A DNA stretch of 64,000 bases from Alphaproteobacteria bacterium. GTDB taxonomy: Bacteria; Pseudomonadota; Alphaproteobacteria; RF32; CAG-239. Within the stretch, counting starts at the first letter, position 1. Each line of letters opens with the position of its first letter. Below, piece by piece: positions 1-64,000 of this stretch. The notes beneath the pieces were generated by a model. That model saw nothing but the letters and a program-made list of their open reading frames with translations, did not search any database and was not told where the DNA came from. The translations under genes were made by a program, and so were the position numbers. The stretch is from NCBI GenBank assembly GCA_045637985.1, contig JAZUAM010000011.1, positions 2,764 to 66,763 of the forward strand. The letters are read 5' to 3'.

Positions 1-120
1 TGAAGACGGATCTGTTAATATTCCGGCAAAATTACAACCTTATATGGGTGGTAAAAAGGTTATCGGTAAAAGCAAATAGCTTTTGTTTTTTTAGCAAAAA
101 ATTAAGTCCCATTTATTATA

Positions 121-1716
121 ATGGGACTTAGTTTTTATGGAACAACGCAAAAAGGAATCGGCAAAATGGAATTTGATCGCAAAAAACTTCCATCGTTATT
201 TATGATTGTTTCGATTGTGGCAATTATAATAGGATTTAATGTTTCTTATTATATTGCCCATATATCATCTAATAATGAGGATATTGTTGATTACAGCTTG
301 AGTGATGAAGATATTAATCCTATCAGAGAAACGGCTGTTGCCGGTATGTTTTATCCGGCCGATTTGTATCAACTGGATAGTAATATTGACGGATATTTGG
401 AACATGTTGTTCCTGATACAAACGGCAAACCTTTGATTATGATTGTTCCGCATGCAGGATATAAATATTCGGCTCAGGTTGCGGCTCATGCTTATAAAAG
501 ATTGCAACCATTTAAACATAAAATAAAAAAAGTGTTTTTGTTGGGACCTTCGCATCAAATATTTGTTGACGGGGTGGCTTTGTCGCCGGCAAAAAAATTT
601 AGGACACCTTTGGGGTTTGTAAAAACAGATGTAAATATTACCGAAGAACTTCAAAATAAAAATCTTTTTAAAATTAGTGCAAAAGCTCATAAAAATGAAC
701 ACGCTTTAGAAGTTCAGCTTCCGTTTTTGCAAAAAACACTGGATGATTTTATGATTATTCCAATGCTGTATGGTAATGCAAAACCGGAAGATATCGCACG
801 TGTGTTAAAACCTCATTTGGAAAGAGATGACAGTATATTGATTGTTTCGGCTGATTTATCTCATTATCTTGATTATGATACGGCACAAAAAGAGGATGCT
901 AAAACAGCTGAACAAATTGAAACAGGGATACAAATTAATCATCATCAATCTTGTGGAGCAACAGCAATTAATACGGCTATGATTTTGGCTCGTGAAATGG
1001 GTTTGATTCCTCATTTGTTGGATATGGTTAATTCCGGCGATGTTAGCGACAATAAGGAAAGTGTTGTCGGATACGGAGCTTGGATTTATCAGGAAACTTC
1101 TGATGATGTTGAGTTAAAAGGAATTGAACTGGAACATAAAAATTTGCAAAATTTTGCGAGACACAATAAAAACGCTTTGTTTGAAATTGTAAAGAAATCT
1201 TTGGAAAAGGCGGTTAGTGAAAATGCACACTTTGAACCCGAAAGAAAAGATTTTAATAATGTGTTGTTTAACAAAGGTGCATCTTTTGTAACTTTGAAAA
1301 AAAATAAGATGTTACGCGGATGTATCGGATCTGTTGTACACAATAAAGCTATTGCCGTTGATTTGGCTGATAACACTTATGCGGCAGCTTTGAATGACAG
1401 CAGATTTAAGCCTGTTTTACCAAATGAGCTTGATGATATTGATATAACAATTTCTTTGCTTACAAATTTTGAAGAAATTGACTTTAATTCATATGATGAT
1501 TTGTTATCTGAAATAAGGCCTGATATTGACGGATTGTTGATTCGTGACGGAGAAAGAGAAGGATTGTTTTTGCCGGCGGTTTGGCAAGATCTTCCGGATA
1601 AAAATGAATTTTTAACTCAATTAAAAATAAAAGCCGGTTTAAGTCCGTCGCATTGGTCGGATAATATTAAGGTTTTTCGTTTTAGAACAGTGGAGATAAA
1701 AAATGACAATAATTAG
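121..1716 (+). CDS. Fusion of AmmeMemoRadiSam system protein B (Memo-like) and an AMMECR1 domain (system protein A), with an N-terminal transmembrane anchor
   Basis: 531-aa ORF. The N-terminal half carries Memo-family motifs (IMIVPHAGYKYS, LLGPSHQ). The C-terminal half carries an AMMECR1-like GASFVTLKK..LRGCIGS motif. A hydrophobic helix sits after the probable start (MEFDRKK at 166). The ORF overlaps the next ORF by 14 nt, consistent with an operon. Confidence 0.6.
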   Translation: MGLSFYGTTQKGIGKMEFDRKKLPSLFMIVSIVAIIIGFNVSYYIAHISSNNEDIVDYSLSDEDINPIRETAVAGMFYPADLYQLDSNIDGYLEHVVPDTNGKPLIMIVPHAGYKYSAQVAAHAYKRLQPFKHKIKKVFLLGPSHQIFVDGVALSPAKKFRTPLGFVKTDVNITEELQNKNLFKISAKAHKNEHALEVQLPFLQKTLDDFMIIPMLYGNAKPEDIARVLKPHLERDDSILIVSADLSHYLDYDTAQKEDAKTAEQIETGIQINHHQSCGATAINTAMILAREMGLIPHLLDMVNSGDVSDNKESVVGYGAWIYQETSDDVELKGIELEHKNLQNFARHNKNALFEIVKKSLEKAVSENAHFEPERKDFNNVLFNKGASFVTLKKNKMLRGCIGSVVHNKAIAVDLADNTYAAALNDSRFKPVLPNELDDIDITISLLTNFEEIDFNSYDDLLSEIRPDIDGLLIRDGEREGLFLPAVWQDLPDKNEFLTQLKIKAGLSPSHWSDNIKVFRFRTVEIKNDNN

Positions 1717-3418
1717 CGGTTTTGAGATAAATTTGGATGAAGATAAGCTTGATAAAATGATTAACGAGCAAATGATGCCTGTTAATATGGTTGATGCTGA
1801 TTTCGAAGGATATAAGAATTTGAGCGAGGGAGATAAAAAAGCCCTTAATCATTTAATTAAAGCTGCCAAAATCTTAAATGATGTTGCATTGGAACAAGAC
1901 CACCCTTTAAACAGAAAATTAAAAAAAGCTCTTGAAGAAAATGCCGCAGTTAATCAACATGCCATGAAGGCATTGAAAATTTTTAATTCGCTTAACGGTG
2001 TTTGCGGATTAAACGGATTGGATGCGGAACCGATTGAAATTTTTAAAAATGTTCACGGATATAAGGGACGCAATTATTATCCGGCTGATTTGTCCGTTGA
2101 TGAATTTCATAATATATTGTTCAAAATGTTGAGAGCAGAAAAATACAGCGAAGTGGCAAAAATAGTTTCGAACAGAACAATGGTTCGAAGAAACGGTGAA
2201 GAATTAAAAGCAATTGATTATACGGAATATTTTGCAAAAGAATTTTCTGAAGTTGCTAATGAACTGGAAGTTGCTGCATTTTATTCAACAGATAAAAATT
2301 TTAATGAATTTTTGTCATGGCAAGCGCAAGCTTTAATCCAGAATAATGAAGAAATGGATATGTTGGCTGATAAACACTGGGCTGATTTACAAAATACTCC
2401 GCTTGAATTTACGGTATCACGTGAAAATTATGATGATGAAATGACACCGACTATCTTTGAAAATGATGAATTAAAAACGTTGTTGGAAGAAAAAAATATA
2501 GCGGTAAATCCAAAAGATATGATTGGTGCCAGAGTTGGGATCATAAACCATAAAGGTACAGAGCTTATTTTGACTTTTAAAAAGTTGATGGCAAATTTGG
2601 CAAAATTGATGCCTTATAATGATAAATATGAACAAAAAGTAAATTCCGGTGATGAAGTAAAGCAGACGATGGTTGATGTTGATCTGGTTACATTACAGGG
2701 TGATTATGCTCAGTGTCGCGGCGGTATCACAACAGCTCAAAATTTACCTAATGATGATAAATTGGCCGTTAAAACAGGTGGCGGTCGCAGAAATGTATAT
2801 CACAGACAAGTAAGGATGTCCGGTGATAAAGAGCGAACAAAACGCCTGTTGGATAGTCTTTTGAAAAAAGAGTTTCATCAATATTATGATGAAGAAGCTG
2901 AACATATTTTTGTTATAGGGCATGAAAATGGCCATTCTTTGGGACCTGATAGCAGTTATAAAAATGCGCTGGGGATTTATCATCATATAATTGAGGAAAA
3001 TAAAGCTGATGTGGTATCAATAGCAATGATGCCGGAGTATGTGAAGGCCGGTGTTATTGATGATATTATGCTGAAGAAAATTTATGTAACTTGGATTATG
3101 AGAATGTTGCTTAAAGCAAAACCTCAACAAATACAACCTCACAGAGTTGGAGATTTAATTCATTTTAATTGGTTGATACGATATGGCGTTATAATAATAA
3201 CACCGGAAAATAAGATAACTTTGGATCTGACAAAAATGGAAAGTGCAATGAGTAAAATATTGGATAAAACTATTGAAATCCAATTATCAAAATCTGCTGC
3301 AAAAGCGAAAGAATTTATTGACACTAACTCTGAGTGGAGTACTTTGCACGACTATATAGCTCAAACGTTAATTAAGCTTGGTATTAAGCCATACAAAGAT
3401 ATAAGGACTTATTTATAA
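1703..3418 (+). CDS. Hypothetical protein with a zinc-hydrolase-like HExxH...E signature, possible metallopeptidase
   Basis: 571-aa ORF. It contains GHENGHSLGP followed about 20 residues later by EENKAD, a gluzincin-like HExxH plus downstream Glu arrangement. The family assignment is uncertain. Translationally coupled to sdaA: its stop overlaps the sdaA start. Confidence 0.4.
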   Translation: MTIISGFEINLDEDKLDKMINEQMMPVNMVDADFEGYKNLSEGDKKALNHLIKAAKILNDVALEQDHPLNRKLKKALEENAAVNQHAMKALKIFNSLNGVCGLNGLDAEPIEIFKNVHGYKGRNYYPADLSVDEFHNILFKMLRAEKYSEVAKIVSNRTMVRRNGEELKAIDYTEYFAKEFSEVANELEVAAFYSTDKNFNEFLSWQAQALIQNNEEMDMLADKHWADLQNTPLEFTVSRENYDDEMTPTIFENDELKTLLEEKNIAVNPKDMIGARVGIINHKGTELILTFKKLMANLAKLMPYNDKYEQKVNSGDEVKQTMVDVDLVTLQGDYAQCRGGITTAQNLPNDDKLAVKTGGGRRNVYHRQVRMSGDKERTKRLLDSLLKKEFHQYYDEEAEHIFVIGHENGHSLGPDSSYKNALGIYHHIIEENKADVVSIAMMPEYVKAGVIDDIMLKKIYVTWIMRMLLKAKPQQIQPHRVGDLIHFNWLIRYGVIIITPENKITLDLTKMESAMSKILDKTIEIQLSKSAAKAKEFIDTNSEWSTLHDYIAQTLIKLGIKPYKDIRTYL

Positions 3419-4800
3419 TGCACTATGTGTTGGAAGAAATTTTTGCGATAGGTATCGGCCCTTCAAGTTCACATACCGTTGGCCCTATGAAAGCCGCAAA
3501 AAGATTTGTTGATAATCTTATTGCTGATGACTTACTTGAAAAAGTGCACAGCCTTAAGGTTGATTTGTATGGTTCGTTAGCATTAACCGGTATCGGACAC
3601 GGAACATTGAAAGCTATTGTTTACGGACTTATGGGATTTATTGCAGAAGATGTGGATACCGAAAAACCATATTATGATTCCGTAAAAAGGGACAATATAT
3701 TGCATCTTGCACAACAAAAACCCATACCTTTTTGTTTAGATACAGACATGATCTTAAACAAAGATGTTTTCTTAAAAGAACATTCTAATGGTATGAAATT
3801 TACTGTTTGGGATGAGAATAAGAGAGAATTACTTTCAGAAACATATTTTTCTATCGGTGGCGGAACAATTTTGCGACAAGATGAATTCGGCAACTCATTG
3901 GCTAAGACAGTATATAATGTTCCTTATCAGTTTGATACCTGTACCGAATTACAAGAAATTTGCAAAAAATATGATTTAACTTTTTCTGATGTTGTTTTGC
4001 AAAACGAAGTTTCCATAAAAAAAGAACAGGATGTGTTTGCCTATTTGCATAAAATTCATAAAATGATGAATGATGCTATAGAACGAGGAATGAGAAATCA
4101 CGGTGTTCTGCCGGGCGGGTTGGAAGTTAAAAGAAGAGCTCCGGATATCTATGACAGAGTACGTGAAAAATTTTTGAACAATCAACAAGACGGGTTGGAA
4201 GTTATTGATTGGATAAACCTTTGGGGATTCGCCGCGGCAGAAGAAAATGCGGCCGGAGGCAGAGTAGTTACCGCACCTACAATGGGATCTGCAGGAATTT
4301 TGCCGGCAGTAATAAGATATTTTGAACGTTTTGCTTCTCATACCTCGCCTCTTTCGGTCGAGGAAGGAATTATTAAATTTTTAACCACTGCGGCGGCAAT
4401 TTGTTCTCTTTATCGCTCAAATGCATCTATTTCGGGCGCTGAGGTCGGTTGTCAAGGAGAAATCGGTGTTGCTTGTTCAATGGCTGCGGCAGGATTAGCG
4501 GCGGCAATGGGCGGTACAAATGAGCAAATTGAACAAGCCGCAGAAATTGCAATGGAACATAATCTGGGGCTGACATGTGATCCGGTAAACGGTCTGGTGC
4601 AAATACCTTGTATTGAAAGAAATGCCATGGGGGCTGTAAAAGCTATAAATTCAGCAAGACTGGCTTTGCGAAGTGATGGAAAACATATTGTTTCATTAGA
4701 TAGTGTTATAAAAACAATGTATGACACCGGAAAAGATATGAGTAACAGATATAAAGAAACATCGCTTGGCGGTTTAGCCGTTAATATTGCTAACTGTTAG
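3418..4800 (+). CDS. sdaA: L-serine dehydratase, single-chain iron-sulfur type
   Basis: 460 aa. The N-terminal [17 protein letters not shown] is the hallmark of Fe-S L-serine dehydratases. The C-terminal alpha-domain carries conserved Cys residues. Confidence 0.9.
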
Positions 4801-4882
4801 GAAACAAGATTATTTGCTTGCAGAAAAATGCCTTCGATATTAAAAATGATGTTGAAGGTGTTTTTGTGATAGTGAGGAAAAA

Positions 4883-5257
4883 ATGCTGGCAAAACTTTTT
4901 AAGGGTGAGTTGTCGTTAGGCGCAACTTTTTGGAAATTTGGTGTTTTGGGTTTAATTATTTTACATTATGCCTTAAAGATGTTTGCGTCTTTTTTGGCGG
5001 CACACCTGAAAGGACGTACCATATATGACTTTTTTATGCACCATTTTCATTTTGTGTATACCTCAAAATTAAGCTTATGGTGGGCACTTTGTTATATGGC
5101 TACTTTTTTGGTTTTGGTCGGATATTCATATAAGATTATTATCGCAGTTTGGCGTAGTGCGGCTGCTTATGATAAAAGTATTTGGTTAGCACAACTTGCG
5201 AGAATCGGCATTGTTTTAACTGTGTTTGCAATATGGTATCCTTTGTTGGTAAAATAG
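4883..5257 (+). CDS. Small hypothetical integral membrane protein
   Basis: 124-aa ORF with 3 to 4 hydrophobic helices. No recognisable family. Confidence 0.45.
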   Translation: MLAKLFKGELSLGATFWKFGVLGLIILHYALKMFASFLAAHLKGRTIYDFFMHHFHFVYTSKLSLWWALCYMATFLVLVGYSYKIIIAVWRSAAAYDKSIWLAQLARIGIVLTVFAIWYPLLVK

Positions 5258-5267
5258 GATTGGGTTA

Positions 5268-5420
5268 ATGAAATATTTGCTTGTTTTATTTTTTATTCTG
5301 TTTTTGTCAGGATGCATACAGGTTGGTGAATTTACTCCGGAAAGGCATGCTCAATATGAATTAGGTAAACCTGATTGTAATAAGACACCGGAAAAATGTA
5401 TTAATGGAATTCCTTGGTAA
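5268..5420 (+). CDS. Putative small lipoprotein (50 aa), not in the ORF track
   Basis: ATG at 5268, TAA at 5418. The signal peptide MKYLLVLFFILFLSGC ends in a lipobox Cys. Followed directly by a strong bidirectional terminator. Confidence 0.3.
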   Translation: MKYLLVLFFILFLSGCIQVGEFTPERHAQYELGKPDCNKTPEKCINGIPW

Positions 5421-5456
5421 AAAGATAAAAGCTCTGTAAAATTACAGAGCTTTTTG
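5421..5456. terminator. Bidirectional rho-independent terminator
   Basis: An A-run, then GCTCTGTAA/TTACAGAGC perfect 9-bp stem, then TTTTT. It sits between convergent genes. Confidence 0.6.
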
Positions 5457-5459
5457 TAT

Positions 5460-5885
5460 CTATTTTATTTTGACTAAACGACCTCTTTCGTTAAATCTGA
5501 GGCCTTTATCTTGAAGAGCAAGACGTCCGCTTTCATCAAAAGTATAATAATAAACGAGTTCTCGTTCGTTTATTTTGTTGGCATCAACAACACCTTCGGC
5601 AACTCCCCAGAGGATTGATATCGGCCATGTCAACAAATTGAGTGTTCCATAGAGGTATTGTTCACTTTGTCCAGCATTGCCTGAAGCTAAATAAAAATTA
5701 CCGACACCGGGTAACAAATTCAACAAACCTGCAGTAGCCGGTGATGCAGGCTTTTCCCAATTTCCTGCAGGCGTTTCAACAGAAATGCCATATCCTTTTA
5801 ATTCTCTGATTGTTGTTTTTTCTTGATATGTTAATGATGTACAAGCTGATAACAACATTGTACTGATAATTAAAATTTTTTTCAT
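5460..5885 (-). CDS. Hypothetical lipoprotein
   Basis: 141 aa. Signal peptide MKKILIISTMLLSAC with a lipobox. No known family. Confidence 0.55.
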   Translation of the reverse strand: MKKILIISTMLLSACTSLTYQEKTTIRELKGYGISVETPAGNWEKPASPATAGLLNLLPGVGNFYLASGNAGQSEQYLYGTLNLLTWPISILWGVAEGVVDANKINERELVYYYTFDESGRLALQDKGLRFNERGRLVKIK

Positions 5886-6161
5886 AGTCCAACTTTCCTT
5901 TTATAAATATTTACAAAAAAAGCCACCTTGATGAAAGGTGACTGGAAGTTGGTAACTATTTCACATAATATAGTGCAGCATATTGACTGCAAATACAGCT
6001 ATTTTGCTGCCTTCCAGTCAATTTATTTAAATAACTGTCAGGCATGCAAAATTTAACGTCCTTACATACAACGGACGTATGTGAAATGAGGTTACCACAC
6101 CCCAGACAAGTCATCATCTTGCCTGTCTTTTATACTAAATATCAGCAAGCAATAAGTCAAA

Positions 6162-6197
6162 CAAAAAAACCTCTTTGTTTTCACAAAGAGGTTTTTA
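6162..6197. terminator. Rho-independent terminator downstream of fba
   Basis: ACCTCTTTGT/ACAAAGAGGT 10-bp stem with a 4-nt loop. Flanked by an A-run and a T-run. Confidence 0.65.
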
Positions 6198-6214
6198 ATC
6201 AGTTGACTACAAAA

Positions 6215-7264
6215 TTAAAGCTCACCTGAAGCGTAGCGTTTTGCCATTTCAGACATAGGGATAACTTTAATTTTATCAGCATGACCGGCTGCACCGAATG
6301 CAATAAAGCGAGCTTCGCAAACTTTTTGCATTTCTTCGATAGCCGGTTTTAAATATTTGCGCGGATCAAATTCTTTCGGATTTTCAGCAAAAACCTTACG
6401 AATCGCGCCGGTAATAGCCATACGGCAATCGGTATCGACGTTTACTTTACGAACACCTGATTTGATACCACGAACGATTTCTTCAACCGGAACACCATAA
6501 GTTTGAGGAATCGCTCCACCATAAGCATTTATCAAATCTTGCAATTCTTGAGGAACAGATGATGAACCATGCATAACCATATGAGTGTTAGGCAATTTGG
6601 CATGAATTTTTTCAATAACATCAATAGCCAAAATTTCACCATCAGGTTTACGAGTAAATTTGTATGCACCATGAGATGTACCAACAGCAACAGCTAAAGC
6701 ATCTAATTTTGTTTCGGCAACAAAACGAGCTGCTTCATCCGGATCGGTAACAAGACGTTTTTTATCAATAACACCCTCAGCACCATGACCATCTTCTTTG
6801 TCACCTTGTCCTGTTTCTAAAGAACCGATAACCCCCAGTTCGCCTTCAACAGAAGCACCAACAGCGTGAGCTCTGGCAACAACTTCTTTAGTAACTTTTA
6901 CATTGTATTCAAAAGATGATGGTGTTTTACCGTCTGCTTCTAAAGAACCATCCATCATTACAGATGAATAACCGTTTACGATAGCCGATTGACAAATATC
7001 AACCGAAGAACCATGATCTTGATGTAAACAAATAGGAAGTTCCGGAAACATCTCTATTCCTGCTTTTACCATATTGCGAATCATCGGATCACCGGCAAAT
7101 TTGCGAGCGCCGGTAGATGTTTGCAATATAACCGGAGCATTAACTTTTTTGGCTGCTTGTAAAACAGCAATAACTTGCTCCATATCGTTAAAGTTGAAAG
7201 CCGGAACACCATAATTGTTTTCGGCTGCGTGATCTAAAATCTGACGCATAGTAACTAAAGGCAT
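6215..7264 (-). CDS. fba: Fructose-bisphosphate aldolase, class II
   Basis: 349 aa. N-terminal MPLVTMRQILDHAAENNYGVPAFNFNN-type region. Conserved His/Glu metal ligands of class II FBA. Confidence 0.92.
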   Translation of the reverse strand: MPLVTMRQILDHAAENNYGVPAFNFNDMEQVIAVLQAAKKVNAPVILQTSTGARKFAGDPMIRNMVKAGIEMFPELPICLHQDHGSSVDICQSAIVNGYSSVMMDGSLEADGKTPSSFEYNVKVTKEVVARAHAVGASVEGELGVIGSLETGQGDKEDGHGAEGVIDKKRLVTDPDEAARFVAETKLDALAVAVGTSHGAYKFTRKPDGEILAIDVIEKIHAKLPNTHMVMHGSSSVPQELQDLINAYGGAIPQTYGVPVEEIVRGIKSGVRKVNVDTDCRMAITGAIRKVFAENPKEFDPRKYLKPAIEEMQKVCEARFIAFGAAGHADKIKVIPMSEMAKRYASGEL

Positions 7265-7323
7265 TGTTTTCTCCTTAAATAAAAAAATTCAATCACTTGC
7301 TTGAATATATTAAAATGTTTTGC

Positions 7324-9300
7324 TTAACGCAAGCTGTTTTTGACAGAATCAATCACTTCTTCTACCGTTATACCAAAATATTTGTATAACTCACTTCCCG
7401 GTGCAGAAGCGCCAAAACCATCCATTCCTATAATATCACCGGTTAATCCTACGTATTTTTCCCACCCAAATTTGGATGCTGCTTCTATAGCAATGCGTGG
7501 TTTATTCCCCAAAATTTGTTCTTGATAGGTAATCGGTTGTGCATCAAACAGTTCTGCGCAAGGCATTGAAACAACAACAACATCTATTCCCTCTGCTTTA
7601 AGCTTGTTGTAAGCTTCAACGGCCAAAGCAACTTCAGATCCTGTTGCAATCAATGTAGCTTGTCGTTTTTTATCATCTCCGGCAATAATATATGCACCTA
7701 AAGATGTTTTGTTTTCTTTGCTATCAGAACGCAAAATAGGTAAATTTTGGCGACTAAGAGCCAAAATACTCGGAGTATTTTTTTGTTCAATAGCTAACTC
7801 CCAAGCCTCCGCCGTTTCCACAATGTCACAAGGACGAAATGTCAGCATATTTGGCATTGCACGAAATGATGCCAGATGCTCAATCGGCTGATGTGTCGGT
7901 CCGTCTTCTCCGACACCTATAGAATCGTGTGTCATAACGTATATTGTATGTAGTTTCATTAATGAAGCCAGACGCATTGCAGGACGTAAGTAGTCTGAAA
8001 AAACAAAAAATGTTCCGCCAAACGGTATAATACCGCCATGTAATGCCAAACCGTTCATTATGGCACCCATTGCGTGTTCTCTTACACCATATTCTATGTT
8101 GTTGCCATTGTAGTCGTCTGCCAATATATTTTTGCTTGTTTTTGTTAACACCATGTTGGGGCCGGCTAAATCAGCCGTTCCGCCTATTAACTGAGGCAGA
8201 TGCGGCATTATAGTTTCTAAACACATCTGTGAAGCCTTACGTGATGCAACATTTGTTTGTTCTTTAATTGATTGCTCTTTCAGCTTATCAAGTTCTTTGT
8301 TCCAATCCTTTGGCAATTTACCGGAAATAATATCTAAAAATTCTTTTCCCTTCGCTTTGACTTTTTTATCCCATTCTTTAACTAAACCTGAATTTCTTTT
8401 TCCGGCAATTCGCCAATTATTCATAATAGGCTCAGGAACTTCAAAAGGAGCTGCATCCCATCCTAAGCGTTTACGGGTAAGAGCTAATTCTTCAGCGCCA
8501 AGAGGCGAGCCATGACATTTGGGTGTTCCGCATTTGTTGGGAGAGCCAAAACCTATAACAGTCTTACAAGCTATCAAAGTAGGCTTGTTGGATCTTTTAG
8601 CTTTTTTGATAGCTCTGTCAATTTGACAATAATTATGTCCATCTATTTTTATTGTATTCCAACCATTAGCCTTAAAACGTGCTATTTGGTTAGTTGATGA
8701 TGCCAAACTGACATTGCCGTCAATAGTGACATTGTTATCATCCCAAAAGGCTATTAACTTGTTTAATTTCCAATGACCGGCTAAGGCTATGGCTTCTTCG
8801 GAAATACCTTCCATTAAACAACCGTCACCCATAATCACATAAGTATAGTGATTGCATACATCTGCACCATATTTTGATGAAATTATTTTTTCAGCCAAAG
8901 CCATTCCGACTGCAGTTGCAATTCCCTGTCCTAACGGACCTGTAGTTGTATCAATTCCTTCAAGATGCCCGTATTCCGGATGTCCGGCTGTTTTGGCGCC
9001 AAGTTGGCGGAAATTTTTTAAATCTTCAATATTTATATCTTTGTATCCCAAAAGATAAAAAATTGAATACAACATACTTGATGCATGTCCGCCTGATAAA
9101 ACGAACCTGTCGCGATCAAACCAACGAGGATTTTGCGGATCTGTTTTTATGTATTTAGAAAAAAGCATTGTTGCAACATCTGCTATTCCAAGAGGCATTC
9201 CCGGATGACCCGATTTTGCTTTTTCAATCATTTCGGCTGACAAAAAACGTATGGCGTTAGCCATTTGTTTTTCTTTGGCATGACAAGAACATAAAAACAT
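7324..9300 (-). CDS. tkt: Transketolase
   Basis: 658 aa. ANAIRFLSAEMIEKAKSGHPGMPLG thiamine-diphosphate-binding N-terminus, with transketolase central and C-terminal domains. An AGGAGA Shine-Dalgarno sits 6 nt before the ATG at 9300. An alternative start is at 9264. Confidence 0.92.
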   Translation of the reverse strand: MFLCSCHAKEKQMANAIRFLSAEMIEKAKSGHPGMPLGIADVATMLFSKYIKTDPQNPRWFDRDRFVLSGGHASSMLYSIFYLLGYKDINIEDLKNFRQLGAKTAGHPEYGHLEGIDTTTGPLGQGIATAVGMALAEKIISSKYGADVCNHYTYVIMGDGCLMEGISEEAIALAGHWKLNKLIAFWDDNNVTIDGNVSLASSTNQIARFKANGWNTIKIDGHNYCQIDRAIKKAKRSNKPTLIACKTVIGFGSPNKCGTPKCHGSPLGAEELALTRKRLGWDAAPFEVPEPIMNNWRIAGKRNSGLVKEWDKKVKAKGKEFLDIISGKLPKDWNKELDKLKEQSIKEQTNVASRKASQMCLETIMPHLPQLIGGTADLAGPNMVLTKTSKNILADDYNGNNIEYGVREHAMGAIMNGLALHGGIIPFGGTFFVFSDYLRPAMRLASLMKLHTIYVMTHDSIGVGEDGPTHQPIEHLASFRAMPNMLTFRPCDIVETAEAWELAIEQKNTPSILALSRQNLPILRSDSKENKTSLGAYIIAGDDKKRQATLIATGSEVALAVEAYNKLKAEGIDVVVVSMPCAELFDAQPITYQEQILGNKPRIAIEAASKFGWEKYVGLTGDIIGMDGFGASAPGSELYKYFGITVEEVIDSVKNSLR

Positions 9301-9312
9301 TATTTTCTCCTG

Positions 9313-9969
9313 CTAATTTTTACAATTATTTGATGGACGATTTTTTTTGACTACTATCGGTTTTTTCTCGGAATCAGAGTATATAATTTCCTCATCTGAA
9401 TTTACCTCAAGATAAACATTATCTGTTGCGGGATTATTTTGTGCCGCAATTTCTTCATCTGACAAATAGCGATAATCGATGTCAAACATTTTGCGTGCTT
9501 TGGCTCCTGTATATTCGGTTTGTTTTATACCGAGATATATAGTAAAATCATTATATGGCGGCATCGTTATACGTGTTGTTGTTTGTCGACCTTTAACCAC
9601 TTCTTCTTTTGATGAAGTAGGAATCTTTAATGTCTGATGAAAACTACGTGTACCCAAATAATCTTCAGCATTTTGAGATGTTTTTACAAAAAATTCTATA
9701 TCAATTGTCGATATATTGCTTTTTTCTAATCGGCGAATCTTAAATAAAGGGGTAATAACGGCATAACGACGATTTGTAGCAGGTTCCGTATAACAATAAC
9801 TTTCAGATCCGACAAGATTAATCTGAAATTCGTCATATTTCCCGTTTGATTGATAAATTCGTGTAGTTTCGCGAGGTATTAATATTTCGGGACAATCATA
9901 TTCCGAATTATTTCCGGAAGAACAGGATGCAACTAAAAAAAGCATACAAAAAGCCAAAAAATATTTCAT
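9313..9969 (-). CDS. Hypothetical lipoprotein
   Basis: 218 aa. MKYFLAFCMLFLVASCSS lipoprotein signal. No family recognised. Confidence 0.55.
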   Translation of the reverse strand: MKYFLAFCMLFLVASCSSGNNSEYDCPEILIPRETTRIYQSNGKYDEFQINLVGSESYCYTEPATNRRYAVITPLFKIRRLEKSNISTIDIEFFVKTSQNAEDYLGTRSFHQTLKIPTSSKEEVVKGRQTTTRITMPPYNDFTIYLGIKQTEYTGAKARKMFDIDYRYLSDEEIAAQNNPATDNVYLEVNSDEEIIYSDSEKKPIVVKKNRPSNNCKN

Positions 9970-10004
9970 AAAAGGAACCTCTCTCTATTTGGCTGTAATA
10001 TAAA

Positions 10005-11141
10005 TCAGATATTGTTTTTTGTAAAGAAGGCAACTAATTCACTGTGATTAGAATAAGTAAACTGGTCTACCATTGTTATCTCTCGCAGAGCATATCCTCC
10101 TCTTATTAAGGAATTGGCATCATTAACAAATGTCGACGGATTACAGGAAACTGCAACAATAATATCCGGTTTATTTGCCGATGATGCAATCTTTTCACAT
10201 ACGGCCTTAGCTCCGGCACGCGGAGGATCAAACAATATTGCCTTAAAATTTTTCAGTTCATTGTCATCCAAAGGGTATTTAAACAAATTTTTGTTATATA
10301 TTGTAATGTTTTTAATTTGGTTAGCATTTACAGAATCGTAAAAACCTTTGAGTAACGATGCGGAAGAATCCACTGAAACTACTTTAACATCCGGAATATC
10401 CGCTAAAAGATATGAAAATGTTCCTACCCCACAAAACAAATCGGCTATATTTCCTTTTATGTTAGCGAAATATTTGATAATAATTTCCCCTAGAGCATTT
10501 TGTCCTTCTTGTGACGGTTGTAAAAATGTTCCTGCGGGAATATACACATTATAGTTGCCTATTTTGATATATGGTTTTGTTTTTTCGACAATGGTTTCAG
10601 CTTCAGAATTAGCTGTTGTACGATGAGATATACGAATAATACTGTTTTCTTGATGTATCATTTCGGCTATTATCATTTGCTGATTCAACCCTATCGGAAC
10701 ATCAAACTCCAATACGACATCTATTCCGTTATCAGCTTGGCATAAAGATACATCGCCTTTATTTATGTTGTGAATTATGTTTTTTTTGCCTTTTCTTTCA
10801 CTAAAAGGCTCTGCACAAATTGCGCTTACTATCTTTTTTATAAATGGTATTATACTATTTATTTTTGTTGTTAATGACGGACAAAAAGTTATATCAACAA
10901 TTTCATGTGACGATTTGCGATTAAAGCCCAAAAGCAGTTGTTTTTTCTTGTATTCGAAAGCAAATGTTGCTCTGCGTCGACAACCGTCTTCAATAAACAC
11001 CGCCGGTTTTATCTCGTAATCATTTGATGATATAGATGAAATTGTTTGAAGAAACTTTTGTTCCTTTTGATGGCGATATAAGGGGGCATCCATTCCTCGA
11101 TAACAACAACCACCGCATATTTCAGATACCTTACAATCCAA
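10005..11141 (-). CDS. rlmD: 23S rRNA (uracil-C5)-methyltransferase, RumA/RlmD family
   Basis: 378 aa. N-terminal Cys cluster (CGGCC). SAM-methyltransferase motifs DLFCGVGTFS and LFDPPRAGA. C-terminal SCNPSTF motif typical of the TrmA/RumA family. Confidence 0.75.
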   Translation of the reverse strand: MDCKVSEICGGCCYRGMDAPLYRHQKEQKFLQTISSISSNDYEIKPAVFIEDGCRRRATFAFEYKKKQLLLGFNRKSSHEIVDITFCPSLTTKINSIIPFIKKIVSAICAEPFSERKGKKNIIHNINKGDVSLCQADNGIDVVLEFDVPIGLNQQMIIAEMIHQENSIIRISHRTTANSEAETIVEKTKPYIKIGNYNVYIPAGTFLQPSQEGQNALGEIIIKYFANIKGNIADLFCGVGTFSYLLADIPDVKVVSVDSSASLLKGFYDSVNANQIKNITIYNKNLFKYPLDDNELKNFKAILFDPPRAGAKAVCEKIASSANKPDIIVAVSCNPSTFVNDANSLIRGGYALREITMVDQFTYSNHSELVAFFTKNNI

Positions 11142-11145
11142 ATTT

Positions 11146-12852
11146 TTATTCCTCTTTTGAAGTTTCTGTCAAATTTTTGGTATCCGCACCATCAAGTAAG
11201 GATATTTCGGCATTATTTTCTTTATCAAAAATAGGATGCTGAGTTCGCTTTTCATCCTTTACTATTTGAGATCCTTGTTTTTCAAAAGATTTTAAATCTT
11301 CTTTTGCAAAAACTTCAACTCTGTTGCGTCCATTTTGTTTTGCTCGATACAATGCCTCATCTGCCGTTTTAACCAACATATCTACATTATCAGAGATATC
11401 GGAAGACGAAACACCGACGGACACTGTGAATCTGACTTCTTGGTTATCATCTGAATATACAACTATGGTAGAAATACTTTGACGCAATCTGTCGGCAACT
11501 TTTGCAGCTTGAATTGCATTAATTTCCGGTAAAAAGATTATAAATTCTTCGCCCCCGTAACGAGCAACAATATCTTTGTCACGCAAAGCTTTTTCTGCTT
11601 TTGATGCAAGCTCAATTAATACCTTATCTCCTGTTTTGTGACCATATGTATCGTTTACGTTTTTAAAGTGATCCGCATCTAACATTAAGACACTGTATGG
11701 AAGCTTTTCATTTTTAGCTTTTATAATTTGCTTTTTGACTTCTTCTTCAAAATAACGACGATTGTAAAGTGATGTCAAAGGATCTCGGGTTGCTTGATTT
11801 TGTAATAACACCTCACGATTTTTTCGAGATGTGATATCTTGAAAAGCGGAATATAAAGCAACATCATAGTTGAAATCTATAATATTTGCAGAAGTTAATA
11901 ACCAAAATGGAGTATCTGTTGTTGATGTTTTTATCAGCACTTCAAAATCTTGAACTTCTTTTTGTTCTTCGATACGTTCCAACAATAATCTTCGGTTATC
12001 CGAATCGGCAAAAAAGTCTTTAAGATGATATCTATCAAATTCATTTGCGTTTACGCCAAAAAGTTTTGATGCATTATCATTTGCCATTATTATTTTATCA
12101 TCACTTAATCTTGATATTATGATAGGAAACGGTGATAATTTGATTATGTCTTCTATACGTTTGTTATACTTTAATATTTCCTGTTCCGCTTTTGCTAAAT
12201 CATCTGAAACAGAATCGCTTTTCATTAATAAAAATGCTAAGGCAAATACTATATATGTTACAGGAACCATATACCATGGAGCATATATTTGGAAAAATTT
12301 TAATGCTATTATAATTATGGTTGATACAGAAATAACAAGTGCCAATCCATAACCGTTATTATTTTTAGATGAAAAACGCGCGGCTAATCCTACCGATAAA
12401 TATAAAAATGCTGCCAACGGGAATATTAACCGCATATTATTGACGATATCACCGGCAGGAATGACTACGGTAAATAATACTACTGCTCCTATTCCCAAAC
12501 CTCCAAGTATCCAAACCGGCAATGATGAACTTCCTTTAGAAGAATTTGATATAAATCGGGATGCTGCTGAAGACATACAAATCATTGAAATTAATAACAA
12601 AACCAATTCAAACATTACATATGTTTCTACTTGTTCGCCTTGTTCATATGCAACAACAGCTTTTGCTTCAACCCAAGAGCCTATAAAATCAAAAACAAAT
12701 GCTGTCATTAAAAAACTTATAGGTGAAAATAAATGGTCTTCTTTTACAGAATATACGGCAGACACCAAAAGACAAACAAATGCAAATATTGTTATTTGGA
12801 TTCCCATCGGGGCTGAAAAAATTTCAAAATTTCCCATTTTTGTTCCTTGCAA
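11146..12852 (-). CDS. Membrane-anchored PAS-GGDEF diguanylate cyclase
   Basis: 568 aa. About 6 N-terminal transmembrane helices, a PAS-like segment and a C-terminal GGDEF domain (RYGGEEF, DTYGHKTGD). Confidence 0.85.
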   Translation of the reverse strand: MQGTKMGNFEIFSAPMGIQITIFAFVCLLVSAVYSVKEDHLFSPISFLMTAFVFDFIGSWVEAKAVVAYEQGEQVETYVMFELVLLLISMICMSSAASRFISNSSKGSSSLPVWILGGLGIGAVVLFTVVIPAGDIVNNMRLIFPLAAFLYLSVGLAARFSSKNNNGYGLALVISVSTIIIIALKFFQIYAPWYMVPVTYIVFALAFLLMKSDSVSDDLAKAEQEILKYNKRIEDIIKLSPFPIIISRLSDDKIIMANDNASKLFGVNANEFDRYHLKDFFADSDNRRLLLERIEEQKEVQDFEVLIKTSTTDTPFWLLTSANIIDFNYDVALYSAFQDITSRKNREVLLQNQATRDPLTSLYNRRYFEEEVKKQIIKAKNEKLPYSVLMLDADHFKNVNDTYGHKTGDKVLIELASKAEKALRDKDIVARYGGEEFIIFLPEINAIQAAKVADRLRQSISTIVVYSDDNQEVRFTVSVGVSSSDISDNVDMLVKTADEALYRAKQNGRNRVEVFAKEDLKSFEKQGSQIVKDEKRTQHPIFDKENNAEISLLDGADTKNLTETSKEE

Positions 12853-12988
12853 TAATTATTATTTAGTTTAACATTGAGTATAGTATTGCTAAAATATAAT
12901 AAAGTTTAGTTAAAAATTTTGATGAATATTTAATTTTTTTGAGATAGTCTATGTTTTGATTAAGTAATACATTTCGAGGAAAATACTT

Positions 12989-14161
12989 ATGAACAATACC
13001 ACCCCTAATCACTTAAGCAATAAATTGGATTTTGATTATCATAAAGATCGATCTTTTTTAACTGATAGAGCAAATATTAAACTGTTACTTCCGGGAATTG
13101 TATTCGGTTTTTTGTTGTTTTTGCTCGGTATATATGAATGGTTTAATGCGTTTAAAACCGGTGGTGAAGAAATTATTCCTTTGGGAGAAAAAGTAATTTA
13201 CCAACCCTTTTTGGCTGTATGGTTTTTTGATCTTTGTTTTGTGATTGTCGGTTTGGGAATGGTAGTTACTAATGTTTTTCTGTATTTGCGTTATAATAAG
13301 TATAAATTTAACAGGGATAAAGTTACAATCATAAAACGTCTGGTTTTTCGTGAAAAACTTATTTTACAGGAAAGTTTAAAGAATTATACCGGTGTACGAT
13401 TTAGAGTCGAGTTTTTACAGTCGGGATTTTTAACTCAGAATCGTTATGTTATAGAATTGTATCATCAGAATCCTGAAAAGATAATTCCGTTGTATCTGTC
13501 GACATCAGCTAAGGGAATTCGTCGTAAATGGAAGGAATATGCTCGCGCGTTTAAATTGCCGGCATTAATAAACACAGATGACGGATTAAAAGTTATTGAC
13601 TTAAAAAATCTTAACAAGTCAATAGCCCAACAAGTTAAAATGAAAATAATTAAGGATACGTATGATGCTTATGATAACCTTCCGTCATCAATAACGTTTG
13701 TACGTAAAAAAGATAAAATGGTGTTGAAGGTCAGAAAAATTGTTTGGGATGCTTACAATATGTTGGCATGGGCAGCTATTTTTGTGGTTGGCAGTGTATT
13801 GATTGTTATATTGAGCAATTTGGACACGTATCGTCAATCGTACGCATCCGCATTATATATGATGTCGTTTATTGCAATTATGATAATTGCTGTTGCAATC
13901 CAAATTTTGTTCCGTAAAGAAAAATTGGTAATAAAAAAGCACAAAATTGTAAACACTCACAAATATATGCTGTTTTCGACCAAACATAATGAAATATTTA
14001 AAAAGGATATTGAGGCTATTGAGGTTACGGAGAATCCGGTAACGGGAAGATATTTTGTTTCTGTTATATCCGAAGATAATACAATTACTTTCGGCGCCAA
14101 AATGGCCATTAAAGATTTACAATGGATAAAACGATTTTTGATACACGAAATAATAAAATAA
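12989..14161 (+). CDS. Hypothetical membrane protein with an internally duplicated 2-TM plus soluble-domain architecture
   Basis: 390 aa. It has two pairs of transmembrane helices, around residues 25-95 and 250-300, each followed by a roughly 100-aa soluble segment. The layout resembles tandem bacterial-PH (YdbT-like) modules, but this is inference only. Confidence 0.45.
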   Translation: MNNTTPNHLSNKLDFDYHKDRSFLTDRANIKLLLPGIVFGFLLFLLGIYEWFNAFKTGGEEIIPLGEKVIYQPFLAVWFFDLCFVIVGLGMVVTNVFLYLRYNKYKFNRDKVTIIKRLVFREKLILQESLKNYTGVRFRVEFLQSGFLTQNRYVIELYHQNPEKIIPLYLSTSAKGIRRKWKEYARAFKLPALINTDDGLKVIDLKNLNKSIAQQVKMKIIKDTYDAYDNLPSSITFVRKKDKMVLKVRKIVWDAYNMLAWAAIFVVGSVLIVILSNLDTYRQSYASALYMMSFIAIMIIAVAIQILFRKEKLVIKKHKIVNTHKYMLFSTKHNEIFKKDIEAIEVTENPVTGRYFVSVISEDNTITFGAKMAIKDLQWIKRFLIHEIIK

Positions 14162-14245
14162 ATAAAATTTGTTTTGATTAAATGTGTTTATTCAGATATA
14201 AAACAATTAATGTCAGATATGTTTTTTGTGGAAACGGAGAAGATT

Positions 14246-14926
14246 ATGAATAAGAAAAAGTTGCAAGATCAAATAAATGAAGATGCTTTGTTGCGTGAAG
14301 TGGTTGAAGATGTAAAAAATGAACAGTTGCAACAACTTTGGGATAAATATGGTTTGTATGTAATTGTGGGAATTGCTCTTGTTTTAACAATTGCTATAAG
14401 TTTTGAAGGAATTAAATCTTGGCGAGATAAAAAACATCAGGAATTATCAAACGCATATGCCGTTGCGATGTCTTTACAAAGTCAAGGTCGTCTAGATGAA
14501 AGTTTGGATATTTACAACACATTGGCAGAAAAAGCATCCGGTATATATGATGATTTGGCAAAGATGCAAATTGCAAATATTTTTTTGGAGCAAGGAAAAA
14601 AAGATGATGCTTTGAATATCTTGGAAGCATTAACGGATAATAGCGATACTTTGCCGCAAATGCGTAATATTGCGGCGATAAAATTGGCTTCTTATAAAAT
14701 GGATATGGGAGTATCCGCCGAAGAAATTGTTGCATTATTAACGCCGGTTATTCAAGATGATTCTCATTCTGATATTGCCAGAGAACTTTTGGCGATGTTA
14801 TATCTTCGCGAAAAAAATGTAGATAAAGCCGAAGCTGAATACAAACAAATTATTGCATCGGCAACAGCTTCAGAAGCTATTAAAACACGAGCTTCTGATA
14901 TGCTTAATCTATTAAACGAAAAATAA
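14246..14926 (+). CDS. YfgM-like membrane-anchored TPR-like protein
   Basis: Start chosen at MNKKKL, where a GGAGA sits 5 nt upstream. One transmembrane helix, then a helical/TPR-like domain. It sits immediately upstream of bamB and der, the conserved yfgM-bamB-der synteny. Confidence 0.55.
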   Translation: MNKKKLQDQINEDALLREVVEDVKNEQLQQLWDKYGLYVIVGIALVLTIAISFEGIKSWRDKKHQELSNAYAVAMSLQSQGRLDESLDIYNTLAEKASGIYDDLAKMQIANIFLEQGKKDDALNILEALTDNSDTLPQMRNIAAIKLASYKMDMGVSAEEIVALLTPVIQDDSHSDIARELLAMLYLREKNVDKAEAEYKQIIASATASEAIKTRASDMLNLLNEK

Positions 14927-14946
14927 AACATTATAGGAAAGTCCAA

Positions 14947-16266
14947 ATGATAAAAAAAATAGTTTATGGTTGTTTTGTTGCTACAACTTTAGCAGGATGT
15001 GGTATATTTGATAAAGCCCCTTTAGATATTGAAGGAGAAAGAATCAGTGTTATCAAAGAAGATAGAAATTTGAAGCCTGATTACTCGGCAAAACAAGTAA
15101 AAGTCCGTTTACCAAAGTCTAAAGTTAATTATTTGTGGTCGCAGAACGGACTTTCGTCCGAACATAACGGCGGACATTTGAAAGCCGGCGGAAATTTGGA
15201 TGAAATATGGAATGAAAGTTTTGGGGAAGGTTCGTCAAAACGTAATGTTTTAATAGCATCTCCTGTTGCTGATAATGTTAATGTTTATACTGTTGATGCG
15301 GAAGGTGAAGTTAGAGCTTTTGCTTTAGAAACCGGTAACGAAGTCTGGGAAAAGGAACTAAAACCGATAAATGAGGAAGCGGAAGATGCTTCCGCATCCG
15401 GTGCCGGACTAGCAATTTTTGATAATAAACTTTTTATAACAACAGGTTTCGGAGAAGTGTTTGCATTAAATAAAGAAAATGGTGAAATCGTTTGGAATAA
15501 AAATATTAAATCGCCAATAAGAATTGCTCCAAGCGTAAATGATAATTTAGTCATTATTCAGACATTGGATAACGGTATTTATGCTTTAAATATAAATGAT
15601 GGCGAAATTATGTGGAAGGATAAATTAGAAGAAGAAGCAACCACAATGATCGGAGGAGCAACCCCGGCATATAGTGCAAAAAAAGACTTGGTTGTAGCAG
15701 CTTTTTCAAACGGACAATTACAAGCATATAAAGCCTCAACGGGGACTCCTTTATGGCAAGAGTGGTTAGTACCGGCTTCCAGCACAGATTCTATGTCTGA
15801 TATTACTGCCGTAAAAGCGAATCCTATTATTGATGATGATAAGGTTTTTGCAGTTGGGTATAATACGCCTTTGGTTGCTATTGATATCAGAACCGGAGTA
15901 AAAATGTGGCAAAAGGAAATAGCTGCAGCTTCTCAGCCTTGGTTGGCCGGAAAATTTTTGTTTGTTTTGACAACCGATGGGGATTTGGTTGCCATAAATA
16001 AAGATGACGGAAAAATTGTTTGGACAACTATTGTTCCTTATGCTCCGGCTGATGAAAAAATCGGAGTATTTACAACAGGGCCTATATTGGCAAATGATGC
16101 TCTTTTGATTGCATCTTCAAACGGAAAATTATTTTCGGTATCTCCATACAATGGAAGAATAATGGGTGTAGCTGATATTGAAGAAGGTGTTGAAACAGCT
16201 CCGATATTGGTTAATGAAACATTGCTTCTGTCTACAAAAAATGCAGAAATTACAGCATATAAATAA
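14947..16266 (+). CDS. bamB: Outer membrane protein assembly factor BamB (PQQ-like beta-propeller lipoprotein)
   Basis: 439 aa. Lipobox TTLAGCG. Repeated PQQ/WD-like blades (GEIVWNKN, GEIMWKDK, GKIVWTT). Located just upstream of der. Confidence 0.8.
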   Translation: MIKKIVYGCFVATTLAGCGIFDKAPLDIEGERISVIKEDRNLKPDYSAKQVKVRLPKSKVNYLWSQNGLSSEHNGGHLKAGGNLDEIWNESFGEGSSKRNVLIASPVADNVNVYTVDAEGEVRAFALETGNEVWEKELKPINEEAEDASASGAGLAIFDNKLFITTGFGEVFALNKENGEIVWNKNIKSPIRIAPSVNDNLVIIQTLDNGIYALNINDGEIMWKDKLEEEATTMIGGATPAYSAKKDLVVAAFSNGQLQAYKASTGTPLWQEWLVPASSTDSMSDITAVKANPIIDDDKVFAVGYNTPLVAIDIRTGVKMWQKEIAAASQPWLAGKFLFVLTTDGDLVAINKDDGKIVWTTIVPYAPADEKIGVFTTGPILANDALLIASSNGKLFSVSPYNGRIMGVADIEEGVETAPILVNETLLLSTKNAEITAYK

Positions 16267-16275
16267 GGGAACAAA

Positions 16276-17625
16276 ATGGTATTAAAAGTTGCTATAGTCG
16301 GACGACCGAATGTTGGAAAGTCAACCTTATTTAATCGCCTTGCCGGTCGAAAGATCGCTATTGTGCATGATGAACCCGGTGTAACCAGAGACCGAAAAAT
16401 GGCACCGGCAAAGTTACATGGACTGGCTTTGGAAATAATTGACACTGCAGGATATGAGTATTCAAAAGAGGATAATATTGAAAAAAGAATGTGGGAACAA
16501 ACGCAAAAAGCGATTGATGATGCTGATGTGGTGTTGTTCTTATTTGATGCCAGAGCCGGAATTCAACCATATGATGAACATTTTGCAGATTTAGTAAGAC
16601 AGACACATAAACCGGTTGTTTTGTTGGCTAATAAATGTGAAGGAAAGCAACAAGAAGATAGTATTTTTGAAGCTTACAAACTCGGATTGGGACAACCGAT
16701 TGCTTTTTCGGCTGAGCATGGTTTGGGAATCCAAGATTTATATGAAGCATTGCTTGAAGAATCGCATAAAGTAGTTGTTGAGACAAATGAACAACAAAAT
16801 GAGGACAAACAAAAACCCATTCAACTGGCTATTGTCGGACGACCGAACGTCGGAAAATCGACACTGGTTAATGCTTTACTTAATGATGAAAGAATGTTAA
16901 CAGGACCGGAGGCCGGTGTTACCAGAGATGCTATTACCAACGAATGGGAATATATGGGACGTAAAATAAATCTGGTTGATACTGCCGGTTTAAGAAAACA
17001 GGCAAAAGTGGCAAACGGTTTAGAAAAAATGTCTGCAGCAGCAACAAAACATGCTGCTTTTATGGCTCAGGTTGTTGTTTTGGTTCTGGATGCTGATGGT
17101 GTACTTGATAAACAGGATTTGACAATCGCAAGACAGGTTTTGGATGAAGGTCGAGCTTTAGTTATTGCCGTAAATAAATGGGATATAGCAAACAGAAAAG
17201 AAGTATTGGATAAACTTAATTATAAACTGCAAACATCGTTAACACAAGCCGAAGGGATTCCGACTGTTACAATTTCAGCCTTAAAAAAAGAAAATCTTGA
17301 TAAGTTAATGCGTGCCGTATTTAAGGTTTATGACAGATGGAATAAACGAATACCGACGTCTCCATTGAATCAATGGTTTGCCGATATACAGGATAATAAC
17401 CCTCCCCCGTTGGGAAAAAATAAACGTCGGATTAAATTGCGTTATATTACTCAAGCTAAATCACGTCCGCCGGCATTTTATATATTTTCAAGTAATCCTG
17501 AAGGTTTGCCTGATTCTTATTTGCGCTATTTGATTAACAATTTGCGTGATACTTTTGATTTGGGTGGTATTCCTATAAGAATGACTGTAAGAAAAACGGG
17601 AAATCCGTATGCCGACAAGGATTAA
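16276..17625 (+). CDS. der: Ribosome-associated GTPase Der (EngA)
   Basis: 449 aa. Two tandem GTPase domains, each with GRPNVGKS and DTAG motifs, plus a C-terminal KH-like domain. Confidence 0.93.
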   Translation: MVLKVAIVGRPNVGKSTLFNRLAGRKIAIVHDEPGVTRDRKMAPAKLHGLALEIIDTAGYEYSKEDNIEKRMWEQTQKAIDDADVVLFLFDARAGIQPYDEHFADLVRQTHKPVVLLANKCEGKQQEDSIFEAYKLGLGQPIAFSAEHGLGIQDLYEALLEESHKVVVETNEQQNEDKQKPIQLAIVGRPNVGKSTLVNALLNDERMLTGPEAGVTRDAITNEWEYMGRKINLVDTAGLRKQAKVANGLEKMSAAATKHAAFMAQVVVLVLDADGVLDKQDLTIARQVLDEGRALVIAVNKWDIANRKEVLDKLNYKLQTSLTQAEGIPTVTISALKKENLDKLMRAVFKVYDRWNKRIPTSPLNQWFADIQDNNPPPLGKNKRRIKLRYITQAKSRPPAFYIFSSNPEGLPDSYLRYLINNLRDTFDLGGIPIRMTVRKTGNPYADKD

Positions 17626-17626
17626 A

Positions 17627-17664
17627 AAAAATCCCCTTTGAAGTTTTTCTTCCGGGGGATTTTT
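17627..17664. terminator. Putative bidirectional terminator hairpin
   Basis: AAAAATCCCC...GGGGGATTTTT inverted repeat between convergent der and a hypothetical gene. Confidence 0.4.
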
Positions 17665-17666
17665 AA

Positions 17667-18017
17667 CTATTGTTTTAGAGCTGCCTCTTCCCAAGTCTTA
17701 AGACCTATTTGCGTCCAATCAACGGGTATTTTGTCAACAATATTCATATCGGCAATGTAGGCCTCTTTGATATTTTCCATAACAGTTTCAACTATTATGA
17801 CGGCACGAGCTTTGCGCAACTTATTACGTACTTCCGGATTGATGTAATCAAGAATGATTTTTTGTTCATCGTTGCGAACAAAAAGAGCGTGATCAAAACC
17901 ATCATATATTATTTGAGGATGAACCGGAGTATCTTTTTTGGCTCCAATATAAATATAGAGTTCACCTGTTGTGTTTTCTGCAACAAAATATTGTTTTTCT
18001 GTTTCGTATCTGGCCAT
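17667..18017 (-). CDS. Hypothetical protein
   Basis: 116 aa with no motif. Its start overlaps the stop of the upstream ORF, suggesting translational coupling. Confidence 0.45.
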   Translation of the reverse strand: MARYETEKQYFVAENTTGELYIYIGAKKDTPVHPQIIYDGFDHALFVRNDEQKIILDYINPEVRNKLRKARAVIIVETVMENIKEAYIADMNIVDKIPVDWTQIGLKTWEEAALKQ

Positions 18018-18514
18018 TAACGTACCCTCCTAATACGATTATCCAATAATTTGGTCGGCATTACTCTCTGTTTTTTAGTAACGTTATCGCCACCACAATT
18101 ATATATAATTTTTTGCGTATCAGAATTTGGTATGCCTTTATAATTTATTTTACCACCATCAATAAATTTATTCATTTGCTTAACATTTTGAGCATTCATT
18201 TCATAAGTTTTTTTATTGCCTTCATCATCAATACTTGTAATTTTCATGAATCCTTCAGGAGTTACTTGATACAGAGCTTTCAAACCACCCATATCATCAC
18301 CATCTTGTTTGATGTCAATAAGATTAAAAGAATAGAAAATATCTTCTTTACCATCCGGGCGTTGTTCTTTATACATAACAATGTCATCATCATTTCTAGG
18401 ACGATATTCATCAACGATAGGTAAAACTACATCTTTGCCGTCAATCTTAAACGAAAAGACATTATCACCAACGTGAATTATTCCGTCTTTTCCTACTTTT
18501 TGTCTGGTTTTCAT
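18017..18514 (-). CDS. Hypothetical protein
   Basis: Start chosen at MKTRQKV, with an AGGAG 8 nt upstream. A near-consensus sigma70 promoter lies just upstream. No family recognised. Confidence 0.45.
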   Translation of the reverse strand: MKTRQKVGKDGIIHVGDNVFSFKIDGKDVVLPIVDEYRPRNDDDIVMYKEQRPDGKEDIFYSFNLIDIKQDGDDMGGLKALYQVTPEGFMKITSIDDEGNKKTYEMNAQNVKQMNKFIDGGKINYKGIPNSDTQKIIYNCGGDNVTKKQRVMPTKLLDNRIRRVR

Positions 18515-18547
18515 ATCTCTAGCTCCTAAAAACTTATCATTGTTTAC

Positions 18548-18576
18548 ATAATACCATTTTGGACAAAATTTGTCAA
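18548..18576 (-). promoter_or_regulatory. Near-consensus sigma70-type promoter (TTGACA-17-TATTAT)
   Basis: On the minus strand: TTGACA, 17 bp, TATTAT. It lies about 35 nt upstream of the MKTRQKV start. Confidence 0.4.
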
Positions 18577-18635
18577 CAATGATAAATGTATACCTTAGGA
18601 GCAATTGTAAAATAAAACATTTAAGTTTTGTTTAA

Positions 18636-19205
18636 TTACCACTTTATTAAATGGTCGAGAAAAGTATCAACAAAATCTGCACGACGATTTTGATAATCAA
18701 GATAATAAGCGTGTTCCCAAACATCTAAACAAACCAATGGTTGACCGAGATTAAGAGATATCGGACTATCCGCATTTGATGTTGTTACAATATCTAATTT
18801 TCCTTCCTTTTGTACAACCCAACACCATCCGCTACCAAACTGAGATATAGCTTTTGTCTTAAAATCTTTTTTAAAATTATTATATGAGCCGAAAGCATCT
18901 TCAATTTGTTTTAAAAATTTTGTCGGTGGAAGGATGGCTCCGCTATCAGATAATGAATTCCAAAAAAATTGATGATTCCAAACCTGTCCGGCATTGTTAT
19001 AAATTGCTTTATCGGCAGGACGAAAATAACTTTCTTTGATAATTTTTTCTAACGGCATATCTACATAATCGGTATCTTGTATAAGTTCATTTAATTTATC
19101 AAGATATGCTTTATAATGCTTTCCATAATGAAACTGCAGTGTTTTTGATGACATATATGGTTCAAGAGCAGAAAATTCAAAAGGTAATTCTTTCATTTCA
19201 AACAT
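18636..19205 (-). CDS. Superoxide dismutase, Fe/Mn family
   Basis: 189 aa. ELPFEFSALEPYMSSKTLQFHYGKHYKAY and DVWEHAYYLDYQNRRADF motifs. Confidence 0.9.
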   Translation of the reverse strand: MFEMKELPFEFSALEPYMSSKTLQFHYGKHYKAYLDKLNELIQDTDYVDMPLEKIIKESYFRPADKAIYNNAGQVWNHQFFWNSLSDSGAILPPTKFLKQIEDAFGSYNNFKKDFKTKAISQFGSGWCWVVQKEGKLDIVTTSNADSPISLNLGQPLVCLDVWEHAYYLDYQNRRADFVDTFLDHLIKW

Positions 19206-19223
19206 TTTATTTCTCCAAATTGA

Positions 19224-19643
19224 TTACTGAGGATGTTTTTTGATATAAGTATTGGTTCCTATTTCATCAAGCATCTTTTGCTCTTGTGCTTCAAATTCTT
19301 TTTGTTTTGCTTTACGTCGATTTTTATCAATCATCTCATAGGTTTTTTGCTCTTTGAACATATCAGCCATTACATCGCGAATCTGTTCTATTTTTATCTG
19401 TACCTCTTGAATTTGCGCTTCAATTTTTTGGCGTTTTTTTAAATATTGCTCAGTATAAAGACCGAAATCGCAAATTCCCGGATTTTCTGAAACGAATATT
19501 TTTTCTTTTTCATAACTTGATATAAGGTTGTTGAGTTTCTTTTGCAAACTTTCTTCAAGTTCTTGTTCTATAACAAGCAATCTTCGCTGTTCGTCAAGTT
19601 CAAATTTTTTAATTCTTTCAAGTGTTTTAAGAGAATTCCGCAT
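19224..19643 (-). CDS. fliJ: Probable flagellar export chaperone FliJ (coiled-coil)
   Basis: 139-aa charged coiled-coil protein immediately downstream of fliI. The call rests on position and composition. Confidence 0.45.
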   Translation of the reverse strand: MRNSLKTLERIKKFELDEQRRLLVIEQELEESLQKKLNNLISSYEKEKIFVSENPGICDFGLYTEQYLKKRQKIEAQIQEVQIKIEQIRDVMADMFKEQKTYEMIDKNRRKAKQKEFEAQEQKMLDEIGTNTYIKKHPQ

Positions 19644-19652
19644 CTATCGTTC

Positions 19653-20993
19653 CTATTGTTCCGGAATATACGGAGTGGCTAAAATTGCTTCCAACATTTC
19701 GTAACACTGTTCCAGAGAGAATTTGTCTTGTTTGCTTTGCGATAAAAAGTCTTCAATCATCGGATAGTAAAAAATTGCTTCATCAACTTCACGATTAGAT
19801 CCTTTTTTATACGCACCTAAACGAATCAACTCAGCCATATCTTCGTAAGAAGAGATATATTTTCGAGCTTTGGAAACCAGTTCTGCTTCTTCTTTTGTAT
19901 CACAATCGGGCATTGTTCTGGAAATAGAGCGCAAAATATTAATCGCAGGATATCGATTGCGTTCGGCAATAGAACGATCAAGCACAATATGTCCGTCAAG
20001 AATTGACCTGACAGCATCGGCAACAGGTTCATTATGATCATCACCATCAACCAAAACCGTGAACAACCCCGTAATTGTTCCGTTGCCGGAACCGGGGCCG
20101 GCACGTTCCAAAAGACGAGGAAGTTCGGCAAATACACTCGGGGTATATCCTTTTGATGCCGGAGGTTCTCCGATTGAAAGTGAAATCTCTCGTTGAGCCA
20201 TAGCAAAACGGGTAATAGAATCCATCATACATAAAACATTTTTATTTTCATCGCGAAAATATTCTGAAATTGCCATAGCAACATATGCAGCCTGACGTCT
20301 GAGTAACGGGCTTTCATCAGACGTTGCCAAAACCAAAACTGATTTTTTAAGACCTTCGGCACCTAAAACATCTTCGACAAATTCTTTAGCTTCTCGTCCG
20401 CGTTCACCGATTAAGCCTATGACAGATATATCCGAATCCGTGTGACGAGCCATCATTGACATTAGTGTTGATTTACCGACACCTGAGCCGGCAAAAATAC
20501 CCATACGTTGTCCTTTGCATATTGTTAAAAACGCATTAACTGCTTTTATACCCAAATCAACCTTACCGCTAACTCTGTCACGAAACTGAGCCGGTGGCGG
20601 AGATGATTTTATAAAATAGGGTTTACTGCCTTTTATAAGAGGACCTTTACCATCTATAGCTTCACCGAACGCGTTAACAATACGCCCCAACCAAGAAGGA
20701 TGAGGATATATCACCGGTTTTGCATCAACAACTTCGACTAAACAATTAATGCCTATGCCATCCATTGAACCATAAGGCATAAGCAAAATTTTATCATCTT
20801 TAAAACTTACAATCTCGCACGAAACTCTTTCATTTCGATTATTGATAACATTACATCTGTCCCCGATTGCCAAACTGTTTTGGATTCCGCTCACTTCGAC
20901 AAACAAACCCTGCACCCCGCTTACTCGACCATAGTAAGATGCAACGTCAATTTTTTCTATAGACTGGATGATATTATCGGTAAATTCGCCCAT
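19653..20993 (-). CDS. fliI: Flagellum-specific ATP synthase FliI
   Basis: Walker A GSGVGKST. GERGREAKEF motif of the F1/T3SS ATPase family. Start chosen at MGEFTDN, which is preceded by AAGGA. The ORF track extends it to 21116. Confidence 0.88.
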   Translation of the reverse strand: MGEFTDNIIQSIEKIDVASYYGRVSGVQGLFVEVSGIQNSLAIGDRCNVINNRNERVSCEIVSFKDDKILLMPYGSMDGIGINCLVEVVDAKPVIYPHPSWLGRIVNAFGEAIDGKGPLIKGSKPYFIKSSPPPAQFRDRVSGKVDLGIKAVNAFLTICKGQRMGIFAGSGVGKSTLMSMMARHTDSDISVIGLIGERGREAKEFVEDVLGAEGLKKSVLVLATSDESPLLRRQAAYVAMAISEYFRDENKNVLCMMDSITRFAMAQREISLSIGEPPASKGYTPSVFAELPRLLERAGPGSGNGTITGLFTVLVDGDDHNEPVADAVRSILDGHIVLDRSIAERNRYPAINILRSISRTMPDCDTKEEAELVSKARKYISSYEDMAELIRLGAYKKGSNREVDEAIFYYPMIEDFLSQSKQDKFSLEQCYEMLEAILATPYIPEQ

Positions 20994-21188
20994 ATTTTTC
21001 CTTTTTTCGCTAAACAAGCTAAAGAATACTATAATATTTTTCTTTGTACCAATAATATCAAGGTTATCAACACCTAAAACAGTGCATAATAAAAAACTGT
21101 TAATAATTATTAACAAAACTAAACAAATACAATTTATCGCTATATAGTAAAATCACTTAGTAAGTTTTTTAGAGAAGGATGTAGCGGA

Positions 21189-21878
21189 ATGCGTGTTTTA
21201 TTGGTAGAAGATGATTTTGCAATCTCGCAAAGTATTGAAACCATGCTTAAAAAGGAAGGTATGATAGTTGATACTACCGATTTGGGCGAGGAAGGATTCG
21301 AGATTGGCAAGCTTTATGATTATGACATTATCATCCTTGATTTGATGTTGCCTGATATGAACGGTTATGAGGTTTTGCGTAATTTACGTGCATCAAAAGT
21401 AAATACTCCTGTTTTGATTTTATCCGGTTTGAGTGAACCCGATAAAAAAGTTAAAGGTTTGGGATATGGCGCTGATGACTACTTAACAAAACCTTTTGAT
21501 AAAAGTGAGTTATTGGCTCGCATTCATGCTGTTGTTCGTCGTTCAAAAGGACATTCAGAATCAATTATCAACACCGGAGATGTTGAGGTTAATTTGGACA
21601 CGCAAACAGTTTCTGTTTGTGGGAAAACTCTACACCTTACAGGAAAAGAATACGGAATTATGGAGTTGTTATCTTTGCGTAAGGGATCTACTCTTAATAA
21701 AGATCAATTCTTAAATCATTTGTATGGTGGTATTGATGAACCTGAATTGAAAATTATTGATGTGTTTATTTGTAAGTTGCGTAAAAAACTGGAGAAAGCA
21801 TCAGGCGGTAAAAACTATATCGAAACTGTTTGGGGTCGCGGTTATGTTCTGCGTGATCCGGATGAGAAAAAAGAATAG
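21189..21878 (+). CDS. ctrA: Cell-cycle response regulator CtrA (OmpR family)
   Basis: 229 aa. Near-identical to canonical CtrA over long stretches: [91 protein letters not shown]. Confidence 0.9.
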
Positions 21879-21949
21879 TGTTTCATATGGTTGAATAAAG
21901 ATAAGCGCACCGATTGTTTGTCAGTGCGCTTTTTTTTGATGGTAATAAA

Positions 21950-22648
21950 TTATTTTCTTATTTCAAAATCAACAAAATTTGTCTTTAAATACTCTATTAA
22001 TTCATTGTCATTAAAAATATTTTCACAGTCATAATCGCTTGTTTCTTTATCACTTTCTATAGGACGATATTTTTGTAAAAAATATTTCTTTACCCCCTTT
22101 TTTTTGAGAGATTTTGCAATACCTAACAAATCTTGCGAATTTAAAAACCTTGGATCGCATGTTGTTCGACATTCAAAGTCAATATTGCTTTCCAATAATA
22201 AAAGCAAGCTTTGCTCAACTCGTTTTAAATGATCTGCTCCGGTTATTTTTTGATAATGTTTTGCTTCAAACGGAGCTTTGATATCTAACCCTACCCAATC
22301 AATCAGAGGCAAAACTTTTGCTAAATGCTCGGGGCGATATCCTCCGGTATGAAGCCCTATTTTGAAACCTAAATCTTTTACCTGCTTGATAGCATCATAC
22401 AAAGCATCTTGAACTAAAGGTTCGCCACCGGAAAAAGTTACGGCATCAAGCTTACCAACCCGACTTTTTAAGAAATCAACAAATAAATCCCAAGAAAAAT
22501 CATTCTCTTTTAATATCGGACGGATAGATGCATTATGACAAAAGGGACACATCCACGGGCATCCCTGCATAAATACAACAGCTGTTAATACCCCCGGAAA
22601 ATCAACGGCGCTGAATTTCTCAACGCCGCCAACTACAATTTTAGACAT
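21950..22648 (-). CDS. nrdG: Anaerobic ribonucleoside-triphosphate reductase activating protein (radical SAM)
   Basis: CPWMCPFCHN CxxxCxxC motif. The likely start is MSKIVVGG at 22648. This leaves a 13-nt gap after the small ORF upstream. Confidence 0.85.
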   Translation of the reverse strand: MSKIVVGGVEKFSAVDFPGVLTAVVFMQGCPWMCPFCHNASIRPILKENDFSWDLFVDFLKSRVGKLDAVTFSGGEPLVQDALYDAIKQVKDLGFKIGLHTGGYRPEHLAKVLPLIDWVGLDIKAPFEAKHYQKITGADHLKRVEQSLLLLLESNIDFECRTTCDPRFLNSQDLLGIAKSLKKKGVKKYFLQKYRPIESDKETSDYDCENIFNDNELIEYLKTNFVDFEIRK

Positions 22649-22661
22649 ATATGATGCTCGA

Positions 22662-22892
22662 TTATTCTGCTGCAATTGCATACGCATTGTCTTCTGTATG
22701 ACAAGCGCAACCATCAATCGCTTTTAATTCAGAAAAGTTTACACGAGAGCGAAATTCTGATTTTTTGCCTACATTGAATTCTGAATATGGGCGCAAATAT
22801 CCCATAACACGTGTCCATACTTCACAAGGCTGTCTTTCTTCATCTGCAAGTTTGATATCTTCAAAATTAACAGTGGTCATTTTTTTCTCCAT
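22662..22892 (-). CDS. Stand-alone glycyl-radical C-terminal segment of NrdD, in the same frame as nrdD but separated by two stop codons
   Basis: 76 aa with EVWTRVMGYLRP...FNVGKKSEFRSRV. This matches the NrdD C-terminal RVxGY glycyl-radical loop. It is in the same reading frame as the upstream nrdD ORF, behind TAA-AGT-TAA. Confidence 0.55.
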   Translation of the reverse strand: MEKKMTTVNFEDIKLADEERQPCEVWTRVMGYLRPYSEFNVGKKSEFRSRVNFSELKAIDGCACHTEDNAYAIAAE

Positions 22893-22916
22893 ATTTCTTT
22901 CTATAAAAAATTAACT

Positions 22917-24974
22917 TTATGCAACATCTTTTCTTGATGCAGCGGCTCTCTTGGCTGCCTTTTTCTCCTCATCGCAGATTGGGCAGTACTTGTGTTCTCC
23001 TGAAATATATCCATGTTTCGGACAAATGGAAAAAGTAGGAGTTATGGTAATGTACGGCAAACGATAGTTTGTCAAAACACGTTTTACAATGTCACGGCAA
23101 ACTTTAGCAGATGAAATGCGTTGTCCCATATACAAGTGCAAAACTGTTCCACCGGTATATTTGGTCTGTAGTGTCGACTGCAAATCAAGTGCTTCAAAAG
23201 GATCATCCGTATATCCGACAGGTAATTGAGAAGAGTTGGTATAAAACGGATTCTCTTTAGTTCCTGCTTGGATAATATCCACATAGCGTTTTTTATCTTC
23301 ACGAGCAAAACGGGTTGTAGCACCTTCGGCCGGAGTGGCTTCAAGATTGTACATATGACCTGTTTCTTCTTGAATCTTGATTAATTTTTCGCGGATATAA
23401 TCCAAGAATTTAATAGCAAATTCTTGTCCCCATTGATCGGCTATTGAATGCTCATCATTGGTAAAGTTTCGGATCATTTCATTGATACCATTAACACCAA
23501 TGGTAGAGAAGTGATTGCGAAGTGTTCCCAAATAACGTTTGGTGAACGGGAACAAACCACCATCAATTAAACGTTGAATCAATTTACGTTTAATTTCGAG
23601 CGAAATTTTAGAAAGTTCCAATAACTCATCAACACGGGCGTATAAACCGGCTTCATCACCTTTATAAACATAACCTAAGCGAGCGCAGTTAAAAGTAACC
23701 ACTCCGATAGAGCCGGTCTGTTCAGCTGAACCGAACAAACCGTTTCCGCGAGCTAACAATTCGCGCAAGTCAAGCTGCAAACGGCAACACATTGAGCGGA
23801 TTTGTCCCGGTTTTAATACTGAATTGATGAAATTTTGGAAATAAGGCAACCCATATTTAGCGGTCATCTCAAACAACAATTCGGTGTTTTCATCTTCCCA
23901 CGGGAAGTCCGGTGTCATATTGTATGTCGGAATCGGGAATGTAAACGGACGACCTTTAATATCACCTTTCATCATAACTTCAATATATGCTTTGTTTATC
24001 ATATGCATTTCTTCTTGAAGTTCGCCATATGTAAATTCTTGTTCAACACCGGCAATAATAGGATGAGTTTCGCGCAAATCTTCCGGACATACCCAGTCGA
24101 ATGTAAAGTTAGTAAACGGTGTCTGAGATCCCCAACGTGACGGAACATTAAGATTGTAGATAAGTTCTTGCATGCATTGATATACTTGTTTGTATGTCAA
24201 GCCATCTTTTCTGATGTATGGAGCCAAATAGGTATCTACCGATGAAAATGCTTGTGCGCCGGCCCATTCATTCTGCAATGTTCCCATAAAATTGACCATT
24301 TGTCCCACAGCGGCAGAAAGATGTTTTGCCGGACCTGCTTCAGCTTTACCGGCAACACCGTTAAAACCTTCGTGAAGAAGATTTTTCAAAGACCAACCGG
24401 CACAATATGCAGCCAACATACTCAAATCGTGAATGTGGATATCGCCGTTGCGATGAGCCTCGCCGACAGCAGCAGGATAAACATGGCTGAGCCAATAGTT
24501 AGCCGTAACTTTACCGGATACGTTCAGAATCAATCCACCATTTGAATAACCTTGGTTTGCGTTTTCGTTAATACGCCAGTCTAATTTTTCCAAATACTCA
24601 TTAACAGAGCTTTCTACATCGACCATAACCTTGTGGTCCTGACGAGCACGCTGACGTTGATCTCGGTACAAAATATAAGCCTTAGCAGTAACAAAATAGT
24701 TTGCGGAAATCAAAACCTGTTCTACTACATCTTGGATTTGTTCAATCGACGGTAAAATTTCTGCAAATTTATGCTTTAATACTTTCAGAACTTGGGCCGT
24801 AAGCAACCAACTTTCTTCTTCTCCAAATTCTTTTGTTGTGGTGCCGGCTTTTTTAATAGCATTGTATATTTTAGAGCTATCAAACGGAGCTAGGGTACCA
24901 TCTCTTTTGGTAATATTTTCAATCCCTATTTTTTCTTCAGCGACTGAGGTCATTTTGTACTCTGATTCTGACAT
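22917..24974 (-). CDS. nrdD: Anaerobic ribonucleoside-triphosphate reductase (class III) catalytic core with ATP-cone and Zn-ribbon, lacking the glycyl-radical tail
   Basis: 685 aa. N-terminal ATP-cone, class III RNR core, C-terminal CPKHGY...CPIC Zn-ribbon. The ORF then ends without the glycine-radical motif. Confidence 0.88.
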   Translation of the reverse strand: MSESEYKMTSVAEEKIGIENITKRDGTLAPFDSSKIYNAIKKAGTTTKEFGEEESWLLTAQVLKVLKHKFAEILPSIEQIQDVVEQVLISANYFVTAKAYILYRDQRQRARQDHKVMVDVESSVNEYLEKLDWRINENANQGYSNGGLILNVSGKVTANYWLSHVYPAAVGEAHRNGDIHIHDLSMLAAYCAGWSLKNLLHEGFNGVAGKAEAGPAKHLSAAVGQMVNFMGTLQNEWAGAQAFSSVDTYLAPYIRKDGLTYKQVYQCMQELIYNLNVPSRWGSQTPFTNFTFDWVCPEDLRETHPIIAGVEQEFTYGELQEEMHMINKAYIEVMMKGDIKGRPFTFPIPTYNMTPDFPWEDENTELLFEMTAKYGLPYFQNFINSVLKPGQIRSMCCRLQLDLRELLARGNGLFGSAEQTGSIGVVTFNCARLGYVYKGDEAGLYARVDELLELSKISLEIKRKLIQRLIDGGLFPFTKRYLGTLRNHFSTIGVNGINEMIRNFTNDEHSIADQWGQEFAIKFLDYIREKLIKIQEETGHMYNLEATPAEGATTRFAREDKKRYVDIIQAGTKENPFYTNSSQLPVGYTDDPFEALDLQSTLQTKYTGGTVLHLYMGQRISSAKVCRDIVKRVLTNYRLPYITITPTFSICPKHGYISGEHKYCPICDEEKKAAKRAAASRKDVA

Positions 24975-25036
24975 ATCTTGTTATTCATCCTTATTATTTA
25001 CTCGGTTAGACTCTGATATCGACTTTGATATCGAGC

Positions 25037-25083
25037 ATACAATATATAGTTTTAACAAAAAGTAAAGACACTAGATATAGTAT
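25037..25083. promoter_or_regulatory. Two putative NrdR boxes upstream of nrdD
   Basis: ATACAATATATAGTTT (25037-25052) and ACACTAGATATAGTAT (25068-25083). Each matches the acaCwAtATaTwGtgt consensus at 14 of 16 positions. Centres are 31 bp apart, 60 to 110 bp upstream of the nrdD start. Confidence 0.4.
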
Positions 25084-25420
25084 GCACATTTTTTATGGTT
25101 AAAAAAAATAACAATACTTCGGCTCGTTCCCGATTGGCTTTATTTTTATATATTAGAGACAACCGCTCAACCAAAATTTAGTTAACAAAAAGCAGATTCC
25201 CTGCTATCTATTTAAAAAAGTGTAATAAATTTTTTTTTAGCCTGAGGATAAAATTCTTAATAAAATTTTTATTTGGCAATCTGTCTATTTTTTTAGGTAA
25301 TTTAAGCTAAAAATTAACCTATTTTCCGATGGATTCCGAGTCGTATTTTTTATAACAAAATCCTTATTAGGATTCGACTCGAGAATGATTTATAAATGAA
25401 AAAAACATATTAAGAATCCA

Positions 25421-25451
25421 AATGCCGAAACAACGGTTTCGGCATCTTTAT
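25421..25451 (-). terminator. Hairpin downstream of the XRE regulator gene
   Basis: ATGCCGAAAC-AACG-GTTTCGGCAT perfect 10-bp stem. The U-tract is distant, so this is a weak intrinsic terminator. Confidence 0.4.
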
Positions 25452-25467
25452 AACGGGAATATTAACC

Positions 25468-25830
25468 TTAAATTTCTTTTAACAAACCTAAAATAGCGGC
25501 TTTTGTTTTTTGGTCGCGGATTCGATTAAACATTTTTATAAAATTAAGAGATTCATTGTCAATAATCGGTTTATTTTCATTTAATCCCTCAGTAAAAAAT
25601 CCGATATCTACATCCATTAATTGAGCTATTTGCCAAAGACGAGATATACCTATGTTAGTTTGAGCGCTTTCGTAATTTTGAAGTTGTTTGCGAGTAATTC
25701 CCAGACTTGAGGCCATATCATTCATTGTAACATTTCTTATTTTTCGAATAAGTTTTATACGCTCACCAACATATTCCAACACTTCATCGGTTGTTTTTAC
25801 AATTACTTTTTGTTCAGATATATCTACCAT
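25468..25830 (-). CDS. XRE-family helix-turn-helix transcriptional regulator
   Basis: 120 aa. NVTMNDMASSLGITRKQLQNYESAQTNIGISRLWQIAQLM is an XRE/Cro-C1 HTH. Confidence 0.75.
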   Translation of the reverse strand: MVDISEQKVIVKTTDEVLEYVGERIKLIRKIRNVTMNDMASSLGITRKQLQNYESAQTNIGISRLWQIAQLMDVDIGFFTEGLNENKPIIDNESLNFIKMFNRIRDQKTKAAILGLLKEI

Positions 25831-25959
25831 CCGACAACTTCCTTTAACATTAATATCTTTGAAAGTTGTATATCATAAAAAGATGCGGATGCAAACAAAA
25901 ATATTTATTTTGTAAAAATTCGCCTTATACTTGCAATTAGTGACGTATCTTTTATTTTT

Positions 25960-26805
25960 TTATAATTTAAGAACTTTATCACTGTCTACAAGATCTATAT
26001 ATTTGTATAGATTAGCTTTTATTGCATCAGGATCATCGACAATTTTGTAAGAAGGGTTACCATACAAAATTACCATAACTCCGTTTTCGTGTAATTCTCC
26101 TATATAATCCTTATTTTTATTAAAAGATTTTTCGCCAAGTATTACAGATTTGACATTTCCCCACTTCATAAAAAGTTTATAAATTTCTTTTATTCCGCGT
26201 CTCCCGCCCTTCAGGCGCAATGTCGGATATTTGAAGCCTTCTTTTAGCGCCTTAAAATAGTCCAACAACCCGAATGTTTGAATTATGATTCTGTCCGGAT
26301 AGGAAAGTTCTTGGCGCAAACGTGACACATCTCTGATTTTATCCGACAACATAATCCAATCGGGATATTTTTCAAAAAGTTCTCTGATATCATTTGTATC
26401 CATTGTGGTATATTTGCCAAGCAATTTCGCATTTTTAAATTCTGCTAGAGATAAAGGCTCGTCACCATCTTTGCCGATCATTTGATTTATGCGCTCCCAG
26501 TCATGAGCCGCAACATAATGACCATCTGATGTTTTTATTAAATCAATCTCAATATATTTCCGACCATTTTTTATTGAATTTTCTACGGCTTCACGAGAAT
26601 TTGTATATATGTTACCGTCTATGGCAGCACCGGCATGAGCTATAAGATGGCATTTTGCCAGCTCATCATTATAAAAAGGATATGGTTTTGTATTATTTCT
26701 GTTGTTTAAAATTGTTTCAGCATACAAGACAAGCCAACTGATACATACAAACAGGGCGGCAAATAGCAAATATGCAAAGGATTTTAAAATAATCTTCAAT
26801 TTCAT
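25960..26805 (-). CDS. Membrane-anchored glycerophosphodiester phosphodiesterase-like (GDPD / PI-PLC-X-like) protein
   Basis: 281 aa with an N-terminal transmembrane helix. AHAGAA...EAVENSIKNGRKYIEIDL..TSDGHYVAAHD follows the GDPD skeleton. HRG is replaced by HAG and ENT by NSRE, so it may be catalytically divergent. Confidence 0.5.
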   Translation of the reverse strand: MKLKIILKSFAYLLFAALFVCISWLVLYAETILNNRNNTKPYPFYNDELAKCHLIAHAGAAIDGNIYTNSREAVENSIKNGRKYIEIDLIKTSDGHYVAAHDWERINQMIGKDGDEPLSLAEFKNAKLLGKYTTMDTNDIRELFEKYPDWIMLSDKIRDVSRLRQELSYPDRIIIQTFGLLDYFKALKEGFKYPTLRLKGGRRGIKEIYKLFMKWGNVKSVILGEKSFNKNKDYIGELHENGVMVILYGNPSYKIVDDPDAIKANLYKYIDLVDSDKVLKL

Positions 26806-27002
26806 AACGGCAGCGTCCTTATATTTATTATTATGGTATATACTATTGTATACATTATTACTGATGTAAAGTTAAGTAATATTTTTTATTTGGTGTAGAT
26901 TGGTATGTAAACCGCTTGGCATTTAACTTATTTTAGTAAATACCCTGTGACTGATTGGTTGCAGGGTATTTGCTTTTAATAAATTTGTTGTATTATATTG
27001 AT

Positions 27003-27761
27003 ATGAAGATGAGTGGATTAAAAATATTTGCAATTTTGTTATTAGTAAATGGTTGTTCATCAATAACCGTACCAAATAATTTTGTATATAAAGAAATACA
27101 AACAGATACATTTAATTTAGCAAGTTGGCAAAAAATAACCGATCCAAAGGCAAAATATAAAATTTATATTGAAGGTGACGGATATGCTTTTGATAGATAT
27201 GGACGACCGACAAAAGATCCCACACCAAGAGGAGCATTAGTCAGAGAACTTGCTTTTAATGATAAAAATGAAAATGTAATTTATTTGGCAAGACCTTGCC
27301 AATATATAAAATCTCCTGTTTGCTCGCAAAGACACTGGACAACTGCAAGATTTTCATCAGAAGTTATAAATGCAGAGTATCACGCAATTAAAGAAATTGT
27401 CGGAAATAATGATGTTATTTTAATTGGATTTTCCGGCGGAGCGCAAATTGTTGGTTTAGTATCATCAGCTAAACAAGGATTAAATGTTGAAAAAATCATC
27501 ACTATTGCCGGTAATTTAGACCATCAGACATGGACTGATTATCATAATTTATTATCATTAAATGAATCTCTAAATCTTGCTGATTATTATAATAACTTTA
27601 TAAAAATACCACAAATTCACTATGTTGGAGAAAAAGACAAAGTTATACCTCCGACATTAGTAAAACAATTTATAAAAAATAATGCGCCAGTAATTGTTGT
27701 TCCTAATGCAAACCACAATAATGGTTGGGATAGTGTTATTGATGATATTATAAAAGAGTAA
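27003..27761 (+). CDS. Lipoprotein of the alpha/beta-hydrolase (esterase/lipase) fold
   Basis: Signal peptide MKMSGLKIFAILLLVNGCSS with a lipobox. GFSGG nucleophile elbow in ILIGFSGGAQIVG. Confidence 0.5.
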   Translation: MKMSGLKIFAILLLVNGCSSITVPNNFVYKEIQTDTFNLASWQKITDPKAKYKIYIEGDGYAFDRYGRPTKDPTPRGALVRELAFNDKNENVIYLARPCQYIKSPVCSQRHWTTARFSSEVINAEYHAIKEIVGNNDVILIGFSGGAQIVGLVSSAKQGLNVEKIITIAGNLDHQTWTDYHNLLSLNESLNLADYYNNFIKIPQIHYVGEKDKVIPPTLVKQFIKNNAPVIVVPNANHNNGWDSVIDDIIKE

Positions 27762-27799
27762 GCAAAAGGCTTTGAGATTTCTCTCAAAGCCTTTATTAT

Positions 27800-27876
<77 letters not shown>

Positions 27877-27949
27877 ATGGGATGAGCCGATTATTACCCT
27901 TTTATACCGTTTTTGTCAAGAGTTTATTTTAATAAAATTTATATTTTCC

Positions 27950-28018
27950 TCAAAAAAACAATGTTAAGAAAATTGCCAAAAGAAAAACCGTAATCACAGT
28001 CCAATGCCACCATTGCAT
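27950..28018 (-). CDS. Candidate 22-aa Trp-rich hydrophobic micro-ORF with a strong Shine-Dalgarno
   Basis: AGGAG, 7 nt, then ATG. Encodes MQWWHWTVITVFLLAIFLTLFF. Not in the ORF track. It lies between the cspA terminator and tRNA-fMet. Confidence 0.2.
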   Translation of the reverse strand: MQWWHWTVITVFLLAIFLTLFF

Positions 28019-28056
28019 AGATTTTCTCCTTAAATTTATATATTTTATATAATAAC

Positions 28057-28096
28057 AAAAAAAAGAAGGACAAGAGGGGAAATCTTGTCCTTTTTA
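28057..28096. terminator. Bidirectional terminator downstream of cspA
   Basis: GGACAAG/CTTGTCC stem flanked by A8 and T5 runs. Confidence 0.55.
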
Positions 28097-28128
28097 GGGT
28101 TTAATTGATATAATTGAGAGCCGTAAAA

Positions 28129-28332
28129 TTACAAAATTTTGATATTACCGGCTGCAATTCTTCCACGATCATCATATAATTCATAACCTACACGCTGTCC
28201 GTCGTTTAATCTCTTGAGACCAATTTTTTCTAATTGTGTAACATGAACAAATACGTCTTTATTGCTTGCTTCCGGTTCAATGAATCCATATCCTTTTTTG
28301 CTGTTAAACCATTTTACAGTTCCAATTAACAT
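28129..28332 (-). CDS. cspA: Cold-shock protein, CspA family
   Basis: 67 aa. GTVKWFNSKKGYGFI, an RNP1-like motif. VFVHV. Confidence 0.9.
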   Translation of the reverse strand: MLIGTVKWFNSKKGYGFIEPEASNKDVFVHVTQLEKIGLKRLNDGQRVGYELYDDRGRIAAGNIKIL

Positions 28333-28486
28333 TAGTTTATCTCCTTGAAGTTGGTCATTTAATTTTTCTTACATTATGGAGACTAAATTTAAAACTAAAA
28401 ATTGTATAGCATATATTTTTCGTTATTTAGAAACGATTTTTTCGAACACATTGTTTTTCTTATACTATTGTCGATTTTCTCGTACA

Positions 28487-29299
28487 CTAAAGCTTAAAAT
28501 TATTCCAGCTTTGCAAACAACTGTTATTAGCATAAACAGCTATTGAAGTGGCGGAAAAATAATTTTTGATTTCTTGATTGTCAATTGTTCTGACTATAGC
28601 TCCGGCCTCTTCTGCAATTAAAATTCCGGCAGCATAATCCCAAGGCTGGATTTCCAATTCCCAATACAAACCAAAACATCCTTTGGCAACACATGTTAAA
28701 TCTAAAACAGCAGCACCTAATCTTCTGACATCTAAACCTAACTTAAGACTTTTAACTGCAAGTTCCCACGTTTTGGCATGAAGAGATTCGTTATACGGAG
28801 ATGTTCCAAATACGATAAGAGAATTTTCTAACGGCTCTATAGACGTATGTATGGATTTTCCATTACAAAAAGCCCCTTTGCCGCGTTCTGCCCAAAACAT
28901 TTCATCTAAATAAGGATTATAAATTACCCCCAATATCGGCAAACCATCTTTAAGCAATGCGACCGAAATGCCGCTATGTTTAAGATTTTTAACAAAATTA
29001 CAGGTTCCGTCTATCGGATCACAAACAAAGCAAAAACCGCTCTTGTTATAATTTTGTTCGCCCTCCTCCCCTAAAAAACCGGCTTCCGGTAATATTTTGA
29101 GTAATTCGTTTTTGAGAATCTCTTGTACTTTAGTGTCATATTCCGTTACCAAATTTTTCGGATTATCGTTTTTTATATTTACGTTATCGGCAGAAACTTC
29201 TTTTATTATATTGCCACAAGAACGAACTATATCGATAATACTGTTAAGCATTTTTTCTTTCCTTTGAAATAACCTTGTCCAAACGTTCCAATTCATCAA
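28487..29299 (-). CDS. Inositol monophosphatase family protein (SuhB-like)
   Basis: GFLGEEGE and FVCDPIDGT metal-binding motifs. WDYAAG. Confidence 0.8.
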   Translation of the reverse strand: MMNWNVWTRLFQRKEKMLNSIIDIVRSCGNIIKEVSADNVNIKNDNPKNLVTEYDTKVQEILKNELLKILPEAGFLGEEGEQNYNKSGFCFVCDPIDGTCNFVKNLKHSGISVALLKDGLPILGVIYNPYLDEMFWAERGKGAFCNGKSIHTSIEPLENSLIVFGTSPYNESLHAKTWELAVKSLKLGLDVRRLGAAVLDLTCVAKGCFGLYWELEIQPWDYAAGILIAEEAGAIVRTIDNQEIKNYFSATSIAVYANNSCLQSWNNFKL

Positions 29300-31091
29300 T
29301 ATATCCGGATATTAAGCTTAAGCCTTTATTCCAAAATTTTGCATCTTTGGCATTCAGACCAAATGGCTTCAAAATTTCGTCATATTTCTTAACGCCTGTC
29401 AAAGATAACATTTCCAGATATTTGTCTGCAAAATTTTTCACTTTGCCTTCGCTGTATACTTGATATAGTGAATTAACCAAACAATCGGCAAAAGAGTATG
29501 CGTAAACATAAAACGGCTTCCAGAAAAAATGACCGACGACAGCCCAATTGTTCTCAGTAACTTCATCAATATTAACATATTTGCCAAGTGATGCCGACAT
29601 TTCTTCTCGCCATATTTGAGCAAGCCTCTCTTGCGACACCTCACCCTTACGACGTTCTTCGTGTACACGTGTTTCAAAGAAGTGAAAAGCTATTTGACGT
29701 ATTGCAGTATTAATCATATCATTAACTTTGCCGGCAATAAGACACAACCTTTCCTCATTTGTTTCGGCTTTTTTTAATAATGATTGAAACGTTAACATTT
29801 CAGCAAATACTGAAGCAACTTCTGCTAATGTAAGAGGTGTTGCATCATTCAAATCGCCTTGTTTTGAGCTAAGGCGCATATGACACCCGTGTCCTAATTC
29901 GTGAGCCAATGTCAAAACATCATTTTGTTTGCCGACAAAATTTAAAAATAAGTATGGATGATATGCGTCAGGTAACGGCATAGCAAAGGCCCCACTACGC
30001 TTTCCATCTCTGGGAGGAACATCTATCCATGAATTGTTTTTATTGAAAAAATCTTTTGCTAAATCGTATAGTTTCGGAGAAAACTCGTTGTAAGAACTCA
30101 GAACTGTTTTAACAGCTTCATCCCAACCATATTTTTTATCGCTTTCAAACGGAAGCGGAGCATTTCTGTCCCAATATTCGAGTTTTTTTACACCTAGCCA
30201 TTTTGCTTTTAGTTTATAGAAACGATGGGCAATATCAGCGTAATTTTCTTTGACTGTTTCGGCCAAAGATTTAACGGCTTTGTCATCAACACGATTTGCC
30301 AGATTTTGTGATGCAACGGGAGACTTAAAACCGCGTTTAATATCTTCAATCGACTTATCTTTTACCACCATATTGTAGTTCAAAGTGAATAAAGGAGCAT
30401 TTTCTTTGTATACTCTGGCAATCTCTCGCCCTGCTTTTTCCCTTATTTTTGCATCTTTTTCTAAAGTAAGCTTTGAAATTTCAGCATCATTATATTCTTT
30501 GCCATCAACAAAAAACTTTAATCTTGAAGATGTTTCTTCATACAATCGTTCCCACCCTTCACCGGATGTAACTGATTTTTCATGTAAAATTTCTTCAACC
30601 GCTTCAGATAATTCGTAATCTTTGAATGTTCTTATACGGTTTAACCACGGAGCAAAATAAGAGGCTTGAGAATCTTGCATCCATTCTTTTATTTTAGCTT
30701 CAGATAGTTGGTTTAACTCTAAAGACAAGAATATGGTCGGCTTGCTATAATCATTAAGCTTTTCAGAAATATTTTGATAAAAAGTCATTGCTTGAGCATT
30801 TTTCATTTGGGTAACCATATTCAAATATGCATATACGCCAAGTTTGTTACCTAACACCGATTTTTTTTCACATTCTTTTGCCATTTTGAAAAACTGTTTT
30901 GCATTAAGCTCTGCCAGCTTGCCTTTATATTTTTTGGCAAAATTTATCGCACTTTTCTTGTATTCCGCTAAATCTTTCTCGATTTGTTTATCATCAATAC
31001 TCTTATATAAATCAGACAAATCCCAAGATGGCAACTCATTCTTTTGGCAACATTTCTTTGTCAAAACTTTGGCTGTTTTCTTCATTTTCAA
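29244..31091 (-). CDS. pepF: Oligoendopeptidase F (M3B family)
   Basis: 615 aa. HELGHGCH HExxH motif in an M3-type context. Confidence 0.8.
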   Translation of the reverse strand: MKMKKTAKVLTKKCCQKNELPSWDLSDLYKSIDDKQIEKDLAEYKKSAINFAKKYKGKLAELNAKQFFKMAKECEKKSVLGNKLGVYAYLNMVTQMKNAQAMTFYQNISEKLNDYSKPTIFLSLELNQLSEAKIKEWMQDSQASYFAPWLNRIRTFKDYELSEAVEEILHEKSVTSGEGWERLYEETSSRLKFFVDGKEYNDAEISKLTLEKDAKIREKAGREIARVYKENAPLFTLNYNMVVKDKSIEDIKRGFKSPVASQNLANRVDDKAVKSLAETVKENYADIAHRFYKLKAKWLGVKKLEYWDRNAPLPFESDKKYGWDEAVKTVLSSYNEFSPKLYDLAKDFFNKNNSWIDVPPRDGKRSGAFAMPLPDAYHPYLFLNFVGKQNDVLTLAHELGHGCHMRLSSKQGDLNDATPLTLAEVASVFAEMLTFQSLLKKAETNEERLCLIAGKVNDMINTAIRQIAFHFFETRVHEERRKGEVSQERLAQIWREEMSASLGKYVNIDEVTENNWAVVGHFFWKPFYVYAYSFADCLVNSLYQVYSEGKVKNFADKYLEMLSLTGVKKYDEILKPFGLNAKDAKFWNKGLSLISGYIDELERLDKVISKERKNA

Positions 31092-31500
31092 GTTCCTCTC
31101 TCAATTTGTTTAATCGTTGCATTTCTTGTTCAACATCCGGATATTTTTGCAAATATTCGGCACGTTCTTCTTCATCAACAAAAGATACACTGTTTTCTAT
31201 TTCGGGTTCAAAAATATAATTACTCCAAGGGCGCTCTTGCTCGCCATTTAACCATTTTTTTATTCCGGAATTGATAACTTTTATATCACACCAGGTATTG
31301 TTAATTATTACCTTTGTACTGCATAATATATCCTTGTCACAGTCAATTAGCCGTGCCACCATATTTTGTGTACATTTGACAAAGCCTCGCTGTTTGGAAT
31401 CATGTTTAGGAGCCACGACTACGAGAACAAGCACAATAACAAAGATGCTCGTTAAACACCCCATAACCACACCAAACCAATATCGTTTGATTAATGACAT
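31036..31500 (-). CDS. Hypothetical membrane-anchored protein
   Basis: 154 aa. One N-terminal transmembrane helix, a Cys-containing middle and an acidic coiled C-terminus. It overlaps the pepF start by 56 nt. Confidence 0.4.
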   Translation of the reverse strand: MSLIKRYWFGVVMGCLTSIFVIVLVLVVVAPKHDSKQRGFVKCTQNMVARLIDCDKDILCSTKVIINNTWCDIKVINSGIKKWLNGEQERPWSNYIFEPEIENSVSFVDEEERAEYLQKYPDVEQEMQRLNKLREELENEENSQSFDKEMLPKE

Positions 31501-31512
31501 TTTATTCCTGTT

Positions 31513-32241
31513 TTATTGTTTTCTTTTTTTAATTAGCTCTTCCAATAAAGCGAGTTCTTCCAATGTGTTTGCTGCCGATGCTTCTTCTACCGGACATTCT
31601 ACAGCTGAACATTTCAACCCCATTCGAAGAGCAATCTCCACAGCATCTGTAAGATAATATTCTTGAGCTGCATTTTCATTACTTATAGATGCCAAAATAG
31701 AAAAAAGTTTTTCACCATCAAAACACATAATTCCGGAATTACAAAATGTGATTGCTTTTTCTTCGTCTGAAGCATCTTTAAACTCGACAATCCGTTTCAG
31801 ATCATCACCATCCATTATTAAACGACCGTATCTTGCCGGATCTTGCGGACGGAATCCCATACATACCACAGAATATCCTTGTCTTCTCTTGTGTAAAAGT
31901 TTTTTCATACTTTCTTGAGTATAAAGAGGCTGATCTCCAAATATAACCAACACATCACCTGTAAAGCCTCGAAATTCATCACGCGCAGCTAATACAGCAT
32001 GCCCTGTTCCAAGCTGTTTTTCCTGAATACATGTAGGATATGGCGATACTTCTTTTTTTACGGCATCGCCGTCAGGTGCTATTACAGTAACTATTTTATT
32101 TATTTTGAGTTTTTCCAAAGTATCAATAATGTGACGTATCATAGGCTTGCCGTCAACAGGCATCAAGACCTTAGGCAAATCAGACTTCATTCTTGTACCT
32201 TTGCCTGCTCCCAAAATAATTGCGCCAACCATATTACTCAT
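31513..32241 (-). CDS. GlmU-like N-acetylglucosamine-1-phosphate uridyltransferase domain only, with no LbH acetyltransferase domain
   Basis: 242 aa. GAGKGTRMKSDLPKVL, KQLGTGHAV, FGDQPL, DPARYGRL, EFKDASDEEK and AAQEYYLTD align along the GlmU N-terminal domain. The ORF stops where the left-handed beta-helix domain would begin. Confidence 0.7.
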   Translation of the reverse strand: MSNMVGAIILGAGKGTRMKSDLPKVLMPVDGKPMIRHIIDTLEKLKINKIVTVIAPDGDAVKKEVSPYPTCIQEKQLGTGHAVLAARDEFRGFTGDVLVIFGDQPLYTQESMKKLLHKRRQGYSVVCMGFRPQDPARYGRLIMDGDDLKRIVEFKDASDEEKAITFCNSGIMCFDGEKLFSILASISNENAAQEYYLTDAVEIALRMGLKCSAVECPVEEASAANTLEELALLEELIKKRKQ

Positions 32242-32328
32242 TAGTTTAAATCTCCTTTTATAACTTTTTTAATAACTTTATGTTATAATACATTTTATGA
32301 TGAAATAGTTAACAACGAGTGTCAAGTT

Positions 32329-34374
32329 ATGAAGAAACTTTTTTTTGCAATTTGTTTCAATTTACTGTTTTTGAATGCTGTTCAGGCTAAAATTTCCAGA
32401 ATAACAACTCAAGACAACATCAAACCGCAGGAACAAACCGTTTCTAATGAGGTAAAAAAAATAACGACTGAAGAGTTAAAAGGCTTGATAAAAGATAATT
32501 TTGAAAACGCAATTAAAGTTAATCCGGACGATATTAATCGTAATTTCGGTTATATTCCTAGTGTTGCACGTCAAATGCGCGAAAAAGAAAGCAAAAAAGG
32601 CGTTTTTCAAAAAATTTATGAGCAGGCTATTTCACGAATTGAAACCCCATCTCAAAATGTGGAGAATAATGTTTCGGAACCGATTTATCAAAATACTGAG
32701 ATACAAACCCAACAAGAAGAATGGAATAATTTATCAAATATCCCTTTTATAACCGCGTATCTTCCGCCAGATTACAGCTCATTCAATATTCCTGCTATGG
32801 AGCATATTCCTTATCTTATGAATTCAATTGAAGTGATGCAAAATGGTCTTGTGAAATTTGAAGAAACAATAGTTGTTGTTGCAAATGGTGAAAAAATAAC
32901 CAAAGGATTGATTAAAATATTACCTTTAAAAATATTTAATGCAAACGGACAAAGTAAAAACTTGGATTATTCGATAATAAATGTTCAAGTTAATGATACG
33001 CCCGTAAAATACAAATTAACTTCTAACAATGACAATGTTTTTCTTTCTCCCGAAACAGATTATCAGCTTACTCCGGGAGTATATACATATAAGTTTGAGT
33101 ATTTGGTTGATAACTTGCTGTGGGATTATAAAGATTTTTATCAGTTGTACTGGGACGTCGGCAGCAATGGTTGGAATCTTGTGACAGATCGTCTTGGCGC
33201 CAGTTTGGCTTTGCCCCAATCCGGAGGACTTTTGCAAGAACAAATTTTGCTCGGTTCGGCTCAAAGATTAAATTATGATGCCGTTGATATATACACTAAC
33301 GGTCCTTTTGCTAAAGCTTATATCGCTAAGCGCCCTCTGTTTGCCGGTGAAGGAATGCATTTGATTGCAGATATTGATAAAAATATCTTGTTGCCAGAAA
33401 CTTGGTGGCAAAAAATATTCAGATTTCTTTATAGCCGAGGTGATGTTTATCTGTCATTACTGGGGCTGATAATTGTTACGTTGTCTTTTGTTGTTTCTTG
33501 GCGTTATATAAGCAAGGATAAGGGATTGCAAAAAATGCCACTCAACAAATCAGCCATGGTGATACGTTACTTGTTACTGAATCGTTTTGATATAAAATCA
33601 GCTTGCGGTTTTTTGTTGGAATTATACAGAAAAAATATTATTGACATCCAACAGTCCGGCGATACTATTTTGCTGATTAAACGAACAGATAACATTAAAA
33701 GCCTTTTGACCTATGAACAAAAAGCCATTAAACAGCTTTTTCCGACACACGAAACAACTTTCAGCATAAGCAAAAACAATTTGTTGCCATTGAAACGTTT
33801 TGCAAAATATCTGGAAAAAGGTCTGAAAAAGCAGATGATTAGATTTCAACTGAAATTAAATACCGGATATTTATTATTTAGTTTTGCAATGTTATTTTTA
33901 ACCGAATTATCCGTAGCCTTTTTTAAGATAAACTCTCCTTATGTTTTCGGAATACTTGCTCTAACGACTATCGGTTGTTTTTTTGCAACGGCTCTTTGGT
34001 GTTTCGGTGACAAAAAATGGATGAAATTTTTAGCCAGACTTGTATCAATTGATGTTGTTTTTATGTGTTTAGTGGCATTTTCTGCGGTTGTAAATCCGTT
34101 GGCTTCAATATTCCTGATTATAACGGTAGTTGTTATAGTTATAGCACTGCAAATATACTCTAAACGTCTGGGACTTATAAAACAATATATTCAAGATGTT
34201 GCCAAACAAAAGGACTATATATTACAACATCGTGATAATATTGTTTTGGGAAAAGACTTTTTGAATTATCAAGCTGCCATTTGGGCCTTTGATTTGGAAA
34301 ATGAGTTTGCAAACAGTAATAAACAAGAGTATAACAAATTACAAGTTGTTAAAAATATAGCTGATTGTTTTTAG
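32329..34374 (+). CDS. Large secreted/membrane protein, DUF2207-like architecture
   Basis: 681 aa. Signal peptide MKKLFFAICFNLLFLNAVQA. About 350 aa of extracytoplasmic domain, then several C-terminal transmembrane helices. Confidence 0.5.
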   Translation: MKKLFFAICFNLLFLNAVQAKISRITTQDNIKPQEQTVSNEVKKITTEELKGLIKDNFENAIKVNPDDINRNFGYIPSVARQMREKESKKGVFQKIYEQAISRIETPSQNVENNVSEPIYQNTEIQTQQEEWNNLSNIPFITAYLPPDYSSFNIPAMEHIPYLMNSIEVMQNGLVKFEETIVVVANGEKITKGLIKILPLKIFNANGQSKNLDYSIINVQVNDTPVKYKLTSNNDNVFLSPETDYQLTPGVYTYKFEYLVDNLLWDYKDFYQLYWDVGSNGWNLVTDRLGASLALPQSGGLLQEQILLGSAQRLNYDAVDIYTNGPFAKAYIAKRPLFAGEGMHLIADIDKNILLPETWWQKIFRFLYSRGDVYLSLLGLIIVTLSFVVSWRYISKDKGLQKMPLNKSAMVIRYLLLNRFDIKSACGFLLELYRKNIIDIQQSGDTILLIKRTDNIKSLLTYEQKAIKQLFPTHETTFSISKNNLLPLKRFAKYLEKGLKKQMIRFQLKLNTGYLLFSFAMLFLTELSVAFFKINSPYVFGILALTTIGCFFATALWCFGDKKWMKFLARLVSIDVVFMCLVAFSAVVNPLASIFLIITVVVIVIALQIYSKRLGLIKQYIQDVAKQKDYILQHRDNIVLGKDFLNYQAAIWAFDLENEFANSNKQEYNKLQVVKNIADCF

Positions 34375-34398
34375 TACTATTTGTATAAAAGCATTACT

Positions 34399-35205
34399 TT
34401 AGCGGACGACATCTTCCAAATTCTCAAAAACCTTTTTGGCAGTGTGAAGAGCATCATCGGATTTTTGAGGCTTTCCGGCATATGTTAAAGAATATTGCAT
34501 CACCTTAAAACCGAAAGGATTGGTTGTATAATCCATTTTTTCTTCGTCTGTTTTTTCAATATCTTCGTATTTATCAAATTCAAGATACTGTATGCGTAAG
34601 TATGCTCGCCAATTAATTATATCAGGTTCCGGCATATCTTTTGTGGAAGTGTATGTTTTAAATGCCGCCATCCATAAATTATCAGTTAATCGACGTATTT
34701 GCTCTATTTCGACCTTCCGTCTCATTCGCAGACGAATAAAAGTTTTCAGTTGCTCTTTGTCTTGCTTGTTTACAAAATCATAATAATTACGCAGTCCGGA
34801 ATACCAATAAAATTTGGAATTTGTATCCCAACGATAATACAGGTCGGCTGTTGATCTGGGAATTGCATGTCTTGCTCTGACATATTCATCAATATATTTT
34901 TCAGTGAGCAAATCTCTTAGCTTAATTGCTGTTGTTGAAGACTGAACTTGTTCCAAACCATATGATACTTGATTTATTTTATAAAACATGGGAGAAGATG
35001 TTTTTTGTGGCAATAATAAGTAAATTGTCATGGTTAATATTATCGTTAAGCAAAAACTTATTACTGCAAAAATAACCAGTATTCGTGATGTCCAAAGATA
35101 TCGTCTTTCAGGGAATGAATTTATATGAAATCTTTCGGGATAAAGTCCAAGTTTATCAGGACTTTTTTTATCTCGATAGCGGAATACTGTTGAAAAAATA
35201 CTCAT
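34399..35205 (-). CDS. VirB8-family type IV secretion protein (paralog 1)
   Basis: 268 aa. Cytoplasmic N-terminus, ERRYLW, one transmembrane helix, LPQK, FYKIN and a C-terminal NPFGFKVMQY. Same order as VirB8 ERRAW-TM-LPLK...NPLGFxVxxY. Confidence 0.6.
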   Translation of the reverse strand: MSIFSTVFRYRDKKSPDKLGLYPERFHINSFPERRYLWTSRILVIFAVISFCLTIILTMTIYLLLPQKTSSPMFYKINQVSYGLEQVQSSTTAIKLRDLLTEKYIDEYVRARHAIPRSTADLYYRWDTNSKFYWYSGLRNYYDFVNKQDKEQLKTFIRLRMRRKVEIEQIRRLTDNLWMAAFKTYTSTKDMPEPDIINWRAYLRIQYLEFDKYEDIEKTDEEKMDYTTNPFGFKVMQYSLTYAGKPQKSDDALHTAKKVFENLEDVVR

Positions 35206-35217
35206 CCGAAGAGATCC

Positions 35218-35997
35218 TTAATATGCATATTGTTCTGATCGGACTTCTTTTGCCGTATTCAGATAACTTTGGGCATCATCGGGGGTGCCGACATATGATA
35301 AAGCATAATTTGTTATCAAGAAGCCAAACGGATTTTGATCTCTTAGAGATTTATTTTCATATGGAATCGGCGCCATAGTTGCGCGAACATATGCTCGCCA
35401 AATATTAATAATCGGAACTGTTTCACCGGGATAATAGTCCATTGTAATAAATTGAGCCTGCCAAAAACCTTTGGATATGGGCTTAATCCATTCTACCTCT
35501 GCCAAACGAACCAACCCTCGCATTTTGAAAGAGTTAATATTATTATTGATATCATTAGAAACAAAATCTTGATAAACTTTTCTGGATGACATCCAAAACA
35601 ATCTTGACCCTCTGCCCCAACGTGTCATTAACTCATCATAATCTGCTGTGATAGCATGACGCATTAAAATATATTCTTCTATAAAAGCTTCCGCAAGAAG
35701 ATCAATAGCAGCAACCGGTCTGATATGTCTTTCCAGAACATCTAATTGGCTTGAATGCTTAGAATACTGAAATAAAAGAGGATAAGCACTACGCTGAGGC
35801 AACATAAGGTAGATTGCCGATACCAACGTCATATTGAAACATATGCTTAAAGAAGCAAATATAACCAATAATCTTGAACTCCATAAATAGCGTCGCTCAG
35901 GCATTGCACTTGTGTGAATGGCCTCAGGATAAAGCCCCAACTTATCAGGGCTTTTTTTCTCCTTATATTTGAATACGGTCTTTAGTAAATCCAGCAT
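35218..35997 (-). CDS. VirB8-family type IV secretion protein (paralog 2)
   Basis: 259 aa. N-terminal 50 residues strongly similar to paralog 1 (KEKKSPDKLGLYPE...PERRYLWSSRLLVIFA). C-terminal NPFGFLITNYAL. Confidence 0.6.
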   Translation of the reverse strand: MLDLLKTVFKYKEKKSPDKLGLYPEAIHTSAMPERRYLWSSRLLVIFASLSICFNMTLVSAIYLMLPQRSAYPLLFQYSKHSSQLDVLERHIRPVAAIDLLAEAFIEEYILMRHAITADYDELMTRWGRGSRLFWMSSRKVYQDFVSNDINNNINSFKMRGLVRLAEVEWIKPISKGFWQAQFITMDYYPGETVPIINIWRAYVRATMAPIPYENKSLRDQNPFGFLITNYALSYVGTPDDAQSYLNTAKEVRSEQYAY

Positions 35998-36171
35998 TTG
36001 GCCTCGTTTTGTTCAGCTATATATCTTGTATATTAACTCATTATATGCGGTAAAAATATCTTTTTTATTAATTTTATACAACAAAGTTGAATAAAAGCAA
36101 ATAAATACTGTTAATATTTAAAATATTGATATAATCTGCTTGTAGTTAGTGCTTGTTTTAAGGTTAGGGTT

Positions 36172-38064
36172 ATGAAAAAAATAATTGTAATATTTAGTTT
36201 TTTTGCTTTATTGATTGCAGCTTGTTCCAATGTTGAATATGTGGATATAGATGCTCCGGCTCCGGCGGCATATACAGATTGGGACAGAGCAATCAGAATC
36301 GATACTGATTTGCAAACGATGTATTCCAATACTCCGCGTAAAATTCAAAAACCTATTGATATGTATATGGCTTTTGCTCTTGCGTTGAAATATAATTACA
36401 CAAGACGACTTGTAAGCTATCAACAAAGTATGGTGGAAGTCGGCATGAGTCCTGAAAACCGCTTACCGGAAATTTTTTCGTCTGCAGGTTATGTTAATAC
36501 TGATAACTCAAATGCAATGGACTCTGAGTTAAAGTTGGCTTGGAATATCTTGGATATAAGTACTGTTTATTATCAAAGTAAGGATGATTGGTATCAATCC
36601 AGTGTTGCCTATGAACAAAGCCGTAAAGTAATTCATAATCTTATGCAAGAAACACGTATTTTGTATTGGAAAGCTTTGACTGCTCAAAGATTGTTACCGT
36701 TGATTGATGATATGATAGAATATATGACTCTTGATGTTGATGAACTTAATGCAAAAACATCTGAGTTAGCTCAATATGGAAAAAGCTTGAGCGTTGCAGA
36801 GCTTGAACGCAAAAGAGAATTTATGGAAGCAACTAAAGAATTATCGGCTTTGAAACGAGATCTTGAAACTGCTGAAGTACGACTTGTTTCATTAATGGGT
36901 TTTCATCCGTCGACAGAAATAAAATTGGTAGGAAAAGAAGACGGAAATTATGATTTACCCGAAATCAAAAGTTCCTTGAGCGAAATGGAATGGATTGCAT
37001 TAAATAATCGCCCGGAATTAAGAGCGCGTGATTTGGTAACTAATATTGATGAAGTTATAGCATCATTTAAGATATTTTCGAATCCCGGAGATACAAAGTA
37101 TCAAAAAGATGCAAGTTACTATAACAGAGCTTGGTCTAAAAAAGCTAAAGAAGTAGGTATGGCGGTTTTTGAAGATGTACGTGATCCAAAATATTTTGAA
37201 GCAGAAGCTTTGAGACGTCAACGTATGACCAATCTTGTATTAACTCAAGTGTATGTAGCTTGGGCACGTTATATGTCTTCTTTGGAAGATTATCGTATTG
37301 CTGATGAACTGGCAAATGCATCTGAAGATATTGCCGAAGACAGCACTGTTTCGGTCGGTGCGCGTTCTGCTAAGGCTCAATTAGATGCTTCCAGAGCTGT
37401 TGAAGATGAAGCAGAAGCAATGCTGGCTTATGTAAATTTGCAAGATGCGTTAGGTAATTTGTATGCAACATTGGGAATGGATGCAATTCCTTATTATATG
37501 TTAAATGAAAAACCATCAAAAATTGCCGTATATTTACGTGGAGTTTTAGAAAAATGGCGAAAAGGAGAGTTTTTGCCGGATAACCGTCCGTATATGTTGG
37601 ATGTTCCGACCAAACGTCCGCCTGTAAATCTGTCGTCTTCAACATTGATGCCTGATTTAACTTTGGAAAGCGGACAAAAGTTTGAAGTTGTTATTCCGAT
37701 GTCATTAATAAACAAAATGGACTTCAAAGGAAAAATAACATATAAAGCAGGTATGATTGATGATTCTCCGTTGCCTGATTGGGTGATGTTTGACGAAGAT
37801 AAAAGAGCTTTTGTCGGAATGGCGATGCCCGGAAATGTCGGCACATATCGTTTGAAGGCTTATATATCTGATGAGGAAGGTCGTGTTGCATATGTTACTT
37901 TTGCAATAAAAATCACCGATGTATATGTTCCATCTGTCAAACTTATGGGACTTACGGAAGGAAGAACAGCCCAAGTCTTAAAAAGATGTGTCGGACGTCA
38001 ATGCTCTGATGAATATATAGCAACAGATGTTATTGGAGAAGATGTATCGAAACAGGCAAATTAG
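36172..38064 (+). CDS. Lipoprotein with an outer-membrane-factor (TolC/NodT-like) N-terminal region and a C-terminal putative Ig-like/cadherin-like domain
   Basis: 630 aa. Lipobox LLIAACS. OMF-like coiled repeats (LKLAWNILDISTVYYQSKDDW...). The C-terminal LPDWVMFDEDKRAFVGMAMPGNVGTYRLKAYISDEEG resembles a putative Ig domain. Confidence 0.45.
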   Translation: MKKIIVIFSFFALLIAACSNVEYVDIDAPAPAAYTDWDRAIRIDTDLQTMYSNTPRKIQKPIDMYMAFALALKYNYTRRLVSYQQSMVEVGMSPENRLPEIFSSAGYVNTDNSNAMDSELKLAWNILDISTVYYQSKDDWYQSSVAYEQSRKVIHNLMQETRILYWKALTAQRLLPLIDDMIEYMTLDVDELNAKTSELAQYGKSLSVAELERKREFMEATKELSALKRDLETAEVRLVSLMGFHPSTEIKLVGKEDGNYDLPEIKSSLSEMEWIALNNRPELRARDLVTNIDEVIASFKIFSNPGDTKYQKDASYYNRAWSKKAKEVGMAVFEDVRDPKYFEAEALRRQRMTNLVLTQVYVAWARYMSSLEDYRIADELANASEDIAEDSTVSVGARSAKAQLDASRAVEDEAEAMLAYVNLQDALGNLYATLGMDAIPYYMLNEKPSKIAVYLRGVLEKWRKGEFLPDNRPYMLDVPTKRPPVNLSSSTLMPDLTLESGQKFEVVIPMSLINKMDFKGKITYKAGMIDDSPLPDWVMFDEDKRAFVGMAMPGNVGTYRLKAYISDEEGRVAYVTFAIKITDVYVPSVKLMGLTEGRTAQVLKRCVGRQCSDEYIATDVIGEDVSKQAN

Positions 38065-38067
38065 CTT

Positions 38068-38096
38068 ATACCCCGAGATATCCTCGGGGTATTTTA
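38068..38096 (+). terminator. Rho-independent terminator
   Basis: CCCCGAG/CTCGGGG 7-bp stem followed by a U-rich tail. Confidence 0.6.
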
Positions 38097-38102
38097 TGTG
38101 AG

Positions 38103-38636
38103 ATGACCATGAAATTATATCACTATATCGCAAAACCCAATACAGCATTGAGAGAAGGAATTTTATCTTTTGCTAAAAATCCTAATGCTGATTTGAGATA
38201 TTACTTTAAGCGCTCCGGTGAAATAACCCACGATGGTATCGTAAAATGGATGGAAAGCTGTTTTGAAGGTAGAAGTCGTGCTATTCGAGGTTTTTCTGAG
38301 CCTATTAAGTGGACTGATAAAAGTATCAATATGTTTAAACCTTTTATTGAAAACGCTGATATGTTTTCAATAAATTTAGAGGCTTTGAACAAAGATGGTT
38401 TAATTGAGGCTGTTTATATCAGCCCTGCAATTCGTCCTGATTTGGATAAAGATTTTCCGCAAGATGTTGATGAGCGGTTGCTTAAATTGTCTTCAATTAA
38501 CGATATTGATAACTCTCCGGTAGATTGGTCTGTTTGTGATGAAAAGCTAGGATTAAGATTTTCCGTTGTTCCTTATTACTTGATTGTAATTAAAGGTGGA
38601 ATTATACCACCAAAGTATATAGAAAAAGAAGTCTGA
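38103..38636 (+). CDS. Hypothetical protein
   Basis: 177 aa. No motif recognised. Confidence 0.4.
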   Translation: MTMKLYHYIAKPNTALREGILSFAKNPNADLRYYFKRSGEITHDGIVKWMESCFEGRSRAIRGFSEPIKWTDKSINMFKPFIENADMFSINLEALNKDGLIEAVYISPAIRPDLDKDFPQDVDERLLKLSSINDIDNSPVDWSVCDEKLGLRFSVVPYYLIVIKGGIIPPKYIEKEV

Positions 38637-38813
38637 GATACCCAAATACTGGAGATACTTTGGTAAAAACCACAAAAGAGATGAAACAAGAGCCATAAAT
38701 GAAATATATTGACTTTTAAGGCGCAAAAATTATCATAATACGTTATGATTGTGTGATAAAAGTTGCAACAAATTTAACTTAACATATTATTTTTGCTCGA
38801 ATTTTATCTTTAG

Positions 38814-39473
38814 CTACATATCATTATCATTTTTGGGAATGTATATAACGTTGTTATCTATTTTTACAACTCCCATTTTTATAGCTTGTTCGCATTTACC
38901 CTCTGCACAACTTTCTAATGCTGTTATTTTTTCAAATTCCGGAATATTATGAATATGTGAAAGCCCTAAAACAACCAAAAGAAATAAAATTTTTTTTCCT
39001 TTACCTATACTAGACATACTGACAACCGGTAGAAAAAGTAAATTAATACAAAACAAGTTGATATTACTCGTAAGCTCGAGATCATTGTTATACATTCGTG
39101 CAACCGATGGAAGATGATATAGCATATATGGAACAAATAAACATAAAATCCCCCATGCCACCTCTTCAATATAAACAAGCTTTTGATACTTAAATTTTAA
39201 TAAAAATAATAAAGTTGAAGTTGCTAAAAGCACGGAATAATAACGTAAGAGCTTGTATGCGTTTTTAATTTCATCACTGTAATCGTCGGGATTAATCGAA
39301 AAAAGATTAAGGTTTAATATTGTGCAAAATGCTACAAAGAACAAAATATAATAAGAAACCTTATCAAATATATTCAATAGATTAAGAAAAATATAGCGTA
39401 ACTTTTGCATATCTAATCCCTTTATAATTCCAACCGGTAAGTTAATACAACCAAAGAATATCTGACTTGTCAA
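38814..39473 (-). CDS. Hypothetical integral membrane protein
   Basis: 219 aa with about 5 transmembrane helices. The true start may be MQKLRY. Confidence 0.4.
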   Translation of the reverse strand: MTSQIFFGCINLPVGIIKGLDMQKLRYIFLNLLNIFDKVSYYILFFVAFCTILNLNLFSINPDDYSDEIKNAYKLLRYYSVLLATSTLLFLLKFKYQKLVYIEEVAWGILCLFVPYMLYHLPSVARMYNNDLELTSNINLFCINLLFLPVVSMSSIGKGKKILFLLVVLGLSHIHNIPEFEKITALESCAEGKCEQAIKMGVVKIDNNVIYIPKNDNDM

Positions 39474-39500
39474 TCAGCTATTCTTTGGTTAATATATTTT

Positions 39501-40307
39501 TTATCTTCTGCGAGCTTGCGGCGGTAATAATGAACTGCAACTATTTATGTTATTTGCAGCAAGGCCTTTTGATATGCCTATGAAATCATTTTTTAAATCC
39601 TTAAAACTATCTTGCATGATTTGTAAGTTATTACCATACTTAGGATTATTCCATTTTTTATACAAATCAATTACTTCTTTGTATAATCCAGCTGCAGCTG
39701 TCACTCCTGCAGATATGGGACCGTCAAAAGCTCCGACACAACTCACATATTGATGTTTATTTACATCAGACATGGGAAGAGGTCTTATTCTTTGATTTTC
39801 TGCTTGAGCTTGTGCTAATGAAGATCTGTTTTCATAGTTTTGGATATTATTTTGAGGATACGCCAATCTTTCACCTGCATCATAGCCTAAATTATAAATG
39901 TTTTCACCAAGTTTATCTATGCCTGCTTTTCTAATAATATTGCTCAAATTATTACTAAACTCAGCTATCGTGTTATTATTTTGTTGCTGTTGAGATGCTG
40001 TTGAAGTTTGTGGGGTAGATGGTGTGGTATTATTCATATTCTCGATATTCTGAGAAATATCAGACATCCCAAAACCATAGTTATTGCTTGAATTACCCTA
40101 AAAGTTGGTGCCGTATTGCGAATAATTTGAAGTTATACCTCGTTTTTTCAGCTGCTCCAAAAGTACATTTTCTTTTTCTTCTCGAGCAAATTGATAAGCT
40201 ACCTCGTCTTGAATTGTAAATCCGCTATGGTCAACACCATAACTGTCTGTTTGATTATTGCCGATTTGATAACCGAATTTTGACTTATATTTCGGATACA
40301 TATCCAT
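39501..40307 (-). pseudogene. Q/N/S-rich low-complexity protein interrupted by one in-frame TAG (two ORFs, 69 aa plus 188 aa, same frame)
   Basis: ORFs 40098..40307 and 39501..40067 share a frame. Only a TAG at 40098-40100 and 10 codons separate them: ...QYGTNF*GNSSNNYGFGMSDISQN... Confidence 0.5.
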
Positions 40308-40590
40308 TATTTTACTCCCATTAAAGTTGTTACAAAATTTTGCATTATCACTTTAATAAAGAGTAAAACAGCTGTCTATCCCGCACAGATTGTAAGAATC
40401 CCCTTTTGCTTTCTATGGGTGATTTTTTCTAAATTCACGATTGTTTTCTTCCGCCAGTTTTATCAATTCTTGCAATAAAAAATCCCTGCATTTGCGAGGA
40501 TATAAAAAACTTGGTATGCGGAAATTGATGAATTGTTGAACTCTATTAAAAGATGAAACAAGAACAATAAATGAGTGGCAATAATTAAAA

Positions 40591-40673
40591 TTTCGACTAT
40601 TTTAGCATTGGACGATAAATTTGTTGTATTTTCTTGACTTTTAGGTTGTTTTCGACTATTTTAATATTAGATG
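40591..40673 (+). repeat. Imperfect roughly 32-bp direct repeat (2 copies) upstream of the AAA ATPase gene
   Basis: TTCGACTATTTTAGCATTGGACGATAAATT and TTCGACTATTTTAATATTAGATGATAAATT, separated by about 20 bp. Confidence 0.5.
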
Positions 40674-40689
40674 ATAAATTAGTCGGAGT

Positions 40690-41913
40690 TTGCAAATGTA
40701 TATTCAAAGAACTATTGAAAATGCCGTAAAACGAATGAATTCTTCTTTTCCTGTTGTGTTAATTACAGGACCTAGGCAAGTTGGCAAAACAACAGTATTT
40801 AAATGTTGTGACGAGAAACGTAATTATGTTTCTTTGGATACATTGGAAAATCGTAAATTAGCTAAAGAAAATCCCGCCTTATTTTTACAACGTTTTGAAA
40901 CTCCCTTATTGATTGATGAAATCCAATATGCTCCTGAGCTTTTGTCATATATTAAAGCTATTGTAGATGAAAAAAAACAAAAGGGAATGTTTTGGATTAC
41001 AGGTTCTCAACAATTTCATTTAATGCAAAGTGTATCAGAAAGTCTTGCCGGAAGGGTAGGAATTCTTAATTTGGAAGGTTTTTCTTTACCTGAACTGTCA
41101 GGGAAACCTTTTTACGATAAATTTGCTCCTACTCTCGAATGGATTTCAGCAAGAAGTAAGGAAACCCAAAGTTTAGACTTAAAGGAGCTTTATGAGATTA
41201 TTTGGCGAGGTTCTTATCCTGCCTTGAATAATGATGAAAATGTTGACTGGGAAGACTTTTACGGTTCTTATGTTCAGACATATATAGAACGAGATATTCG
41301 TGATTTGACCGATAGTGGTGATGAAATGCAGTTTTTGGAGCTTTTAACAGCATTAGCAGCAAGAAGCGGACAATTGCTAAATTTTTCGGATGTTGCACGA
41401 GATATAGGGAAACCGGTGTCAACAATTCAACGTTGGGTTTCTATCTTACAGACATCCGGAGTGATTTATTTATTGTATCCATTTTCTAAAAATATTAGCA
41501 ATCGGATGACCAAAATGCCTAAAATATATTTTATGGATACAGGGTTAGTTTGCTATTTGACCAAATGGAGTAACCCAGAAACATTGGAAGTTGGTGCTAA
41601 AAGTGGTGAAATCTTGGAGACGTTTGTTGTTGCCGAAATATTAAAAAGCTATCTTCACAATGGAAGAAAGCCCAACATTTCTTTCTATCGTGATAAAGAT
41701 AAAAAAGAGATAGATGTTATTTTGGAAGAAAATGGAAGGGTTTATCCTATTGAAATAAAGAAAAAGACTAATCCGGATAATAAAGATATAAAAAATTTTG
41801 ATGTTTTACAAAAAGCCGGACTTCAAGTGGGAGAAGGAGCGGTTGTCTGTTTAGCTCCTACACATTTACCTTTGAGTGAAAGTGTAAATATTATACCAGT
41901 TTCTTATTTGTGA
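40690..41913 (+). CDS. AAA+ superfamily ATPase with a DUF4143-type C-terminal domain (COG1373-like)
   Basis: 407 aa. Walker A LITGPRQVGKTT, Walker B LLIDEIQ. The C-terminal domain is typical of archaeal-type ATPase/DUF4143 proteins. Confidence 0.65.
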   Translation: MQMYIQRTIENAVKRMNSSFPVVLITGPRQVGKTTVFKCCDEKRNYVSLDTLENRKLAKENPALFLQRFETPLLIDEIQYAPELLSYIKAIVDEKKQKGMFWITGSQQFHLMQSVSESLAGRVGILNLEGFSLPELSGKPFYDKFAPTLEWISARSKETQSLDLKELYEIIWRGSYPALNNDENVDWEDFYGSYVQTYIERDIRDLTDSGDEMQFLELLTALAARSGQLLNFSDVARDIGKPVSTIQRWVSILQTSGVIYLLYPFSKNISNRMTKMPKIYFMDTGLVCYLTKWSNPETLEVGAKSGEILETFVVAEILKSYLHNGRKPNISFYRDKDKKEIDVILEENGRVYPIEIKKKTNPDNKDIKNFDVLQKAGLQVGEGAVVCLAPTHLPLSESVNIIPVSYL

Positions 41914-42004
41914 TGTATAGAACATGGCATATTAACTTGCGGAGAATAATTATTATAATCTACGCAAATTTTGCGTAGATTATTGAGATTAAATAGAGGC
42001 GCTT

Positions 42005-42625
42005 ATGATTGATGCATTAAAAAAATATAATGAGGCTTTTGTACAAAACTATTCTTATGGAAATGAAAATAATGCAGATATTTTCAAATATAAAAATCGT
42101 AATTCCTCTTTGATTTTGACAGCTCCTCATTCTACACGCAGTTTTTGCAATAAAAAGGAAAAATGTGCTGATTTATATACGGGAGCTCTTGTTCAATATT
42201 TAGGTGAGCAAAATAATGTATCAACAATTATTCGAACAAAATTTACACCATACAAAGCTCTTATTTCTGATTGGATTATACAAAATAATACTCACGAACA
42301 TTATTTCTTAGATATTCACGGTTTTAATCAAAATATTGAATATGATATTTGTTTGGGCATAGGCAATTTTGAAGAGGTTAATTATCCATATTTACAGCAA
42401 ATAATTCAAATTACACAAAAATACAACTTACGAAGTGTTGTAAATCACCCTGATTATTGTGGACTAAAAGGATTAACCGGACGATATCAAAAAGTGTTTA
42501 ATTTACCTAACGTAATTCAAATAGAAATAAGGAAAGAACTAAGAGATTTCTTTAATCATTATGATAAGGTTAAAAACATAACGATACCTTTCTTAACTGA
42601 TGTTATCAATCTTTATAAAAAATAA
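42005..42625 (+). CDS. Hypothetical protein, possibly of the N-formylglutamate amidohydrolase-like fold
   Basis: 206 aa. LTAPHSTRSF and FLDIHGF resemble the PHxG / DxHS motifs of the FGase family. Weak. Confidence 0.35.
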   Translation: MIDALKKYNEAFVQNYSYGNENNADIFKYKNRNSSLILTAPHSTRSFCNKKEKCADLYTGALVQYLGEQNNVSTIIRTKFTPYKALISDWIIQNNTHEHYFLDIHGFNQNIEYDICLGIGNFEEVNYPYLQQIIQITQKYNLRSVVNHPDYCGLKGLTGRYQKVFNLPNVIQIEIRKELRDFFNHYDKVKNITIPFLTDVINLYKK

Positions 42626-42688
42626 TTTTTTGTTAAAAATTTAATAATTCAAAATAAAAATCCTCGCAAATGCGAGGAGATTAAAAAC

Positions 42689-42776
42689 TTGGTGCTCTGG
42701 AAAAGACTCGAACTTTCACGAGGATTCCCCCACAAATACCTGAAACTTGCGCGTCTACCAATTCCGCCACCAGAGC
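42689..42776 (-). tRNA. tRNA-Leu(CAG)
   Basis: 88-nt class II tRNA GCTCTGGTGGCGGAATTGGTAGACGCGCAAGTTTCAGGTATTTG...TCCAGAGCACCA. Long variable arm, anticodon CAG. Closely resembles bacterial tRNA-Leu. Confidence 0.85.
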
Positions 42777-42783
42777 AAATAGC

Positions 42784-43605
42784 CTAGATATTTATACTCA
42801 TTATTCCATAAGAATCAAGTAATAAAATACTACCTAAGACAATTCTGTAAATAACAAAAGGTGTAAATGTCGACTTTTTAAGCCACCACATAACGATATA
42901 AATTGCCATAATAGAGGATATATAGGAATAAATTACACCATCAAACATCCAATATATTTCTTGCAAATTACCTTGTTGCCAAACTTCCCATCCGGTAAGC
43001 AGAGCTGCTGCAACTATTGTCGGGATTGACAGCAACATTGAAAATTTCGCGGCTTCACGGCGTTCCAGTCCTAAAAATCGAGCAAAAGTGATTGTTACAC
43101 CTGAACGTGATGTTCCGGGAATTAATGCTAAACATTGCGCACACCCTATTACGATAGCATCTAATAACCCCATGTGTTTTATCTGACGAATAGTCATAGA
43201 ACATTTATCTGCTAAAAATAATAAGATGCCGAAACCTAATATCGTCCATCCTATCAGACGAGTGTTTCGGAGCCATTCCATCCCGTATTGTTTTAATAAA
43301 TATCCGGCTATTACCGCTGGAATGGTACCAATAACAATTAGCCAAAACAGCTTTGCACCTTCATTTTTGAATGTCGGAATAAAGTGTGTTTTGAATACCC
43401 CTTTGATAATTTCCCATATTGTCGATGAAAAATATATCATAACAGCTAAAATGGAACCGACATGAACCGCAACATCAAGCGCCAGACCTTGATCCGGAAA
43501 ATAACTAAACTTGGACAATAAAATTAAATGACCTGATGAACTTACCGGCAAAAATTCCGTTATACCTTGCAATAGAGATAAATAAAAAATTTGAATATTC
43601 GTCAT
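42784..43605 (-). CDS. uppP: Undecaprenyl-diphosphatase
   Basis: 273 aa. QGITEFLPVSSSGHL and PGTSRSG motifs of BacA/UppP. Confidence 0.9.
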   Translation of the reverse strand: MTNIQIFYLSLLQGITEFLPVSSSGHLILLSKFSYFPDQGLALDVAVHVGSILAVMIYFSSTIWEIIKGVFKTHFIPTFKNEGAKLFWLIVIGTIPAVIAGYLLKQYGMEWLRNTRLIGWTILGFGILLFLADKCSMTIRQIKHMGLLDAIVIGCAQCLALIPGTSRSGVTITFARFLGLERREAAKFSMLLSIPTIVAAALLTGWEVWQQGNLQEIYWMFDGVIYSYISSIMAIYIVMWWLKKSTFTPFVIYRIVLGSILLLDSYGIMSINI

Positions 43606-43607
43606 TA

Positions 43608-44039
43608 TTATCTTTCTTTAATACCAAATGCTGTACAAATTCTTTTTTTCAAAGCCAACGGAGATATCGGTTTTACTAAATATTCGTGTATACCTATTGA
43701 TTTAGCATCTAAAACTGTCTTTTCTTTAGTATCTACCGTAACCATAATAATCGGTAAATCTTTGTCATCCCCAATGGTACCATCTTTAATTTTTCTGGCA
43801 AGTTCCAAACCCGTTTGCTCCGGCATTTGATGGTCTAACAACACAACATTAATTTTGTAGCTTCGCAAAATTTCTGCAGCTTCTGCGGTTGTTGCCGCTT
43901 CTTTGGTATTTTTTATACCGATTTGATACAATGCTGTTTTTACAAAAGTACGCGAAAACTTATCATCATCAACCACTAAACAAGTGATCGCATCCCAGTT
44001 TATTTGTTTGTTTACTGTTTCATTCATGACAGACCTCAC
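43608..44039 (-). CDS. Single-domain response regulator (CheY-like receiver)
   Basis: 143 aa. VVDDD acidic pocket, LLDHQMP phospho-acceptor Asp, T and K positions conserved. No output domain. Confidence 0.8.
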   Translation of the reverse strand: MRSVMNETVNKQINWDAITCLVVDDDKFSRTFVKTALYQIGIKNTKEAATTAEAAEILRSYKINVVLLDHQMPEQTGLELARKIKDGTIGDDKDLPIIMVTVDTKEKTVLDAKSIGIHEYLVKPISPLALKKRICTAFGIKER

Positions 44040-44081
44040 TTTGCTTAGGTACTTTATACATCATATATTATTAAAAATTGT

Positions 44082-44915
44082 TTACAATTTTAAACATTTT
44101 TGCTGATTCTCTTCCATATCTAACAATGATTGAGGATTAAAACGTACATTTCTCAATGATGCCCCCCAATGTAGATGGGGACCGGTGACTCGCCCTGTTT
44201 TGCCAACCGTTCCTATAATATCTCCCTGCGATACTTTATCACCACGTTTTACATTCATATCTTTTAGGTGAGCGTATATTGTTTGCAGCCCAAAACCATG
44301 GTCTATAACTACAACGTTACCGGAATAAAATAAATCAGGATATGCTAAAACAATTTCTCCATCTGCCGTTGCTTTAACAGGTGTTCCTTCTTTGGCGGCA
44401 ATATCCATTCCTTGATGAGGATTTTTAGGAATATTGTTCATAATCCGTTGTCCGCCAAATTTTCCTGAAATATGTCCATTTACAGGAAGAATAAACCCTG
44501 AACGCCAATATGCATCTTTTTTTATATCTTTTAGGGATGCTCTGACAACCTTACGTTCTAACTCTATGGCTTCTAAATCAGAATCTGAGGGAGTTACTTT
44601 GCGCGGAGGGACACCTTTAATATTTTGGACATCCCATGAAGACGGAGCCACAGCAAATTGATATGAATTTTCGCCGCCCATTTCTTCGGTAATTGTTAAA
44701 TTTTGACTATTTCCTTCGTCTCGCCCAAATGCCAACAAAAAGAATCCTTCCGGCGTTGTTAACAGTTCATTATCATTAAAAATAACCTTTTTGTTTTTAC
44801 CGGATTTTCCTATTATAAATTCTCCCTGACTTACTTTACCGCAAAGTTCTACAGCTTCAGCTGAAAAGCTAATCATCAAGAAACTAAAGGTCAAATAGAG
44901 AAATTTGTTTTTCAT
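44082..44915 (-). CDS. M23-family peptidoglycan endopeptidase with a signal peptide
   Basis: 277 aa. Signal peptide. HQGMDIAA and GPHLHW motifs (HxxxD, HxH). Confidence 0.8.
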   Translation of the reverse strand: MKNKFLYLTFSFLMISFSAEAVELCGKVSQGEFIIGKSGKNKKVIFNDNELLTTPEGFFLLAFGRDEGNSQNLTITEEMGGENSYQFAVAPSSWDVQNIKGVPPRKVTPSDSDLEAIELERKVVRASLKDIKKDAYWRSGFILPVNGHISGKFGGQRIMNNIPKNPHQGMDIAAKEGTPVKATADGEIVLAYPDLFYSGNVVVIDHGFGLQTIYAHLKDMNVKRGDKVSQGDIIGTVGKTGRVTGPHLHWGASLRNVRFNPQSLLDMEENQQKCLKL

Positions 44916-46254
44916 TATTTTTATTTCCTTTTTTTGGTTGTTTGGGATTAGATGACGTTATGTCTGATATGTTTTTTGTATTGAGGCAACCGTCAATAAA
45001 TCTGATCTCTAAACTATCTGCTTGTTTGGCTTCGGCTATATTATAAATTGTTTGCCCTTTATCACTTTTAACCCAAGCAAATCCTCGCTTTAATACGGCA
45101 TCAACAGATACGGCTGATAATCTTAAGGCTAAATTGTTGAGAGCTTCTGACTTTTTTTCAACAATATTTTTAATGTAAAATGGTTTTAGTCCGCATATCT
45201 CGATTTGTCCGGATTTAGTTTTGATGAAATTGATAAAAGCATTATGTAAACGTTCTACCCTATCATCAAATTTTTGTGTTGCCTCTTGCAATATTTGTGA
45301 GAGATTAGGAATTCCTCTTGCAAGTCCTGTAAGCATATTCTGTTTTTCTGAAAAATACCTGATTACACCATTCTTTAATCTGGCATCTAAATTATTCAAA
45401 TTTGCCTGTAATTCAGATTTTACCGGAACAGCAAACTCAGCGGCACCTGTAGGAGTTGGCGCTCTTTTGTCTGCTACATAATCTATCAACATTGTATCAG
45501 TTTCATGTCCGACAGCTGAAATAATCGGAATTTGACTGGCAAAGACCGCTCTTATAACACACTCCTCGTTGAACGGCCATAAATCTTCAAGACTTCCACC
45601 ACCACGTGCTACTATCAAAACATCCGGTTTGGAATAATTTGAAATTTTATCCAAGCGGTTAAAATCACTAATCGCTTGAGCTATTTTTTCAGCTGCACCC
45701 TCTCCTTGAACGGGGGTGGGAATAAGCAAAATATGAGATGGGAATCTGTCTCGCACCCTATGAATAATATCTCTGATAACCGCTCCTGATGCAGATGTTA
45801 CAACACCTATTGTTTGAGGTAAAAAAGGAAGCGTTTTTTTGTGTATCGGATCAAATAATCCTTCTGCCGCAAAGGCTTTTTTTCTTTCTTCCAAAAGCTT
45901 TAATAGAGCGCCTGTCCCGGCTACTTCCATTGATTCAATAACTAACTGATATGATGATTTTCCTGTAAATGTGGTTATTTTACCTGTAGCAACAACCTCT
46001 AATCCATCTTCCGGTTTTATTGATAAATTTGAAGCGACACCGCGCCAAACGACAGCCGAAAGTGTGGCATTTTCGTCTTTTAAGGATAAGTACCAATGCC
46101 CTGAATCAGCTCTTTTAGCACCAAAAATTTCACCTTTAATTCGAACTTTGGCAAATGCAGTTTCGACAAATCGTTTTATTTCAAACGAAATTTCGCTGAC
46201 ACTAAACTCCGGTATATTTTGCGCTTTTTGCGATTGGGTAAATAAATCTTCCAT
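44884..46254 (-). CDS. xseA: Exodeoxyribonuclease VII large subunit
   Basis: 456 aa. N-terminal OB-fold VRIKGEIFG...HWYLSLKDENATLSAVVWRG, and an XseA catalytic domain. Confidence 0.9.
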   Translation of the reverse strand: MEDLFTQSQKAQNIPEFSVSEISFEIKRFVETAFAKVRIKGEIFGAKRADSGHWYLSLKDENATLSAVVWRGVASNLSIKPEDGLEVVATGKITTFTGKSSYQLVIESMEVAGTGALLKLLEERKKAFAAEGLFDPIHKKTLPFLPQTIGVVTSASGAVIRDIIHRVRDRFPSHILLIPTPVQGEGAAEKIAQAISDFNRLDKISNYSKPDVLIVARGGGSLEDLWPFNEECVIRAVFASQIPIISAVGHETDTMLIDYVADKRAPTPTGAAEFAVPVKSELQANLNNLDARLKNGVIRYFSEKQNMLTGLARGIPNLSQILQEATQKFDDRVERLHNAFINFIKTKSGQIEICGLKPFYIKNIVEKKSEALNNLALRLSAVSVDAVLKRGFAWVKSDKGQTIYNIAEAKQADSLEIRFIDGCLNTKNISDITSSNPKQPKKGNKNNEKQISLFDL

Positions 46255-46344
46255 CTTTTCACATTTTTATACTTTATCTTGCAATTGATTTTAAACAAAG
46301 CATCTAAAAAAGTTAAGCAAAAAATCCAATCTATGCCAAGATAT

Positions 46345-46372
46345 TAAAAAAGCCTCGACTTCTCGAGGCTTA
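46345..46372 (-). terminator. Rho-independent terminator of alaS
   Basis: AGCCTCGA-CTTC-TCGAGGCT stem. A U-run follows on the minus strand. Confidence 0.55.
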
Positions 46373-46377
46373 AAACA

Positions 46378-48996
46378 TTAAAGTGAATTTTTAATTTCGT
46401 TAATAGCTTTATCAAAACGAGAACAATCAGTTCCTCCGGTTTGAGCCATATCGGGACGACCACCGCCACCTTGAGCTCCGACAAACGGGGCTACTTTTTT
46501 AACCAAATCAACGGCAGATACTTTATCTTTGATATTATCACTTACACCGATTACCACCGAAGCCTTGCCCTCATTAGCCGAGAACAATGCAATTACGGCA
46601 TTATCGGTATATTTATCCTTCATTTCATCAACGATAGCCTTCATCTCTTTGGCTTGAATATCGCTTAATTTTTTAGCTACAAGTTTAATGCCGTTGATTT
46701 CTTCAGCTTCGTTTTGAGCTGATGCACCACCGCTGACTAGTTGCTTTTTCAACTCAAAAATCTTGGCTTCCATTTCTTTGCGTTCGATTAACAAGTTGGC
46801 AACACGTTCTTCAACATCATTAACACCTACTTTCAAAAGTTGGCTGATATTATGAACTTTATTTTCTAAATCTCGGGTATGAGAAACAGCGCCATTTCCG
46901 GTTACGCATTCAAGACGACGAACACCGGCTGCAATGGCTGAATCGGATAAAATAGAAAAGCTTCCGATATTGCCGGTATTTTTAACATGAGTACCACCGC
47001 AAAGTTCAACCGAAACACCGTCACCAACGCAAACTACACGAACTTCATCTCCATATTTTTCACCGAACAATGCCATTGCACCGGAGTTGACAGCATCTTC
47101 TTGCGACATAATTTTGGTTTGAACTTCATAACCGGAAGCTATCATTTCATTAACCCGGTCTTCTAATTGGCGCAATTCTTCAGAAGAAATTTGCTTATTA
47201 TAAGCAATATCAAAACGCATTCTTTCCGGCGCTACAAATGAACCTTTTTGTGTAACCGAAGCACCGTATTTTTCTTGTAAAGCTTTGTGCAATAAATGAG
47301 TTACGGTATGGTTTCTTTGAATAGCATCACGATTTTTGGCATCAACTTCAAAAGTTGCTGAAGTATCAACTTTAATAGAGCCTTTTATCATGCGACACAT
47401 ATGAACATGAAGTCCTTCACATTTCTTTTTAGTATCATAAACTTCAACTTCAAAATCAGCTCCCTTAATCACACCGATATCGCCGACCTGTCCGCCCATT
47501 TCGGCATAATACGGAGTTTGATTGGCAATAAGTGAAAACTCTCCTTCGCTTATTTCATTAACCAATTGACCGTTTTTCACCAAAGCAATAATTTGACCAT
47601 CAGCGCATAGTGTCGAATAGCCTAAAAATTCGCTTGAGCCATATTTGTCTTGCATTTCGAACCAAACTTTTTCAGTTCCGGCATCACCTGAACCGGCCCA
47701 ATTTTTGCGAGCTTCAGCTTTTTGAGCTTCCATAGCTTCGTTAAATGCTTTTTCATCAACACTAATGTTGCGCAACTTTAAGGCATCTTGTGTCAAATCG
47801 AGCGGAAAACCGTAAGTATCATAAAGTTTGAAAGCAACTTTACCGTCCAAGCAATCGCCCTCGCTCATATCTTTGGTTTCATCATCAAGAAGTTTCAACC
47901 CTTTTTCCATGGTTTTGATAAAGCGCTCTTCTTCGGTTTTGATTGTTTCTGAGATTAATGTTTCGGCTTTTATCAACTCGGGATAGGCTTCGCCCATTTC
48001 CTTTTGTAATGAAGGCAAAAGTTTGTAAATCATTGGTTCGTTAACGCCAAGCATATGAACATGGCGCATAGCACGACGCATAATACGACGTAAAACATAT
48101 CCACGACCTTCGTTCGACGGCAACACACCATCAGCAATCAAAAATGACATTGAGCGTAGGTGATCTGCAATTACATTGTGAGATGAAGCAAATTTGCCTT
48201 TGGGATCAGAATTTGCCATATCAGCGATTGATTTGATAAGATTTTGGAACAAATCAATTTCATAGTTAGAGTGAACTCCTTGCAAAATTGCCGATATTCT
48301 TTCCAAGCCCATGCCGGTATCAATACAGCGTTGTTTTAAGTTGATACGACTACCATCCGGCAAATCTTCAAATTCGTCAAATACTAAGTTCCAAATTTCT
48401 ATCCATCTGTCACCATCTTCTTCCGGTGTACCGGGGAGTCCGCCCCAAACTTCAGGACCATGATCATAAAAAATTTCCGAACAATAACCGCAAGGACCGG
48501 TATCCCCCATTTGCCAAAAATTGTCTTTAGTCGCTATGGGAATTATTCTATCAGACGGCAAACCTGATATTCTTTTCCAAATATCACGAGAAACTTCGTC
48601 GGTATGAAAATATGTTACTGCCAGTTTATCTTTATCAATTCCAAATTCTTTGGTAACAACTTCCCACGCAAAAGCTATGGCTTCTTCTTTAAAATAATCA
48701 CCAAATGAAAAGTTGCCCAACATTTCAAAGAATGTGTGGTGTCGAACGTCATAGCCGACAGAATCCAAATCGTTGTGTTTACCCCCTGCGCGAACTGATT
48801 TTTGGGATGTGGTCGCTCGCTTGAATGTGGCCGTTTCATTGCCTGTAAATATATTTTTAAATTGCACCATTCCTGAATTGGTAAACATCAATGTCGGATC
48901 ATTGTTTGGCACAAGAGACGAAGACGGCAAAATTTTATGGCCGTTTTTTTCAAAATATTTTAAAAAAGTGTTTCTAATTTCATTTACTGTAGTCAT
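46378..48996 (-). CDS. alaS: Alanine--tRNA ligase
   Basis: 872 aa. Class II aaRS motifs, editing-domain HxxxH...CGGTH and a C-terminal DHHA1-like region. Confidence 0.95.
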   Translation of the reverse strand: MTTVNEIRNTFLKYFEKNGHKILPSSSLVPNNDPTLMFTNSGMVQFKNIFTGNETATFKRATTSQKSVRAGGKHNDLDSVGYDVRHHTFFEMLGNFSFGDYFKEEAIAFAWEVVTKEFGIDKDKLAVTYFHTDEVSRDIWKRISGLPSDRIIPIATKDNFWQMGDTGPCGYCSEIFYDHGPEVWGGLPGTPEEDGDRWIEIWNLVFDEFEDLPDGSRINLKQRCIDTGMGLERISAILQGVHSNYEIDLFQNLIKSIADMANSDPKGKFASSHNVIADHLRSMSFLIADGVLPSNEGRGYVLRRIMRRAMRHVHMLGVNEPMIYKLLPSLQKEMGEAYPELIKAETLISETIKTEEERFIKTMEKGLKLLDDETKDMSEGDCLDGKVAFKLYDTYGFPLDLTQDALKLRNISVDEKAFNEAMEAQKAEARKNWAGSGDAGTEKVWFEMQDKYGSSEFLGYSTLCADGQIIALVKNGQLVNEISEGEFSLIANQTPYYAEMGGQVGDIGVIKGADFEVEVYDTKKKCEGLHVHMCRMIKGSIKVDTSATFEVDAKNRDAIQRNHTVTHLLHKALQEKYGASVTQKGSFVAPERMRFDIAYNKQISSEELRQLEDRVNEMIASGYEVQTKIMSQEDAVNSGAMALFGEKYGDEVRVVCVGDGVSVELCGGTHVKNTGNIGSFSILSDSAIAAGVRRLECVTGNGAVSHTRDLENKVHNISQLLKVGVNDVEERVANLLIERKEMEAKIFELKKQLVSGGASAQNEAEEINGIKLVAKKLSDIQAKEMKAIVDEMKDKYTDNAVIALFSANEGKASVVIGVSDNIKDKVSAVDLVKKVAPFVGAQGGGGRPDMAQTGGTDCSRFDKAINEIKNSL

Positions 48997-49076
48997 TTTT
49001 GCTTCCCAAAAATCTAAAATGTTAACTGATTATTGATAAAGCAAAGTTGGCTTTCTGGCAAGTATTTTTTTGCGGG

Positions 49077-49562
49077 CTAAAAAACAATAATCAGTCCCAA
49101 ATTGTAAACAAAATTAAAATTGAGGAATGTTGCAAAAATCAACCACCAATAATACGGATACAAAAGCATTCCCGCTACTCTACTTATTTTGTGATATATC
49201 GAAATCATTTTAAAAACAATAATATCAAGCAATATTATAACAACAAATCCCAACCCAAGATACCCTTGAGCAAAAAATGTAAAACACCATAAAATTTGTA
49301 AAAACAATTGAATAATAAAAAAATTATTGGCTTTGCGCTTATTATACGAATCCGCATTTTTTAAAACAATAAATGTCGATAGGATAAGAAGAACGTATAG
49401 AACAGACCAAACGATGGGAAAAATATAGTTTGGCGGTGTAAGAGGCGGTAAGTTGATATCGTTATACCAACCGGTAATACCTGTTTGAGTGAATATAGAG
49501 CAAATATATGCCGTTAATAAAACCGCAAATGTACTATAAAAAAATTTAAATCCGTGTTTCAT
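49077..49562 (-). CDS. tspO: TspO/MBR family tryptophan-rich sensory protein
   Basis: 161 aa, 5 transmembrane helices. WYNDINLPPLTPPNYIFPIVWSVLY signature. Confidence 0.8.
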   Translation of the reverse strand: MKHGFKFFYSTFAVLLTAYICSIFTQTGITGWYNDINLPPLTPPNYIFPIVWSVLYVLLILSTFIVLKNADSYNKRKANNFFIIQLFLQILWCFTFFAQGYLGLGFVVIILLDIIVFKMISIYHKISRVAGMLLYPYYWWLIFATFLNFNFVYNLGLIIVF

Positions 49563-49642
49563 TATGTTTATTCCTTGAAAAATTAAAGATTTTCATATAA
49601 TAGATTTATGATGTAATTTGTTTTTTTAAATAGGATAAAAAG

Positions 49643-50338
49643 TTGGAATATAATTACAAACTTTTAACTGCTGAAGTAATCGAAGTATGTAATGATCTGA
49701 TTGTTGACGCAAAGTTAGAGGATAATCAGCAAGTAACTGCTTTTTGCGGTGCGGTTGAAATTGCAAAAATGTGTAAACCGGGAATGCGTTTGTTGTTGAA
49801 AAGAACATCAAATTCTAAAAGGTTGGTAAAATATAATGTTGCCTTTATCGAAACGGAAAGCGGAATTGTTTTTGCAAATCCTAAATACAATCGTCAACTT
49901 TTTCAAGAAGCCTTTGAAAATAACGTCCTAAGTGATTTTGCCGAATACAATCACTGTATCCCTTTAAATATAAATGACAATGTTAACGGAATTGATTTTG
50001 AATTAAAAAATGATTCCGGTAAGAGATGTTTTGTATTTGTGACATCTTTGTATGAAAAACGAGAGGGTTATGCGGTATTTCCTCAGGCTATTAATTTTTT
50101 TGAAATGAAAATTTTAGAAGAGATGAAAAAACATCAAAAAAATGGTGATGATGTGTGTATCTTTATGATTGTTCCCAGAGAAGATTGTAATAGCGCCAAA
50201 TTTGTATGGAATCTCAATGCATTGGCAGCAGCATCAACTTTTGAAGCTGCAAAAAACGGAATTAAATTTTTGTGTTATGGTTGCAATGTAGCAAAAAATC
50301 ATATAGAAATTAGCAGAAAAATGGAAATTTTATATTAG
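49643..50338 (+). CDS. sfsA: Sugar fermentation stimulation protein A homolog (SfsA)
   Basis: 231 aa. Colinear similarity to SfsA (KLLTAEV..TAFCGAVEIAKMCKPG; GIDFEL..CFVFVTSL..EGYAVFPQA; VCIFMIVPRED). Confidence 0.7.
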   Translation: MEYNYKLLTAEVIEVCNDLIVDAKLEDNQQVTAFCGAVEIAKMCKPGMRLLLKRTSNSKRLVKYNVAFIETESGIVFANPKYNRQLFQEAFENNVLSDFAEYNHCIPLNINDNVNGIDFELKNDSGKRCFVFVTSLYEKREGYAVFPQAINFFEMKILEEMKKHQKNGDDVCIFMIVPREDCNSAKFVWNLNALAAASTFEAAKNGIKFLCYGCNVAKNHIEISRKMEILY

Positions 50339-50353
50339 GTTGAGGAAAAACAC

Positions 50354-51163
50354 GTGACTAAAAAAAATAAAGACGGAATAATTATACATAGTGATCCGAA
50401 AGATTTTGAAGGAATGCGAAAAGCAGGAAAATTGGCTGCCGAGTGTTTGGATTATATAACACCATTTGTTGATGTCGGAGTGACAACAGAATATTTGGAT
50501 GATTTATGTAAAAAATTCATTATGGAACACGGGGCTATCCCTGCATGCTTGGGATACAGAGGATACCCTAAAAGTACGTGTATATCAATAAACCATGAAA
50601 TTTGTCACGGCATTCCATCTTCGGAAAGAAAGCTTCTTAACGGTGATATGCTCAATATTGACGTAACGGTTATTGTTGACGGTTGGTATGGGGACACATC
50701 TCGTATGTATTATGCAGGGAAACCGTCAGTAAAAGCCAAAAGACTGTGTGATGTTACTTATGAGTGCTTAATGAGAGGTATTGAGGTTGTAAAACCCGGC
50801 GCTTATTTTGGTGATATCGGGGCAGTAATTGAAGATATTGCCCATCATTACGGATATTCCGTTGTAGATATGTTTTGCGGACATGGATTGGGTAAAGTAT
50901 TTCATGATGAGCCTAATGTTTTGCATTGCGGCAAAAAAGGAACAGGACCGCGACTGGAAGAAGGGATGTTTTTTACTATTGAACCAATGATTAATTTTGG
51001 CAAAAAAGATGCGACTATATTGTCAAATGATTGGACTGCCGTAACTAAAGATCGTTCGTTATCGGCTCAATTTGAACATTCTTTAGCTGTTACAAAAGAT
51101 GGGTTTGAAGTGTTTACATATTCACCTAAAGGATTGAATAAACCTCCTTATATCGAAAAATAG
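50354..51163 (+). CDS. map: Methionine aminopeptidase, type I
   Basis: 269 aa. Metal ligands in NHEICHGIP, DVTVIVDGWYGD, GHGLG and TIEP motifs. GTG start with GAGGA 8 nt upstream. Confidence 0.9.
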   Translation: MTKKNKDGIIIHSDPKDFEGMRKAGKLAAECLDYITPFVDVGVTTEYLDDLCKKFIMEHGAIPACLGYRGYPKSTCISINHEICHGIPSSERKLLNGDMLNIDVTVIVDGWYGDTSRMYYAGKPSVKAKRLCDVTYECLMRGIEVVKPGAYFGDIGAVIEDIAHHYGYSVVDMFCGHGLGKVFHDEPNVLHCGKKGTGPRLEEGMFFTIEPMINFGKKDATILSNDWTAVTKDRSLSAQFEHSLAVTKDGFEVFTYSPKGLNKPPYIEK

Positions 51164-51172
51164 GAACTTAGC

Positions 51173-51865
51173 ATGAACGAAAAAGAGGCTGATTATATCG
51201 GACATAGAGAACGTGTTCGCAGAAAGTTTCTTGCAAACAACGGTAAAGGGATGGCTGATTATGAACTTTTGGAACTGTTACTGATGATGGCCATTCCCAG
51301 AAGAGACGTTAAGCCGATTGCAAAAGAGCTTTTGCGCAAATTCGGTTCTTTTGCCGATGTTGTGAATGCACCGATAAGTAAATTGATGGAAATTAATTAC
51401 ATAAAAGAATCAAGTATAGTTTTATTAAAATCAATTGCCGCATCTGTTCAAAAGATTTGTTGGGAAAATTTGGCTGATGATGATAAACCCGTATTAATAA
51501 ACATTGACACTCTGGTTGACTATTGCAGATCATCCATAGCTTACAGTGATGTTGAAGAGCTTATGGTGATATATTTGGATGCATCATTAAAGCTTGTAGA
51601 TACTGAAGTTTTACAAAAAGGTTCTTTAACCGGAGTTGTTATCGCACCAAGAGAAATTGTTCAACATGCATTGGACAGAAATGTACCAAATATAATATTG
51701 GTTCATAACCATCCTTCAGGAAATGTGCGCCCATCTGAAAATGATTGTGTTTTAACCAGAAAAATAGCCCAAGCTTGCGAGCTAATGGGCTTGAAATTGC
51801 AAGAGCATATAATTATAAGTAAAAGCGGCTATTTTTCGTTTAGAGAAAAAGGTCTGATATCCTAA
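51173..51865 (+). CDS. radC: RadC-family JAB-domain protein
   Basis: 230 aa. C-terminal LVHNHPSGN JAMM motif. N-terminal HhH-like region. Confidence 0.85.
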   Translation: MNEKEADYIGHRERVRRKFLANNGKGMADYELLELLLMMAIPRRDVKPIAKELLRKFGSFADVVNAPISKLMEINYIKESSIVLLKSIAASVQKICWENLADDDKPVLINIDTLVDYCRSSIAYSDVEELMVIYLDASLKLVDTEVLQKGSLTGVVIAPREIVQHALDRNVPNIILVHNHPSGNVRPSENDCVLTRKIAQACELMGLKLQEHIIISKSGYFSFREKGLIS

Positions 51866-52470
51866 CTTATGCGTGATATCACTTTTTCTATAAGTAACGT
51901 TATGTTTCCGGTAAAAAGTTTAATTGATATTGCCAATAAGATTATGCCAAAAAACTTTTTGACCATATAAAGCATTCCTGCTCCAAGCAATTTTTCTATT
52001 TTTCCGGTAATTCGTAATATTGCGTATACAACTATCATATTAGCACCTATAGCTGATAGAATATTAATCGGGGCATATTGTGAACGTATAGCCAAAACCG
52101 TTGTTAAAGCTCCAGCTCCGGCTATAAGGGGGAACACTACAGGAAAAAAGCTCGAATCGCGTGGAGTATCTGATGTTTCTTTAAAAATGGATATATCTAA
52201 AATCATTTCGGCAGCCATCACGAAAATAATCAATGAACCGGCAACAGCAAATGATGCGGTATCAACACCAAACAAATTTAAAAACGCTTCTCCGACATAA
52301 TAAAAAATAAGAAACATTATAAAAGCTAACACTGCCGTTTTTACGGGACGGATTATTTTTCCTTTTTTGCGAAGCGAAATAATAATAGGAATTGATCCCG
52401 GAATATCAATAATTGCAAAAAGCACAAAGAATGCTGCTAAAAATTGTTGCCAATCAAAACTTGATACCAT
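51862..52470 (-). CDS. MarC-family integral membrane protein (UPF0056)
   Basis: 202 aa, 6 transmembrane helices. FVLFAIIDIPGSIPIIIS motif. Confidence 0.7.
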   Translation of the reverse strand: MVSSFDWQQFLAAFFVLFAIIDIPGSIPIIISLRKKGKIIRPVKTAVLAFIMFLIFYYVGEAFLNLFGVDTASFAVAGSLIIFVMAAEMILDISIFKETSDTPRDSSFFPVVFPLIAGAGALTTVLAIRSQYAPINILSAIGANMIVVYAILRITGKIEKLLGAGMLYMVKKFFGIILLAISIKLFTGNITLLIEKVISRIS

Positions 52471-52587
52471 TTATATTTCTCCTGTCTCAGCGTTTTTTTG
52501 GAATATAGCATTAGACAAATGCTTGGCAAGATGATAAAAGATTTGTACACTGCTTTTACTTAAAAAGTTGTTGCGACATAAACTTTA

Positions 52588-54108
52588 GTGTGGTATCTGA
52601 TACACAGAAGTTTGGATATTGTATGGAGTTTTTTCATGTTAGCCTTATTGATATTTTTTATCGGTTTTATGATGTTTTCTTCGGCAAATTGGGTTGTTCG
52701 TAAATTTGGCGAAGTTACCTATGAACAAATAATGTTTCATCTGAACATGCCTTTTTCTTCTGAAATCAGGATGATGATGAGTTATTTAAAAAATACAGTA
52801 ATGACAGGGCTGATAATTGTATTAATTTTGGCAATTGTATTTTGTTATAAATATAAATTTCATATAAAGATAATAGATGCTTTCCGCGAAAAAATATACA
52901 AAAACAGAAACTTATTAAGCTTTATATGGTTGTTGTTTTGTTTGGTATTTGTGTTTTTTAAGATGAATGTTTGGAACATGATTACTTTTCATAAATATAA
53001 AAGTGAAACATCCAACTTCTATGAAGAAAATTATGTTATTCCGCAAAATACGAAAATTACATTTCCTAAAAACAAACGTAATTTGATATTAATTTTTGCA
53101 GAATCAATGGAAACAACCTATGCCAAAACTCCTAAGCATAATTATTTTGGAGCAGATTTGATTGCCGGATTGCATGAGTTGGCGAACAATCATATTAATT
53201 TCAGTGATAATGAATTTATCGGTGGAGCTTATCAAATTGACGGGACACAATGGACACAAGCAGGATTATTTGCTCAAACCTGTGGCGCGCCGATACAACT
53301 ACCGATAAATGATCCGAATTGGTTTCATCCTAAAGAAGGATTTTTTCCCAAAGCTTGGTGTTTATATGATATTTTGAGAGAGCAAGGGTATAATCTGACA
53401 TCTTTAATCGGTTCAAATGGTGAATTTGCTGCGATGGATAAGTTTGTTGAAACTCATGGTGAACAAAAATTGTTGGATACAAATTTTTATGCAAAGAGAG
53501 ACGGAATAAAATTATCATTTGAAAAAACAACCAAGTTGCCGGATAAACAACTTTTTGAATATGCAAAAGAAGAGTTGCAAAACTTGAGTTCTCAAAATAA
53601 GCCTTTTGTATTTACAATGATGACTCTTGATACCCATTATGGAACTTATCGTTTTGATGCAAGTGTATGCAAAAGAAAATATGGCGAAGGAAATAGTATA
53701 GAAAATGTTGTTTCTTGTTCTGATACGCAAATAACAGAATTTATAAATTGGCTTAAACAACAGGATTTTTATGATAATAGTGTTATCGTGATTGTCGGGG
53801 ACCATCTTACGATGAATCAGCGTTTTAATAAAGATATGGATAGAAAACTGCTAAATATTTTTATGAATTCGCCGGTTGCAGCCATAAATACAAAAAACAG
53901 AACATTTACGTCTTTTGATATGTATCCGACAATTATTGAAAGTCTTGGTGCTAAGATTGAAGGACATCGATTGGGACTTGGTACTTCGTTGTTTTCAGAT
54001 ATTCCTACTCTGACAGAAGGTAAAATGACGATTGATGAAATGGATATTGATGTAAGAAAGAAGTCAAAACTTTATGATTGGATGCTTTATGGTAAAGATG
54101 TTCATTAA
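52588..54108 (+). CDS. Sulfatase-family membrane protein (phosphoglycerol/phosphoethanolamine-transferase or LTA-synthase-like)
   Basis: 506 aa. About 5 N-terminal transmembrane helices, then an alkaline-phosphatase-superfamily domain (MMTLDTHYG, VIVIVGDHL). Confidence 0.6.
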   Translation: MWYLIHRSLDIVWSFFMLALLIFFIGFMMFSSANWVVRKFGEVTYEQIMFHLNMPFSSEIRMMMSYLKNTVMTGLIIVLILAIVFCYKYKFHIKIIDAFREKIYKNRNLLSFIWLLFCLVFVFFKMNVWNMITFHKYKSETSNFYEENYVIPQNTKITFPKNKRNLILIFAESMETTYAKTPKHNYFGADLIAGLHELANNHINFSDNEFIGGAYQIDGTQWTQAGLFAQTCGAPIQLPINDPNWFHPKEGFFPKAWCLYDILREQGYNLTSLIGSNGEFAAMDKFVETHGEQKLLDTNFYAKRDGIKLSFEKTTKLPDKQLFEYAKEELQNLSSQNKPFVFTMMTLDTHYGTYRFDASVCKRKYGEGNSIENVVSCSDTQITEFINWLKQQDFYDNSVIVIVGDHLTMNQRFNKDMDRKLLNIFMNSPVAAINTKNRTFTSFDMYPTIIESLGAKIEGHRLGLGTSLFSDIPTLTEGKMTIDEMDIDVRKKSKLYDWMLYGKDVH

Positions 54109-54110
54109 AA

Positions 54111-54146
54111 AATACCGCTTATTGATTTTTCAATAAGCGGTATTTT
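54111..54146. terminator. Bidirectional rho-independent terminator
   Basis: ATACCGCTTATTG/CAATAAGCGGTAT 13-bp stem followed by T6. It sits between convergent genes. Confidence 0.6.
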
Positions 54147-54545
54147 TTATTCGTTATTATTTTCTTGAGATGTATAAGGTTCGAAAAGGAGTTCTCCGCC
54201 GTTTTCTGTTATTAAAACCAAATAATCTCCTTGCATTTTATATGATTTGACCTTGGGTATAATTTGAATAAAATTTTGTTCAGCTTCCATGGCTTCTTCC
54301 GGTCCCATCATCATTGTTGAAGCAACATCACTTATGGTAAGATTGTTGTCTTTTCCTACGGAATATTTTCCCATAAGATAATTAACAACCTTTCCGTTAA
54401 ATTTTCCATCCTCAGAAAACACTATTGTTGTCGGAATATTATTTAGCGAATCGACTAATTTATATTCACCGGTTTTGAATGTTTGTTCCTGACCTCCACT
54501 GCAAGCAGCCAAAAACATAAAAAAAGATATAATTGTCTTCTTCAT
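54147..54545 (-). CDS. Small lipoprotein, META/HslJ-like domain
   Basis: 132 aa. Lipobox FLAACSG. The pattern FSEDGKFNGKVVNYLMGKYSV...LTISDVASTMMMGPEEAMEAEQNF..YKMQGDYLVL resembles a META domain. Confidence 0.45.
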   Translation of the reverse strand: MKKTIISFFMFLAACSGGQEQTFKTGEYKLVDSLNNIPTTIVFSEDGKFNGKVVNYLMGKYSVGKDNNLTISDVASTMMMGPEEAMEAEQNFIQIIPKVKSYKMQGDYLVLITENGGELLFEPYTSQENNNE

Positions 54546-54567
54546 TTATCTATCTCCAATAAAAATA

Positions 54568-55866
54568 TTATTCATCTTCTTCATCTTTGATACGAACAAT
54601 ATCTGCTCCAACAGAACGAAGCTTTTCTTCCAATTTTTCATATCCTCGATCAAGATGATATACTCTATTAACTATTGTTTCTCCCTCGGCAATAAGTCCT
54701 GCTAAAATAAGAGCAAATGATGCTCTCAGATCTGTTGCCATAACTTGAGCGCCGGAGAGTTTGTCAACACAGCGTACTATTGCTGATGCATGACCATGAA
54801 CATTAATATTCGCCCCCATACGCAAAAGTTCCGGCACATGCATAAAGCGATTTTCAAAAATTGTTTCCGTTACCATTGATGCTCCATCTGCTGTAAGCAT
54901 TAAGGCTAAAAATTGTGCTTGAAGATCTGTCGGGAATCCGGGGAAAGGTTCGGTCATAATATCTTGCCCAATAAGCTTTCTGTTCTTTGCATCAATAATA
55001 ATACCTGTTTCGGTTTCTTCAATCCTAACGCCCATATCTTGCAACACTTGCAGAGGACGGCGCAAAGTTTCTGAACGGGCATTTATAAGTTCTATGCAAC
55101 CTCTGGTTATTGCGGCAGCTACGGCATATGAACCGGCCTCTATTCTATCGGCAATAACTTTGTGTACTGTTCCATGAAGTTTTTCAACTCCGTCAATTGT
55201 CAATACAGCTGTTCCGATGCCACTGATTTTAGCTCCCATCGAATTAAGCATTTTGGCTAAATCACCTATTTCCGGTTCTTTGGCGGCATTTTCTAAAACT
55301 GTACGTCCTTCAGCCAAAACGGCGGCCATCAATACATTACAGGTAGCACCGACCGAAACACCGGGAAATATTATGTGGGCGCCCTTTAACCTTCCTTCTG
55401 TGTTTGCATATATATAGCCATTGCGAATTTCTATCTTTGCTCCCATTTTTTCTAAGGATGAAAGATGAATATCCATCGGACGAGCGCCAATTGCACATCC
55501 GCCGGGAAGAGAAAGCTCACATTTACCAAAACGCGCAAGTAATGGCCCCAAAACGTAGTATGATGCGCGCATTTTGCGAACATAATCATATGGTGCAGTA
55601 ATACTTTCAATCTCTCTGGTACGATATGAATATGTTTTGGTCGCGTGGCCATCAACAAAGTCGTCAAAATCATTAATCTTGGTACCAAGTTGTTCCAAAA
55701 GCTTGTTCATCGCACGAATATCAGAAAGCATCGGCATATTTGTTAATGTAATAGTTTCATCAGTAAGAAGCGAAGCACAAATCAGCGGCAATGCTGCATT
55801 TTTGGCACCACTAATAAAAATCTTTCCTTCTAAAGCTTTACCGCCACGAATTTTAATCTTGTCCAT
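54568..55866 (-). CDS. murA: UDP-N-acetylglucosamine 1-carboxyvinyltransferase
   Basis: 432 aa. [19 protein letters not shown]. The active-site Cys lies in the [11 protein letters not shown] loop. Confidence 0.93.
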
Positions 55867-56008
55867 TTTTAGAGGCCTCCTCTTTTAACTGCTCACGTTT
55901 TTTTTGTTGTTGTTTTCTTTTTTCTAAATTTTTTTGCAGAGCCTTGGCTTCACGTTCAAAACGTTGATCATACCGAGGTTTGGTTGGAGATTTACACTCT
56001 TTTGACAT
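55853..56008 (-). CDS. Candidate 51-aa basic K/Q-rich small protein overlapping the murA start
   Basis: AAGGA 8 nt before ATG at 56008. Encodes [51 protein letters not shown]. Its stop lies 14 nt inside murA. Not in the ORF track. Confidence 0.3.
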
Positions 56009-56147
56009 AGCTTTTCCTTTGTATCTATATTTCCGTTTTTAGTTATATCATATAAAAATAAAAAAATAAGTAAAATAATAAAAAATCCCTTGATTTTTAT
56101 AAAATGGTTTTGTATGTTGAGCTTCGCAAGATAGTATAGAATTATTT

Positions 56148-56222
56148 TGCCGCTATAGCTCAGTGGTAGAGCACACCCTTGGTAAGGGTGGGGTCGTAAG
56201 TCCGATTCTTACTAGCGGCACC
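56148..56222 (+). tRNA. tRNA-Thr(GGU)
   Basis: GCCGCTATAGCTCAGTGGTAGAGCACACCCTTGGTAAGGGTG...TAGCGGCACCA. Cloverleaf with anticodon loop TTGGTAA. T-loop TCCGATT. Confidence 0.85.
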
Positions 56223-56225
56223 ATT

Positions 56226-56254
56226 AAAACAGCCTCCTTTACGGAGGCTTTTTT
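56226..56254 (+). terminator. Rho-independent terminator after tRNA-Thr
   Basis: AGCCTCC-TTTAC-GGAGGCT followed by T6. Confidence 0.65.
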
Positions 56255-56402
56255 AATGGTTTGACGATAGTTAGAAGCGGACTTGTCCGGAGTGGATAGT
56301 TGGTGAAAACGAGTGTTGAGCTTAGCAAATCGCTTAGCGAAATACGAAGTTTGAACCATACGACACGAGGAGGACCCGCGAATATTATGAGCGGGAGTAC
56401 CC

Positions 56403-56421
56403 ATTCTTACTAGCGGCACCA
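56403..56421 (+). repeat. Perfect 19-nt direct repeat of the tRNA-Thr 3' end (att-like), 181 bp downstream of the tRNA
   Basis: ATTCTTACTAGCGGCACCA at 56204-56222 (inside the tRNA) and again at 56403-56421. Both copies are followed by a similar hairpin plus T-run. Confidence 0.7.
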
Positions 56422-57205
56422 TTTGTTAAAACCGTTCCTAAAGGAGCGGTTTTTGCTTTATCAGGGTTGAATCCCATAAAGTCCGATAATTTGTTTCCCA
56501 AAAACAGCATTTTCTCGTCAATTATCGGACTTTTTCATTTTCTTTTTTTGTTTTATCTGTTATAAAAGCAGAAAAGGAGCAATGAATGATAGAATATTTT
56601 GATGTCCTAGATGAGCAAGGTCATAAAATCGGCAAGACCAAAGCACGTTCAGAAGTTCATAGAGATGGTGATTGGCATAAGGCTGTTCATATATGGATAG
56701 TGAATGATAAAGATGAAATTCTTTTACAAAAAAGAAGCCCGAATAAAGACAGTCACCCTAATATGTGGGATATTTCCAGTGCCGGACATTTAACTGCCGG
56801 TGATGATTCTTTATCAGGCGCAATCAGGGAAATAAAAGAAGAATTAGGTGTAGATATATTGCCTTCACAGCTAACTCTTATAGGAACAAGAAATAGTTCA
56901 AGTAAGCCTAAAACAACATTTATTAATAATGAATTTAACGATGTCTATTTACTTCGGTTGTCATTGAATTTAGATAAAATCATACTTCAAGAAAATGAAG
57001 TTTCCGAGGTTAAGTATATTCCTATTGATGAATTTAGGCATATGATAAAGACCGGAGATGAAACTCTTTTAATGCACAATGATGAATTTGAAATGCTTTT
57101 TAAGGCATTAGGTTATAAATTATAAAGATTCCATAAATATGCAGTCTTTTCAATTAACTGCTTATAATCATCATAATTTTCACTCCGATAATCGCAAAGT
57201 ATCGT
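56416..57205 (+). mobile_element. Repeat-bounded single-gene cassette/islet 1 (Nudix cargo), putative integrative remnant at tRNA-Thr
   Basis: The left end GCACCATTTGTTAAAACC-hairpin...AAAGTCCGATAATT is about 80% identical to the left end of the next cassette. The right end TATAATCATCATAATTTTCACTCCGATAATCGCA matches the right end of the next cassette in 29 of 34 positions. Confidence 0.4.
56586..57125 (+). CDS. Nudix hydrolase
   Basis: 179 aa. Nudix box GHLTAGDDSLSGAIREIKEELGV. AAAGGAG Shine-Dalgarno 7 nt upstream. Confidence 0.85.
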   Translation: MIEYFDVLDEQGHKIGKTKARSEVHRDGDWHKAVHIWIVNDKDEILLQKRSPNKDSHPNMWDISSAGHLTAGDDSLSGAIREIKEELGVDILPSQLTLIGTRNSSSKPKTTFINNEFNDVYLLRLSLNLDKIILQENEVSEVKYIPIDEFRHMIKTGDETLLMHNDEFEMLFKALGYKL

Positions 57206-58103
57206 GCACCATTTGACAAAACCGCCTCCAAATAGGCGGTTTTTGTTATATCAGTGTTATATTCCTCAAAGTCCGATAATTGTAAATATATTTACAGGTA
57301 TTAAGGCAATAATTTATGTATGTCGTACTCATCATAACCTTCGTAATAATAGCTGACATCAATGCCTTTCATAAATATTTCACGCTCATCAATTTTATCG
57401 GTCAGGGCATTTTTCAAAAGATGTTTAATTTCAATGTCTTTTATCGGGCTACGTTCCATTGCCGATAGATAATCTTCTTTATCAATATTGTTCCAATCAA
57501 CAACCATTTTCAGTTCTTTTTTAAATATTAGATCAAGCCAAATTCTGGTTGCGCGTCCGTTACCTTCTCTAAAAGGATGCGCAATATTCATCTCTACATA
57601 TTTTTCAACAATTTCATCAAAAGTTGATTGTGGCATTTTCTCTATATTTTTTAATGATTGTTCTAAATACATAACGGGAGCAAAACGAAAATTACCTTTA
57701 GATATATTAACATCACGTATTTGACCGGCAAAGTCATAAATATCTTCAAATAAAAATTTATGTATTTGTTGTAATCCTTTAATTGTTCCAACTTTAAGCT
57801 TATCAATCTTGCCGCTATCAAAGAGCTTAACAGCTTTTTCTTTACTGATTTTTTCTTCTGCCTTATTTAGCTCTGTCTGACTGCTAATGTTTAATTTGTT
57901 TTTTAAAACCATCTCTGTCCCTTTTGAAACATTTTTGATGTATTATATGATATAATTACTAAAATTTACATAATAGAATTACTTTGCTAACAAATTAAAG
58001 AACATCTTTATTTGAACCATCCTGCTCCGGAGACAACTCTAACTTATACCCCAACTTTCTATAATCATCGTAATTTTCAGTTCGATAATTGCATGAGTTA
58101 CGC
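57206..58103 (+). mobile_element. Repeat-bounded single-gene cassette/islet 2 (Fic cargo)
   Basis: Left end GCACCATTTGACAAAACCGCCTCCAAATAGGCGGTTTTTG...AAAGTCCGATAATTG. Right end TATAATCATCGTAATTTTCAGTTCGATAATTGCA, followed by GCACCATTTG at 58104. Confidence 0.4.
57301..57912 (-). CDS. fic: Class III Fic-domain AMP-transferase (NmFic-like, with a C-terminal autoinhibitory helix)
   Basis: 203 aa. Fic motif [13 protein letters not shown]-terminal SYYYEG, the inhibitory S/TxxxEG. Long colinear similarity to the Neisseria meningitidis class III Fic (GLQQIH.FLF...[17 protein letters not shown]; [21 protein letters not shown]). Confidence 0.85.
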
Positions 58104-58210
58104 GCACCATTTGTTAAAATACAAACCTTTGAACATTGAAATATCAGACAAACTTACTCATTGTCAAAATGCTTTTTTTATGCTACAAAACTATGAACAA
58201 GGAGATAAAA

Positions 58211-58933
58211 ATGTTTCCATTGCTTTCTGTTATAACTATTTGCAGAAATGAACCTTTTATTGAAGAAACCTGCAAAAGTATTGTTAATCAATCAAATCAA
58301 AGTTTTGAATGGATTGTTGTAGATGGTGCATCAACAGATGGTACTCTTGAAAAATTATCCAGATATCAAAAAAGAATAGACACTTTTATATCGGAAAAAG
58401 ATGGCGGTGTGTATTTTGCGATGAATAAAGGTATAACGCAAGCTCACGGCAAATATTTATTGTTTATGAATGGGGGAGACTTGTTTTACAATGAAGAAAT
58501 TGTTAAAATGATAACTCCCTATTTAACCAAAGAGCGAGCTGAGGTGTTTTATGGAGATTCATACAGATTGTTTGAAAATGAAAAAGATTGTTTTATAAAG
58601 ACATATCCTGACAAGATAACAAAATCTTTCTTCTTAACAAATACGTTAGCTCACCAGTCATCCTTTATAAAAAAAGAACTTTTTGAAAAATTTGGAGGAT
58701 ATAGAGAGGATTTCAGAATCGTAAGCGATAAAGAAAAATGGCTAAAATTTACAGATAATGATGTCAAATTTTTTCATATTCCCTATCCTCTGTCTTGCTT
58801 TAGGATGAATGGTCTTTCACGACAACAATCTGATATATTGATACAAGAAAAGAAAAAAATGTTAGAAGAATATTTTCCTAAAAATATGCTTTATGAAACC
58901 GATGTTCCTTATTTACAAAAAATTTTTGATTAA
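58211..58933 (+). CDS. Family 2 glycosyltransferase
   Basis: Start at the ATG preceded by AGGAG (58211). LSVITICRNE...VVDGASTDGT, DGG and an ED motif, typical of GT2. Confidence 0.8.
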   Translation: MFPLLSVITICRNEPFIEETCKSIVNQSNQSFEWIVVDGASTDGTLEKLSRYQKRIDTFISEKDGGVYFAMNKGITQAHGKYLLFMNGGDLFYNEEIVKMITPYLTKERAEVFYGDSYRLFENEKDCFIKTYPDKITKSFFLTNTLAHQSSFIKKELFEKFGGYREDFRIVSDKEKWLKFTDNDVKFFHIPYPLSCFRMNGLSRQQSDILIQEKKKMLEEYFPKNMLYETDVPYLQKIFD

Positions 58934-59061
58934 TTCAGAACATAACGTTGATACGATAGAGTTATAATTTATTTAAATGATAGCCAAGCAAATGATGCTA
59001 CAGTGTCGCAAAAATTAATTTAACTAAAAATAAATACTTGTTTTGATAGAATGCGCTGAAT

Positions 59062-59955
59062 TTGCTTGCTAATATTGTTGTTTGGAATTATCGAATGAGT
59101 TTATTTCAATTTTTTATCGGTTTGTTGCTATTGTTTTTTTGGGTTATACGCCCATTGCTGTATAAACCTATTGCTGAATATTTTCCGGCAAGGCAGTCCG
59201 TAACTTTTACTGCTTTTTACCTTATTTTAGGTCTAATTATTACTGAACCGGCTTTGGGACATTTAATAAATTTTAACGGAAAAAACTCTTTGTTTTCTCC
59301 ATATATTTTAATTTCCGTTTACAAAGGAATTGGTCTTTTTTATCTTGTTACTTTGCAACAAGTAATCAACAAAAAAAGCTTATCATCCTCTGTGTTTTTG
59401 AGTTTTATTGCAATGGCTTTGGGGTGTTTGGCCAACAATATCTTTTTTAATGAAAATATCGGATTGATTAAAGTTTTGTGCATTTGCGGTTTCGGTATTT
59501 TGGGCGTACTTTTTATATATAAAGGTGATGGCAAACGACTTTCTCGTACAGACGTTTCTTTCTTTTTTATTACGGCATTAATAATGGCATCATTTTCGGT
59601 ATCTGACCATGTAGCAATTCCTCAAGTCGGATGGTATGCTCATATGCTTGTTTCGTCTGTTGTGATGTGTTTGATGTGCTTGTTTTATAAAGATGCACGA
59701 ACCGGTTTTCGAATCGTATTCAGTGATAAAAAAATTGTTTATGCCGGAATAGCATATACAATGTCAGAATTTTTATGTATTTACGCCTCGATTAATATTT
59801 TACCGGTGTCAATCGTTGCTGTGTTTTTAAGATTGTCAGTTCCGGTAGTTATGATTATATCGGCAATAAAGTATAAAGAGCAAAGCGTAAAAAATCAGTT
59901 GAGTTTCAGTTTGATAGCAATTTTGCTAGCTCTGCCTATAATTTTGATGAAGTAA
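59062..59955 (+). CDS. Polytopic membrane protein, about 10 transmembrane helices, possibly DMT/EamA-like
   Basis: 297 aa, highly hydrophobic with about 10 helices. The likely start is MSLFQF at 59095. The family call is inference only. Confidence 0.4.
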   Translation: MLANIVVWNYRMSLFQFFIGLLLLFFWVIRPLLYKPIAEYFPARQSVTFTAFYLILGLIITEPALGHLINFNGKNSLFSPYILISVYKGIGLFYLVTLQQVINKKSLSSSVFLSFIAMALGCLANNIFFNENIGLIKVLCICGFGILGVLFIYKGDGKRLSRTDVSFFFITALIMASFSVSDHVAIPQVGWYAHMLVSSVVMCLMCLFYKDARTGFRIVFSDKKIVYAGIAYTMSEFLCIYASINILPVSIVAVFLRLSVPVVMIISAIKYKEQSVKNQLSFSLIAILLALPIILMK

Positions 59956-59966
59956 TCTTAGTTTGC

Positions 59967-60016
59967 AAAAAAAACCGACAGCGTCGACCTTAAAAAGGGC
60001 GACGCTGTTTGGTTTT
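59967..60016. terminator. Bidirectional terminator between convergent genes
   Basis: ACAGCGTCG/CGACGCTGT 9-bp stem, extended by AAACCG/TGGTTT. Flanked by an A-run and a T-run. Confidence 0.55.
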
Positions 60017-60026
60017 AAGAAGTTAC

Positions 60027-61259
60027 CTATAACTTAATGCCGGTGACATTGTAAAGGTACTTCTTTGTTCTTTCGGCAACTGTCTTCGGATCTGTGCCGG
60101 CAAGCTTGCTGTAACTGTCAAGAGCGCTGATGCGGTCAATGTAGTTATCAGCAATCGATGTCAACACCCATCGTCCCTCCGCGTTACGAATAATTTCAGC
60201 TTCCATAAGTTTCAGCCAAGCTAAAGAAATCCGTCTTTCTTTAGCTACAAACTCGTTTTCAGTAAACGTCTCTTCAAGGACGTTCAATTTGAAAACGTGT
60301 TTGTGTGGCTGAATAGCCGCTGTTCGACGAAACAGAATCGGATCTGTTTCGTATCTGCTGTTCGGTTTTGTTGGTATGGGAATCATATCAACAAAGCCTT
60401 CTTGGCAGATTAAGCGCCGTTTGTAGGCCGAGTACTCTTCATCAATCTCAAAATTAACAGCCGATACGGCAGTATAATCCTGAGCTGGAAGAAAGCTCCA
60501 TTTGTCGCCTAACAGCCTCTGCCACTCGTCCTTCGGCAAGATACTTACGTGCAGTGAGAAAATGTAGTATCCTGATAAATCTTTGGTCAAGAAGATACAT
60601 CTCTCCGGCAAGCTATCGACCTTTTCAGCCTTTTGCAAAAGACTGTACTCGTCAAGTTTGCAGTAATTTACCGCATCTCGCAACGAGATGGACATGATTA
60701 CATACTTACCAGCCTTCTCCAAATCTTCGATGAATGCCGGAATATCCTCGTAGGGGATATGCTCAGCAACATCGTTACAGAAGACAATGTCTGCTCGTTG
60801 ATATAACGGAGCAGAGAGCTCCGGAACACCGATGTCATAACGCTGCACAGTAACATTGCCATACTGAGTTACTTGAGACAGCTCAGCTGTCCTCATAGAG
60901 AGGCGCGCGCGGTCAAACCAAGGCTCGAGCATATTAAGGATATCCTCGTAGCTCTCTCCTTCTTGAAGCATATACTCAATGTCTCGCCCTTGCTCATTGA
61001 TTATCCAGCCTACGACATTGGCGGCATCACTTCGACCACAGCCGTAGTCCGTGATAATCAGAGTATTAAGCGTTAGACCCTGTTTAGATACCAACGCCAT
61101 CACATTAGCCATCATCTCTTTGATGAGATCATTGGCAGATGTCCCGTAAGAAGATGATTCACCATGCACCTCCGTGTAGAGTTCTTCGGTACTCAAACTT
61201 GCTTCGTAAAGAGAGTTTTCGTTGAGAAAGAAAACCTCTTGTTTCTTTTTTTGTTCCAT
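60027..61259 (-). CDS. Class I SAM-dependent methyltransferase with an extra C-terminal domain
   Basis: 410 aa. Motif I ITDYGCGRSD. Acidic motif II and DVAEHIPYED (motif III-like). The C-terminal 200 aa are unknown. Confidence 0.55.
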   Translation of the reverse strand: MEQKKKQEVFFLNENSLYEASLSTEELYTEVHGESSSYGTSANDLIKEMMANVMALVSKQGLTLNTLIITDYGCGRSDAANVVGWIINEQGRDIEYMLQEGESYEDILNMLEPWFDRARLSMRTAELSQVTQYGNVTVQRYDIGVPELSAPLYQRADIVFCNDVAEHIPYEDIPAFIEDLEKAGKYVIMSISLRDAVNYCKLDEYSLLQKAEKVDSLPERCIFLTKDLSGYYIFSLHVSILPKDEWQRLLGDKWSFLPAQDYTAVSAVNFEIDEEYSAYKRRLICQEGFVDMIPIPTKPNSRYETDPILFRRTAAIQPHKHVFKLNVLEETFTENEFVAKERRISLAWLKLMEAEIIRNAEGRWVLTSIADNYIDRISALDSYSKLAGTDPKTVAERTKKYLYNVTGIKL

Positions 61260-61365
61260 AAATATAGTAAATTAAAAGTTAGTATTTCCTGAGAGAGAAT
61301 TTACCATATTTTCTTGACAGAATCAACAAAATTTTATTCAGATGTTATGCAACCAGACAAAAACC

Positions 61366-62247
61366 TCACATTTCATCCATAAGTTTTTTGTAATAATCAA
61401 TAACAGCCCTTACTCGGGGAATATCTTTAGATTTCTTTTTAGCAATAAGGTATATGGTTGGTGTTTCCTCACATTTGAAATTATCTAAGGAGACAAAACC
61501 TTCTTCTTTACTGTAACGCAGAGGCATAATAGCGATACCTCCGCCACAACGAACGACCTCGGTCGCGGCATAAGTCGAATTGGTAACATAGCGAGTATGT
61601 TTGGCATTTTTTACAATATTTTTCCATTCGGGGATAAATTCTTGGAGCTGAACTCGAGTTATCATCCAATGATTTTCTAACATATCGTCAAAATCTTTGG
61701 GATATCCGCGTTCTGACAGATATTTGGGTGAGGCAAAATAGCCACATTCAATATTTTTGGAATATAAAATTACAACGTCATTATTATCAGGAGGAAGAAA
61801 TGTTAAACCGATGTCTGAATCCATATTATTAAAATTGGTGTTATCCATTACGGTACGATTTATGATATTTATATTAGGGTATTCATCAAAAAAATTACCA
61901 ATGGTTATAGGTAACAAATTTGTTGAAACGCTTAGCGGCATACTGACGAAAACGTCACCTTTTAAATCTTTGGGTGGAGAGCTATCTTGGTATATATTAT
62001 TGAAAATATCTTCGATTATATGTGCATGACGTACCAATTCTTTGCCACGAATGGATAATTGTGATCCCTTGGAAGAATTTATCAAAAGTTCATAGCCAAC
62101 TTCGCTTTCAAGAGCCGATATGTACTTATTAATTGTGTCTATAGATAGTCCGAGTATCTCCGAAACCCTCCTCTTGCCACCGCATTTATCAATTGCGGCT
62201 AAAATAAACAGGGCTTGAAAACTCATAAAATTCTTTTTTCTTATCAT
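61366..62247 (-). CDS. LysR-family transcriptional regulator
   Basis: N-terminal HTH LFILAAIDKCGGKRRVSEILGLSIDTINKYISALE. C-terminal LysR substrate-binding domain. Confidence 0.8.
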   Translation of the reverse strand: MIRKKNFMSFQALFILAAIDKCGGKRRVSEILGLSIDTINKYISALESEVGYELLINSSKGSQLSIRGKELVRHAHIIEDIFNNIYQDSSPPKDLKGDVFVSMPLSVSTNLLPITIGNFFDEYPNINIINRTVMDNTNFNNMDSDIGLTFLPPDNNDVVILYSKNIECGYFASPKYLSERGYPKDFDDMLENHWMITRVQLQEFIPEWKNIVKNAKHTRYVTNSTYAATEVVRCGGGIAIMPLRYSKEEGFVSLDNFKCEETPTIYLIAKKKSKDIPRVRAVIDYYKKLMDEM

Positions 62248-62370
62248 ATATTTCGAACTTTCTTGGGTTTCAAATCGATTTATAAAAATATTGTAACACT
62301 ATGAATATTGTGCATCTTTTTATAAACGTCAAGAAAAAATGATAAATTTATTTTTTGCAACTTATAGTTT

Positions 62371-62417
62371 AAAAAGCGGAAAGCCGCTGACCCTCAATTC
62401 AGCGGCTTTCTTGTTTT
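62371..62417 (-). terminator. Strong terminator hairpin
   Basis: GAAAGCCGCTG/CAGCGGCTTTC 11-bp stem. On the minus strand it is followed by TTTTT. Confidence 0.55.
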
Positions 62418-62650
62418 AGTTGTCTGCCATACTTACCCAGATACATGTGCATCTTGGTAAATAAGTAGGAGACCTAATCCGTACAAGGGTTGTTAGTAAC
62501 TCGAGGCGCTGTGATACGCTATTAATTTCTACCACCCTATAGGAAGAAATCAAACATCGCGAAGACAGCATAACTATCTCATTAGCACGACAACCCTTTC
62601 CATAAATCACCATGATTATCATCAAGATGATTAGAAAAATACAAAATAAA
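62418..62650 (-). other. GC-enriched structured segment, either a candidate ncRNA or a structured 3'UTR of the flavodiiron gene
   Basis: About 230 nt. It is visibly more GC-rich than the flanks and contains long-range complementary blocks (AAGGGTTGT / ACAACCCTT). The 79-aa ORF here is implausible. A strong terminator lies immediately downstream. Confidence 0.25.
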
Positions 62651-62725
62651 TACATAGCCTTAAATTTTAATGGGTATACTTATATAGTATTCTTCTTGTT
62701 TGTCAATAGCCTTTTTATAAAAAAA

Positions 62726-63892
62726 TTACATCAAAAGTGCATCGGCCAATTTTTCAAGTTGAGCGATATCTGATTTTTTTACGGCGGATTTGATTGTGAC
62801 TTTGTCTTCTATTATGTTAATATTTTTTAATGATGACATTTCGCTCATCATTTTTTGACCAGACGCCGGAGCCCATGAACCATTTTCAATAAAACCGACT
62901 TTGCGATTTTGATAATTTTTGGACTTTAGCTTGTTGATAAATGTTTCCATATACGGGAACAAACCACCGTCATATGTCGGTGATGCTAAAACCATTCTAT
63001 CATAACGAAAGGCATCTTCAACACATTCGGCGATATCATCTCGTGCTAAATCGGCAATTGCAACTTTGGCAGCTCCTTTTTGTAATAATATTTCTTTGAG
63101 CTTTTCTGCTGCAACTTTGGTGTTGCCGTAAATTGAAGTGTAAGCGATGAATATTCCTTCATCTTCCGGACGATAACTGCTCCATATATCGTATTTATTG
63201 ATGTAATAGCTCAAATTATCCGTCAACATCGGACCATGTAAAGGATAAATTTTTTGAATATCTAACGTTGCAGCTTTTTTTAGCAACGATTGAACCGGCG
63301 CACCATATTTTCCGACAATATTTATGTAATAACGACGAGCTTCGCAATCCCATTCTTCATCAACATCTAATGCTCCGAATTTACCGAAAGCATCTGCCGA
63401 AAAAAGTATTTTTTCTTTTTTATCATAAGCAACCATAACTTCCGGCCAATGCACCATAGGCGCCATAACAAATGTCAAACTGTGTTCGCCTAATGAAAGT
63501 TCACTCCCTTCAGCAACAACAATCTGTCTGTCGGTTAAATCTAAATCTTCAAAAAACTGCGACATCATTTGAAAAGTTTTGGCGTTAGCTACAACTTTAG
63601 CATTGGTGTATCGATTTAAGAACTTTTCGATACTTCCGGCATGATCCGGCTCCATATGTAAAACAACCAAATAATCGGGGGTGTTGCCGGATAAAACATT
63701 TTCAAGATTTTGGCACCATTCATCACAAAAACGCAAATCAACCGTATCCATTACGGCAATTTTATCATCTTTAATAACATATGAATTGTACGATATCCCG
63801 TTAGGAACAACATATTGCCCTTCGAATAAGTCTATCTCTTTATCATCAACACCAATATAGTAAATGTTGTCGGTTAACTGATTATTTTGCAT
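62726..63892 (-). CDS. Flavodiiron protein (FprA / rubredoxin:oxygen oxidoreductase-like), metallo-beta-lactamase plus flavodoxin domains
   Basis: 388 aa. N-terminal di-iron beta-lactamase-like domain (HMEPDH-type His cluster) and a C-terminal flavodoxin-like domain (TSIYGNT). Confidence 0.85.
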   Translation of the reverse strand: MQNNQLTDNIYYIGVDDKEIDLFEGQYVVPNGISYNSYVIKDDKIAVMDTVDLRFCDEWCQNLENVLSGNTPDYLVVLHMEPDHAGSIEKFLNRYTNAKVVANAKTFQMMSQFFEDLDLTDRQIVVAEGSELSLGEHSLTFVMAPMVHWPEVMVAYDKKEKILFSADAFGKFGALDVDEEWDCEARRYYINIVGKYGAPVQSLLKKAATLDIQKIYPLHGPMLTDNLSYYINKYDIWSSYRPEDEGIFIAYTSIYGNTKVAAEKLKEILLQKGAAKVAIADLARDDIAECVEDAFRYDRMVLASPTYDGGLFPYMETFINKLKSKNYQNRKVGFIENGSWAPASGQKMMSEMSSLKNINIIEDKVTIKSAVKKSDIAQLEKLADALLM

Positions 63893-64000
63893 ATTTCTTC
63901 CTTGTCAGTAATAGTTAATATTAATTGTAGAATTAATCTTTGATGCAATGTTTTGCAAGTAAAATATATCGAAAACCATTTTTTATTTGACAAAAAATTT

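Follow-up and report, generated by a model that had tools for sequence, protein, structure and literature searches.

Glycyl-radical enzymes (GREs), including all characterised anaerobic ribonucleotide reductases (RNRs), have been described as catalytic chains whose own C-terminus bears the radical glycine. The closest described systems are the single-chain NrdD/NrdG enzymes of phage T4, E. coli, T. maritima (4COI/4U3E) and Prevotella copri (8P23) and of the NF006126/PRK08270 subfamily, in which an ATP-cone, a barrel, a double-cysteine MCCR loop, a zinc ribbon and an RVxGY loop are combined. The MCCR finger-loop motif class of NrdD has been described (PMC9669993), and the glycyl-radical domain of P. 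copri NrdD (residues 676-739) contains both the zinc site and Gly711 (PMC11226230). Known stand-alone proteins with a radical glycine, GrcA/YfiD of E. coli and Y06I of phage T4, serve only pyruvate formate-lyase; they are charged by the enzyme's own activase and dock in a large subunit without a functional glycine loop. According to a 2026 review formate-lyases alone among the GRE classes have small proteins of this kind (PMC13450708), and whether GrcA-like proteins exist for other enzymes is a question raised explicitly by reviewers of the field (PMC8683613, PMC13450708). Other GREs, namely benzylsuccinate synthase (alpha-beta-gamma) and 4-hydroxyphenylacetate decarboxylase, likewise require small accessory polypeptides, which have Fe-S cluster or structural roles, while the radical glycine is located on the large subunit (PMC13450708 and general knowledge).

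The locus analysed here is located in a stretch of 64,000 nucleotides from an Alphaproteobacteria bacterium (contig JAZUAM010000011.1), referred to as the window. It shares with the single-chain systems all of the NrdD elements listed above, an adjacent radical-SAM activase and an NrdR-type operator, and the same chemistry would be expected. Whereas every characterised NrdD chain ends in its own glycine loop, the chain stops here past the zinc site, and extra residues flank the cut, in the clade of the window 18 past the ribbon and some 17 ahead of the tail core. Like GrcA and Y06I, the second protein is a small stand-alone carrier of the radical glycine, which by analogy would be charged by the activase of the enzyme and dock in a large subunit lacking the loop; as with Y06I, copies of the tail gene are borne by phages. 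GrcA is optional and rescues a full-length enzyme that oxygen has cleaved. Here, in contrast, the adjacent partner never has a glycine loop of its own, which makes the small protein obligatory, and the sequence family is a different one. The division of a catalytic chain over two adjacent genes resembles the class II NrdJa/NrdJb of Pseudomonas aeruginosa, for which the account of Crona et al. 2015 given in PMC9669993 likewise describes a second polypeptide with the C-terminal functional module and a first piece that ends in an extra element. NrdJa/NrdJb belong to another RNR class with a B12 cofactor, and NrdJb is large and, instead of the radical site, bears reducing cysteines and a zinc finger. 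Searches of the open-access literature brought up no account of an NrdD made of two chains.

Genes and protein domains of the split nrdD locus

The split nrdD reported in the original prediction was confirmed as real, and all three genes, encoding the large NrdD subunit, a small glycine-loop protein and NrdG, are located on the minus strand of the window (Table 1), which the original prediction had left unstated. The palindrome pair upstream of nrdD represents the sole matches with 0-1 mismatches to ACACWANATNTWGTNT in the 64-kb window. Both this consensus and a spacing of about 31 bp are reported to be typical of NrdR operators (Rodionov and Gelfand 2005). As judged from this arrangement, the genes for the large subunit, the small subunit and NrdG would form one three-gene operon that is closed by the terminator-like hairpin and apparently under NrdR regulation.

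Table 1. Features of the nrdD-nrdG locus, with positions numbered from the first nucleotide of the window
Feature	Position	Strand	Remarks
NrdR-box-like 16-bp palindrome pair	25037-25052 and 25068-25083		31 bp from start to start; upstream of the nrdD start codon by 63-109 nt
nrdD large subunit	22917-24974	-	685 aa; ATP-cone, ten-stranded barrel, MCCR finger loop, zinc ribbon; without radical glycine
Intergenic spacer, 36 nt	22881-22916	-	AGT, second TAA, A/T-rich stretch, Shine-Dalgarno GGAG
Glycyl-radical small subunit	22662-22880	-	72 aa from the conserved ATG; the 76-aa ORF spans 22662-22892
Predicted radical glycine codon GGA	22800-22802	-	G27 of the 72-aa protein, G31 of the 76-aa ORF
nrdG radical-SAM activase, NrdG2 type	21950-22648	-	232 aa; TIGR02495, Radical_SAM and Fer4_12 matches
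Terminator-like hairpin	21903-21931	-	11-bp stem with 6 G-C pairs, followed by a T-rich run; 19 nt past the nrdG stop

The large ORF comprises an ATP-cone followed by positions 1-532 of the 562 positions of Pfam NRDD (E=2.8e-177), matches NF006126 with 1112 bits (cut-off 548) over profile positions 3-661 of 684, and could be aligned to residues 104-612 of T. maritima NrdD (4COI). The MCCR residues C396, C397 and R398 of the finger loop are invariant among 37 diverse homologues. The zinc ribbon reads C651-P-K-H654...C664-P-I-C667; its three cysteines are invariant among the aligned proteins, while H654 stands where some fused forms have Cys and where most of the NrdD subfamily have His. The protein continues for 18 residues past the ribbon and terminates with ...CPKHGYISGEHKYCPICDEEKKAAKRAAASRKDVA, ending ...KDVA, before the TAA. 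The small ORF covers the complementary part of the same profiles, positions 531-562 of 562 in Pfam NRDD (E=2.7e-8, including RVMGY) and positions 649-682 in NF006126. Due to the fact that a phmmer search with a single tail against PDB sequences gave no match at E<=1, a profile of tails was required for the structural alignment, which placed the tail on 4COI residues 613-645 with G27 opposite the glycine of RIVGY in the T. maritima enzyme. The cut separates the zinc site from the glycine loop, both of which belong to the canonical glycyl-radical domain, and the two pieces are an exact partition of the known NrdD domain.

The barrel with the radical-cysteine finger loop and the four-ligand zinc ribbon of a class III RNR were found in the large subunit, and a dedicated radical-SAM activase is encoded alongside (199 bits against TIGR02495 with a cut-off of 131), whereas the RVxGY loop about 8 residues past the ribbon on the same chain is missing. 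All NrdD parts are present but the single-chain architecture is absent, because the invariant loop sits on a separate 72-aa protein. The observations behind the original prediction held with regard to the 685-aa ORF closing with TAA behind the zinc ribbon, the 76-aa ORF in the nrdD frame bearing the glycine loop, and the intact nrdG starting 13 nt past the stop of this ORF. A second TAA had been placed eight codons behind the first one (22919-22917), which proved incorrect: it follows after a single codon, at 22913-22911, and what lies eight codons past the first stop is the small ORF's first ATG (22892).

The true start of the small subunit is likely the second ATG (22880), because GGAG (22890-22887) is located 6 nt upstream of it and this start is conserved among relatives. 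The product consists of MTTVNFEDIKLADEERQPCEVWTRVMGYLRPYSEFNVGKKSEFRSRV..., a Cys-rich variable stretch and a conserved C-terminus ...IAAE, and would yield the tryptic peptide VMGYLRPYSEFNVGK. Among 77 aligned tails 18 columns are invariant, including R24, V25, M26, G27 and Y28. Only NRDD (Pfam) and NrdD (NCBIfam) models matched the tail, with no match to Gly_radical or GrcA models at E<=0.01, which places it outside the GrcA/YfiD family (PF01228, IPR011140). The analogy to autonomous glycyl-radical cofactors drawn in the original prediction therefore applies to the mode of working, in which a small free-standing glycine carrier would act in trans on a large partner, and fails for the family. 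AlphaFold2 modelling of the tail alone from 77 sequences resulted in a mean pLDDT of 57 with no residue at 70, which would fit a peptide folding on binding and proves nothing. The protein database contains 196 tail homologues standing alone, with lengths of 42-111 aa among the 120 listed.

Conservation of the split in related bacteria, the wider subfamily and phages

Comparison of nrdD in related genomes, as proposed together with the original prediction, covered the 80 best out of 288. In each of the 79 loci that were informative the tail is an ORF of its own, and the large subunits are 85-96% identical to that of the window. Both the tail gene and nrdG adjoin the large ORF in every one of these loci. 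The closest large-subunit clusters, 120 of which were listed, all have lengths of 678-707 aa, and therefore none of them bears the tail. No fused NrdD was seen within the clade of the window; the closest fused representatives share 62% and 53% identity. The split is older than the point at which these genomes, at least 79 at species level, diverged. Estimated dN/dS was 0.036 for the large gene and, at a dS of about 1.3, 0.084 for the tail; synonymous change is saturated in this comparison. Moreover, the C-termini of both proteins are invariant in the clade (...VA for the large subunit in all 79 loci, ...AAE for the small subunit).

Five metagenome assemblies, made independently from different samples, agree in every nucleotide of the 75-nt junction that comprises the two TAAs, GGAG and ATG. 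Across the 79 relatives the spacer varies between 28 and 44 nt, and the conserved ATG is preceded in all loci by GGAG (in a few cases GGAGG or AGGAG). The frame of the tail relative to the large ORF is 0, +1 or +2 in 24, 32 and 23 loci, respectively, and read-through is excluded as a general mechanism because of this variation. Residues specific to split forms were found on both sides of the cut, about 17 past the ribbon (median of the split representatives) and about 17 before the small-subunit core, and these probably replace the lost covalent link by a non-covalent interface.

Beyond the clade, the tail is absent in 75 of the 134 informative nearest 50%-identity NrdD representatives, i.e. 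in about half of the clusters. The representatives without a tail have a CxxC-D signature and the extension of about 17 residues, whereas the fused ones have CxxC-G and then 8 residues to the arginine of RVxGY. Seven loci were inspected, and five of them have the tail as a gene of its own, at four different positions. An intein-bearing relative with 73% identity has the gene order large subunit, overlapping tail, nrdG. On phage-like contigs the tail is located beyond nrdG at 1.7 kb from the large gene (L081), overlaps the large gene (L088), follows it 237 nt downstream (L089) or lies 3 kb upstream of it (L087); the tail gene of the latter contig is interrupted by an HNH endonuclease ORF. Inteins are abundant in the NrdD subfamily, with many representatives exceeding 1000 aa. 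The distant split representatives are all metagenomic, and a crude neighbour-joining tree of 117 representatives intermingles the split and fused forms except in the cluster of the window, which is uniformly split.

For 74 of the 80 best IMG/VR phage loci with a tail gene, neither the large subunit nor NrdG was found within 10 kb. Searching GenBank phages by tblastn with the large subunit identified MT835493 (52% identity) and Clostridium phage phiCTP1 (44%) as the nearest matches, both of them fused. Neither a stand-alone tail, searched with two tail sequences, nor a cultured phage isolate with split NrdD was identified by tblastn among GenBank phages.

Evaluation of alternative explanations

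Two explanations had been offered in the original prediction without a choice between them, so that as a whole it is supported in part. One of them, a functional two-piece class III RNR, is strongly supported by conservation, purifying selection, the dedicated ribosome-binding site and the rearranged phage-like versions. The other, a fresh pseudogenisation in a decaying genome, in which a recent nonsense mutation truncated nrdD and left the downstream ORF as a decaying remnant, could draw on the two stops between the pieces, the position of the tail in the nrdD frame and the A+T-rich genome (about 35% G+C). It is rejected as very improbable, given that every informative relative is split, with differing spacers and frames, and that the low dN/dS values (0.08 and 0.04) show no relaxed selection. 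The lesion is not specific to one lineage, no additional frameshifts or stops were seen, and the Shine-Dalgarno sequence, the start codon, both C-termini and nrdG are maintained. Moreover, the approximately 35 extra junction residues of the split forms are absent from fused ones, which excludes a point nonsense mutation as the origin. The possibility that the stop codons were made by a sequencing or assembly error has a single point in its favour, the probable derivation of the window from a metagenome-assembled genome, and its probability is close to negligible in view of the junction being identical in the five assemblies and of the same arrangement in dozens of other species-level genomes. 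Recoding by stop read-through or frameshift, which would restore a single 770-residue NrdD, was suggested by the two ORFs of the window lying in one frame, 8 codons apart including two TAAs. The in-frame relation pointed out in the original prediction is true in the window, but as a clue it is a coincidence, since only 24 of the 79 loci share it. With neither a fixed frame nor a conserved recoding signal, variable spacers, two consecutive TAAs as a strong stop, a GGAG and ATG of its own on each tail, and ORFs that elsewhere overlap, are parted by nrdG and another gene or have the reversed order, recoding is hardly credible.

Two further explanations concern the relation between the pieces. The small protein might be a GrcA-like spare part for a full-length NrdD encoded elsewhere, with the truncated large ORF inactive or otherwise employed; stand-alone glycyl-radical proteins that rescue full-length pyruvate formate-lyase are known (PMC8683613, PMC13450708), and the tail gene occurs alone in many phages. 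This is nevertheless unlikely, as the large ORF retains all catalytic residues under very strong purifying selection (dN/dS 0.036) and always adjoins the tail and nrdG, while the 120 closest clusters listed are all without the tail and no fused form was seen in the clade. The split might also be the footprint of a mobile element (an intron, an intein or a homing-endonuclease gene), with splicing rejoining the pieces, to which the inteins of the subfamily and the HNH ORF within the tail gene of one phage-like contig could point. An nrdD interrupted by an intervening sequence occurs in phage T4. The spacer of the clade is below the size of an intron or intein and contains stops and a ribosome-binding site, no Rfam intron, including group I introns, was found in the window or in five phage-like related loci, and neither intein motifs beside the junction nor a Pfam intein domain in either protein of the window were detected, which makes rejoining by splicing highly improbable. 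As the historical origin of the NrdD fission, a mobile-element insertion is plausible. Friedrich and coworkers are said to have found in 2007 that the class I NrdA of Aeromonas phage Aeh1 is split by the homing endonuclease gene mobE into two polypeptides that are still active. This phage RNR split by mobile DNA would be a plausible model, given the nearby inteins and HNH ORFs, although it differs in RNR class and split site and is confined to a single phage lineage, whereas the split described here is widespread and its bacterial clade has no remaining mobile element.

A proposed two-polypeptide reductase and its significance

Taken together, the locus very probably encodes a working class III (anaerobic, glycyl-radical) RNR made of two polypeptides, and the best reading of the sequence data is an obligate two-subunit enzyme with an exchangeable radical subunit. 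The gene anatomy, its conservation, the selection acting on it, the independent translation signals and the exact domain partition were observed directly; from homology, we infer the assembly of the two chains and the formation of the radical on the small one. The large subunit would provide the ATP-cone, the catalytic barrel with the cysteine finger loop and the zinc ribbon, and the small subunit would contribute only the buried RVMGY glycine loop and a C-terminal tail. NrdG together with S-adenosylmethionine would take the hydrogen from G27, with the small subunit being either free or in a loosely docked state. The radical-bearing loop would then dock in the barrel beside the MCCR finger loop and, as happens in single-chain NrdD, produce the thiyl radical with which nucleotide reduction begins. 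With a separate small subunit, the activase would presumably reach the glycine more easily. Oxygen cuts glycyl-radical proteins at the glycine. A likely benefit, offered here as speculation, would be that exposure costs only a replaceable 8-kDa peptide while the 78-kDa barrel survives. Activation in trans and the advantage of a replaceable cartridge are both part of this proposal.

A more far-reaching version is put forward tentatively, as a serious possibility. The 72-residue protein may be an exchangeable and consumable 'radical cartridge', which is charged by NrdG as a free peptide, plugs into the barrel and is swapped after oxygen damage. It would then be the first autonomous glycyl-radical protein beyond the formate-lyases and part of the first obligately two-chain GRE. 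Temperate phages bearing only the cartridge gene might boost or take over the anaerobic dNTP supply of the host, as T4 Y06I does for pyruvate formate-lyase, and the architecture would be common in the subfamily (about half of its 50%-identity clusters) while remaining unannotated.

In current annotation the small protein is labelled 'hypothetical' or carries the name of the full enzyme, and the large one is called a complete reductase; RNR surveys that demand the glycine motif would miscount genomes with split NrdD. A natural two-chain NrdD offers a handle on the old question of how the activase reaches a glycine buried in the barrel, and a separable 8-kDa peptide could be synthesised, labelled and titrated. 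The occurrence of the tail gene alone in many phages makes it a possible phage auxiliary gene. For gut bacteria that meet oxygen transiently, the split architecture points to an inexpensive way of repairing an essential enzyme.

Organization of the nrdD locus

The large ORF of nrdD ends in TPTFSICPKHGYISGEHKYCPICDEEKKAAKRAAASRKDVA and is followed by TAA-AGT-TAA, while the glycine loop is encoded by a separate small ORF, here called the tail. An NrdD ORF with a separate in-frame tail ORF behind two stop codons was correctly described in the original prediction, but the second TAA, placed there eight codons on, lies only one codon behind the first. When the small protein, the sequence of which includes EVWTRVMGYLRP...FNVGKKSEF, was compared with the NRDD profile, only the last 32 positions were matched (E=2.7e-8). 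The downstream nrdG was intact, as had been predicted, and a strong hairpin terminator was found 3′ of it. With the NrdR-box consensus used, no near-perfect match other than the two palindromes upstream of nrdD was found in the window, and the pair implies a putative control of the operon by NrdR. The neighboring response regulator, which we take to resemble alphaproteobacterial CtrA, was also present in an independent assembly (locus L253). Together with the relatives found, it assigns the window to uncultured Alphaproteobacteria of gut and rumen.

Positions of the features in the window and placement of the tail gene at other DNA loci (L handles; P0121 is a protein representative)
Feature	Position	Strand	Remarks
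nrdD large ORF, 685 aa	22917-24974	-	C-terminus TPTFSICPKHGYISGEHKYCPICDEEKKAAKRAAASRKDVA
Small ORF, 76 aa, nrdD frame	opens at ATG 22892	-	six codons past second TAA
Second ATG of small ORF	22880	-	four codons past ATG 22892; GGAG 6 nt upstream
nrdG	starts 13 nt past small-ORF stop	-	TIGR02495, 199 bits
Two 16-bp palindromes, starts 31 bp apart	25037-25083		upstream of nrdD; match to NrdR-box consensus used
Response regulator, 229 aa	21189-21878	+	convergent with nrdG end of operon
L090 (P0121, 73% identical, intein)			tail overlaps stop of large gene, then nrdG
L088			tail overlaps large gene
L089			tail 237 nt downstream
L081			tail after inserted gene and nrdG, 1.7 kb from large gene
L087			tail 3 kb upstream of large gene, interrupted by HNH endonuclease ORF

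Conservation of the split and position of the cut

An assembly or sequencing error as the origin of the stop codons is out for practical purposes, because the 75-nt junction comprising both TAAs, the GGAG and the ATG showed zero differences across five metagenome assemblies, each from a sample of its own. The gene order in one of them is HTH gene, 685-aa NrdD, 72-aa tail, NrdG and response regulator, and for the large protein several copies with 100% identity were found in independent sources. Relatives were scanned with one genome per species, and the best 80 of the 288 found, with large subunits 85-96% identical, were examined. Two of the 80 contigs stop short of the region; the other 78 loci and the window gave 79 informative loci, and in all 79 the glycine loop was located on a separate ORF. 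The tail ORF follows nrdD after a spacer of 28-44 nt in frame 0, +1 or +2 (24, 32 and 23 loci, respectively), and in every locus GGAG precedes an ATG opening M(T/N)T(I/V)N.... Therefore, the frame shared by both ORFs in the window is a coincidence, and read-through of the stops was ruled out as a general mechanism. Given the conserved GGAG-ATG, the product most likely has 72 aa and starts at the second ATG.

A fresh pseudogene, which the original prediction had offered besides a functional two-piece enzyme, was rejected in view of the split in all 79 loci and of the dN/dS of 0.084 for the tail (median dN 0.11, dS 1.28; 48 gap-free codons, 78 loci) and 0.036 for the large gene. The C-termini are ...VA for the large and ...AAE for the small subunit in every locus, and 18 columns are invariant in 77 aligned tails, including R24, V25, M26, G27 and Y28. 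Stand-alone tails gave 196 protein-database matches, with lengths of 42-111 aa among the 120 listed, and the nearest 120 large-subunit clusters listed all have 678-707 aa. The split is a long-standing, selected gene arrangement. The functional two-piece enzyme is well supported by this comparative evidence, and a working two-subunit NrdD is considered very probable from sequence. The C-terminal third of the small subunit (22665-22740) is rich in cysteine and varies within the clade (GCACHCE, CGCGC, CFCES...) ahead of the constant AAE; the tail of the window has lost two clade-common cysteines (SRVNF for SRVCF of most relatives, CHTE for CHCE of close relatives). A role in metal binding or redox chemistry would be conceivable for this stretch.

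The large ORF was aligned to residues 104-612 of T. maritima NrdD (4COI, chain of 651 residues) and the tail profile to residues 613-645, so that the two proteins divide a canonical NrdD between them exactly and with no overlap. For the NrdD of P. copri a glycyl-radical domain (676-739) has been described that runs from a zinc site through the buried Gly711 loop to a surface tail (PMC11226230). The cut is located inside this domain: the zinc ribbon remains attached to the barrel, and the small protein takes the glycine loop and the tail. Fused relatives have 8 residues from the last ribbon cysteine, usually in CxxC-G, to the arginine of RVxGY; split relatives typically show CxxC-D, after which the chain runs on for ~17 residues to its end, and their tails start ~17 residues ahead of the conserved core. 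Thus ~35 residues were gained at the junction, which presumably keep the two chains together. In the finger loop, MCCR, residues C396, C397 and R398 are invariant, and such a double-cysteine loop is equipped for formate or thioredoxin as reductant (Burnim et al., PMC9669993).

Distribution in protein databases and phages

The large subunit was searched exhaustively with HMMER against 1.84 billion 50%-identity representatives. Among the best 150, 75 end 23-67 residues past the TPTFSxC motif without a glycine loop, 59 are fused and 16 are fragments; many carry inteins. Flanking DNA was inspected for seven tail-less representatives, all of which end at real stops, and a stand-alone tail gene was found nearby in five (table) and not found within 5 kb at L083/L084 and L091. 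Several of these contigs are phage-like (DnaB, T4-type spanin, prohead protease, chaperonins). In a crude neighbor-joining tree the window was placed in a uniformly split cluster of ~25 representatives, and split and fused forms were interleaved in the rest, which is too unreliable for counting events. Apparently, the split architecture is common and overlooked.

On the metagenomic, phage-like 167-kb contig of L087 (1201-2143) the tail gene is broken between ...EIWTR and VMGYHRP... by an ORF for a 189-aa NUMOD4/HNH endonuclease (1398-1967); no group I intron was found there in Rfam at the gathering threshold, and the nrdD of this contig carries an intein. At L083:2504-6106 and L084 (182-kb contig) NrdD is apparently also cut near the N-terminus, in the order 179-aa fragment (NRDD + intein), unrelated 332-aa ORF and 701-aa NRDD, which may reflect a split intein or another fission. 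In the fused representatives P0134, P0138, P0151, P0172, P0192 and P0202 a thioredoxin/glutaredoxin-like domain with a CPNC motif follows the glycine loop and would be a built-in reductant for double-cysteine NrdD.

A scan of IMG/VR with the tail alignment yielded 377 viral stretches, and each of the best 80 (loci L092-L171 and L182-L251) encodes a stand-alone tail (51-118 aa) that has the same core, (D/E)ERQPCE(V/I)WTRVMGY. Within 10-kb flanks, an NrdD large subunit was located directly upstream of the tail in 6 of the 80, and an NrdG-like ORF in none. Both were absent within 10 kb from the other 74 loci, 34 of which span at least 15 kb, and on some contigs the large gene may sit beyond 10 kb. 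Only ten viral contigs encode a protein closely related to the large subunit, and none of these belongs to the tail-only set. Neighbors kept beside viral tails were endolysin, integrase, Mu-type transposase, transposition ATPase, tail fibre and reverse transcriptase genes (e.g. L190, L193, L201), and the tail-carrying contigs are temperate phages. The viral tail gene looks like a lone auxiliary gene, recalling T4 Y06I, a phage copy of GrcA (for PFL), and the tail-only pattern fits a small subunit acting in trans. Phage split operons with extra genes were also observed (L081:6116-7177; L140:2178-3419 and 8346-9407; L143, L149, L127): either a DUF7487 protein is encoded between nrdD and nrdG, or two further radical-SAM proteins of ~415 and ~354 aa, which could be alternative activases, flank the nrdD-tail pair.

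Relation to known enzymes and proposed mechanism

No component of a class III RNR is missing here, but unlike in all described members the radical glycine is off the catalytic chain. Split RNRs occur in class II (NrdJa/NrdJb) and, reportedly, in class I, with the NrdA of phage Aeh1; full-text literature searches found no description of a split class III RNR. The small protein has no NCBIfam model, it is named hypothetical in source annotations, and related phage proteins in PHROGs (phrog_4132) are of 'unknown function'. The way of working resembles that of GrcA/YfiD, but the tail belongs to a different family, because it matches NrdD profiles only, and it is obligatory here whereas GrcA/YfiD is a rescue part.

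The two genes are separately translated, conserved and under purifying selection, with exact partition of the domains and with activase and catalytic residues intact. NrdG would generate the radical at G27 of the small subunit, whose glycine loop would dock in the barrel by C396/C397 and start catalysis as in single-chain NrdD, with the junction extensions as probable interface between the chains. The tail alone was modeled by AlphaFold2 with low confidence (pLDDT 57), as expected for a peptide folding on binding, though this is not evidence for it. Speculatively, since oxygen cuts glycyl-radical proteins at the glycine, the split enzyme would lose only a replaceable 8-kDa part, a logic proven for GrcA and PFL (PMC8683613). 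That the small subunit is an exchangeable radical carrier and that its phage-borne lone copies serve the host enzyme is, taken jointly, a tentative reading with a slightly less than even chance. The two-chain NrdD is a known kind of enzyme in a new architecture, for which there is a plausible, still hypothetical functional rationale.

What the first reader, a model, noticed from the sequence alone, without database searches (positions are those of the whole stretch)
34399..35997. Orphan tandem VirB8 paralogs without other T4SS genes nearby
Two adjacent genes encode VirB8-type proteins (ERRYLW-TM-LPQK...NPFGF.V..Y). Their N-termini are highly similar, indicating tandem duplication. No VirB9, VirB10, VirB11, VirB4 or VirD4 lies within 20 kb. 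The neighbours are a DUF2207-like membrane protein and an OMF/Ig-domain lipoprotein. Duplicated VirB8 is characteristic of Rickettsiales-type rvh secretion systems. An orphan pair could represent a scattered or novel envelope-spanning module.
Basis: partly seen in the sequence, partly recalled or inferred. Interest (0 to 1): 0.55.

Follow-up and report, generated by a model that had tools for sequence, protein, structure and literature searches.

The report
Orphan VirB8 pair with lipoprotein partner
Two real, functional VirB8-type secretion-system genes sit alone in the core chromosome of an uncultured gut alphaproteobacterium, always paired with an outer-membrane-channel-like lipoprotein through an ultra-conserved shared promoter; this is either a detached piece of a scattered type IV secretion system or a new two-part envelope module.

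Summary
35218-35997(-) (B8a, 259 aa) and 34399-35205(-) (B8b, 268 aa) are tandem paralogs, 38% identical. Both pass Pfam VirB8, keep the ERRYLW/TM/NPFG landmarks, and B8a is predicted to have a VirB8 fold. No other T4SS gene lies in the 64-kb window, nor within ±10 kb of the homologous locus in 86 related loci.

New findings:
- The invariant partner is the divergently transcribed 630-aa lipoprotein (divergent OMF/TolC-type domain plus Ig-like domain), not DUF2207.
- The two share a ~62-nt intergenic block that is ≥95% conserved although synonymous sites are saturated.
- 29 related loci carry only one VirB8, so the core module is lipoprotein plus VirB8.
- Both copies are under strong purifying selection (dN/dS about 0.03).
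- The duplication is not the Rickettsiales RvhB8-I/II one.
- The nearest relatives are a mix: orphan VirB8s inside housekeeping gene strings of other uncultured Alphaproteobacteria, and VirB8s inside complete T4SS operons. These share the cytoplasmic tail motif DKLGxYPE.

Whether the rest of a T4SS exists elsewhere in these genomes could not be tested. Best guess (0.45): a detached, co-regulated part of a scattered T4SS-type machine. Main rival (0.3): a T4SS-independent VirB8-OMF module.

The parts
35218..35997 (-). B8a: upstream VirB8 paralog (259 aa). Cytoplasmic tail with the DKLGxYPE...PERRYLW motif, one TM helix (about residues 40-66), periplasmic NTF2-like domain with NPFG.
   Evidence: Pfam PF04335 E 6.3e-14. 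AF2 model pLDDT 79.9, all top 46 Foldseek PDB hits are VirB8 family, TM 0.83-0.87 to Brucella VirB8. Ortholog present in all 86 related loci. dN/dS 0.026.
34399..35205 (-). B8b: downstream VirB8 paralog (268 aa). Same architecture, evolves faster, carries an acidic insertion before NPFG. Starts 12 nt after the B8a stop, so probably co-transcribed.
   Evidence: Pfam PF04335 E 1.8e-16. 38% identical to B8a. Present in 57 of 86 loci, absent in 29. dN/dS 0.033.
36172..38064 (+). Lipo630: divergently transcribed lipoprotein (lipobox LIAAC, invariant Cys18). N-terminal ~470 aa is a divergent OMF/TolC-type helical domain, followed by a C-terminal He_PIG Ig-like domain (~490-590) and a Cys-containing tail.
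   Evidence: Adjacent and divergent to VirB8 in 82 of 82 informative loci. He_PIG in 31/32 orthologs, OEP in 13/32 (best E 5.4e-8). Two long helical hairpins in the AF2 model, but pLDDT is only 51. The Ig domain matches dystroglycan/cadherin-like folds. 53-98% identical across the fetched loci and 68-87% among the best database orthologs. dN/dS 0.016.
36069..36135 (.). Hyper-conserved ~62-nt intergenic block, read as back-to-back promoters plus a probable operator. P_lipo extended -10 TGaTATAAT at 36127-36135 (+). P_B8 -35 TTGCTT (36095-36100), 16-nt spacer, -10 TATAAA (36073-36078) on the minus strand. Core 25-mer at 36086-36110.
   Evidence: The core occurs once per locus, only here, in 81 sources (56 exact matches); six more carry a 1-nt deletion variant. 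At least 95% column conservation over 73 unique sequences; flanks not conserved; absent from out-clade loci. dS is above 2 between the same genomes. The promoter assignment is my reading of the sequence, not a tool result (the scan was uninformative).
38068..38092 (+). Terminator-like hairpin immediately after Lipo630, suggesting the gene is monocistronic.
   Evidence: 10-bp stem with 6 GC pairs, followed by a T-rich tail.

Best explanation
B8a and B8b are functional VirB8-type bitopic inner-membrane scaffold proteins: N-terminus in the cytoplasm, one TM helix, periplasmic NTF2-like domain. They descend from the tail-bearing VirB8 lineage of alphaproteobacterial P-type T4SSs. In this gut clade the gene was detached from the other virB genes. 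It became fixed in the core chromosome, head-to-head with a divergent OMF-type lipoprotein, and the two share a hyper-conserved bidirectional promoter/operator, so they are switched on together. Most likely (inferred) the VirB8 cytoplasmic tail still docks onto a VirB4-type ATPase complex encoded elsewhere, as VirB8 tails do in R388. The periplasmic domains would oligomerise, as B8a/B8b hetero-oligomers where both copies exist, into the periplasmic 'arches' of an envelope-spanning machine. The lipoprotein would be a clade-specific outer-membrane partner of that machine, or at least co-regulated with it. Shown: family and fold, purifying selection, conserved pairing, conserved intergenic block, shared tail motif. 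Inferred: the partners, the physical contact with the lipoprotein, and the existence of the remaining T4SS genes.
For: VirB8 family and fold. Strong purifying selection on both copies, comparable to PepF. The tail motif DKLGxYPE..PERRYLW is the most conserved part of the protein. It is shared with operon-embedded VirB8s (P0378 in L093, P0406 in L090, and a weaker KDKIGGY in the Microvirga plasmid T4SS), which points to a T4SS partner. In R388, VirB4 N-terminal domains contact VirB8 (PMC12857230). The nearest operon-embedded relatives sit in full VirB4...VirB8-small ORF-VirB8-VirB9-VirB10-VirB11 clusters of uncultured Alphaproteobacteria. Scattered rvh loci with virB8 genes as separate transcription units are established in Rickettsiales (PMC4676284). 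Lipoprotein-VirB8 adjacency survives many rearrangements on both sides, 82/82 loci, and the pair shares an ultra-conserved intergenic block.
Against: No VirB4/B6/B9/B10/B11/D4 was seen in 64 kb here, nor in about 1.44 Mb of sequence flanking the locus in 86 relatives. Their presence elsewhere in these genomes is untested. Four of the five nearest outgroup members examined are also orphans embedded in housekeeping strings (Map-RadC-VirB8-UvrD-PrmA), which looks more like a core cellular function than an accessory secretion system. Lipo630 is absent from the T4SS operons examined and is more conserved than secretion-system parts usually are (my general expectation, not tested here). The OMF assignment is moderate: no PDB sequence hit, and the model is poor.
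Confidence: 0.45

Rival explanations
1. Self-contained, T4SS-independent module. An inner-membrane VirB8 oligomer and the OMF-type lipoprotein, whose C-terminal Ig-like domain would lie in the periplasm, together form a two-partner trans-envelope tether or conduit. The function would be housekeeping-like, and no VirB4 would exist anywhere in the genome.
For: The pairing is invariant through many rearrangements and there is a dedicated ultra-conserved bidirectional promoter. dN/dS is at housekeeping level. Sister-lineage orphans sit in housekeeping operons. No T4SS gene was found in any flank. The lipoprotein is 53-98% identical across the fetched loci of the clade.
Against: I found no report of a VirB8-family protein working outside a T4SS-derived machine. 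The cytoplasmic tail motif is shared with operon-embedded VirB8s. Orphan VirB8s outside this clade have no Lipo630-like neighbour, so the lipoprotein cannot be the universal partner of the subfamily.
Confidence: 0.3
2. The adjacency is regulatory or syntenic only. Lipo630 would be an ordinary outer-membrane factor for an efflux pump or T1SS encoded elsewhere, and the VirB8 genes would belong to an unrelated scattered T4SS. The two merely share a promoter region.
For: OEP-family signal in the lipoprotein. Lipo630 is absent from T4SS operons and from out-clade orphan loci. A terminator after Lipo630 suggests an independent transcript.
Against: Breakpoints occur on both sides of the pair but never between the two genes in 82 loci. 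The intergenic block is conserved far beyond what two unrelated promoters would need.
Confidence: 0.18
3. The pair are orthologs of the Rickettsiales RvhB8-I/RvhB8-II duplication.
For: The organism is an alphaproteobacterium with duplicated VirB8, and one copy evolves faster. Related operons (L088, L093) have two VirB8 genes flanking a small ORF.
Against: The paralogs are 38% identical rather than at most 19%. Both keep NPFG, and their N-termini are highly similar (against PMC4676284). In the NJ tree both copies fall inside one orphan clade, apart from the two operon copies. The family profile found no solved RvhB8 chain by sequence.
Confidence: 0.03
4. The genes are decaying remnants of a lost T4SS or integrated conjugative element.
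For: Their local isolation from other virB genes.
Against: The ORFs are intact in all fetched loci (80 distinct assemblies from the genome scan plus metagenome contigs). dN/dS is 0.026-0.033. The genes are embedded in syntenic housekeeping context with no integrase or mobile-element signature next to the module in the window.
Confidence: 0.02

Closest known systems
Canonical VirB8/TrwG/TraE of P-type T4SS (Brucella, Agrobacterium, Bartonella, R388, pKM101)
   Same: Pfam family; bitopic topology; juxtamembrane ERRxW-type motif; LPxx after the TM helix; NPxG motif; NTF2-like periplasmic fold (TM 0.74-0.87, rmsd 2.2-4 A).
   Different: Only 16-22% identity to solved members, detectable only with a family profile. 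Far below the NCBIfam VirB8 equivalog cut-off. Not in a virB operon. Has an extended, strictly conserved cytoplasmic tail.
VirB8 genes inside T4SS operons of uncultured Alphaproteobacteria (L088, L093, L090) and of Microvirga sp. VF16 plasmid pMVF16-3
   Same: These are the closest operon-embedded relatives (27-32% identity to B8a). P0378, P0406 and, more weakly, the Microvirga protein share the DK(L/I)GxY tail.
   Different: They lie between VirB4 and VirB9/VirB10/VirB11, and no Lipo630 homolog is present. The large ORFs between VirB4 and VirB8 gave no VirB6/TrbL Pfam hit, so calling these operons 'rvh-like' rests only on gene order and on the duplicated VirB8.
Rickettsiales rvh T4SS with RvhB8-I/RvhB8-II
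   Same: Alphaproteobacterial; duplicated VirB8; one conserved and one faster-evolving copy; rvh genes scattered over the chromosome, with some virB8 genes as separate transcription units (PMC4676284).
   Different: A different, independent duplication: 38% versus at most 19% identity, both NPFG motifs intact, similar N-termini. No rvhB7/rvhB9 next to the genes. The organism appears to be a flagellated (FliI/FliJ) anaerobic (NrdDG) gut bacterium rather than an obligate intracellular one.
Orphan tail-bearing VirB8 genes in housekeeping strings of other uncultured Alphaproteobacteria (L091, L094, L095/L096, L098)
   Same: Same subfamily (sister group in the NJ tree), same tail motif, single gene without virB neighbours.
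   Different: The neighbours are Map-RadC-UvrD-PrmA or a Sel1/TPR protein, not Lipo630. They lack the conserved intergenic block.
Outer-membrane factor lipoproteins (TolC/NodT/OprM/CusC family)
   Same: N-terminal lipobox Cys; Pfam OEP hits in 13/32 orthologs; two repeats, each a ~55-aa helix followed by a ~34-aa helix, about 196 residues apart.
   Different: Very divergent: no hit to any solved OMF by sequence profile, and none to CusC by hhalign or a local HMM. Carries an extra C-terminal Ig-like domain. No MFP or pump gene is adjacent; a VirB8 gene is.

Membership tests
VirB8 family (Pfam PF04335) | Score above the Pfam gathering threshold over most of the profile | tested here: met
   61.1 and 52.8 bits against 23.2; profile positions 16/17-209/210 of 213.
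VirB8 family (Pfam PF04335) | NTF2-like periplasmic fold superposable on solved VirB8 structures | tested here: met
   B8a AF2 model (periplasmic pLDDT above 90). The top 46 Foldseek PDB hits are all VirB8/TrwG/TraE/RvhB8/CagV/IcmL-like. Brucella VirB8 TM 0.83-0.87, rmsd 2.2-2.8 A. B8b was not modelled separately.
VirB8 family (Pfam PF04335) | Bitopic topology: short cytoplasmic N-terminus, one TM helix, periplasmic C-terminal domain | tested here: met
   A single long helix at 34-70 covers the hydrophobic stretch at about 42-66, with basic residues on the N-terminal side. The alignment to full-length R388 TrwG includes the TM segment.
VirB8 family (Pfam PF04335) | Conserved NPXG dimerisation motif | tested here: met
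   NPFG is present in both copies. N and G are invariant and P nearly invariant (>=90%) across 29-42 family members. The motif definition comes from PMC4676284.
VirB8 family (Pfam PF04335) | Encoded with, and working in, a T4SS (VirB4 and other core genes) | tested here: not met
   Not met locally: nothing in 64 kb or in ±10 kb of 86 related loci. Genome-wide presence is not testable with these tools.
NCBIfam NF010439 VirB8 equivalog | Score above the curated cut-off (188 bits) | tested here: not met
   24.9 and 21.0 bits. Not an equivalog of the Agrobacterium-type VirB8.
Rickettsiales rvh-type VirB8 duplication (RvhB8-I/II) | Paralogs within one genome at most ~19% identical, from an ancient duplication | tested here: not met
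   38% identity, E 3e-63. Both copies lie inside one clade in the NJ tree.
Rickettsiales rvh-type VirB8 duplication (RvhB8-I/II) | One paralog (B8-II) with a degenerate NPXG motif and an atypical dimer interface | tested here: not met
   Both copies keep NPFG.
Rickettsiales rvh-type VirB8 duplication (RvhB8-I/II) | N-terminal cytoplasmic/TM regions of the paralogs extremely divergent | tested here: not met
   The N-terminal 60 residues are about 57% identical (my count from the alignment), the best-conserved part.
Rickettsiales rvh-type VirB8 duplication (RvhB8-I/II) | Other rvh genes (B3, B4, B6 paralogs, B9, B10, B11, D4) present in scattered islets of the same genome | not testable with these tools
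   No whole-genome access.
Outer-membrane factor (OMF/TolC, Pfam OEP PF02321), for the partner Lipo630 | Significant OEP match | tested here: inconclusive
   The window protein scores only E 0.04 (14.1 bits against 22). However, 13 of 32 orthologs match at E <= 0.01, best 5.4e-8. There is no hit to solved OMF sequences or to CusC.
Outer-membrane factor (OMF/TolC, Pfam OEP PF02321), for the partner Lipo630 | Trimeric alpha-barrel plus 12-strand beta-barrel architecture | tested here: inconclusive
   The AF2 model has pLDDT 51. Two long helical hairpins are predicted at 145-241 and 341-433, but no barrel strands, and Foldseek matched only the Ig domain.
Bacterial lipoprotein, for the partner Lipo630 | Signal peptide with lipobox and invariant Cys | tested here: met
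   MKKIIVIFSFFALLIAAC: Cys18 is invariant in 32 orthologs. One ortholog hits LPAM_1.

The most novel reading that the evidence does not exclude
A VirB8-type inner-membrane protein and a TolC-like lipoprotein with a periplasmic Ig-like domain form a previously undescribed, T4SS-independent two-partner envelope-spanning system. It would be part of the core genome of a widespread uncultured gut alphaproteobacterial order and controlled by a dedicated, ultra-conserved operator. The VirB8 fold would then have been exapted from secretion systems into a housekeeping envelope function, and the related orphans in Map-RadC-UvrD strings of sister lineages would be further cases.
Probability: 0.3. Interest if true: 0.8.

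Novelty: new variant of a known kind. Interest (0 to 1): 0.55.

Why it matters
VirB8 is regarded as an obligatory, operon-embedded assembly factor of type IV secretion systems and is a drug target. This subfamily has left the operon. It behaves like a core gene under housekeeping-level selection in many uncultured gut Alphaproteobacteria, and in one clade it is locked to an outer-membrane-channel-like lipoprotein by one of the most conserved non-coding blocks in the region. If the other T4SS genes exist elsewhere, the Rickettsiales-style scattered T4SS architecture would extend to extracellular, flagellated gut commensals found in human and livestock gut samples, which would point to an unrecognised host- or microbe-directed secretion system. 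If they do not exist, this would be the first VirB8 protein with a role outside T4SS and a candidate new envelope machine. Either way, the conserved intergenic block gives a concrete handle, a putative operator, for finding the regulator and its regulon.

Tried and rejected
- Single-sequence PDB searches with B8a, B8b and Lipo630 found nothing relevant; only the family profile reached VirB8.
- The AF2 model of Lipo630 from a shallow alignment (all sequences at least 67% identical) failed for the helical part (pLDDT 51), and Foldseek placed only the Ig domain.
- hhalign of the Lipo630 alignment against E. coli CusC, profile searches against PDB sequences and a local HMM against CusC gave no OMF hit.
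- The consensus promoter scan was no better than shuffled sequence.
- Rfam found only tRNAs.
- Six literature searches found no description of orphan VirB8 modules, of a VirB8-OMF pairing, or of T4SS in this gut clade or these MAGs.
- A third homolog search, started from the most distant single-copy VirB8, did not reach beyond the family.
- I tried to decide whether the T4SS-bearing contigs (L088, L090, L093) belong to the same clade.
- I dropped 'DUF2207 is part of the module': its block is inverted or absent next to VirB8 in many loci.
- I dropped 'the L091 630-aa ORF is a Lipo630 homolog'.
- I softened 'the duplication is lineage-specific'. The NJ tree places the B8b clade outside (B8a + single-copy), and L047 shows secondary loss, so the timing is unresolved (no bootstrap, and long-branch attraction is possible).
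- I could not confirm that the large ORFs in L088/L093 are VirB6-like.
Full report
**Observation.** Both match Pfam VirB8 (PF04335) over almost the whole profile, far above the gathering score (52.8 and 61.1 bits against 23.2). They fall far below the NCBIfam VirB8 equivalog cut-off (21 and 25 bits against 188), so they are divergent family members. They are 38% identical to each other (E 3e-63). By my count from the alignment, the first 60 residues are about 57% identical.

Single sequences find no solved structure. A 29-sequence family profile finds Bartonella, Brucella, Agrobacterium, R388, pKM101 and Cag VirB8 homologs (E 5.5e-8 to 6.5e-3). An AlphaFold2 model of B8a (pLDDT 79.9, periplasmic domain above 90) superposes on solved VirB8 domains. 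Brucella VirB8 gives TM 0.83-0.87 and rmsd 2.2-2.8 A, and the top 46 Foldseek hits are all VirB8-type proteins, including full-length R388 TrwG and Rickettsia typhi RvhB8. The juxtamembrane ERRYLW, the single TM helix and the NPFG motif are conserved across the family. Family membership is therefore established.

**Local isolation.** Pfam scans of every ORF of at least 110 aa in the 64-kb window returned housekeeping functions only. These include Memo/AMMECR1, serine dehydratase, aldolase, transketolase, BamB, Der, SodB, a FliI/FliJ pair, NrdD/NrdG, PepF, AlaRS, XseA, UppP and an EPSP_synthase-family enzyme (MurA/AroA type). No T4SS component appeared. The region is ordinary chromosome with about 35% GC.

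**What is conserved.** Homologs of B8b (228 hits) and of the neighbouring 630-aa lipoprotein (732 hits) come almost entirely from uncultured gut or rumen 'Alphaproteobacteria bacterium' MAGs. A scan of one genome per GTDB species found 254 matching stretches. The best 80 loci are all such MAGs: CAG:495, Ca. Scatocola faecigallinarum, Hadza, RUG/RGIG, UMGS and similar. NCBI files Ca. Scatocola under Rhodospirillales incertae sedis.

I ran tblastn with the window proteins against 86 fetched loci. The lipoprotein (Lipo630) lies directly upstream of the VirB8 gene, on the opposite strand, in all 82 loci that extend far enough. The gene on the far side of Lipo630 varies (NrdD, Memo, Tkt/h218 and others). 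The genes downstream of VirB8 vary even more (DUF2207, PepF and at least ten other ORFs, mostly convergent). DUF2207 is therefore not part of the unit.

Twenty-nine loci (L047, L057, L060-L086) carry a single VirB8, which is 50-53% identical to B8a and 40-43% identical to B8b. The other 57 loci have two copies. The core module is thus Lipo630 plus one VirB8. In an NJ tree (no support values) the B8b clade is sister to the clade of B8a plus the single-copy genes, and L047 nests among two-copy genomes. Secondary loss therefore occurs, and the date of the duplication is unresolved. B8b is the faster-evolving copy.

Both copies are under strong purifying selection. Against the closest relative (L007), dN/dS is 0.026 for B8a and 0.033 for B8b, compared with 0.016 for Lipo630 and 0.029 for PepF.

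**The partner.** Lipo630 has a lipobox with an invariant Cys18. All or nearly all orthologs have a C-terminal He_PIG Ig-like domain. Pfam OEP (outer-membrane efflux protein) matches 9 of 23 and 13 of 32 orthologs, with best E-values of 3.5e-6 and 5.4e-8. The AF2 model is poor (pLDDT 51) but shows two repeats of a long helical hairpin plus a beta-sandwich. Foldseek confirms only the Ig domain, which is dystroglycan/cadherin-like. Profile searches against solved OMFs and against CusC failed. I call it a divergent OMF-type lipoprotein with moderate confidence. A strong hairpin follows its stop codon (38068-38092).

**The intergenic block.** The 129-246-nt spacer between the two start codons contains a ~62-nt block (window 36069-36135). 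It is at least 95% conserved over 73 unique sequences. Its 25-nt core occurs once per locus and nowhere else in the window or in the other loci, and it is absent from out-clade loci. Among the same genomes, synonymous sites are saturated (dS above 2), proteins are 50-60% identical and GC ranges from 32 to 52%. I read the block as back-to-back promoters: an extended -10 (TGaTATAAT) for Lipo630, and TTGCTT-16 nt-TATAAA for B8a. The invariance of the spacer positions suggests an additional operator. This is inference from the sequence. It does argue strongly for co-regulation.

**Relatives outside the clade.** An exhaustive profile search of 1.84 billion representatives gave 849 hits at E <= 1e-3, 351 at <= 1e-10 and 77 at <= 1e-30. 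Second-tier hits fall into two kinds.

- *In complete T4SS clusters.* L088 reads VirB4, four unannotated ORFs, VirB8, a 56-aa ORF, VirB8, VirB9, a 1140-aa ORF, VirB10, VirB11. L093 reads VirB2, VirB4, five ORFs, VirB8, a 59-aa ORF, VirB8, VirB9, then a giant ORF. L090 reads VirB4, a 59-aa ORF, VirB8, VirB9, a secretin, further ORFs, then VirD4 and VirB11. These VirB8s are 27-32% identical to B8a. The gene order with a duplicated VirB8 recalls rvh loci, but the large ORFs gave no VirB6/TrbL match.
- *Orphans.* Four of the five nearest outgroup members examined are again orphans. These are Map-RadC-VirB8-UvrD(-PrmA) in L094 and L098, VirB8 next to TrkH/M24/PrmA/UvrD in L095/L096, and Sel1/TPR protein-VirB8-164-aa ORF-Map-RadC in L091/L092. 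None has a Lipo630-like neighbour.

The only names attached to these proteins are 'MAG: Alphaproteobacteria bacterium'. The closest annotated cultured relative is the VirB8/TrbF of Microvirga sp. VF16 plasmid pMVF16-3 (29% identity), inside a full MobA-VirB2-B3-...-B8-B9-B10-B11-VirD4 operon.

**The tail.** The most conserved part of the orphan family is the cytoplasmic N-terminus: F..(K/R)..SPDKLG.YPE....A.PERRYLW. The DKLGxYPE element is also present in operon-embedded P0378 (the upstream copy in L093) and P0406 (L090), in the out-clade orphans, and in weaker form (KDKIGGY) in the Microvirga protein. It is missing from the downstream operon copies. In the R388 structure, VirB4 N-terminal domains contact VirB8 (review PMC12857230). 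This is my main reason to think the orphan proteins still dock to a T4SS inner-membrane complex. It is an inference.

**Comparison with Rickettsiales.** Gillespie et al. (PMC4676284) define the rvh duplication by four features: paralogs at most 19% identical, a degenerate NPXG in RvhB8-II, extremely divergent N-termini, and linkage to rvhB9 and other rvh genes. The present pair fails the first three and, locally, the fourth. The duplication here is independent and much younger. The parallels that remain are one conserved and one accelerated copy, and the general precedent of scattered virB genes.

**Mechanism and its rivals.** I favour the following (0.45). B8a/B8b are working VirB8 scaffolds of a T4SS-type machine whose ATPase and core genes lie elsewhere. 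They are co-regulated with, and probably contact, the OMF-type lipoprotein.

- The main rival (0.3) is a self-contained VirB8-OMF envelope module with no VirB4. It is favoured by the core-gene behaviour of the whole orphan subfamily and by the absence of any T4SS gene in about 1.5 Mb of flanking sequence. It is disfavoured by the shared tail motif and by the lack of any precedent.
- A third reading (0.18) is that the lipoprotein link is regulatory only.
- Orthology to RvhB8-I/II and pseudogene decay are effectively excluded.

The decisive test is a whole-genome scan of the carrier MAGs for VirB4, VirB9, VirB10, VirB11 and VirD4.

**Verdict.** This is a real and non-trivial feature: a new variant of a known kind. 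It consists of bona fide VirB8 proteins in an undescribed, deeply conserved chromosomal arrangement with a specific lipoprotein partner and a remarkable regulatory block. Interest is moderate to high (0.55). It would rise to about 0.8 if the genomes prove to lack a T4SS.

Noticed in passing
window 36069-36135 (core 36086-36110): About 62 nt of intergenic DNA is at least 95% conserved across roughly 80 species whose synonymous sites are saturated and whose GC ranges from 32 to 52%. It is unique in each locus. It probably holds back-to-back promoters plus an operator for an unknown regulator.
   Followed up: partly
L090:12191-13567 (and L069:5452-7005): A T4SS operon of an uncultured alphaproteobacterium carries a secretin (PF00263) gene directly after VirB9, an unusual outer-membrane component for a T4SS. 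A weakly similar ORF (E 1.2e-14) lies about 3 kb downstream of the orphan VirB8 in clade locus L069.
   Followed up: no
L088:8829-10750 and L093:10001-11974: T4SS operons with two VirB8 genes flanking a 56-59-aa ORF, preceded by four or five large unannotated ORFs, and carrying giant ORFs: a 1514-aa VirB10/TrbI protein and a 1140-aa beta-flower repeat protein in L088, and an unannotated ORF of more than 2650 aa in L093. The order recalls rvh loci, but no VirB6/TrbL signal was found.
   Followed up: partly
L094:1662-2402, L098:9864-10700, L096:63-839, L091:10001-10765: Orphan VirB8 genes of the same tail-bearing subfamily are embedded in housekeeping strings (Map-RadC-VirB8-UvrD-PrmA) with abutting or overlapping reading frames, in other uncultured Alphaproteobacteria. 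The recurring RadC/UvrD neighbours might hint at a DNA-related role.
   Followed up: partly
proteins P0384 (586 aa), P0408 (621 aa), P0440 (402 aa): These proteins contain three or four tandem VirB8-like stretches in a single polypeptide, that is, fused multi-VirB8 proteins.
   Followed up: no
window 22662-22892 (-): A 76-aa ORF between nrdG and nrdD carries an RVMGY glycyl-radical-type motif. Related loci have a 65-72-aa ORF annotated with the NRDD Pfam domain at the same place. The anaerobic ribonucleotide reductase appears to have its glycyl-radical segment encoded as a separate small gene.
   Followed up: partly
window 19224-21116 (-): A FliI-type ATPase and a weak FliJ-like gene lie between SodB and an OmpR-type response regulator, with no other flagellar or T3SS gene in the 64-kb window. 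The arrangement is conserved in relatives (L001).
   Followed up: no
window 34399-35205, B8b residues ~212-226: B8b of the window's subgroup has an acidic insertion (KYEDIEKTDEEKMDY) just before the NPFG motif. B8a, the single-copy genes and the more distant B8b orthologs lack it.
   Followed up: no
window 38103-40067: Three ORFs without family matches (177, 219 and 188 aa; the last has a Q/N-rich N-terminus) follow Lipo630. Only the first was seen in a relative, and only in the closest one (L007). They look strain-specific.
   Followed up: partly
window 42690-42776 (-): ARAGORN calls a tRNA-Leu(CAG) here, but it did not reach Rfam's tRNA gathering score in the whole-window scan.
   Followed up: no

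Follow-up and report, generated by a model that had tools for sequence, protein, structure and literature searches.

Small cassettes stacked at the 3′ end of a tRNA-Thr gene: probable accretion at a large serine recombinase attachment site

Directly downstream of a tRNA-Thr gene in an alphaproteobacterial contig, the end of the tRNA is repeated, and short segments follow one another between related ends. How did these segments come to stand there, and which enzyme, if any, placed them? The sequence-only reading of the locus suggested that elements had integrated one after another at a specific site, the tRNA 3′ end, or that a cassette array had formed there. We analyzed the window, that is, the whole 64-kb stretch of DNA, and drew on 80 metagenome loci and 9 contigs of the same species for comparison; close relatives were gathered through protein look-ups. 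The family of conserved ends, the strain variation and a linked recombinase support that suggestion, and we consider it probable that small non-autonomous cassettes have accreted into an array at the tRNA-Thr 3′ end, which would serve as the attachment site of a large serine recombinase (LSR).

Repeats, cassettes and flanks in the window

The features of the locus are as follows.

54568–55866, minus strand: murA, the conserved left flank; every related locus links it to tRNA-Thr
56149–56223, plus strand: tRNA-Thr(GGT), the putative attB-bearing gene (ARAGORN; Rfam tRNA, 70 bits)
56199–56206: T-loop motif AGTCCGAT of tRNA-Thr, followed by 12 nt and CACCA (56219–56223)
56224–56421, plus strand: S module (hairpin, structured core and 19-nt tRNA copy at 56403–56421)
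56231–56249: S terminator hairpin, with an extended stem at 56220–56260
56267–56421: structured non-coding core of S
56422–57211, plus strand: cassette 1, 790 bp (left end, Nudix, right end)
56428–56453 and 56480–56531: cassette 1 left end, terminator and 52-bp inverted pair AGTCCGAT-N36-ATCGGACT, respectively
56586–57125, plus strand: Nudix gene, cargo of cassette 1 (Pfam NUDIX, 4.8e-18)
57157–57213: cassette 1 right end, motif ACTCCGAT (57182–57189), 17 nt, CACCA (57207–57211)
57212–58109, plus strand: cassette 2, 898 bp (left end, Fic, right end)
57218–57243 and 57270–57277: cassette 2 left end, terminator and the left half alone of the inverted pair (AGTCCGAT), respectively
57301–57912, minus strand: class III Fic gene, cargo of cassette 2 (Pfam Fic)
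58054–58111: cassette 2 right end, motif AGTTCGAT (58079–58086), 18 nt, CACCA (58105–58109)
58110–58211, plus strand: decayed left end, TTTGTTAAAA ... ATATCAG, where the array meets the conserved chromosomal flank
58212–63892: conserved right flank, 93–96% identical in nucleotides and syntenic in five relatives (L169, L174, L175, L177 and L179)
58212–58933, plus strand: GT2 (Pfam)
59062–59955, plus strand: EamA (Pfam)
60027–61259, minus strand: 410-aa ORF
61366–62247, minus strand: LysR (Pfam)
62726–63892, minus strand: flavodiiron protein (Pfam)

The 3′-terminal 19 nt of tRNA-Thr (56205–56223), ATTCTTACTAGCGGCACCA, have an exact second copy at 56403–56421. The copies lie 198 nt apart from start to start, which leaves a gap of 179 nt; the repeat is as perfect as was first described, whereas the gap had been given as 181. 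Within the 64-kb window, the core GCACCATTTG is confined to positions 56416, 57206 and 58104. Three occurrences compare with 0.17 expected in 64 kb, and none of 100 shuffles reached three; the window-wide search and the shuffles thus bear out the reported recurrence at 57206 and 58104. The 19-nt repeat and the three cores bound the units. The left ends at 56416–56491 and 57206–57281 are 78% identical over 76 nt, and the right ends at 57156–57196 and 58053–58093 are 83% identical over 41 nt, so that the two segments do share both ends as proposed. Terminator-like hairpins are located 3′ of the tRNA (56231–56249), the second core (56428–56453) and the third core (57218–57243). A hairpin had been claimed after every copy; folding found none downstream of the fourth core at 58104.

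Each segment contains one cargo ORF between conserved ends, as in a cis-mobilizable element (CIME), and Pfam and phmmer agree with the initial assignment of a Nudix hydrolase on the plus strand and a class III Fic protein on the minus strand. The phmmer E values of the Fic protein were 6.5e-98 against the E. faecalis Fic 5NV5 and 3.6e-74 against NmFic, its C-terminal motif SYYYEG is seen directly in the sequence, and it corresponds to PADLOC PDC-S04 (3.5e-107). Pfam searches of ORFs of at least 110 aa across the 64-kb window detected no integrase, recombinase or transposase domain, and tblastn of the window with the recombinase of related loci gave no match, in agreement with the absence of an integrase noted before. 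Because the window lacks a recombinase, we regard cassettes 1 and 2 as non-autonomous members of the array.

The block of GT2, EamA and LysR genes had been taken as a larger unit of the array. It is instead conserved flank, 93–96% identical in the relatives, whose flank homology begins at 58030–58123. A search for right ends up to an E value of 50 found none for this block, which is further reason to assign it to the flank. The decayed left end at 58110–58211 has neither a hairpin nor an inverted pair (fold z = 0.06).

The spacer between the tRNA and the second 19-nt copy, which had appeared to be part of a 3′-end duplication alone, is a conserved structured non-coding module rather than a trivial duplication. 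Twelve compensatory pairs were found against 4.4 in shuffles (0 of 500), the MFE z value was −3.28, and the covariance model R1 scored 172.6 bits. The model matches rumen copies weakly, and the presence of S varies among conspecific strains. Several identities for S were rejected: ARAGORN found no tmRNA; in the E-value mode of Rfam on 55500–59000, tRNA alone was above threshold; and an antisense 89-aa ORF (56153–56422) is disrupted by frame-shifting indels in homologues. Nor does one structure fit the human-gut, rumen and S2 variants, of which the first hairpin alone aligns. S may represent a displaced or secondary attachment site.

Ends, strain variation and recombinase in related loci

We searched the related loci with a right-end profile of ~55 nt, following the suggestion that the end repeats be sought beyond the window. 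The profile found 38 further copies in the 80 related loci, all of them 3′ of tRNA-Thr and in its orientation, and in the window it found the two sites described above and no others. The related arrays consist of units of 0.7–2.8 kb with 1–3 ORFs on either strand and contain up to at least 5 units. Cassettes recur among them: a Nudix-860 cassette is common to L088, L095, L149 and L150, a 2409-bp R-M cassette occurs in L092 and L150, and a 1411-bp cassette occurs in L093, L137 and L149. In regards to these shared cassettes, which stand in differing array contexts, the similarity stops exactly at CACCATTT, and the cassette boundaries in the related arrays are (C/T)ACCA. The spacer of the left-end inverted pair is exactly 36 nt in 45 of 51 distinct examples, giving 52 bp, which is the size of an attP. 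The pair was rejected as the crossover site, since its central dinucleotide is not conserved and every breakpoint is at the core.

Conspecific contigs with 99.3% identical flanks hold differing arrays, with six configurations among them. Variable cassette number and an empty site, the proposed checks, were both observed: the contigs differ by whole cassettes, and L176 matches L178 except for a 1054-bp Peptidase_S51 cassette that is precisely inserted between ...GGCACCATTT and AACAC, giving an occupied/empty pair. Thus, units are polymorphic for presence and absence between close strains. The closest genome, GCA_045597005.1, has a 94% identical flank, a Nudix cassette that is only 81% identical (81% identity is the value for the Nudix cassette of the relative L169/L178) and no Fic cassette, and the latter is absent from every same-species contig that spans the site. 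The MurA search of genome contigs gave distant relatives alone (≤62% identity), and exact look-ups of MurA, Fic, the 410-aa ORF and a 51-aa ORF gave no record. The sole match of the exact Nudix look-up was a 667-nt contig, and the META look-up matched only short contigs, whose sequence stops before reaching the tRNA. Viral contigs were scanned for both the tRNA 3′ end and the junction of right end and core, with chance matches within coding regions as the sole result.

A search for recombinases, which the sequence-only reading recommended for both the tyrosine and serine types, identified an LSR in the related arrays and not a tyrosine integrase. The protein has the Pfam domains Resolvase, Recombinase and Zn_ribbon_recom and is encoded in the tRNA-proximal unit by an ORF of 514 aa that ends inside the tRNA; full-length homologues have 514–548 aa. 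The gene is intact in seven loci (L148, L111, L147, L105, L155, L120 and L122), where it always adjoins the core and reads into the tRNA. Another ~20 loci contain it in frameshifted or truncated form or as no more than a C-terminal stub, the shortest of 29 aa. A 382-aa short form considered for L088 proved to be a frameshifted gene. An LSR with 51% identity in another alphaproteobacterium ends inside tRNA-Gln, and no relative on known plasmids or phages exceeded 36% identity.

All tRNAs have 12 nt between AGTCCGAT and CACCA; of 27 distinct right ends, 22 have an interval of 17 nt. In serine integrases, the zinc-ribbon-domain motif is shifted by 5 bp between attB and attP (PMC3783163), and the spacings of 12 and 17 nt match this shift, which is seen in the left half-sites only. 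No inverted AGTCCGAT is present in the right half-site beside the core, which indicates an asymmetric site.

Proposed mechanism and rival readings

The autonomous element, observed in related strains, has the order core, opposite-strand LSR gene, cargo and right end, with the last codons and stop of the LSR gene lying within the tRNA 3′ end. A cassette retains no more than the two ends of such an element, with 1–3 cargo genes between them. Its right end (~55 nt) places AGTCCGAT 17 nt from the core, and its left end (~110–130 nt) brings a fresh tRNA terminator and the 52-bp AGTCCGAT-N36-ATCGGACT site. The LSR, presumably supplied in trans, may join a circular cassette, in which CACCA links the right end to the left end, to the tRNA end (AGTCCGAT, 12 nt, CACCA), and every new arrival would shift the older units and the S module rightward. 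The array order in the present strain is S, Nudix, Fic. Since no recombinase is encoded within 64 kb, this array either relies on a recombinase elsewhere or is immobile now. Furthermore, the decay of cassette 2 (AGTTCGAT, the 18-nt spacing and the half-lost inverted pair) suggests that both units may already be fixed.

The condition of many arrays could also fit another history, in which the ends are relics of past LSR elements. Today they would provide no more than homology arms through which DNA replaces cassettes once it is taken up, with no site-specific recombination at work. In most arrays, the contig lacks an intact LSR, and C-terminal stubs are all that many of them have. The array DNA also diverges more than the flanks do (S2-left end, 89.6% against 99.3%), as allelic replacement would give. 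In addition, L174 has a different, 229-aa cassette whose right end is 93% identical to that of cassette 2 together with ~25 nt upstream, so that turnover could partly be homologous exchange with the conserved ends as arms. We nevertheless judge a purely fossil array unlikely. The breakpoints are within the 5–8-nt core and are not spread over the homologous ends of 50–130 nt, intact LSR genes and recombinase-less cassettes occur together within arrays (e.g. L111), and the ends are conserved between hosts whose murA genes are only ~70% identical, which argues for selection on the sites.

The general appearance of promoter-poor single-gene cassettes in an array would also suit an integron-like or other tyrosine system, with attC-type folded sites and a tyrosine integrase, IntI-like or tRNA-specific, whose gene lies elsewhere, and the 19-nt duplication bounding S resembles the att repeats of tyrosine integrases that start in the T loop. 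However, Pfam detected no Phage_integrase domain, whether in window ORFs of at least 110 aa or among those of L088, the one related island scanned, and the recombinase physically linked to the ends is of the serine type. The cassettes lie in both orientations, each with its own terminator. AttC-like folding of the repeat ends had been put forward for checking, and the ssDNA junction folds consist of the terminator hairpin and the left-end pair only, with no attC-type pairing of right and left ends. We therefore find such a system very improbable; it is largely refuted for the cassettes, with the exception of S. As three of the four cores precede terminator-like hairpins, the repeats could be read as ordinary intergenic repeats with a terminator or regulatory function, in immobile DNA passed on vertically. 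This reading is refuted by the presence/absence polymorphism among 99% identical strains, the identical cassettes in differing neighbourhoods and the confinement of the ends to the region downstream of tRNA-Thr, and we give it hardly any credence.

Accretion of cassettes at an LSR attachment site is thus the reading that we prefer. Because the arrays of relatives carry an LSR, the locus looks integron-like but run by a different enzyme class. We tentatively extend this to a possible serine-recombinase analogue of the integron in gut and rumen alphaproteobacteria, although we would not yet call this extension probable. Here, the tRNA-Thr 3′ end would be a dedicated docking site, and a minimal LSR, with its C-terminus rewritten by the integration state, would capture, stack and reshuffle miniature defence/toxin cassettes in trans. 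Each cassette would carry a tRNA terminator and a 52-bp accessory site, and the hitherto undescribed structured RNA S, whose end mimics the tRNA 3′ end, might participate or regulate.

Known systems and implications

The window layout was said not to match a classical prophage, ICE or integron. This holds for all three, and the 790- and 898-bp segments hold only one Nudix or Fic gene each; analogues nevertheless exist, the closest being the Dehalococcoides ssrA islands and the SCC composite islands. SCCmec and SCC composite islands use the large serine recombinases CcrAB or CcrC. They resemble the present arrays in that a housekeeping gene offers its 3′ end for integration by a serine recombinase, and in tandem arrays with ccr-less pseudo-SCC units bounded by integration-site repeats. 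In contrast, the SCC target is the protein-coding rlmH, the units are 20–60 kb, the hosts are staphylococci, and there is no replacement of a tRNA terminator.

The Dehalococcoides ssrA islands, with the serine recombinase DsiB (McMurdie et al. 2011, PMC3146451, which also summarises the SCC systems), are tandem units downstream of a tRNA-like gene, bounded by its 3′-end direct repeat as here. Fifteen of the islands have no integration module and were interpreted as cis-mobilizable (PMC3146451). A short conserved motif lies directly upstream of each repeat in both systems, and the layouts are alike in that a ~540-aa CcrB-like serine recombinase gene adjoins attL on the reverse strand in Dehalococcoides. 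The differences are that the target is tRNA-Thr and not tmRNA, that the hosts are gut and rumen alphaproteobacteria, and that the units are miniature (0.7–2.8 kb, 1–3 genes) and not multi-gene islands. Moreover, the present arrays have long conserved ends with a 52-bp inverted pair and a recombinase ORF that overlaps the tRNA, and a DsiA/ParB/RecF-type integration module is not seen.

CIMEs of streptococcal ICE/IME systems have functional-looking att flanks and neither integration nor transfer genes; they are thought to be deletion derivatives of autonomous elements that move with a neighbour or via its recombinase. The present units are likewise att-flanked and encode neither function. Classical CIMEs, however, are larger and tied to tyrosine-recombinase ICEs, whereas here the LSR gene can be seen directly in successive stages of deletion. 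Integrons comprise the tyrosine recombinase IntI, attI and attC cassettes. The arrays share with them very small, mainly single-gene cassettes shuffled between strains, the arrival of fresh cassettes at one array end, and cargo rich in defence- or toxin-like genes. Unlike in integrons, no IntI, attI/Pc or folded attC was found (window Pfam on ORFs of at least 110 aa; junction folds), the linked recombinase is a serine enzyme, and the cassettes lie in either orientation with their own terminators. Sedentary integrons have likewise been presented as defence biobanks (10.1101/2024.07.02.601686).

The tycheposons of Prochlorococcus have their own integrase (a tyrosine recombinase in 910 of 937) and often replication genes (10.1101/2020.12.28.424599). 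Similarities include tRNA integration that leaves partial tRNAs, later insertions that push older elements inward, degraded remnants, and the large serine recombinase of a minority of tycheposons. Tycheposons are, however, multi-kb, and 10.1101/2020.12.28.424599 describes no recombinase-less single-gene cassette family with conserved ends. The window units have a partial tRNA repeat but no integrase or replication gene.

If the LSR mobilises cassettes in trans, the arrays would be a second, mechanistically independent answer to the task that integrons solve, namely the capture and shuffling of single genes at one site in the chromosome, in operation in uncultured human-gut and rumen alphaproteobacteria. 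Such a system would account for strain-level variation in defence and toxin genes (Fic/PDC-S04, Nudix, R-M systems, HNH, NERD and APH kinases). The sites would also provide natural attB/attP pairs with legible motif geometry, of possible use in serine-integrase engineering. Two features stand out as concrete oddities: the att core is overlapped by the recombinase ORF, and the S module is both structured and conserved.

The right end was also considered as part of the cargo coding sequence, and this was rejected. Separately, the right end stays open in the LSR read-through frame.

Repeat-bounded units at tRNA-Thr

We re-examined the repeats, the cassettes that they bound and the ORFs of the window. 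The features at the tRNA gene are as follows.

56149–56223: tRNA-Thr(GGT)
56403–56421: exact copy of the last 19 nt of tRNA-Thr

The core GCACCATTTG occurred three times in 64 kb (56416, 57206 and 58104) against an expected 0.17, and three copies were reached in none of 100 shuffles. The inter-core segments of 790 and 898 bp carry one gene apiece, a Nudix hydrolase (+) and a Fic protein (−); their left ends have 76 nt in common at 78% identity and their right ends 41 nt at 83% identity. The Fic protein belongs to class III (phmmer E values of 6.5e-98 against E. faecalis Fic and 3.6e-74 against NmFic), carries a C-terminal SYYYEG motif, as read from the sequence, and matches the PADLOC candidate PDC-S04 (3.5e-107); Nudix proteins match PDC-S07 weakly. 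In the window, Pfam scans covering every ORF of 110 aa or more detected neither a recombinase nor an integrase or transposase. The sequence-only reading, which had described a repeated tRNA 3' end and two single-gene cassettes with shared ends and no integrase, was thus borne out on these points. The terminator-like hairpin that it placed after each copy was found 3' of tRNA-Thr and of the next two cores, and was missing after the last core.

A metagenome scan using the 19-nt tRNA end as the query returned 80 loci, most of which have the window-like arrangement of murA, tRNA-Thr and downstream repeats. The consensus of the conserved right cassette end (RE) is CTTAAAATCcTCATAAtTTTTAGTCCGATAAtCGCACAGTATCGC followed directly by GCACCATTT. 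An RE profile matched only the two reported right ends in the whole window; further copies, sought among the related loci, were found 38 times, all 38 downstream of the tRNA and in its orientation. Units between successive boundaries are 0.7–2.8 kb, contain 1–3 ORFs on either strand and form stacks of up to at least five. The cargo is diverse and includes Nudix, SGNH hydrolase, HD, EEP, APH kinases, Peptidase_S51, glycosyl- and methyltransferases, IceA, HNH, Fic-HTH, NERD, GIY-YIG, a small resolvase, Dam-type and N4/N6 methylases with putative nucleases, lipoproteins and many unknowns. An N-terminal Fic-gene remnant, 65% identical to the window Fic, lies directly upstream of an RE in L163 (tRNA-oriented 3365–3650); since this host is divergent (murA approximately 70% identical), the Fic cassette type is common to distant members of the group.

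The same cassettes occur in different neighbourhoods, and similarity begins and ends at CACCATTT. The strongest evidence for mobility, ranked above this, came from conspecific contigs, to which an exact LysR match and a MurA of 97% identity led. Among themselves these contigs share flanks of 99.3% identity; relative to the window, identity is 89% on the left and 93–96% on the right.

Arrays following tRNA-Thr in the window and in conspecific contigs (S1 and S2, types of the non-coding S module)
Window: S1, Nudix, Fic
L180: S1, then contig end
L174, L175 and L179: one 229-aa cassette
L177: S2, 333-aa cassette
L178: S2, Nudix', then contig end
GCA_045597005.1 (L176 and L169): Peptidase_S51 cassette, S2, Nudix'

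L176 is L178 with a precise insertion of 1054 bp: the L178 junction reads ...TAGCGGCACCATTT followed directly by AACACAAAG, and in L176 the insert, running from GTTAAAATCGCTCC to GTATCGCGCACCATTT, lies between ...GGCACCATTT and AACACAAAG. None of the same-species contigs that span the site (L174/L175/L179, L177 and GCA_045597005.1) has the Fic cassette. In the closest genome (GCA_045597005.1) the Nudix cassette is only 81% identical to that of the window, against 94% for the adjoining flank. Some junctions read CACCAG or TACCA, which indicates that the invariant core is approximately (C/T)ACCA, the CCA end of the tRNA.

The larger block (GT2, membrane protein, methyltransferase, LysR) that had been described after the two units is no cassette; GT2-EamA-LysR is conserved flank. 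Two genes of this region are missing from the conspecific L177, where GT2 and LysR (318 aa) lie side by side; the "flank" itself contains a second indel polymorphism.

59062–59955 (+): EamA gene
60027–61259 (−): 410-aa ORF without a Pfam match, in a kilobase of 45% GC (approximately 35% elsewhere)

The family of ends and the strain polymorphism support the proposed serial integrations, or cassette array, at a tRNA 3' end. The array in the window is non-autonomous, varies between strains and sits at a putative attachment site of a large serine recombinase (LSR).

The serine recombinase and its putative sites

The tRNA-proximal unit of L088 (8.7 kb) encodes a serine recombinase (Resolvase, Recombinase and Zn_ribbon_recom domains) and an R-M system, and terminates in the same RE as the cassettes. 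Database homologues are 514–548 aa, indicating that the L088 copy is frameshifted. The LSR gene is intact in seven loci and frameshifted, truncated or reduced to a stub in approximately 20 more; many of these retain only a C-terminal remnant (29–134 aa), and such remnants make up one class of left end ("type B"). A deletion series that leads from the autonomous element to the cassette is visible in these copies. The 64-kb window contains no LSR copy, and known plasmids and phages yielded no close relative (≤36% identity).

L148:8006–9547 (tRNA-oriented), opposite strand to the tRNA: LSR ORF overlapping tRNA-Thr
P0019/P0008/P0005: LSR proteins bearing on this overlap
L165:7195–8745: 51% identical LSR of another alphaproteobacterium, ending inside tRNA-Gln (8713–8786)

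The LSR ORF and the tRNA are convergent, and the ORF stops within the tRNA: P0019 terminates in ...KWCR*, its TAG stop being the reverse complement of CTA in CTAGCGG. Where a cassette lies upstream, the ORF runs through the core into the RE of that cassette, and P0005 continues as ...KWCAILCAYRTKEYGDFK...; the C-terminal tail is set by what adjoins the core on the left, being ...KWCR* at the tRNA or approximately 30 extra residues from a neighbouring RE. The ORF of a 47% identical LSR likewise runs through RE-like sequence. Resolvase/invertase-type serine recombinases of approximately 200 aa (Resolvase and HTH) occur in L119 (tRNA-oriented 1069–1668) and L166 (5980–6582), as cassette cargo or neighbours of the LSR, and recall the DsiA/CcrA partners of DsiB/CcrB.

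In every tRNA, 12 nt separate the motif AGTCCGAT, the T-loop region of tRNA-Thr, from CACCA; in 22 of the 27 distinct REs the distance is 17 nt. The zinc-ribbon-domain motif of serine integrases lies at positions 16–24 of attP half-sites and 11–19 of attB half-sites, a 5-bp shift (PMC3783163). This geometry suggests that the tRNA provides a B-type left half-site and the RE a P-type one.

The conserved left end (LE) carries an inverted pair, AGTCCGAT-N36-ATCGGACT, at +56–59, or at +80 where the LE is an LSR stub; of 51 distinct sites, 45 have a spacer of exactly 36, and the pair (52 bp) is attP-sized. A role as the crossover site was rejected because the central dinucleotide is not conserved and breakpoints never fall at the pair, which we take instead to be a putative accessory or regulatory recombinase-binding site. 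Both arms lie in the recombinase C-terminal coding region (KSPI ... LSDC) in the LSR-bearing element, yet the pair is kept in the non-coding DNA of cassettes, which argues for a function at the DNA level. Every LE also gives the tRNA a fresh terminator. Folding of RE and LE revealed no attC-like structure joining the two ends.

U at tRNA position 55 (pseudouridine 55) is nearly universal. The T loop of this tRNA-Thr (56199–56206) is UCCGAUU, with C at position 55, and this C belongs to the AGTCCGAT motif common to tRNA-Thr and the cassette ends. More distant tRNA matches (L090, L112, L114 and L144) carry the canonical GTTCGATT and lack cassette ends.

The structured S module

The 198 nt following tRNA-Thr (S) are more than filler sequence: homologues are 70–81% identical, where host murA is 70–72% identical. 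RNAalifold of four divergent copies predicted 50 pairs, 12 with compensatory changes; counting the pairs gave 95.6% paired and 12 double-change pairs, which compare with 4.4 ± 1.5 in shuffles (0/500) and 0–2 in slid controls. The fold z of the window copy was −3.28. A covariance model detected S in approximately 20 human-gut loci, with 1–2 full or partial copies in each, and once in the window. S stands directly after the tRNA or after the RE-CACCA of a cassette (L088, L093, L139, L150 and L176), and is missing from some conspecific strains. The second type, S2, in the conspecific contigs L176–L178, resembles variants from samples that we take to be rumen. All types share only three features: the terminator, the hairpin CGGACTTAC...GTAAGTCCG, which repeats the T-arm motif in inverted form, and the tRNA-like 3' end. 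S matched no Rfam family, and its identity as a tmRNA was ruled out. S resembles an attachment site that is displaced or secondary.

The 3' end of the S core (56267–56421; also in L095, L103, L125 and others) exactly duplicates that of tRNA-Thr. Two tandem copies occur in L138, and L100 has an S with an internal partial duplication of its own 3' end; the tandem duplication suggests that S modules are substrates of the recombination system or of slippage.

Related systems and the host

Among described systems the Dehalococcoides ssrA genomic islands come closest; they lie in tandem at the tmRNA 3' end between 20-bp repeats with a CcrB-like serine recombinase of approximately 540 aa adjoining attL on the reverse strand; 15 of these islands lack an integrase and were taken as CIME-like (PMC3146451). 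SCC composite islands, tycheposons and CIME accretion are further analogues. The array differs from these in its target (tRNA-Thr), its miniature, nearly integron-like units, its long conserved ends, in which an attB/attP motif geometry is legible and a putative accessory pair of 52 bp is present, the overlap of the recombinase ORF with the att core, and the S module. Our literature searches found nothing on a serine-recombinase cassette system at tRNA-Thr.

Many related contigs are from human-gut metagenomes, and others are from presumed rumen samples. The following window genes bear on the host; no further T4SS genes lie near the VirB8 pair.

19653–21116 (−): FliI/T3SS-type ATPase
21950–24974 (−): anaerobic ribonucleotide reductase NrdD and its activase (NrdG)
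34399–35997 (−): two tandem VirB8-domain paralogues
62726–63892: flavodiiron protein

Together, these genes indicate an anaerobic or microaerophilic lifestyle; with MurA homologues named 'Alphaproteobacteria bacterium', they suggest that the host is a low-GC alphaproteobacterium, uncultured and probably anaerobic.

Follow-up and report, generated by a model that had tools for sequence, protein, structure and literature searches.

How does a gene for a small Fic protein come to lie alone, on the minus strand, between repeated sequences in an uncultured alphaproteobacterium of gut or rumen type, and what might its product do there? We addressed this question in a 64-kb window, that is, the whole stretch of contig JAZUAM010000011.1 that was analysed (64,000 nucleotides), and in related loci from other genomes and metagenomes. 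The original prediction had described a stand-alone class III Fic protein, resembling that of Neisseria meningitidis (NmFic), as the cargo of a repeat-bounded cassette. We consider it probable, at roughly 80%, that the gene encodes a class III Fic protein of the EfFic/NmFic kind, that it is the sole cargo of a non-autonomous module derived from a large serine recombinase (LSR) element and lodged behind a tRNA-Thr gene, and that this module has been exchanged recently and has a toxin-like role. The module would measure about 0.9 kb (about 57212-58109) and be one of three units behind tRNA-Thr(GGU).

The Fic protein and its closest relatives

The open reading frame at 57301..57912 (minus strand) begins with ATG and encodes 203 amino acids plus a stop codon, comprising a bare single Fic domain with neither a BID nor any other secretion domain. 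The Fic core motif, HxFxEGNGRxxR, occupies residues 112-123 and retains the catalytic histidine, while the inhibitory motif SYYYEG lies C-terminally in the same polypeptide, at residues 187-192. The catalytic residues H112, E116, R120 and R123, together with the inhibitory residues S187, E191 and G192, show no variation across 16 close homologs. The protein matches the Pfam Fic family (5.6e-14; 53 bits, cutoff 24) and scores 322.5 bits, against a cutoff of 230, with the NCBIfam equivalog NF046029 ('ProtAdlyltaseNmFic'), covering profile positions 2-177 of 177. Its best match among solved structures is Enterococcus faecalis Fic (EfFic), 5nv5 (E 6.5e-98, 72.9% identity over 199 aa), followed by the NmFic chains 2g03 and 3s6a (E ~1e-74, 62.5% identity over 176 aa). 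The alignments to 5nv5 and NmFic are collinear and without gaps through the C-terminal inhibitory helix, where SYYYEG aligns position by position with its counterpart in 5nv5 and 2g03. The colinearity with NmFic that had been foreseen is therefore real, and EfFic matches even better.

Judged by its sequence, the assignment of the protein to class III is secure, since every feature of the class that can be read there is present. This includes the two on which the original prediction had been staked, namely similarity to class III Fic proteins and the histidine and arginine residues of the motif. An AlphaFold2 model, built on a shallow alignment of 16 sequences, had low confidence (pLDDT 46.6) because these homologs were all at least 85% identical, and was discarded; the inhibitory helix is placed at the active site purely by homology to the solved EfFic structure (73%).

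Class III Fic proteins are defined by having no antitoxin gene, and the want of one here is consequently no surprise. In agreement with the prediction of a partnerless gene, there is no credible open reading frame on either side of the Fic gene, the open frames present being antisense overlaps or start-less relics of recombinase tails. The small adjacent antitoxin gene that characterises class I FicT/FicA pairs is thus absent from the locus, and models of class I VbhT and of E. coli Fic are matched weakly (82 against a cutoff of 181, and 62 against 800). The protein shares its catalytic core with class I pairs (VbhT/VbhA, E. coli FicT/FicA), but differs from them in carrying its inhibitory helix in cis, at the C-terminus, and in lacking the small upstream antitoxin frame.

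Resemblance to EfFic (PDB 5nv5, 6ep0) and NmFic (PDB 2g03, 3s6a) extends to a single Fic domain of about 200 aa and an SYYYEG inhibitory helix with its glutamate. The 12-residue Fic motif is identical to that of EfFic, the partner arginine is R123 where EfFic has R122, and a tyrosine equivalent to the auto-AMPylation site of NmFic is also present. Unlike these enzymes, the protein belongs to an uncultured gut/rumen-type alphaproteobacterium, and its gene sits in a tRNA-Thr module array rather than in a plasmid or chromosome locus. The protein itself is of an ordinary, well-known self-inhibited type and brings no novelty to the biology of Fic.

By homology, a target hydroxyl would receive AMP from ATP through the action of His112 and the HxFxEGNGRxxR loop. 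Glu191, in the last helix, would occupy the gamma-phosphate site, salt-bridged to Arg123, and keep the enzyme at low activity or in a deAMPylating state; such inhibition in cis would make an antitoxin gene unnecessary. In EfFic, Glu190 is salt-bridged to Arg122, the E190G substitution increases AMPylation, and Glu190 also supports Ca2+-dependent deAMPylation, making EfFic a bifunctional AMPylase/deAMPylase without a known physiological target (PMC6408439). NmFic, which has E. coli gyrase as an AMPylation substrate, is regulated through tetramerisation and auto-AMPylation (PMC6408439). Because the protein in the window is closer to EfFic than to NmFic, calling it gyrase-targeting is an analogy. 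We infer that its most likely role is that of a toxin-like selfish or defence-island gene, causing growth arrest through AMPylation, plausibly of GyrB/ParE. As a self-restrained toxin, it may serve either to stabilise the module or in defence.

Repeats, tRNA-Thr and the tail of a recombinase gene

The locus begins with a tRNA-Thr(GGU) gene at 56149..56223 on the plus strand (ARAGORN; Rfam tRNA, 70 bits), followed in order by units R1, R2 and R3. The 3' end of this gene, ...CTTACTAGCGGCACCA, carries the attachment core and forms the anchor (B half-site) of the array. Directly downstream lies a 'mini element' (56224..56423, plus strand), consisting of a terminator hairpin (56231-56249) and a conserved segment of about 165 nt. 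The mini element has homologs in at least 16 loci, shows 11 compensatory base pairs (RNAalifold) and matches no family in Rfam. Its final 19-21 nt (56403-56423) duplicate the 3' terminus of tRNA-Thr and provide a second attB-like site, R1. The junction at R1 (B*|B'; 56416..56491, plus strand) reads GCACCATTTGTTAAAA, then a terminator hairpin (56428-56453), then AAAGTCCGATAATT, and forms with 57206-57281 a 76-nt repeat that is 78% identical. The neighbouring module carries as its cargo a NUDIX hydrolase gene (56586..57125, plus strand; Pfam NUDIX 4.8e-18); at the same place, locus L007 of a relative has a different NUDIX gene.

Unit R2, the left boundary of the Fic module, lies at 57141..57220 on the plus strand (62 bits with the unit HMM in nhmmer; E 1.4e-7 in tblastn with the LSR of locus L104). 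It represents a relic of an LSR gene's 3' coding tail, reading KWCTILCDYRSENYDDYKQL on the minus strand, with the core GCACCA at 57206-57211. A terminator scan detected a GC-rich hairpin flanked by an A-run and a T-run (57218..57243), with a fold z-score of -3.8 on the plus strand and the same fold on the minus strand; it is likely a bidirectional terminator for both NUDIX (plus) and Fic (minus). A degenerate partial unit (57250..57298, plus strand) abuts the Fic stop codon; it was recognised by alignment to the corresponding partial unit beyond Fic in L007 and to R2 and R3, and contains AAAGTCCGATAATT and, in its core-proximal part, a 16-bp palindrome.

On the other side, the 5' region of the Fic gene (57913..58035, minus strand) contains a ribosome binding site and a presumed promoter, for which a consensus scan of this region gave nothing convincing. 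Blastn blocks spanning 57257/57268-58119 show that the 5' region travels with the gene, being about 90% identical in L006, L007 and L009. Unit R3, the right boundary, occupies 58036..58119 on the plus strand (67 bits in nhmmer; tblastn E 0.003; homology breakpoints) and is again an LSR tail remnant, reading CNYRTENYDDYRKLGYKLEL on the minus strand, with the core GCACCA at 58104-58109 followed by TTTGTTAAAA. Homology to relatives stops exactly at 58119, and neither the HMM nor inspection by eye found further units between 58120 and 62726.

The palindrome, TGTAAATATATTTACA, stands at 57281-57296, five bases past the Fic stop codon, just where it had been reported, but it is statistically unremarkable: the AT-rich window contains two perfect 16-mer palindromes against a mean of 2.3 in Markov-1 simulations. 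Its RNA fold reaches -2.4 kcal/mol (z -0.6). We rejected it as the terminator of Fic, being too weak and at chance frequency; the hairpin at 57218-57243 is the better candidate. Relatives keep a 5+5 inverted repeat at this site, with a compensatory change (TGTAA..TTACA versus CGCAA..TTGCG).

The repeats that bound the cassette are well beyond chance. The sequence GCACCATTTGWYAAAA occurs three times (56416, 57206 and 58104) against 0.43 expected, and a 34-nt segment is common to 57163-57196 and 58060-58093, with none expected, confirming that the minus-strand Fic gene lies in a repeat-bounded cassette. At both R2 and R3, the last six bases of tRNA-Thr recur together with TT (GCACCA+TT). The two units also share about 75 nt upstream of GCACCA, which on the minus strand encode a peptide, KWCxILCxYRTENYDDYKxL..., without a start codon. 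Two other identities for these repeats were considered and rejected. Degenerate tRNAs or pieces of tmRNA do not fit, since ARAGORN and Rfam find tRNA-Thr only and there is no acceptor 5' strand; nor does a small antitoxin, since the peptide has no start codon, is frameshifted in R3 and is the tail of a recombinase.

Indeed, the peptide encoded in the units is the natural C-terminal tail of an LSR. Intact LSR frames in L166 (550 aa) and L138 (543 aa) read across GCACCA into the unit, giving '...KTPEIDKWCAILC(T/S)YRTE.Y(E/D)EFK.L...'. In L112 and L100, by comparison, the LSR gene abuts tRNA-Thr and ends in '...KWCR*', with its stop codon supplied by the tRNA acceptor stem. The C-terminus of the LSR thus changes with recombination state, because the repeat includes about 75 nt of its C-terminal coding tail. 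Intact LSRs, with the Pfam domains Resolvase, Recombinase and Zn_ribbon_recom, are found in L166, L138 and L096, and LSR genes or fragments in about 35 loci. Sequence matching the common core, GCACCA-TTT(G/A)T, is present at the 3' end of tRNA-Thr(GGU). A census of junctions gave four types, B|B' (44), B|P' (5-8), P|B' (104) and P|P' (11), which are the combinations around one core expected for attB, attL, attR and attP. The module boundaries are scars of an LSR-driven family of integrative elements in which the LSR gene itself contains the attachment core, within its 3' end. In the window, tblastn locates LSR tail relics at 57146-57214, 58034-58093 and 56285-56377, and none of the 58 open reading frames of at least 100 aa encodes a recombinase, integrase or transposase.

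The array in gut and rumen Alphaproteobacteria

A scan of metagenomes for the boundary motif recovered at least 120 gut and rumen contigs, while the motif was not found in a viral contig collection. A profile HMM of the unit detected 205 units in 133 loci, in arrays of one to four units spaced 0.7-2.7 kb apart. Wherever a locus contained the tRNA gene (47 of 47), tRNA-Thr lay upstream of the units and in the same orientation. Between the units are 301 open reading frames in 162 families, of which the commonest listed are a lipoprotein and an ITPase-like gene, in 18 loci each. Fic is array cargo in 13 loci, always antisense to the tRNA; other cargo includes NERD/zinc-ribbon proteins, Fic_N-Fic proteins (SoFic-like), Bro-N, an APH-type kinase, GIY-YIG proteins and DNA methyltransferases, and in some loci the LSR itself is among the cargo.

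These observations point to a widespread and apparently undescribed hotspot at tRNA-Thr in uncultured gut and rumen Alphaproteobacteria, where tiny modules of toxin or defence type build up and pass from species to species. The locus could be used as a natural catalogue of genes for defence and toxins, and provides a serine integrase whose tRNA target is short and well defined. Presumably, LSR-carrying elements integrate at the 3' end of tRNA-Thr, and arrays would then grow either by successive integrations followed by loss of the LSR gene, or by mobilisation in trans of modules that lack one.

Such cargo raises the question of whether Fic is a single-gene abortive infection system, which would AMPylate a host or phage target upon infection, with the array acting as a defence-island hotspot. 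The company that Fic keeps is defence-like, in the form of NERD proteins, restriction-modification methyltransferases, SoFic-like Fic_N-Fic and GIY-YIG proteins, and class II SoFic has been validated as a single-protein defence (PMC12249575). Further, residues 1-200 of the Fic protein match the 202-position PADLOC profile PDC-S04 (PDLC04842) with E 3.5e-107. This likeness is a full-length HMM match, but PDC-S04 is itself a computational candidate for which a single direct test has been negative. The PDC systems were picked by guilt-by-embedding and are untested candidates (bioRxiv 10.1101/2024.01.29.577857), and in the sole such test the PDC-S04 gene gave no phage defence in its native host (PMC12409345). 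The features of the sequence do not separate defence from plain addiction. We hold a function in abortive infection to be a tentative proposition, with the odds somewhat against it.

We also speculate that the array might be a functioning gene-capture platform, integron-like in its effect and run by the LSR, a proposal that we regard as rather doubtful. Single-gene modules with an attR-type junction (unit|terminator) would be excised and re-inserted in trans. The recombinase would regulate itself, since its gene holds the attachment core within its 3' end: the P|P' (attP-like) configuration would yield the full-length protein, whose conserved tail measures about 35 aa, and integration at the tRNA would cut it to '...KWCR*'. 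The structured element of about 165 nt, with its copy of the tRNA-Thr 3' end, would provide a second landing site. Were all this true, the system would be shuffling more than 160 cargoes of toxin or defence type among gut and rumen Alphaproteobacteria, with Fic as one of them.

Exchange of the Fic module between genomes

Whatever the route, comparisons among relatives show that the Fic module itself has moved. They drew on relatives whose Fic is 89-98% identical, the exact Fic of the window and the 100% identical P0001 having matched no contig. The block 57257/57268-58119, containing Fic, its upstream region and units, is 89-92% identical in L006, L007 and L009, whereas identity to the same three loci drops to 72-76% in the flanking murA and ODP-flavodoxin genes. 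Synonymous divergence (dS) of Fic is 0.26-0.30 against L006 and L007, for which the flanking murA and ODP genes are saturated (pS ~0.8). Moreover, in each of the three comparisons the right-hand breakpoint coincides exactly with the point where the R3 core ends. Low Fic dS, saturated flanks and breakpoints at cores together argue that the module was exchanged recently.

The same relatives show how labile the array is. L006, L007 and L009 are 98-99% identical to one another up to the Fic stop codon (99% over 10.6 kb for L006 and L007). Between Fic and the tRNA, L006 nonetheless has no modules, L007 two extra ones (1.8 kb) and L009 a different set, from which it follows that the array turns over within species. 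These homology blocks, dS values, unit arrays and module insertions or deletions uphold the view of Fic as cassette cargo that had been put forward. On this comparative evidence, the module has moved recently between diverged host genomes, either through the recombinase or through homologous recombination across conserved flanks. The copy in the window may be fixed, since the 64 kb contain no recombinase gene.

Could Fic instead be a vertically inherited chromosomal gene, flanked by relics that are incidental to it? Most related species do have Fic in the same neighbourhood (tRNA-Thr/murA), and against the more distant L012, L015 and L018 its dS approaches that of murA. Yet vertical descent sits badly with a Fic block that, against L006 and L007, is 89-92% identical including its non-coding flanks and has a low dS beside saturated flanks on both sides, and with breakpoints that fall at unit cores. 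It also sits badly with the occurrence of Fic in L002-L005 in an unrelated context without units, and in many phyla. We therefore consider inheritance of this kind very unlikely.

Fic is, in fact, a familiar and highly mobile accessory gene. A protein search returned at least 8000 matches, of which the best 120 were all at least 85% identical and mostly from metagenome-assembled genomes named 'Alphaproteobacteria bacterium'. Among species-representative genomes, relatives 68-92% identical occur in Firmicutes, Proteobacteria, Leptospiraceae, Endomicrobia and Methanimicrococcus archaea. Copies with 60-80% identity are present on 966 plasmid records, mostly of Enterococcus, Lactococcus and Bacillus, where they are annotated 'protein adenylyltransferase Fic', and three phage-like records carry a copy as well.

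This distribution also weighs on the suggestion that Fic acts, in a reduced-genome symbiont, as an exported effector on host proteins (for example through a T4SS) or as a GyrB persistence toxin, which we judge highly improbable. VirB8 paralogs in the window, the Fic nature of Bartonella Bep effectors (among the PDB matches) and the AMPylation of E. coli gyrase by NmFic (PMC6408439) might each seem to favour it. The Bep matches are weak, however, at E 1e-8 or worse, and do not extend beyond the core motif, and near-identical proteins occur in free-living Firmicutes, in their plasmids and in methanogenic archaea. Host manipulation, which had been among the roles first suggested, finds no support in a protein of 203 aa that consists of the Fic domain alone and has neither a BID nor a secretion domain. 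A reduced genome is likewise unsupported: the gene content of the window, which encodes a flagellar/T3SS-type ATPase, a GGDEF protein, NrdD and VirB8 proteins, does not look like that of an obligate endosymbiont or a reduced symbiont.

An integron-type cassette, captured at attC by an IntI integrase, is extremely improbable despite the likeness of small, mostly single-gene, repeat-bounded units arrayed at a fixed site, for we found no IntI or other tyrosine integrase in the window (58 open reading frames scanned) or in the arrays, the cargo faces both ways and brings terminator hairpins and presumably its own promoters, and the boundaries, rather than being attC hairpins conserved in structure only, are conserved in sequence as the 3' end of a gene for another class of recombinase, so that attC identity of the repeats was rejected.

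A much closer parallel is offered by the ssrA islands of Dehalococcoides. These stand in tandem directly downstream of a tRNA-like gene whose 3' end is repeated at their boundaries, and they encode a serine recombinase of about 540 aa on the reverse strand beside attL (McMurdie et al. 2011, PMC3146451). Many of them lack an integration module and have been read as cis-mobilizable islands gathered by accretion (PMC3146451). The tRNA-Thr array likewise lies directly downstream of its tRNA gene and in the same orientation, and the 3' end of its target gene recurs at the boundaries (19-21 nt at R1; GCACCA+TT at R2 and R3). In relatives, an LSR gene stands next to attL on the reverse strand, of which the window keeps tail relics only, and modules are gained and lost among close strains (L006, L007 and L009). 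The two systems differ in that the target here is tRNA-Thr(GGU) rather than ssrA, that the modules are far smaller (0.7-2.7 kb, often with one gene), and that the LSR gene spans the attachment site. A non-systematic look through the tRNA-Thr arrays revealed no second small serine recombinase or other integration-module genes. The tRNA-Thr array accordingly adds one more case to a type of tandem island array that was already known, and is perhaps a mild variant of it.

Recombinase termini and tRNA-Thr fragments

The attachment core lies inside the large serine recombinase's own open reading frame in three related metagenome loci (oriented coordinates: L166, 1905-3563; L138, 836-2473; L112, 155-934). 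Where a unit, the remnant of a recombinase 3' coding tail with its core, stands behind the reading frame, the protein ends in a conserved tail of ~35 amino acids, and where the frame is joined to tRNA-Thr, it terminates in '...KWCR*'. Consequently, the C-terminus of the recombinase varies with its recombination state.

Upstream of the NUDIX gene, the window carries a perfect 14-bp inverted repeat made of the invariant unit motif (AAAGTCCGATAATT / AATTATCGGACTTT, 56478-56491 and 56520-56533), and a similar arrangement is present in the related locus L007. The same locus has a second tRNA-Thr-like 5' half (TGCCGCTATAGCTCAGTGGTAGCGC) directly upstream of its intact tRNA-Thr, separated by ~100 nt from a piece resembling an anticodon arm. 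This stretch (12560-12700) is a split or disrupted tRNA copy.

A conserved element beside tRNA-Thr

Between the tRNA-Thr terminator and the R1 junction lies a conserved element of ~165 nt (56256-56423), whose terminal part is a copy of the final 19-21 nt of tRNA-Thr. It has at least 16 homologs, many of which adjoin a recombinase 3' end or come after a unit. Alignment of eight copies with RNAalifold gave 48 pairs, with compensatory double changes in 11 of them, and a comparison with Rfam returned no family match. It may function as a structured RNA, or it may offer recombination an accessory landing site.

Fic carriage and neighbouring genes

A class II, SoFic-like Fic_N-Fic protein (385 aa) and Bro-N proteins are also cargo of tRNA-Thr arrays (clusters 8 and 6; loci L200, L014 and others). 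The hotspot therefore carries at least two unrelated Fic types. Among more distant Rickettsiales-type MAGs, a Fic homolog and the 3' end of a tRNA-Ser gene lie 0.2-0.7 kb apart in three loci (L021, L025 and L045), the two genes convergent as Fic and tRNA-Thr are elsewhere, which hints that tRNA-linked carriage of the Fic gene is more general.

Beyond the Fic gene, the 58.1-62.3 kb region encodes a glycosyltransferase, EamA, a 410-aa protein (60027-61259, minus strand; no match in Pfam or PADLOC) and LysR. It may represent decayed, older array content, because the module array of L001 contains a 410-aa reading frame, assumed to be homologous. The region is missing from the interval between the Fic and ODP-flavodoxin genes in L006 and L007.

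Two adjacent VirB8-family paralogs, of type IV secretion, stand in the window (34399-35205 and 35218-35997, minus strand), and in L002 a VirB11-like ATPase and a TrbI/VirB10-like gene are found within a few kb of Fic.

A second islet at tRNA-Leu

The window holds a second repeat-bounded, tRNA-linked islet, at tRNA-Leu(CAG) (42690-42776). A 51-nt repeat, comprising a terminator hairpin and the last bases of tRNA-Leu (40465-40515 and 42643-42693), flanks on both sides a 206-aa protein without a family match (42005-42625) and an AAA_14/DUF4143 ATPase (40690-41913), which matches the PADLOC computational phage-defence candidate PDC-S01 (E 2.4e-113).
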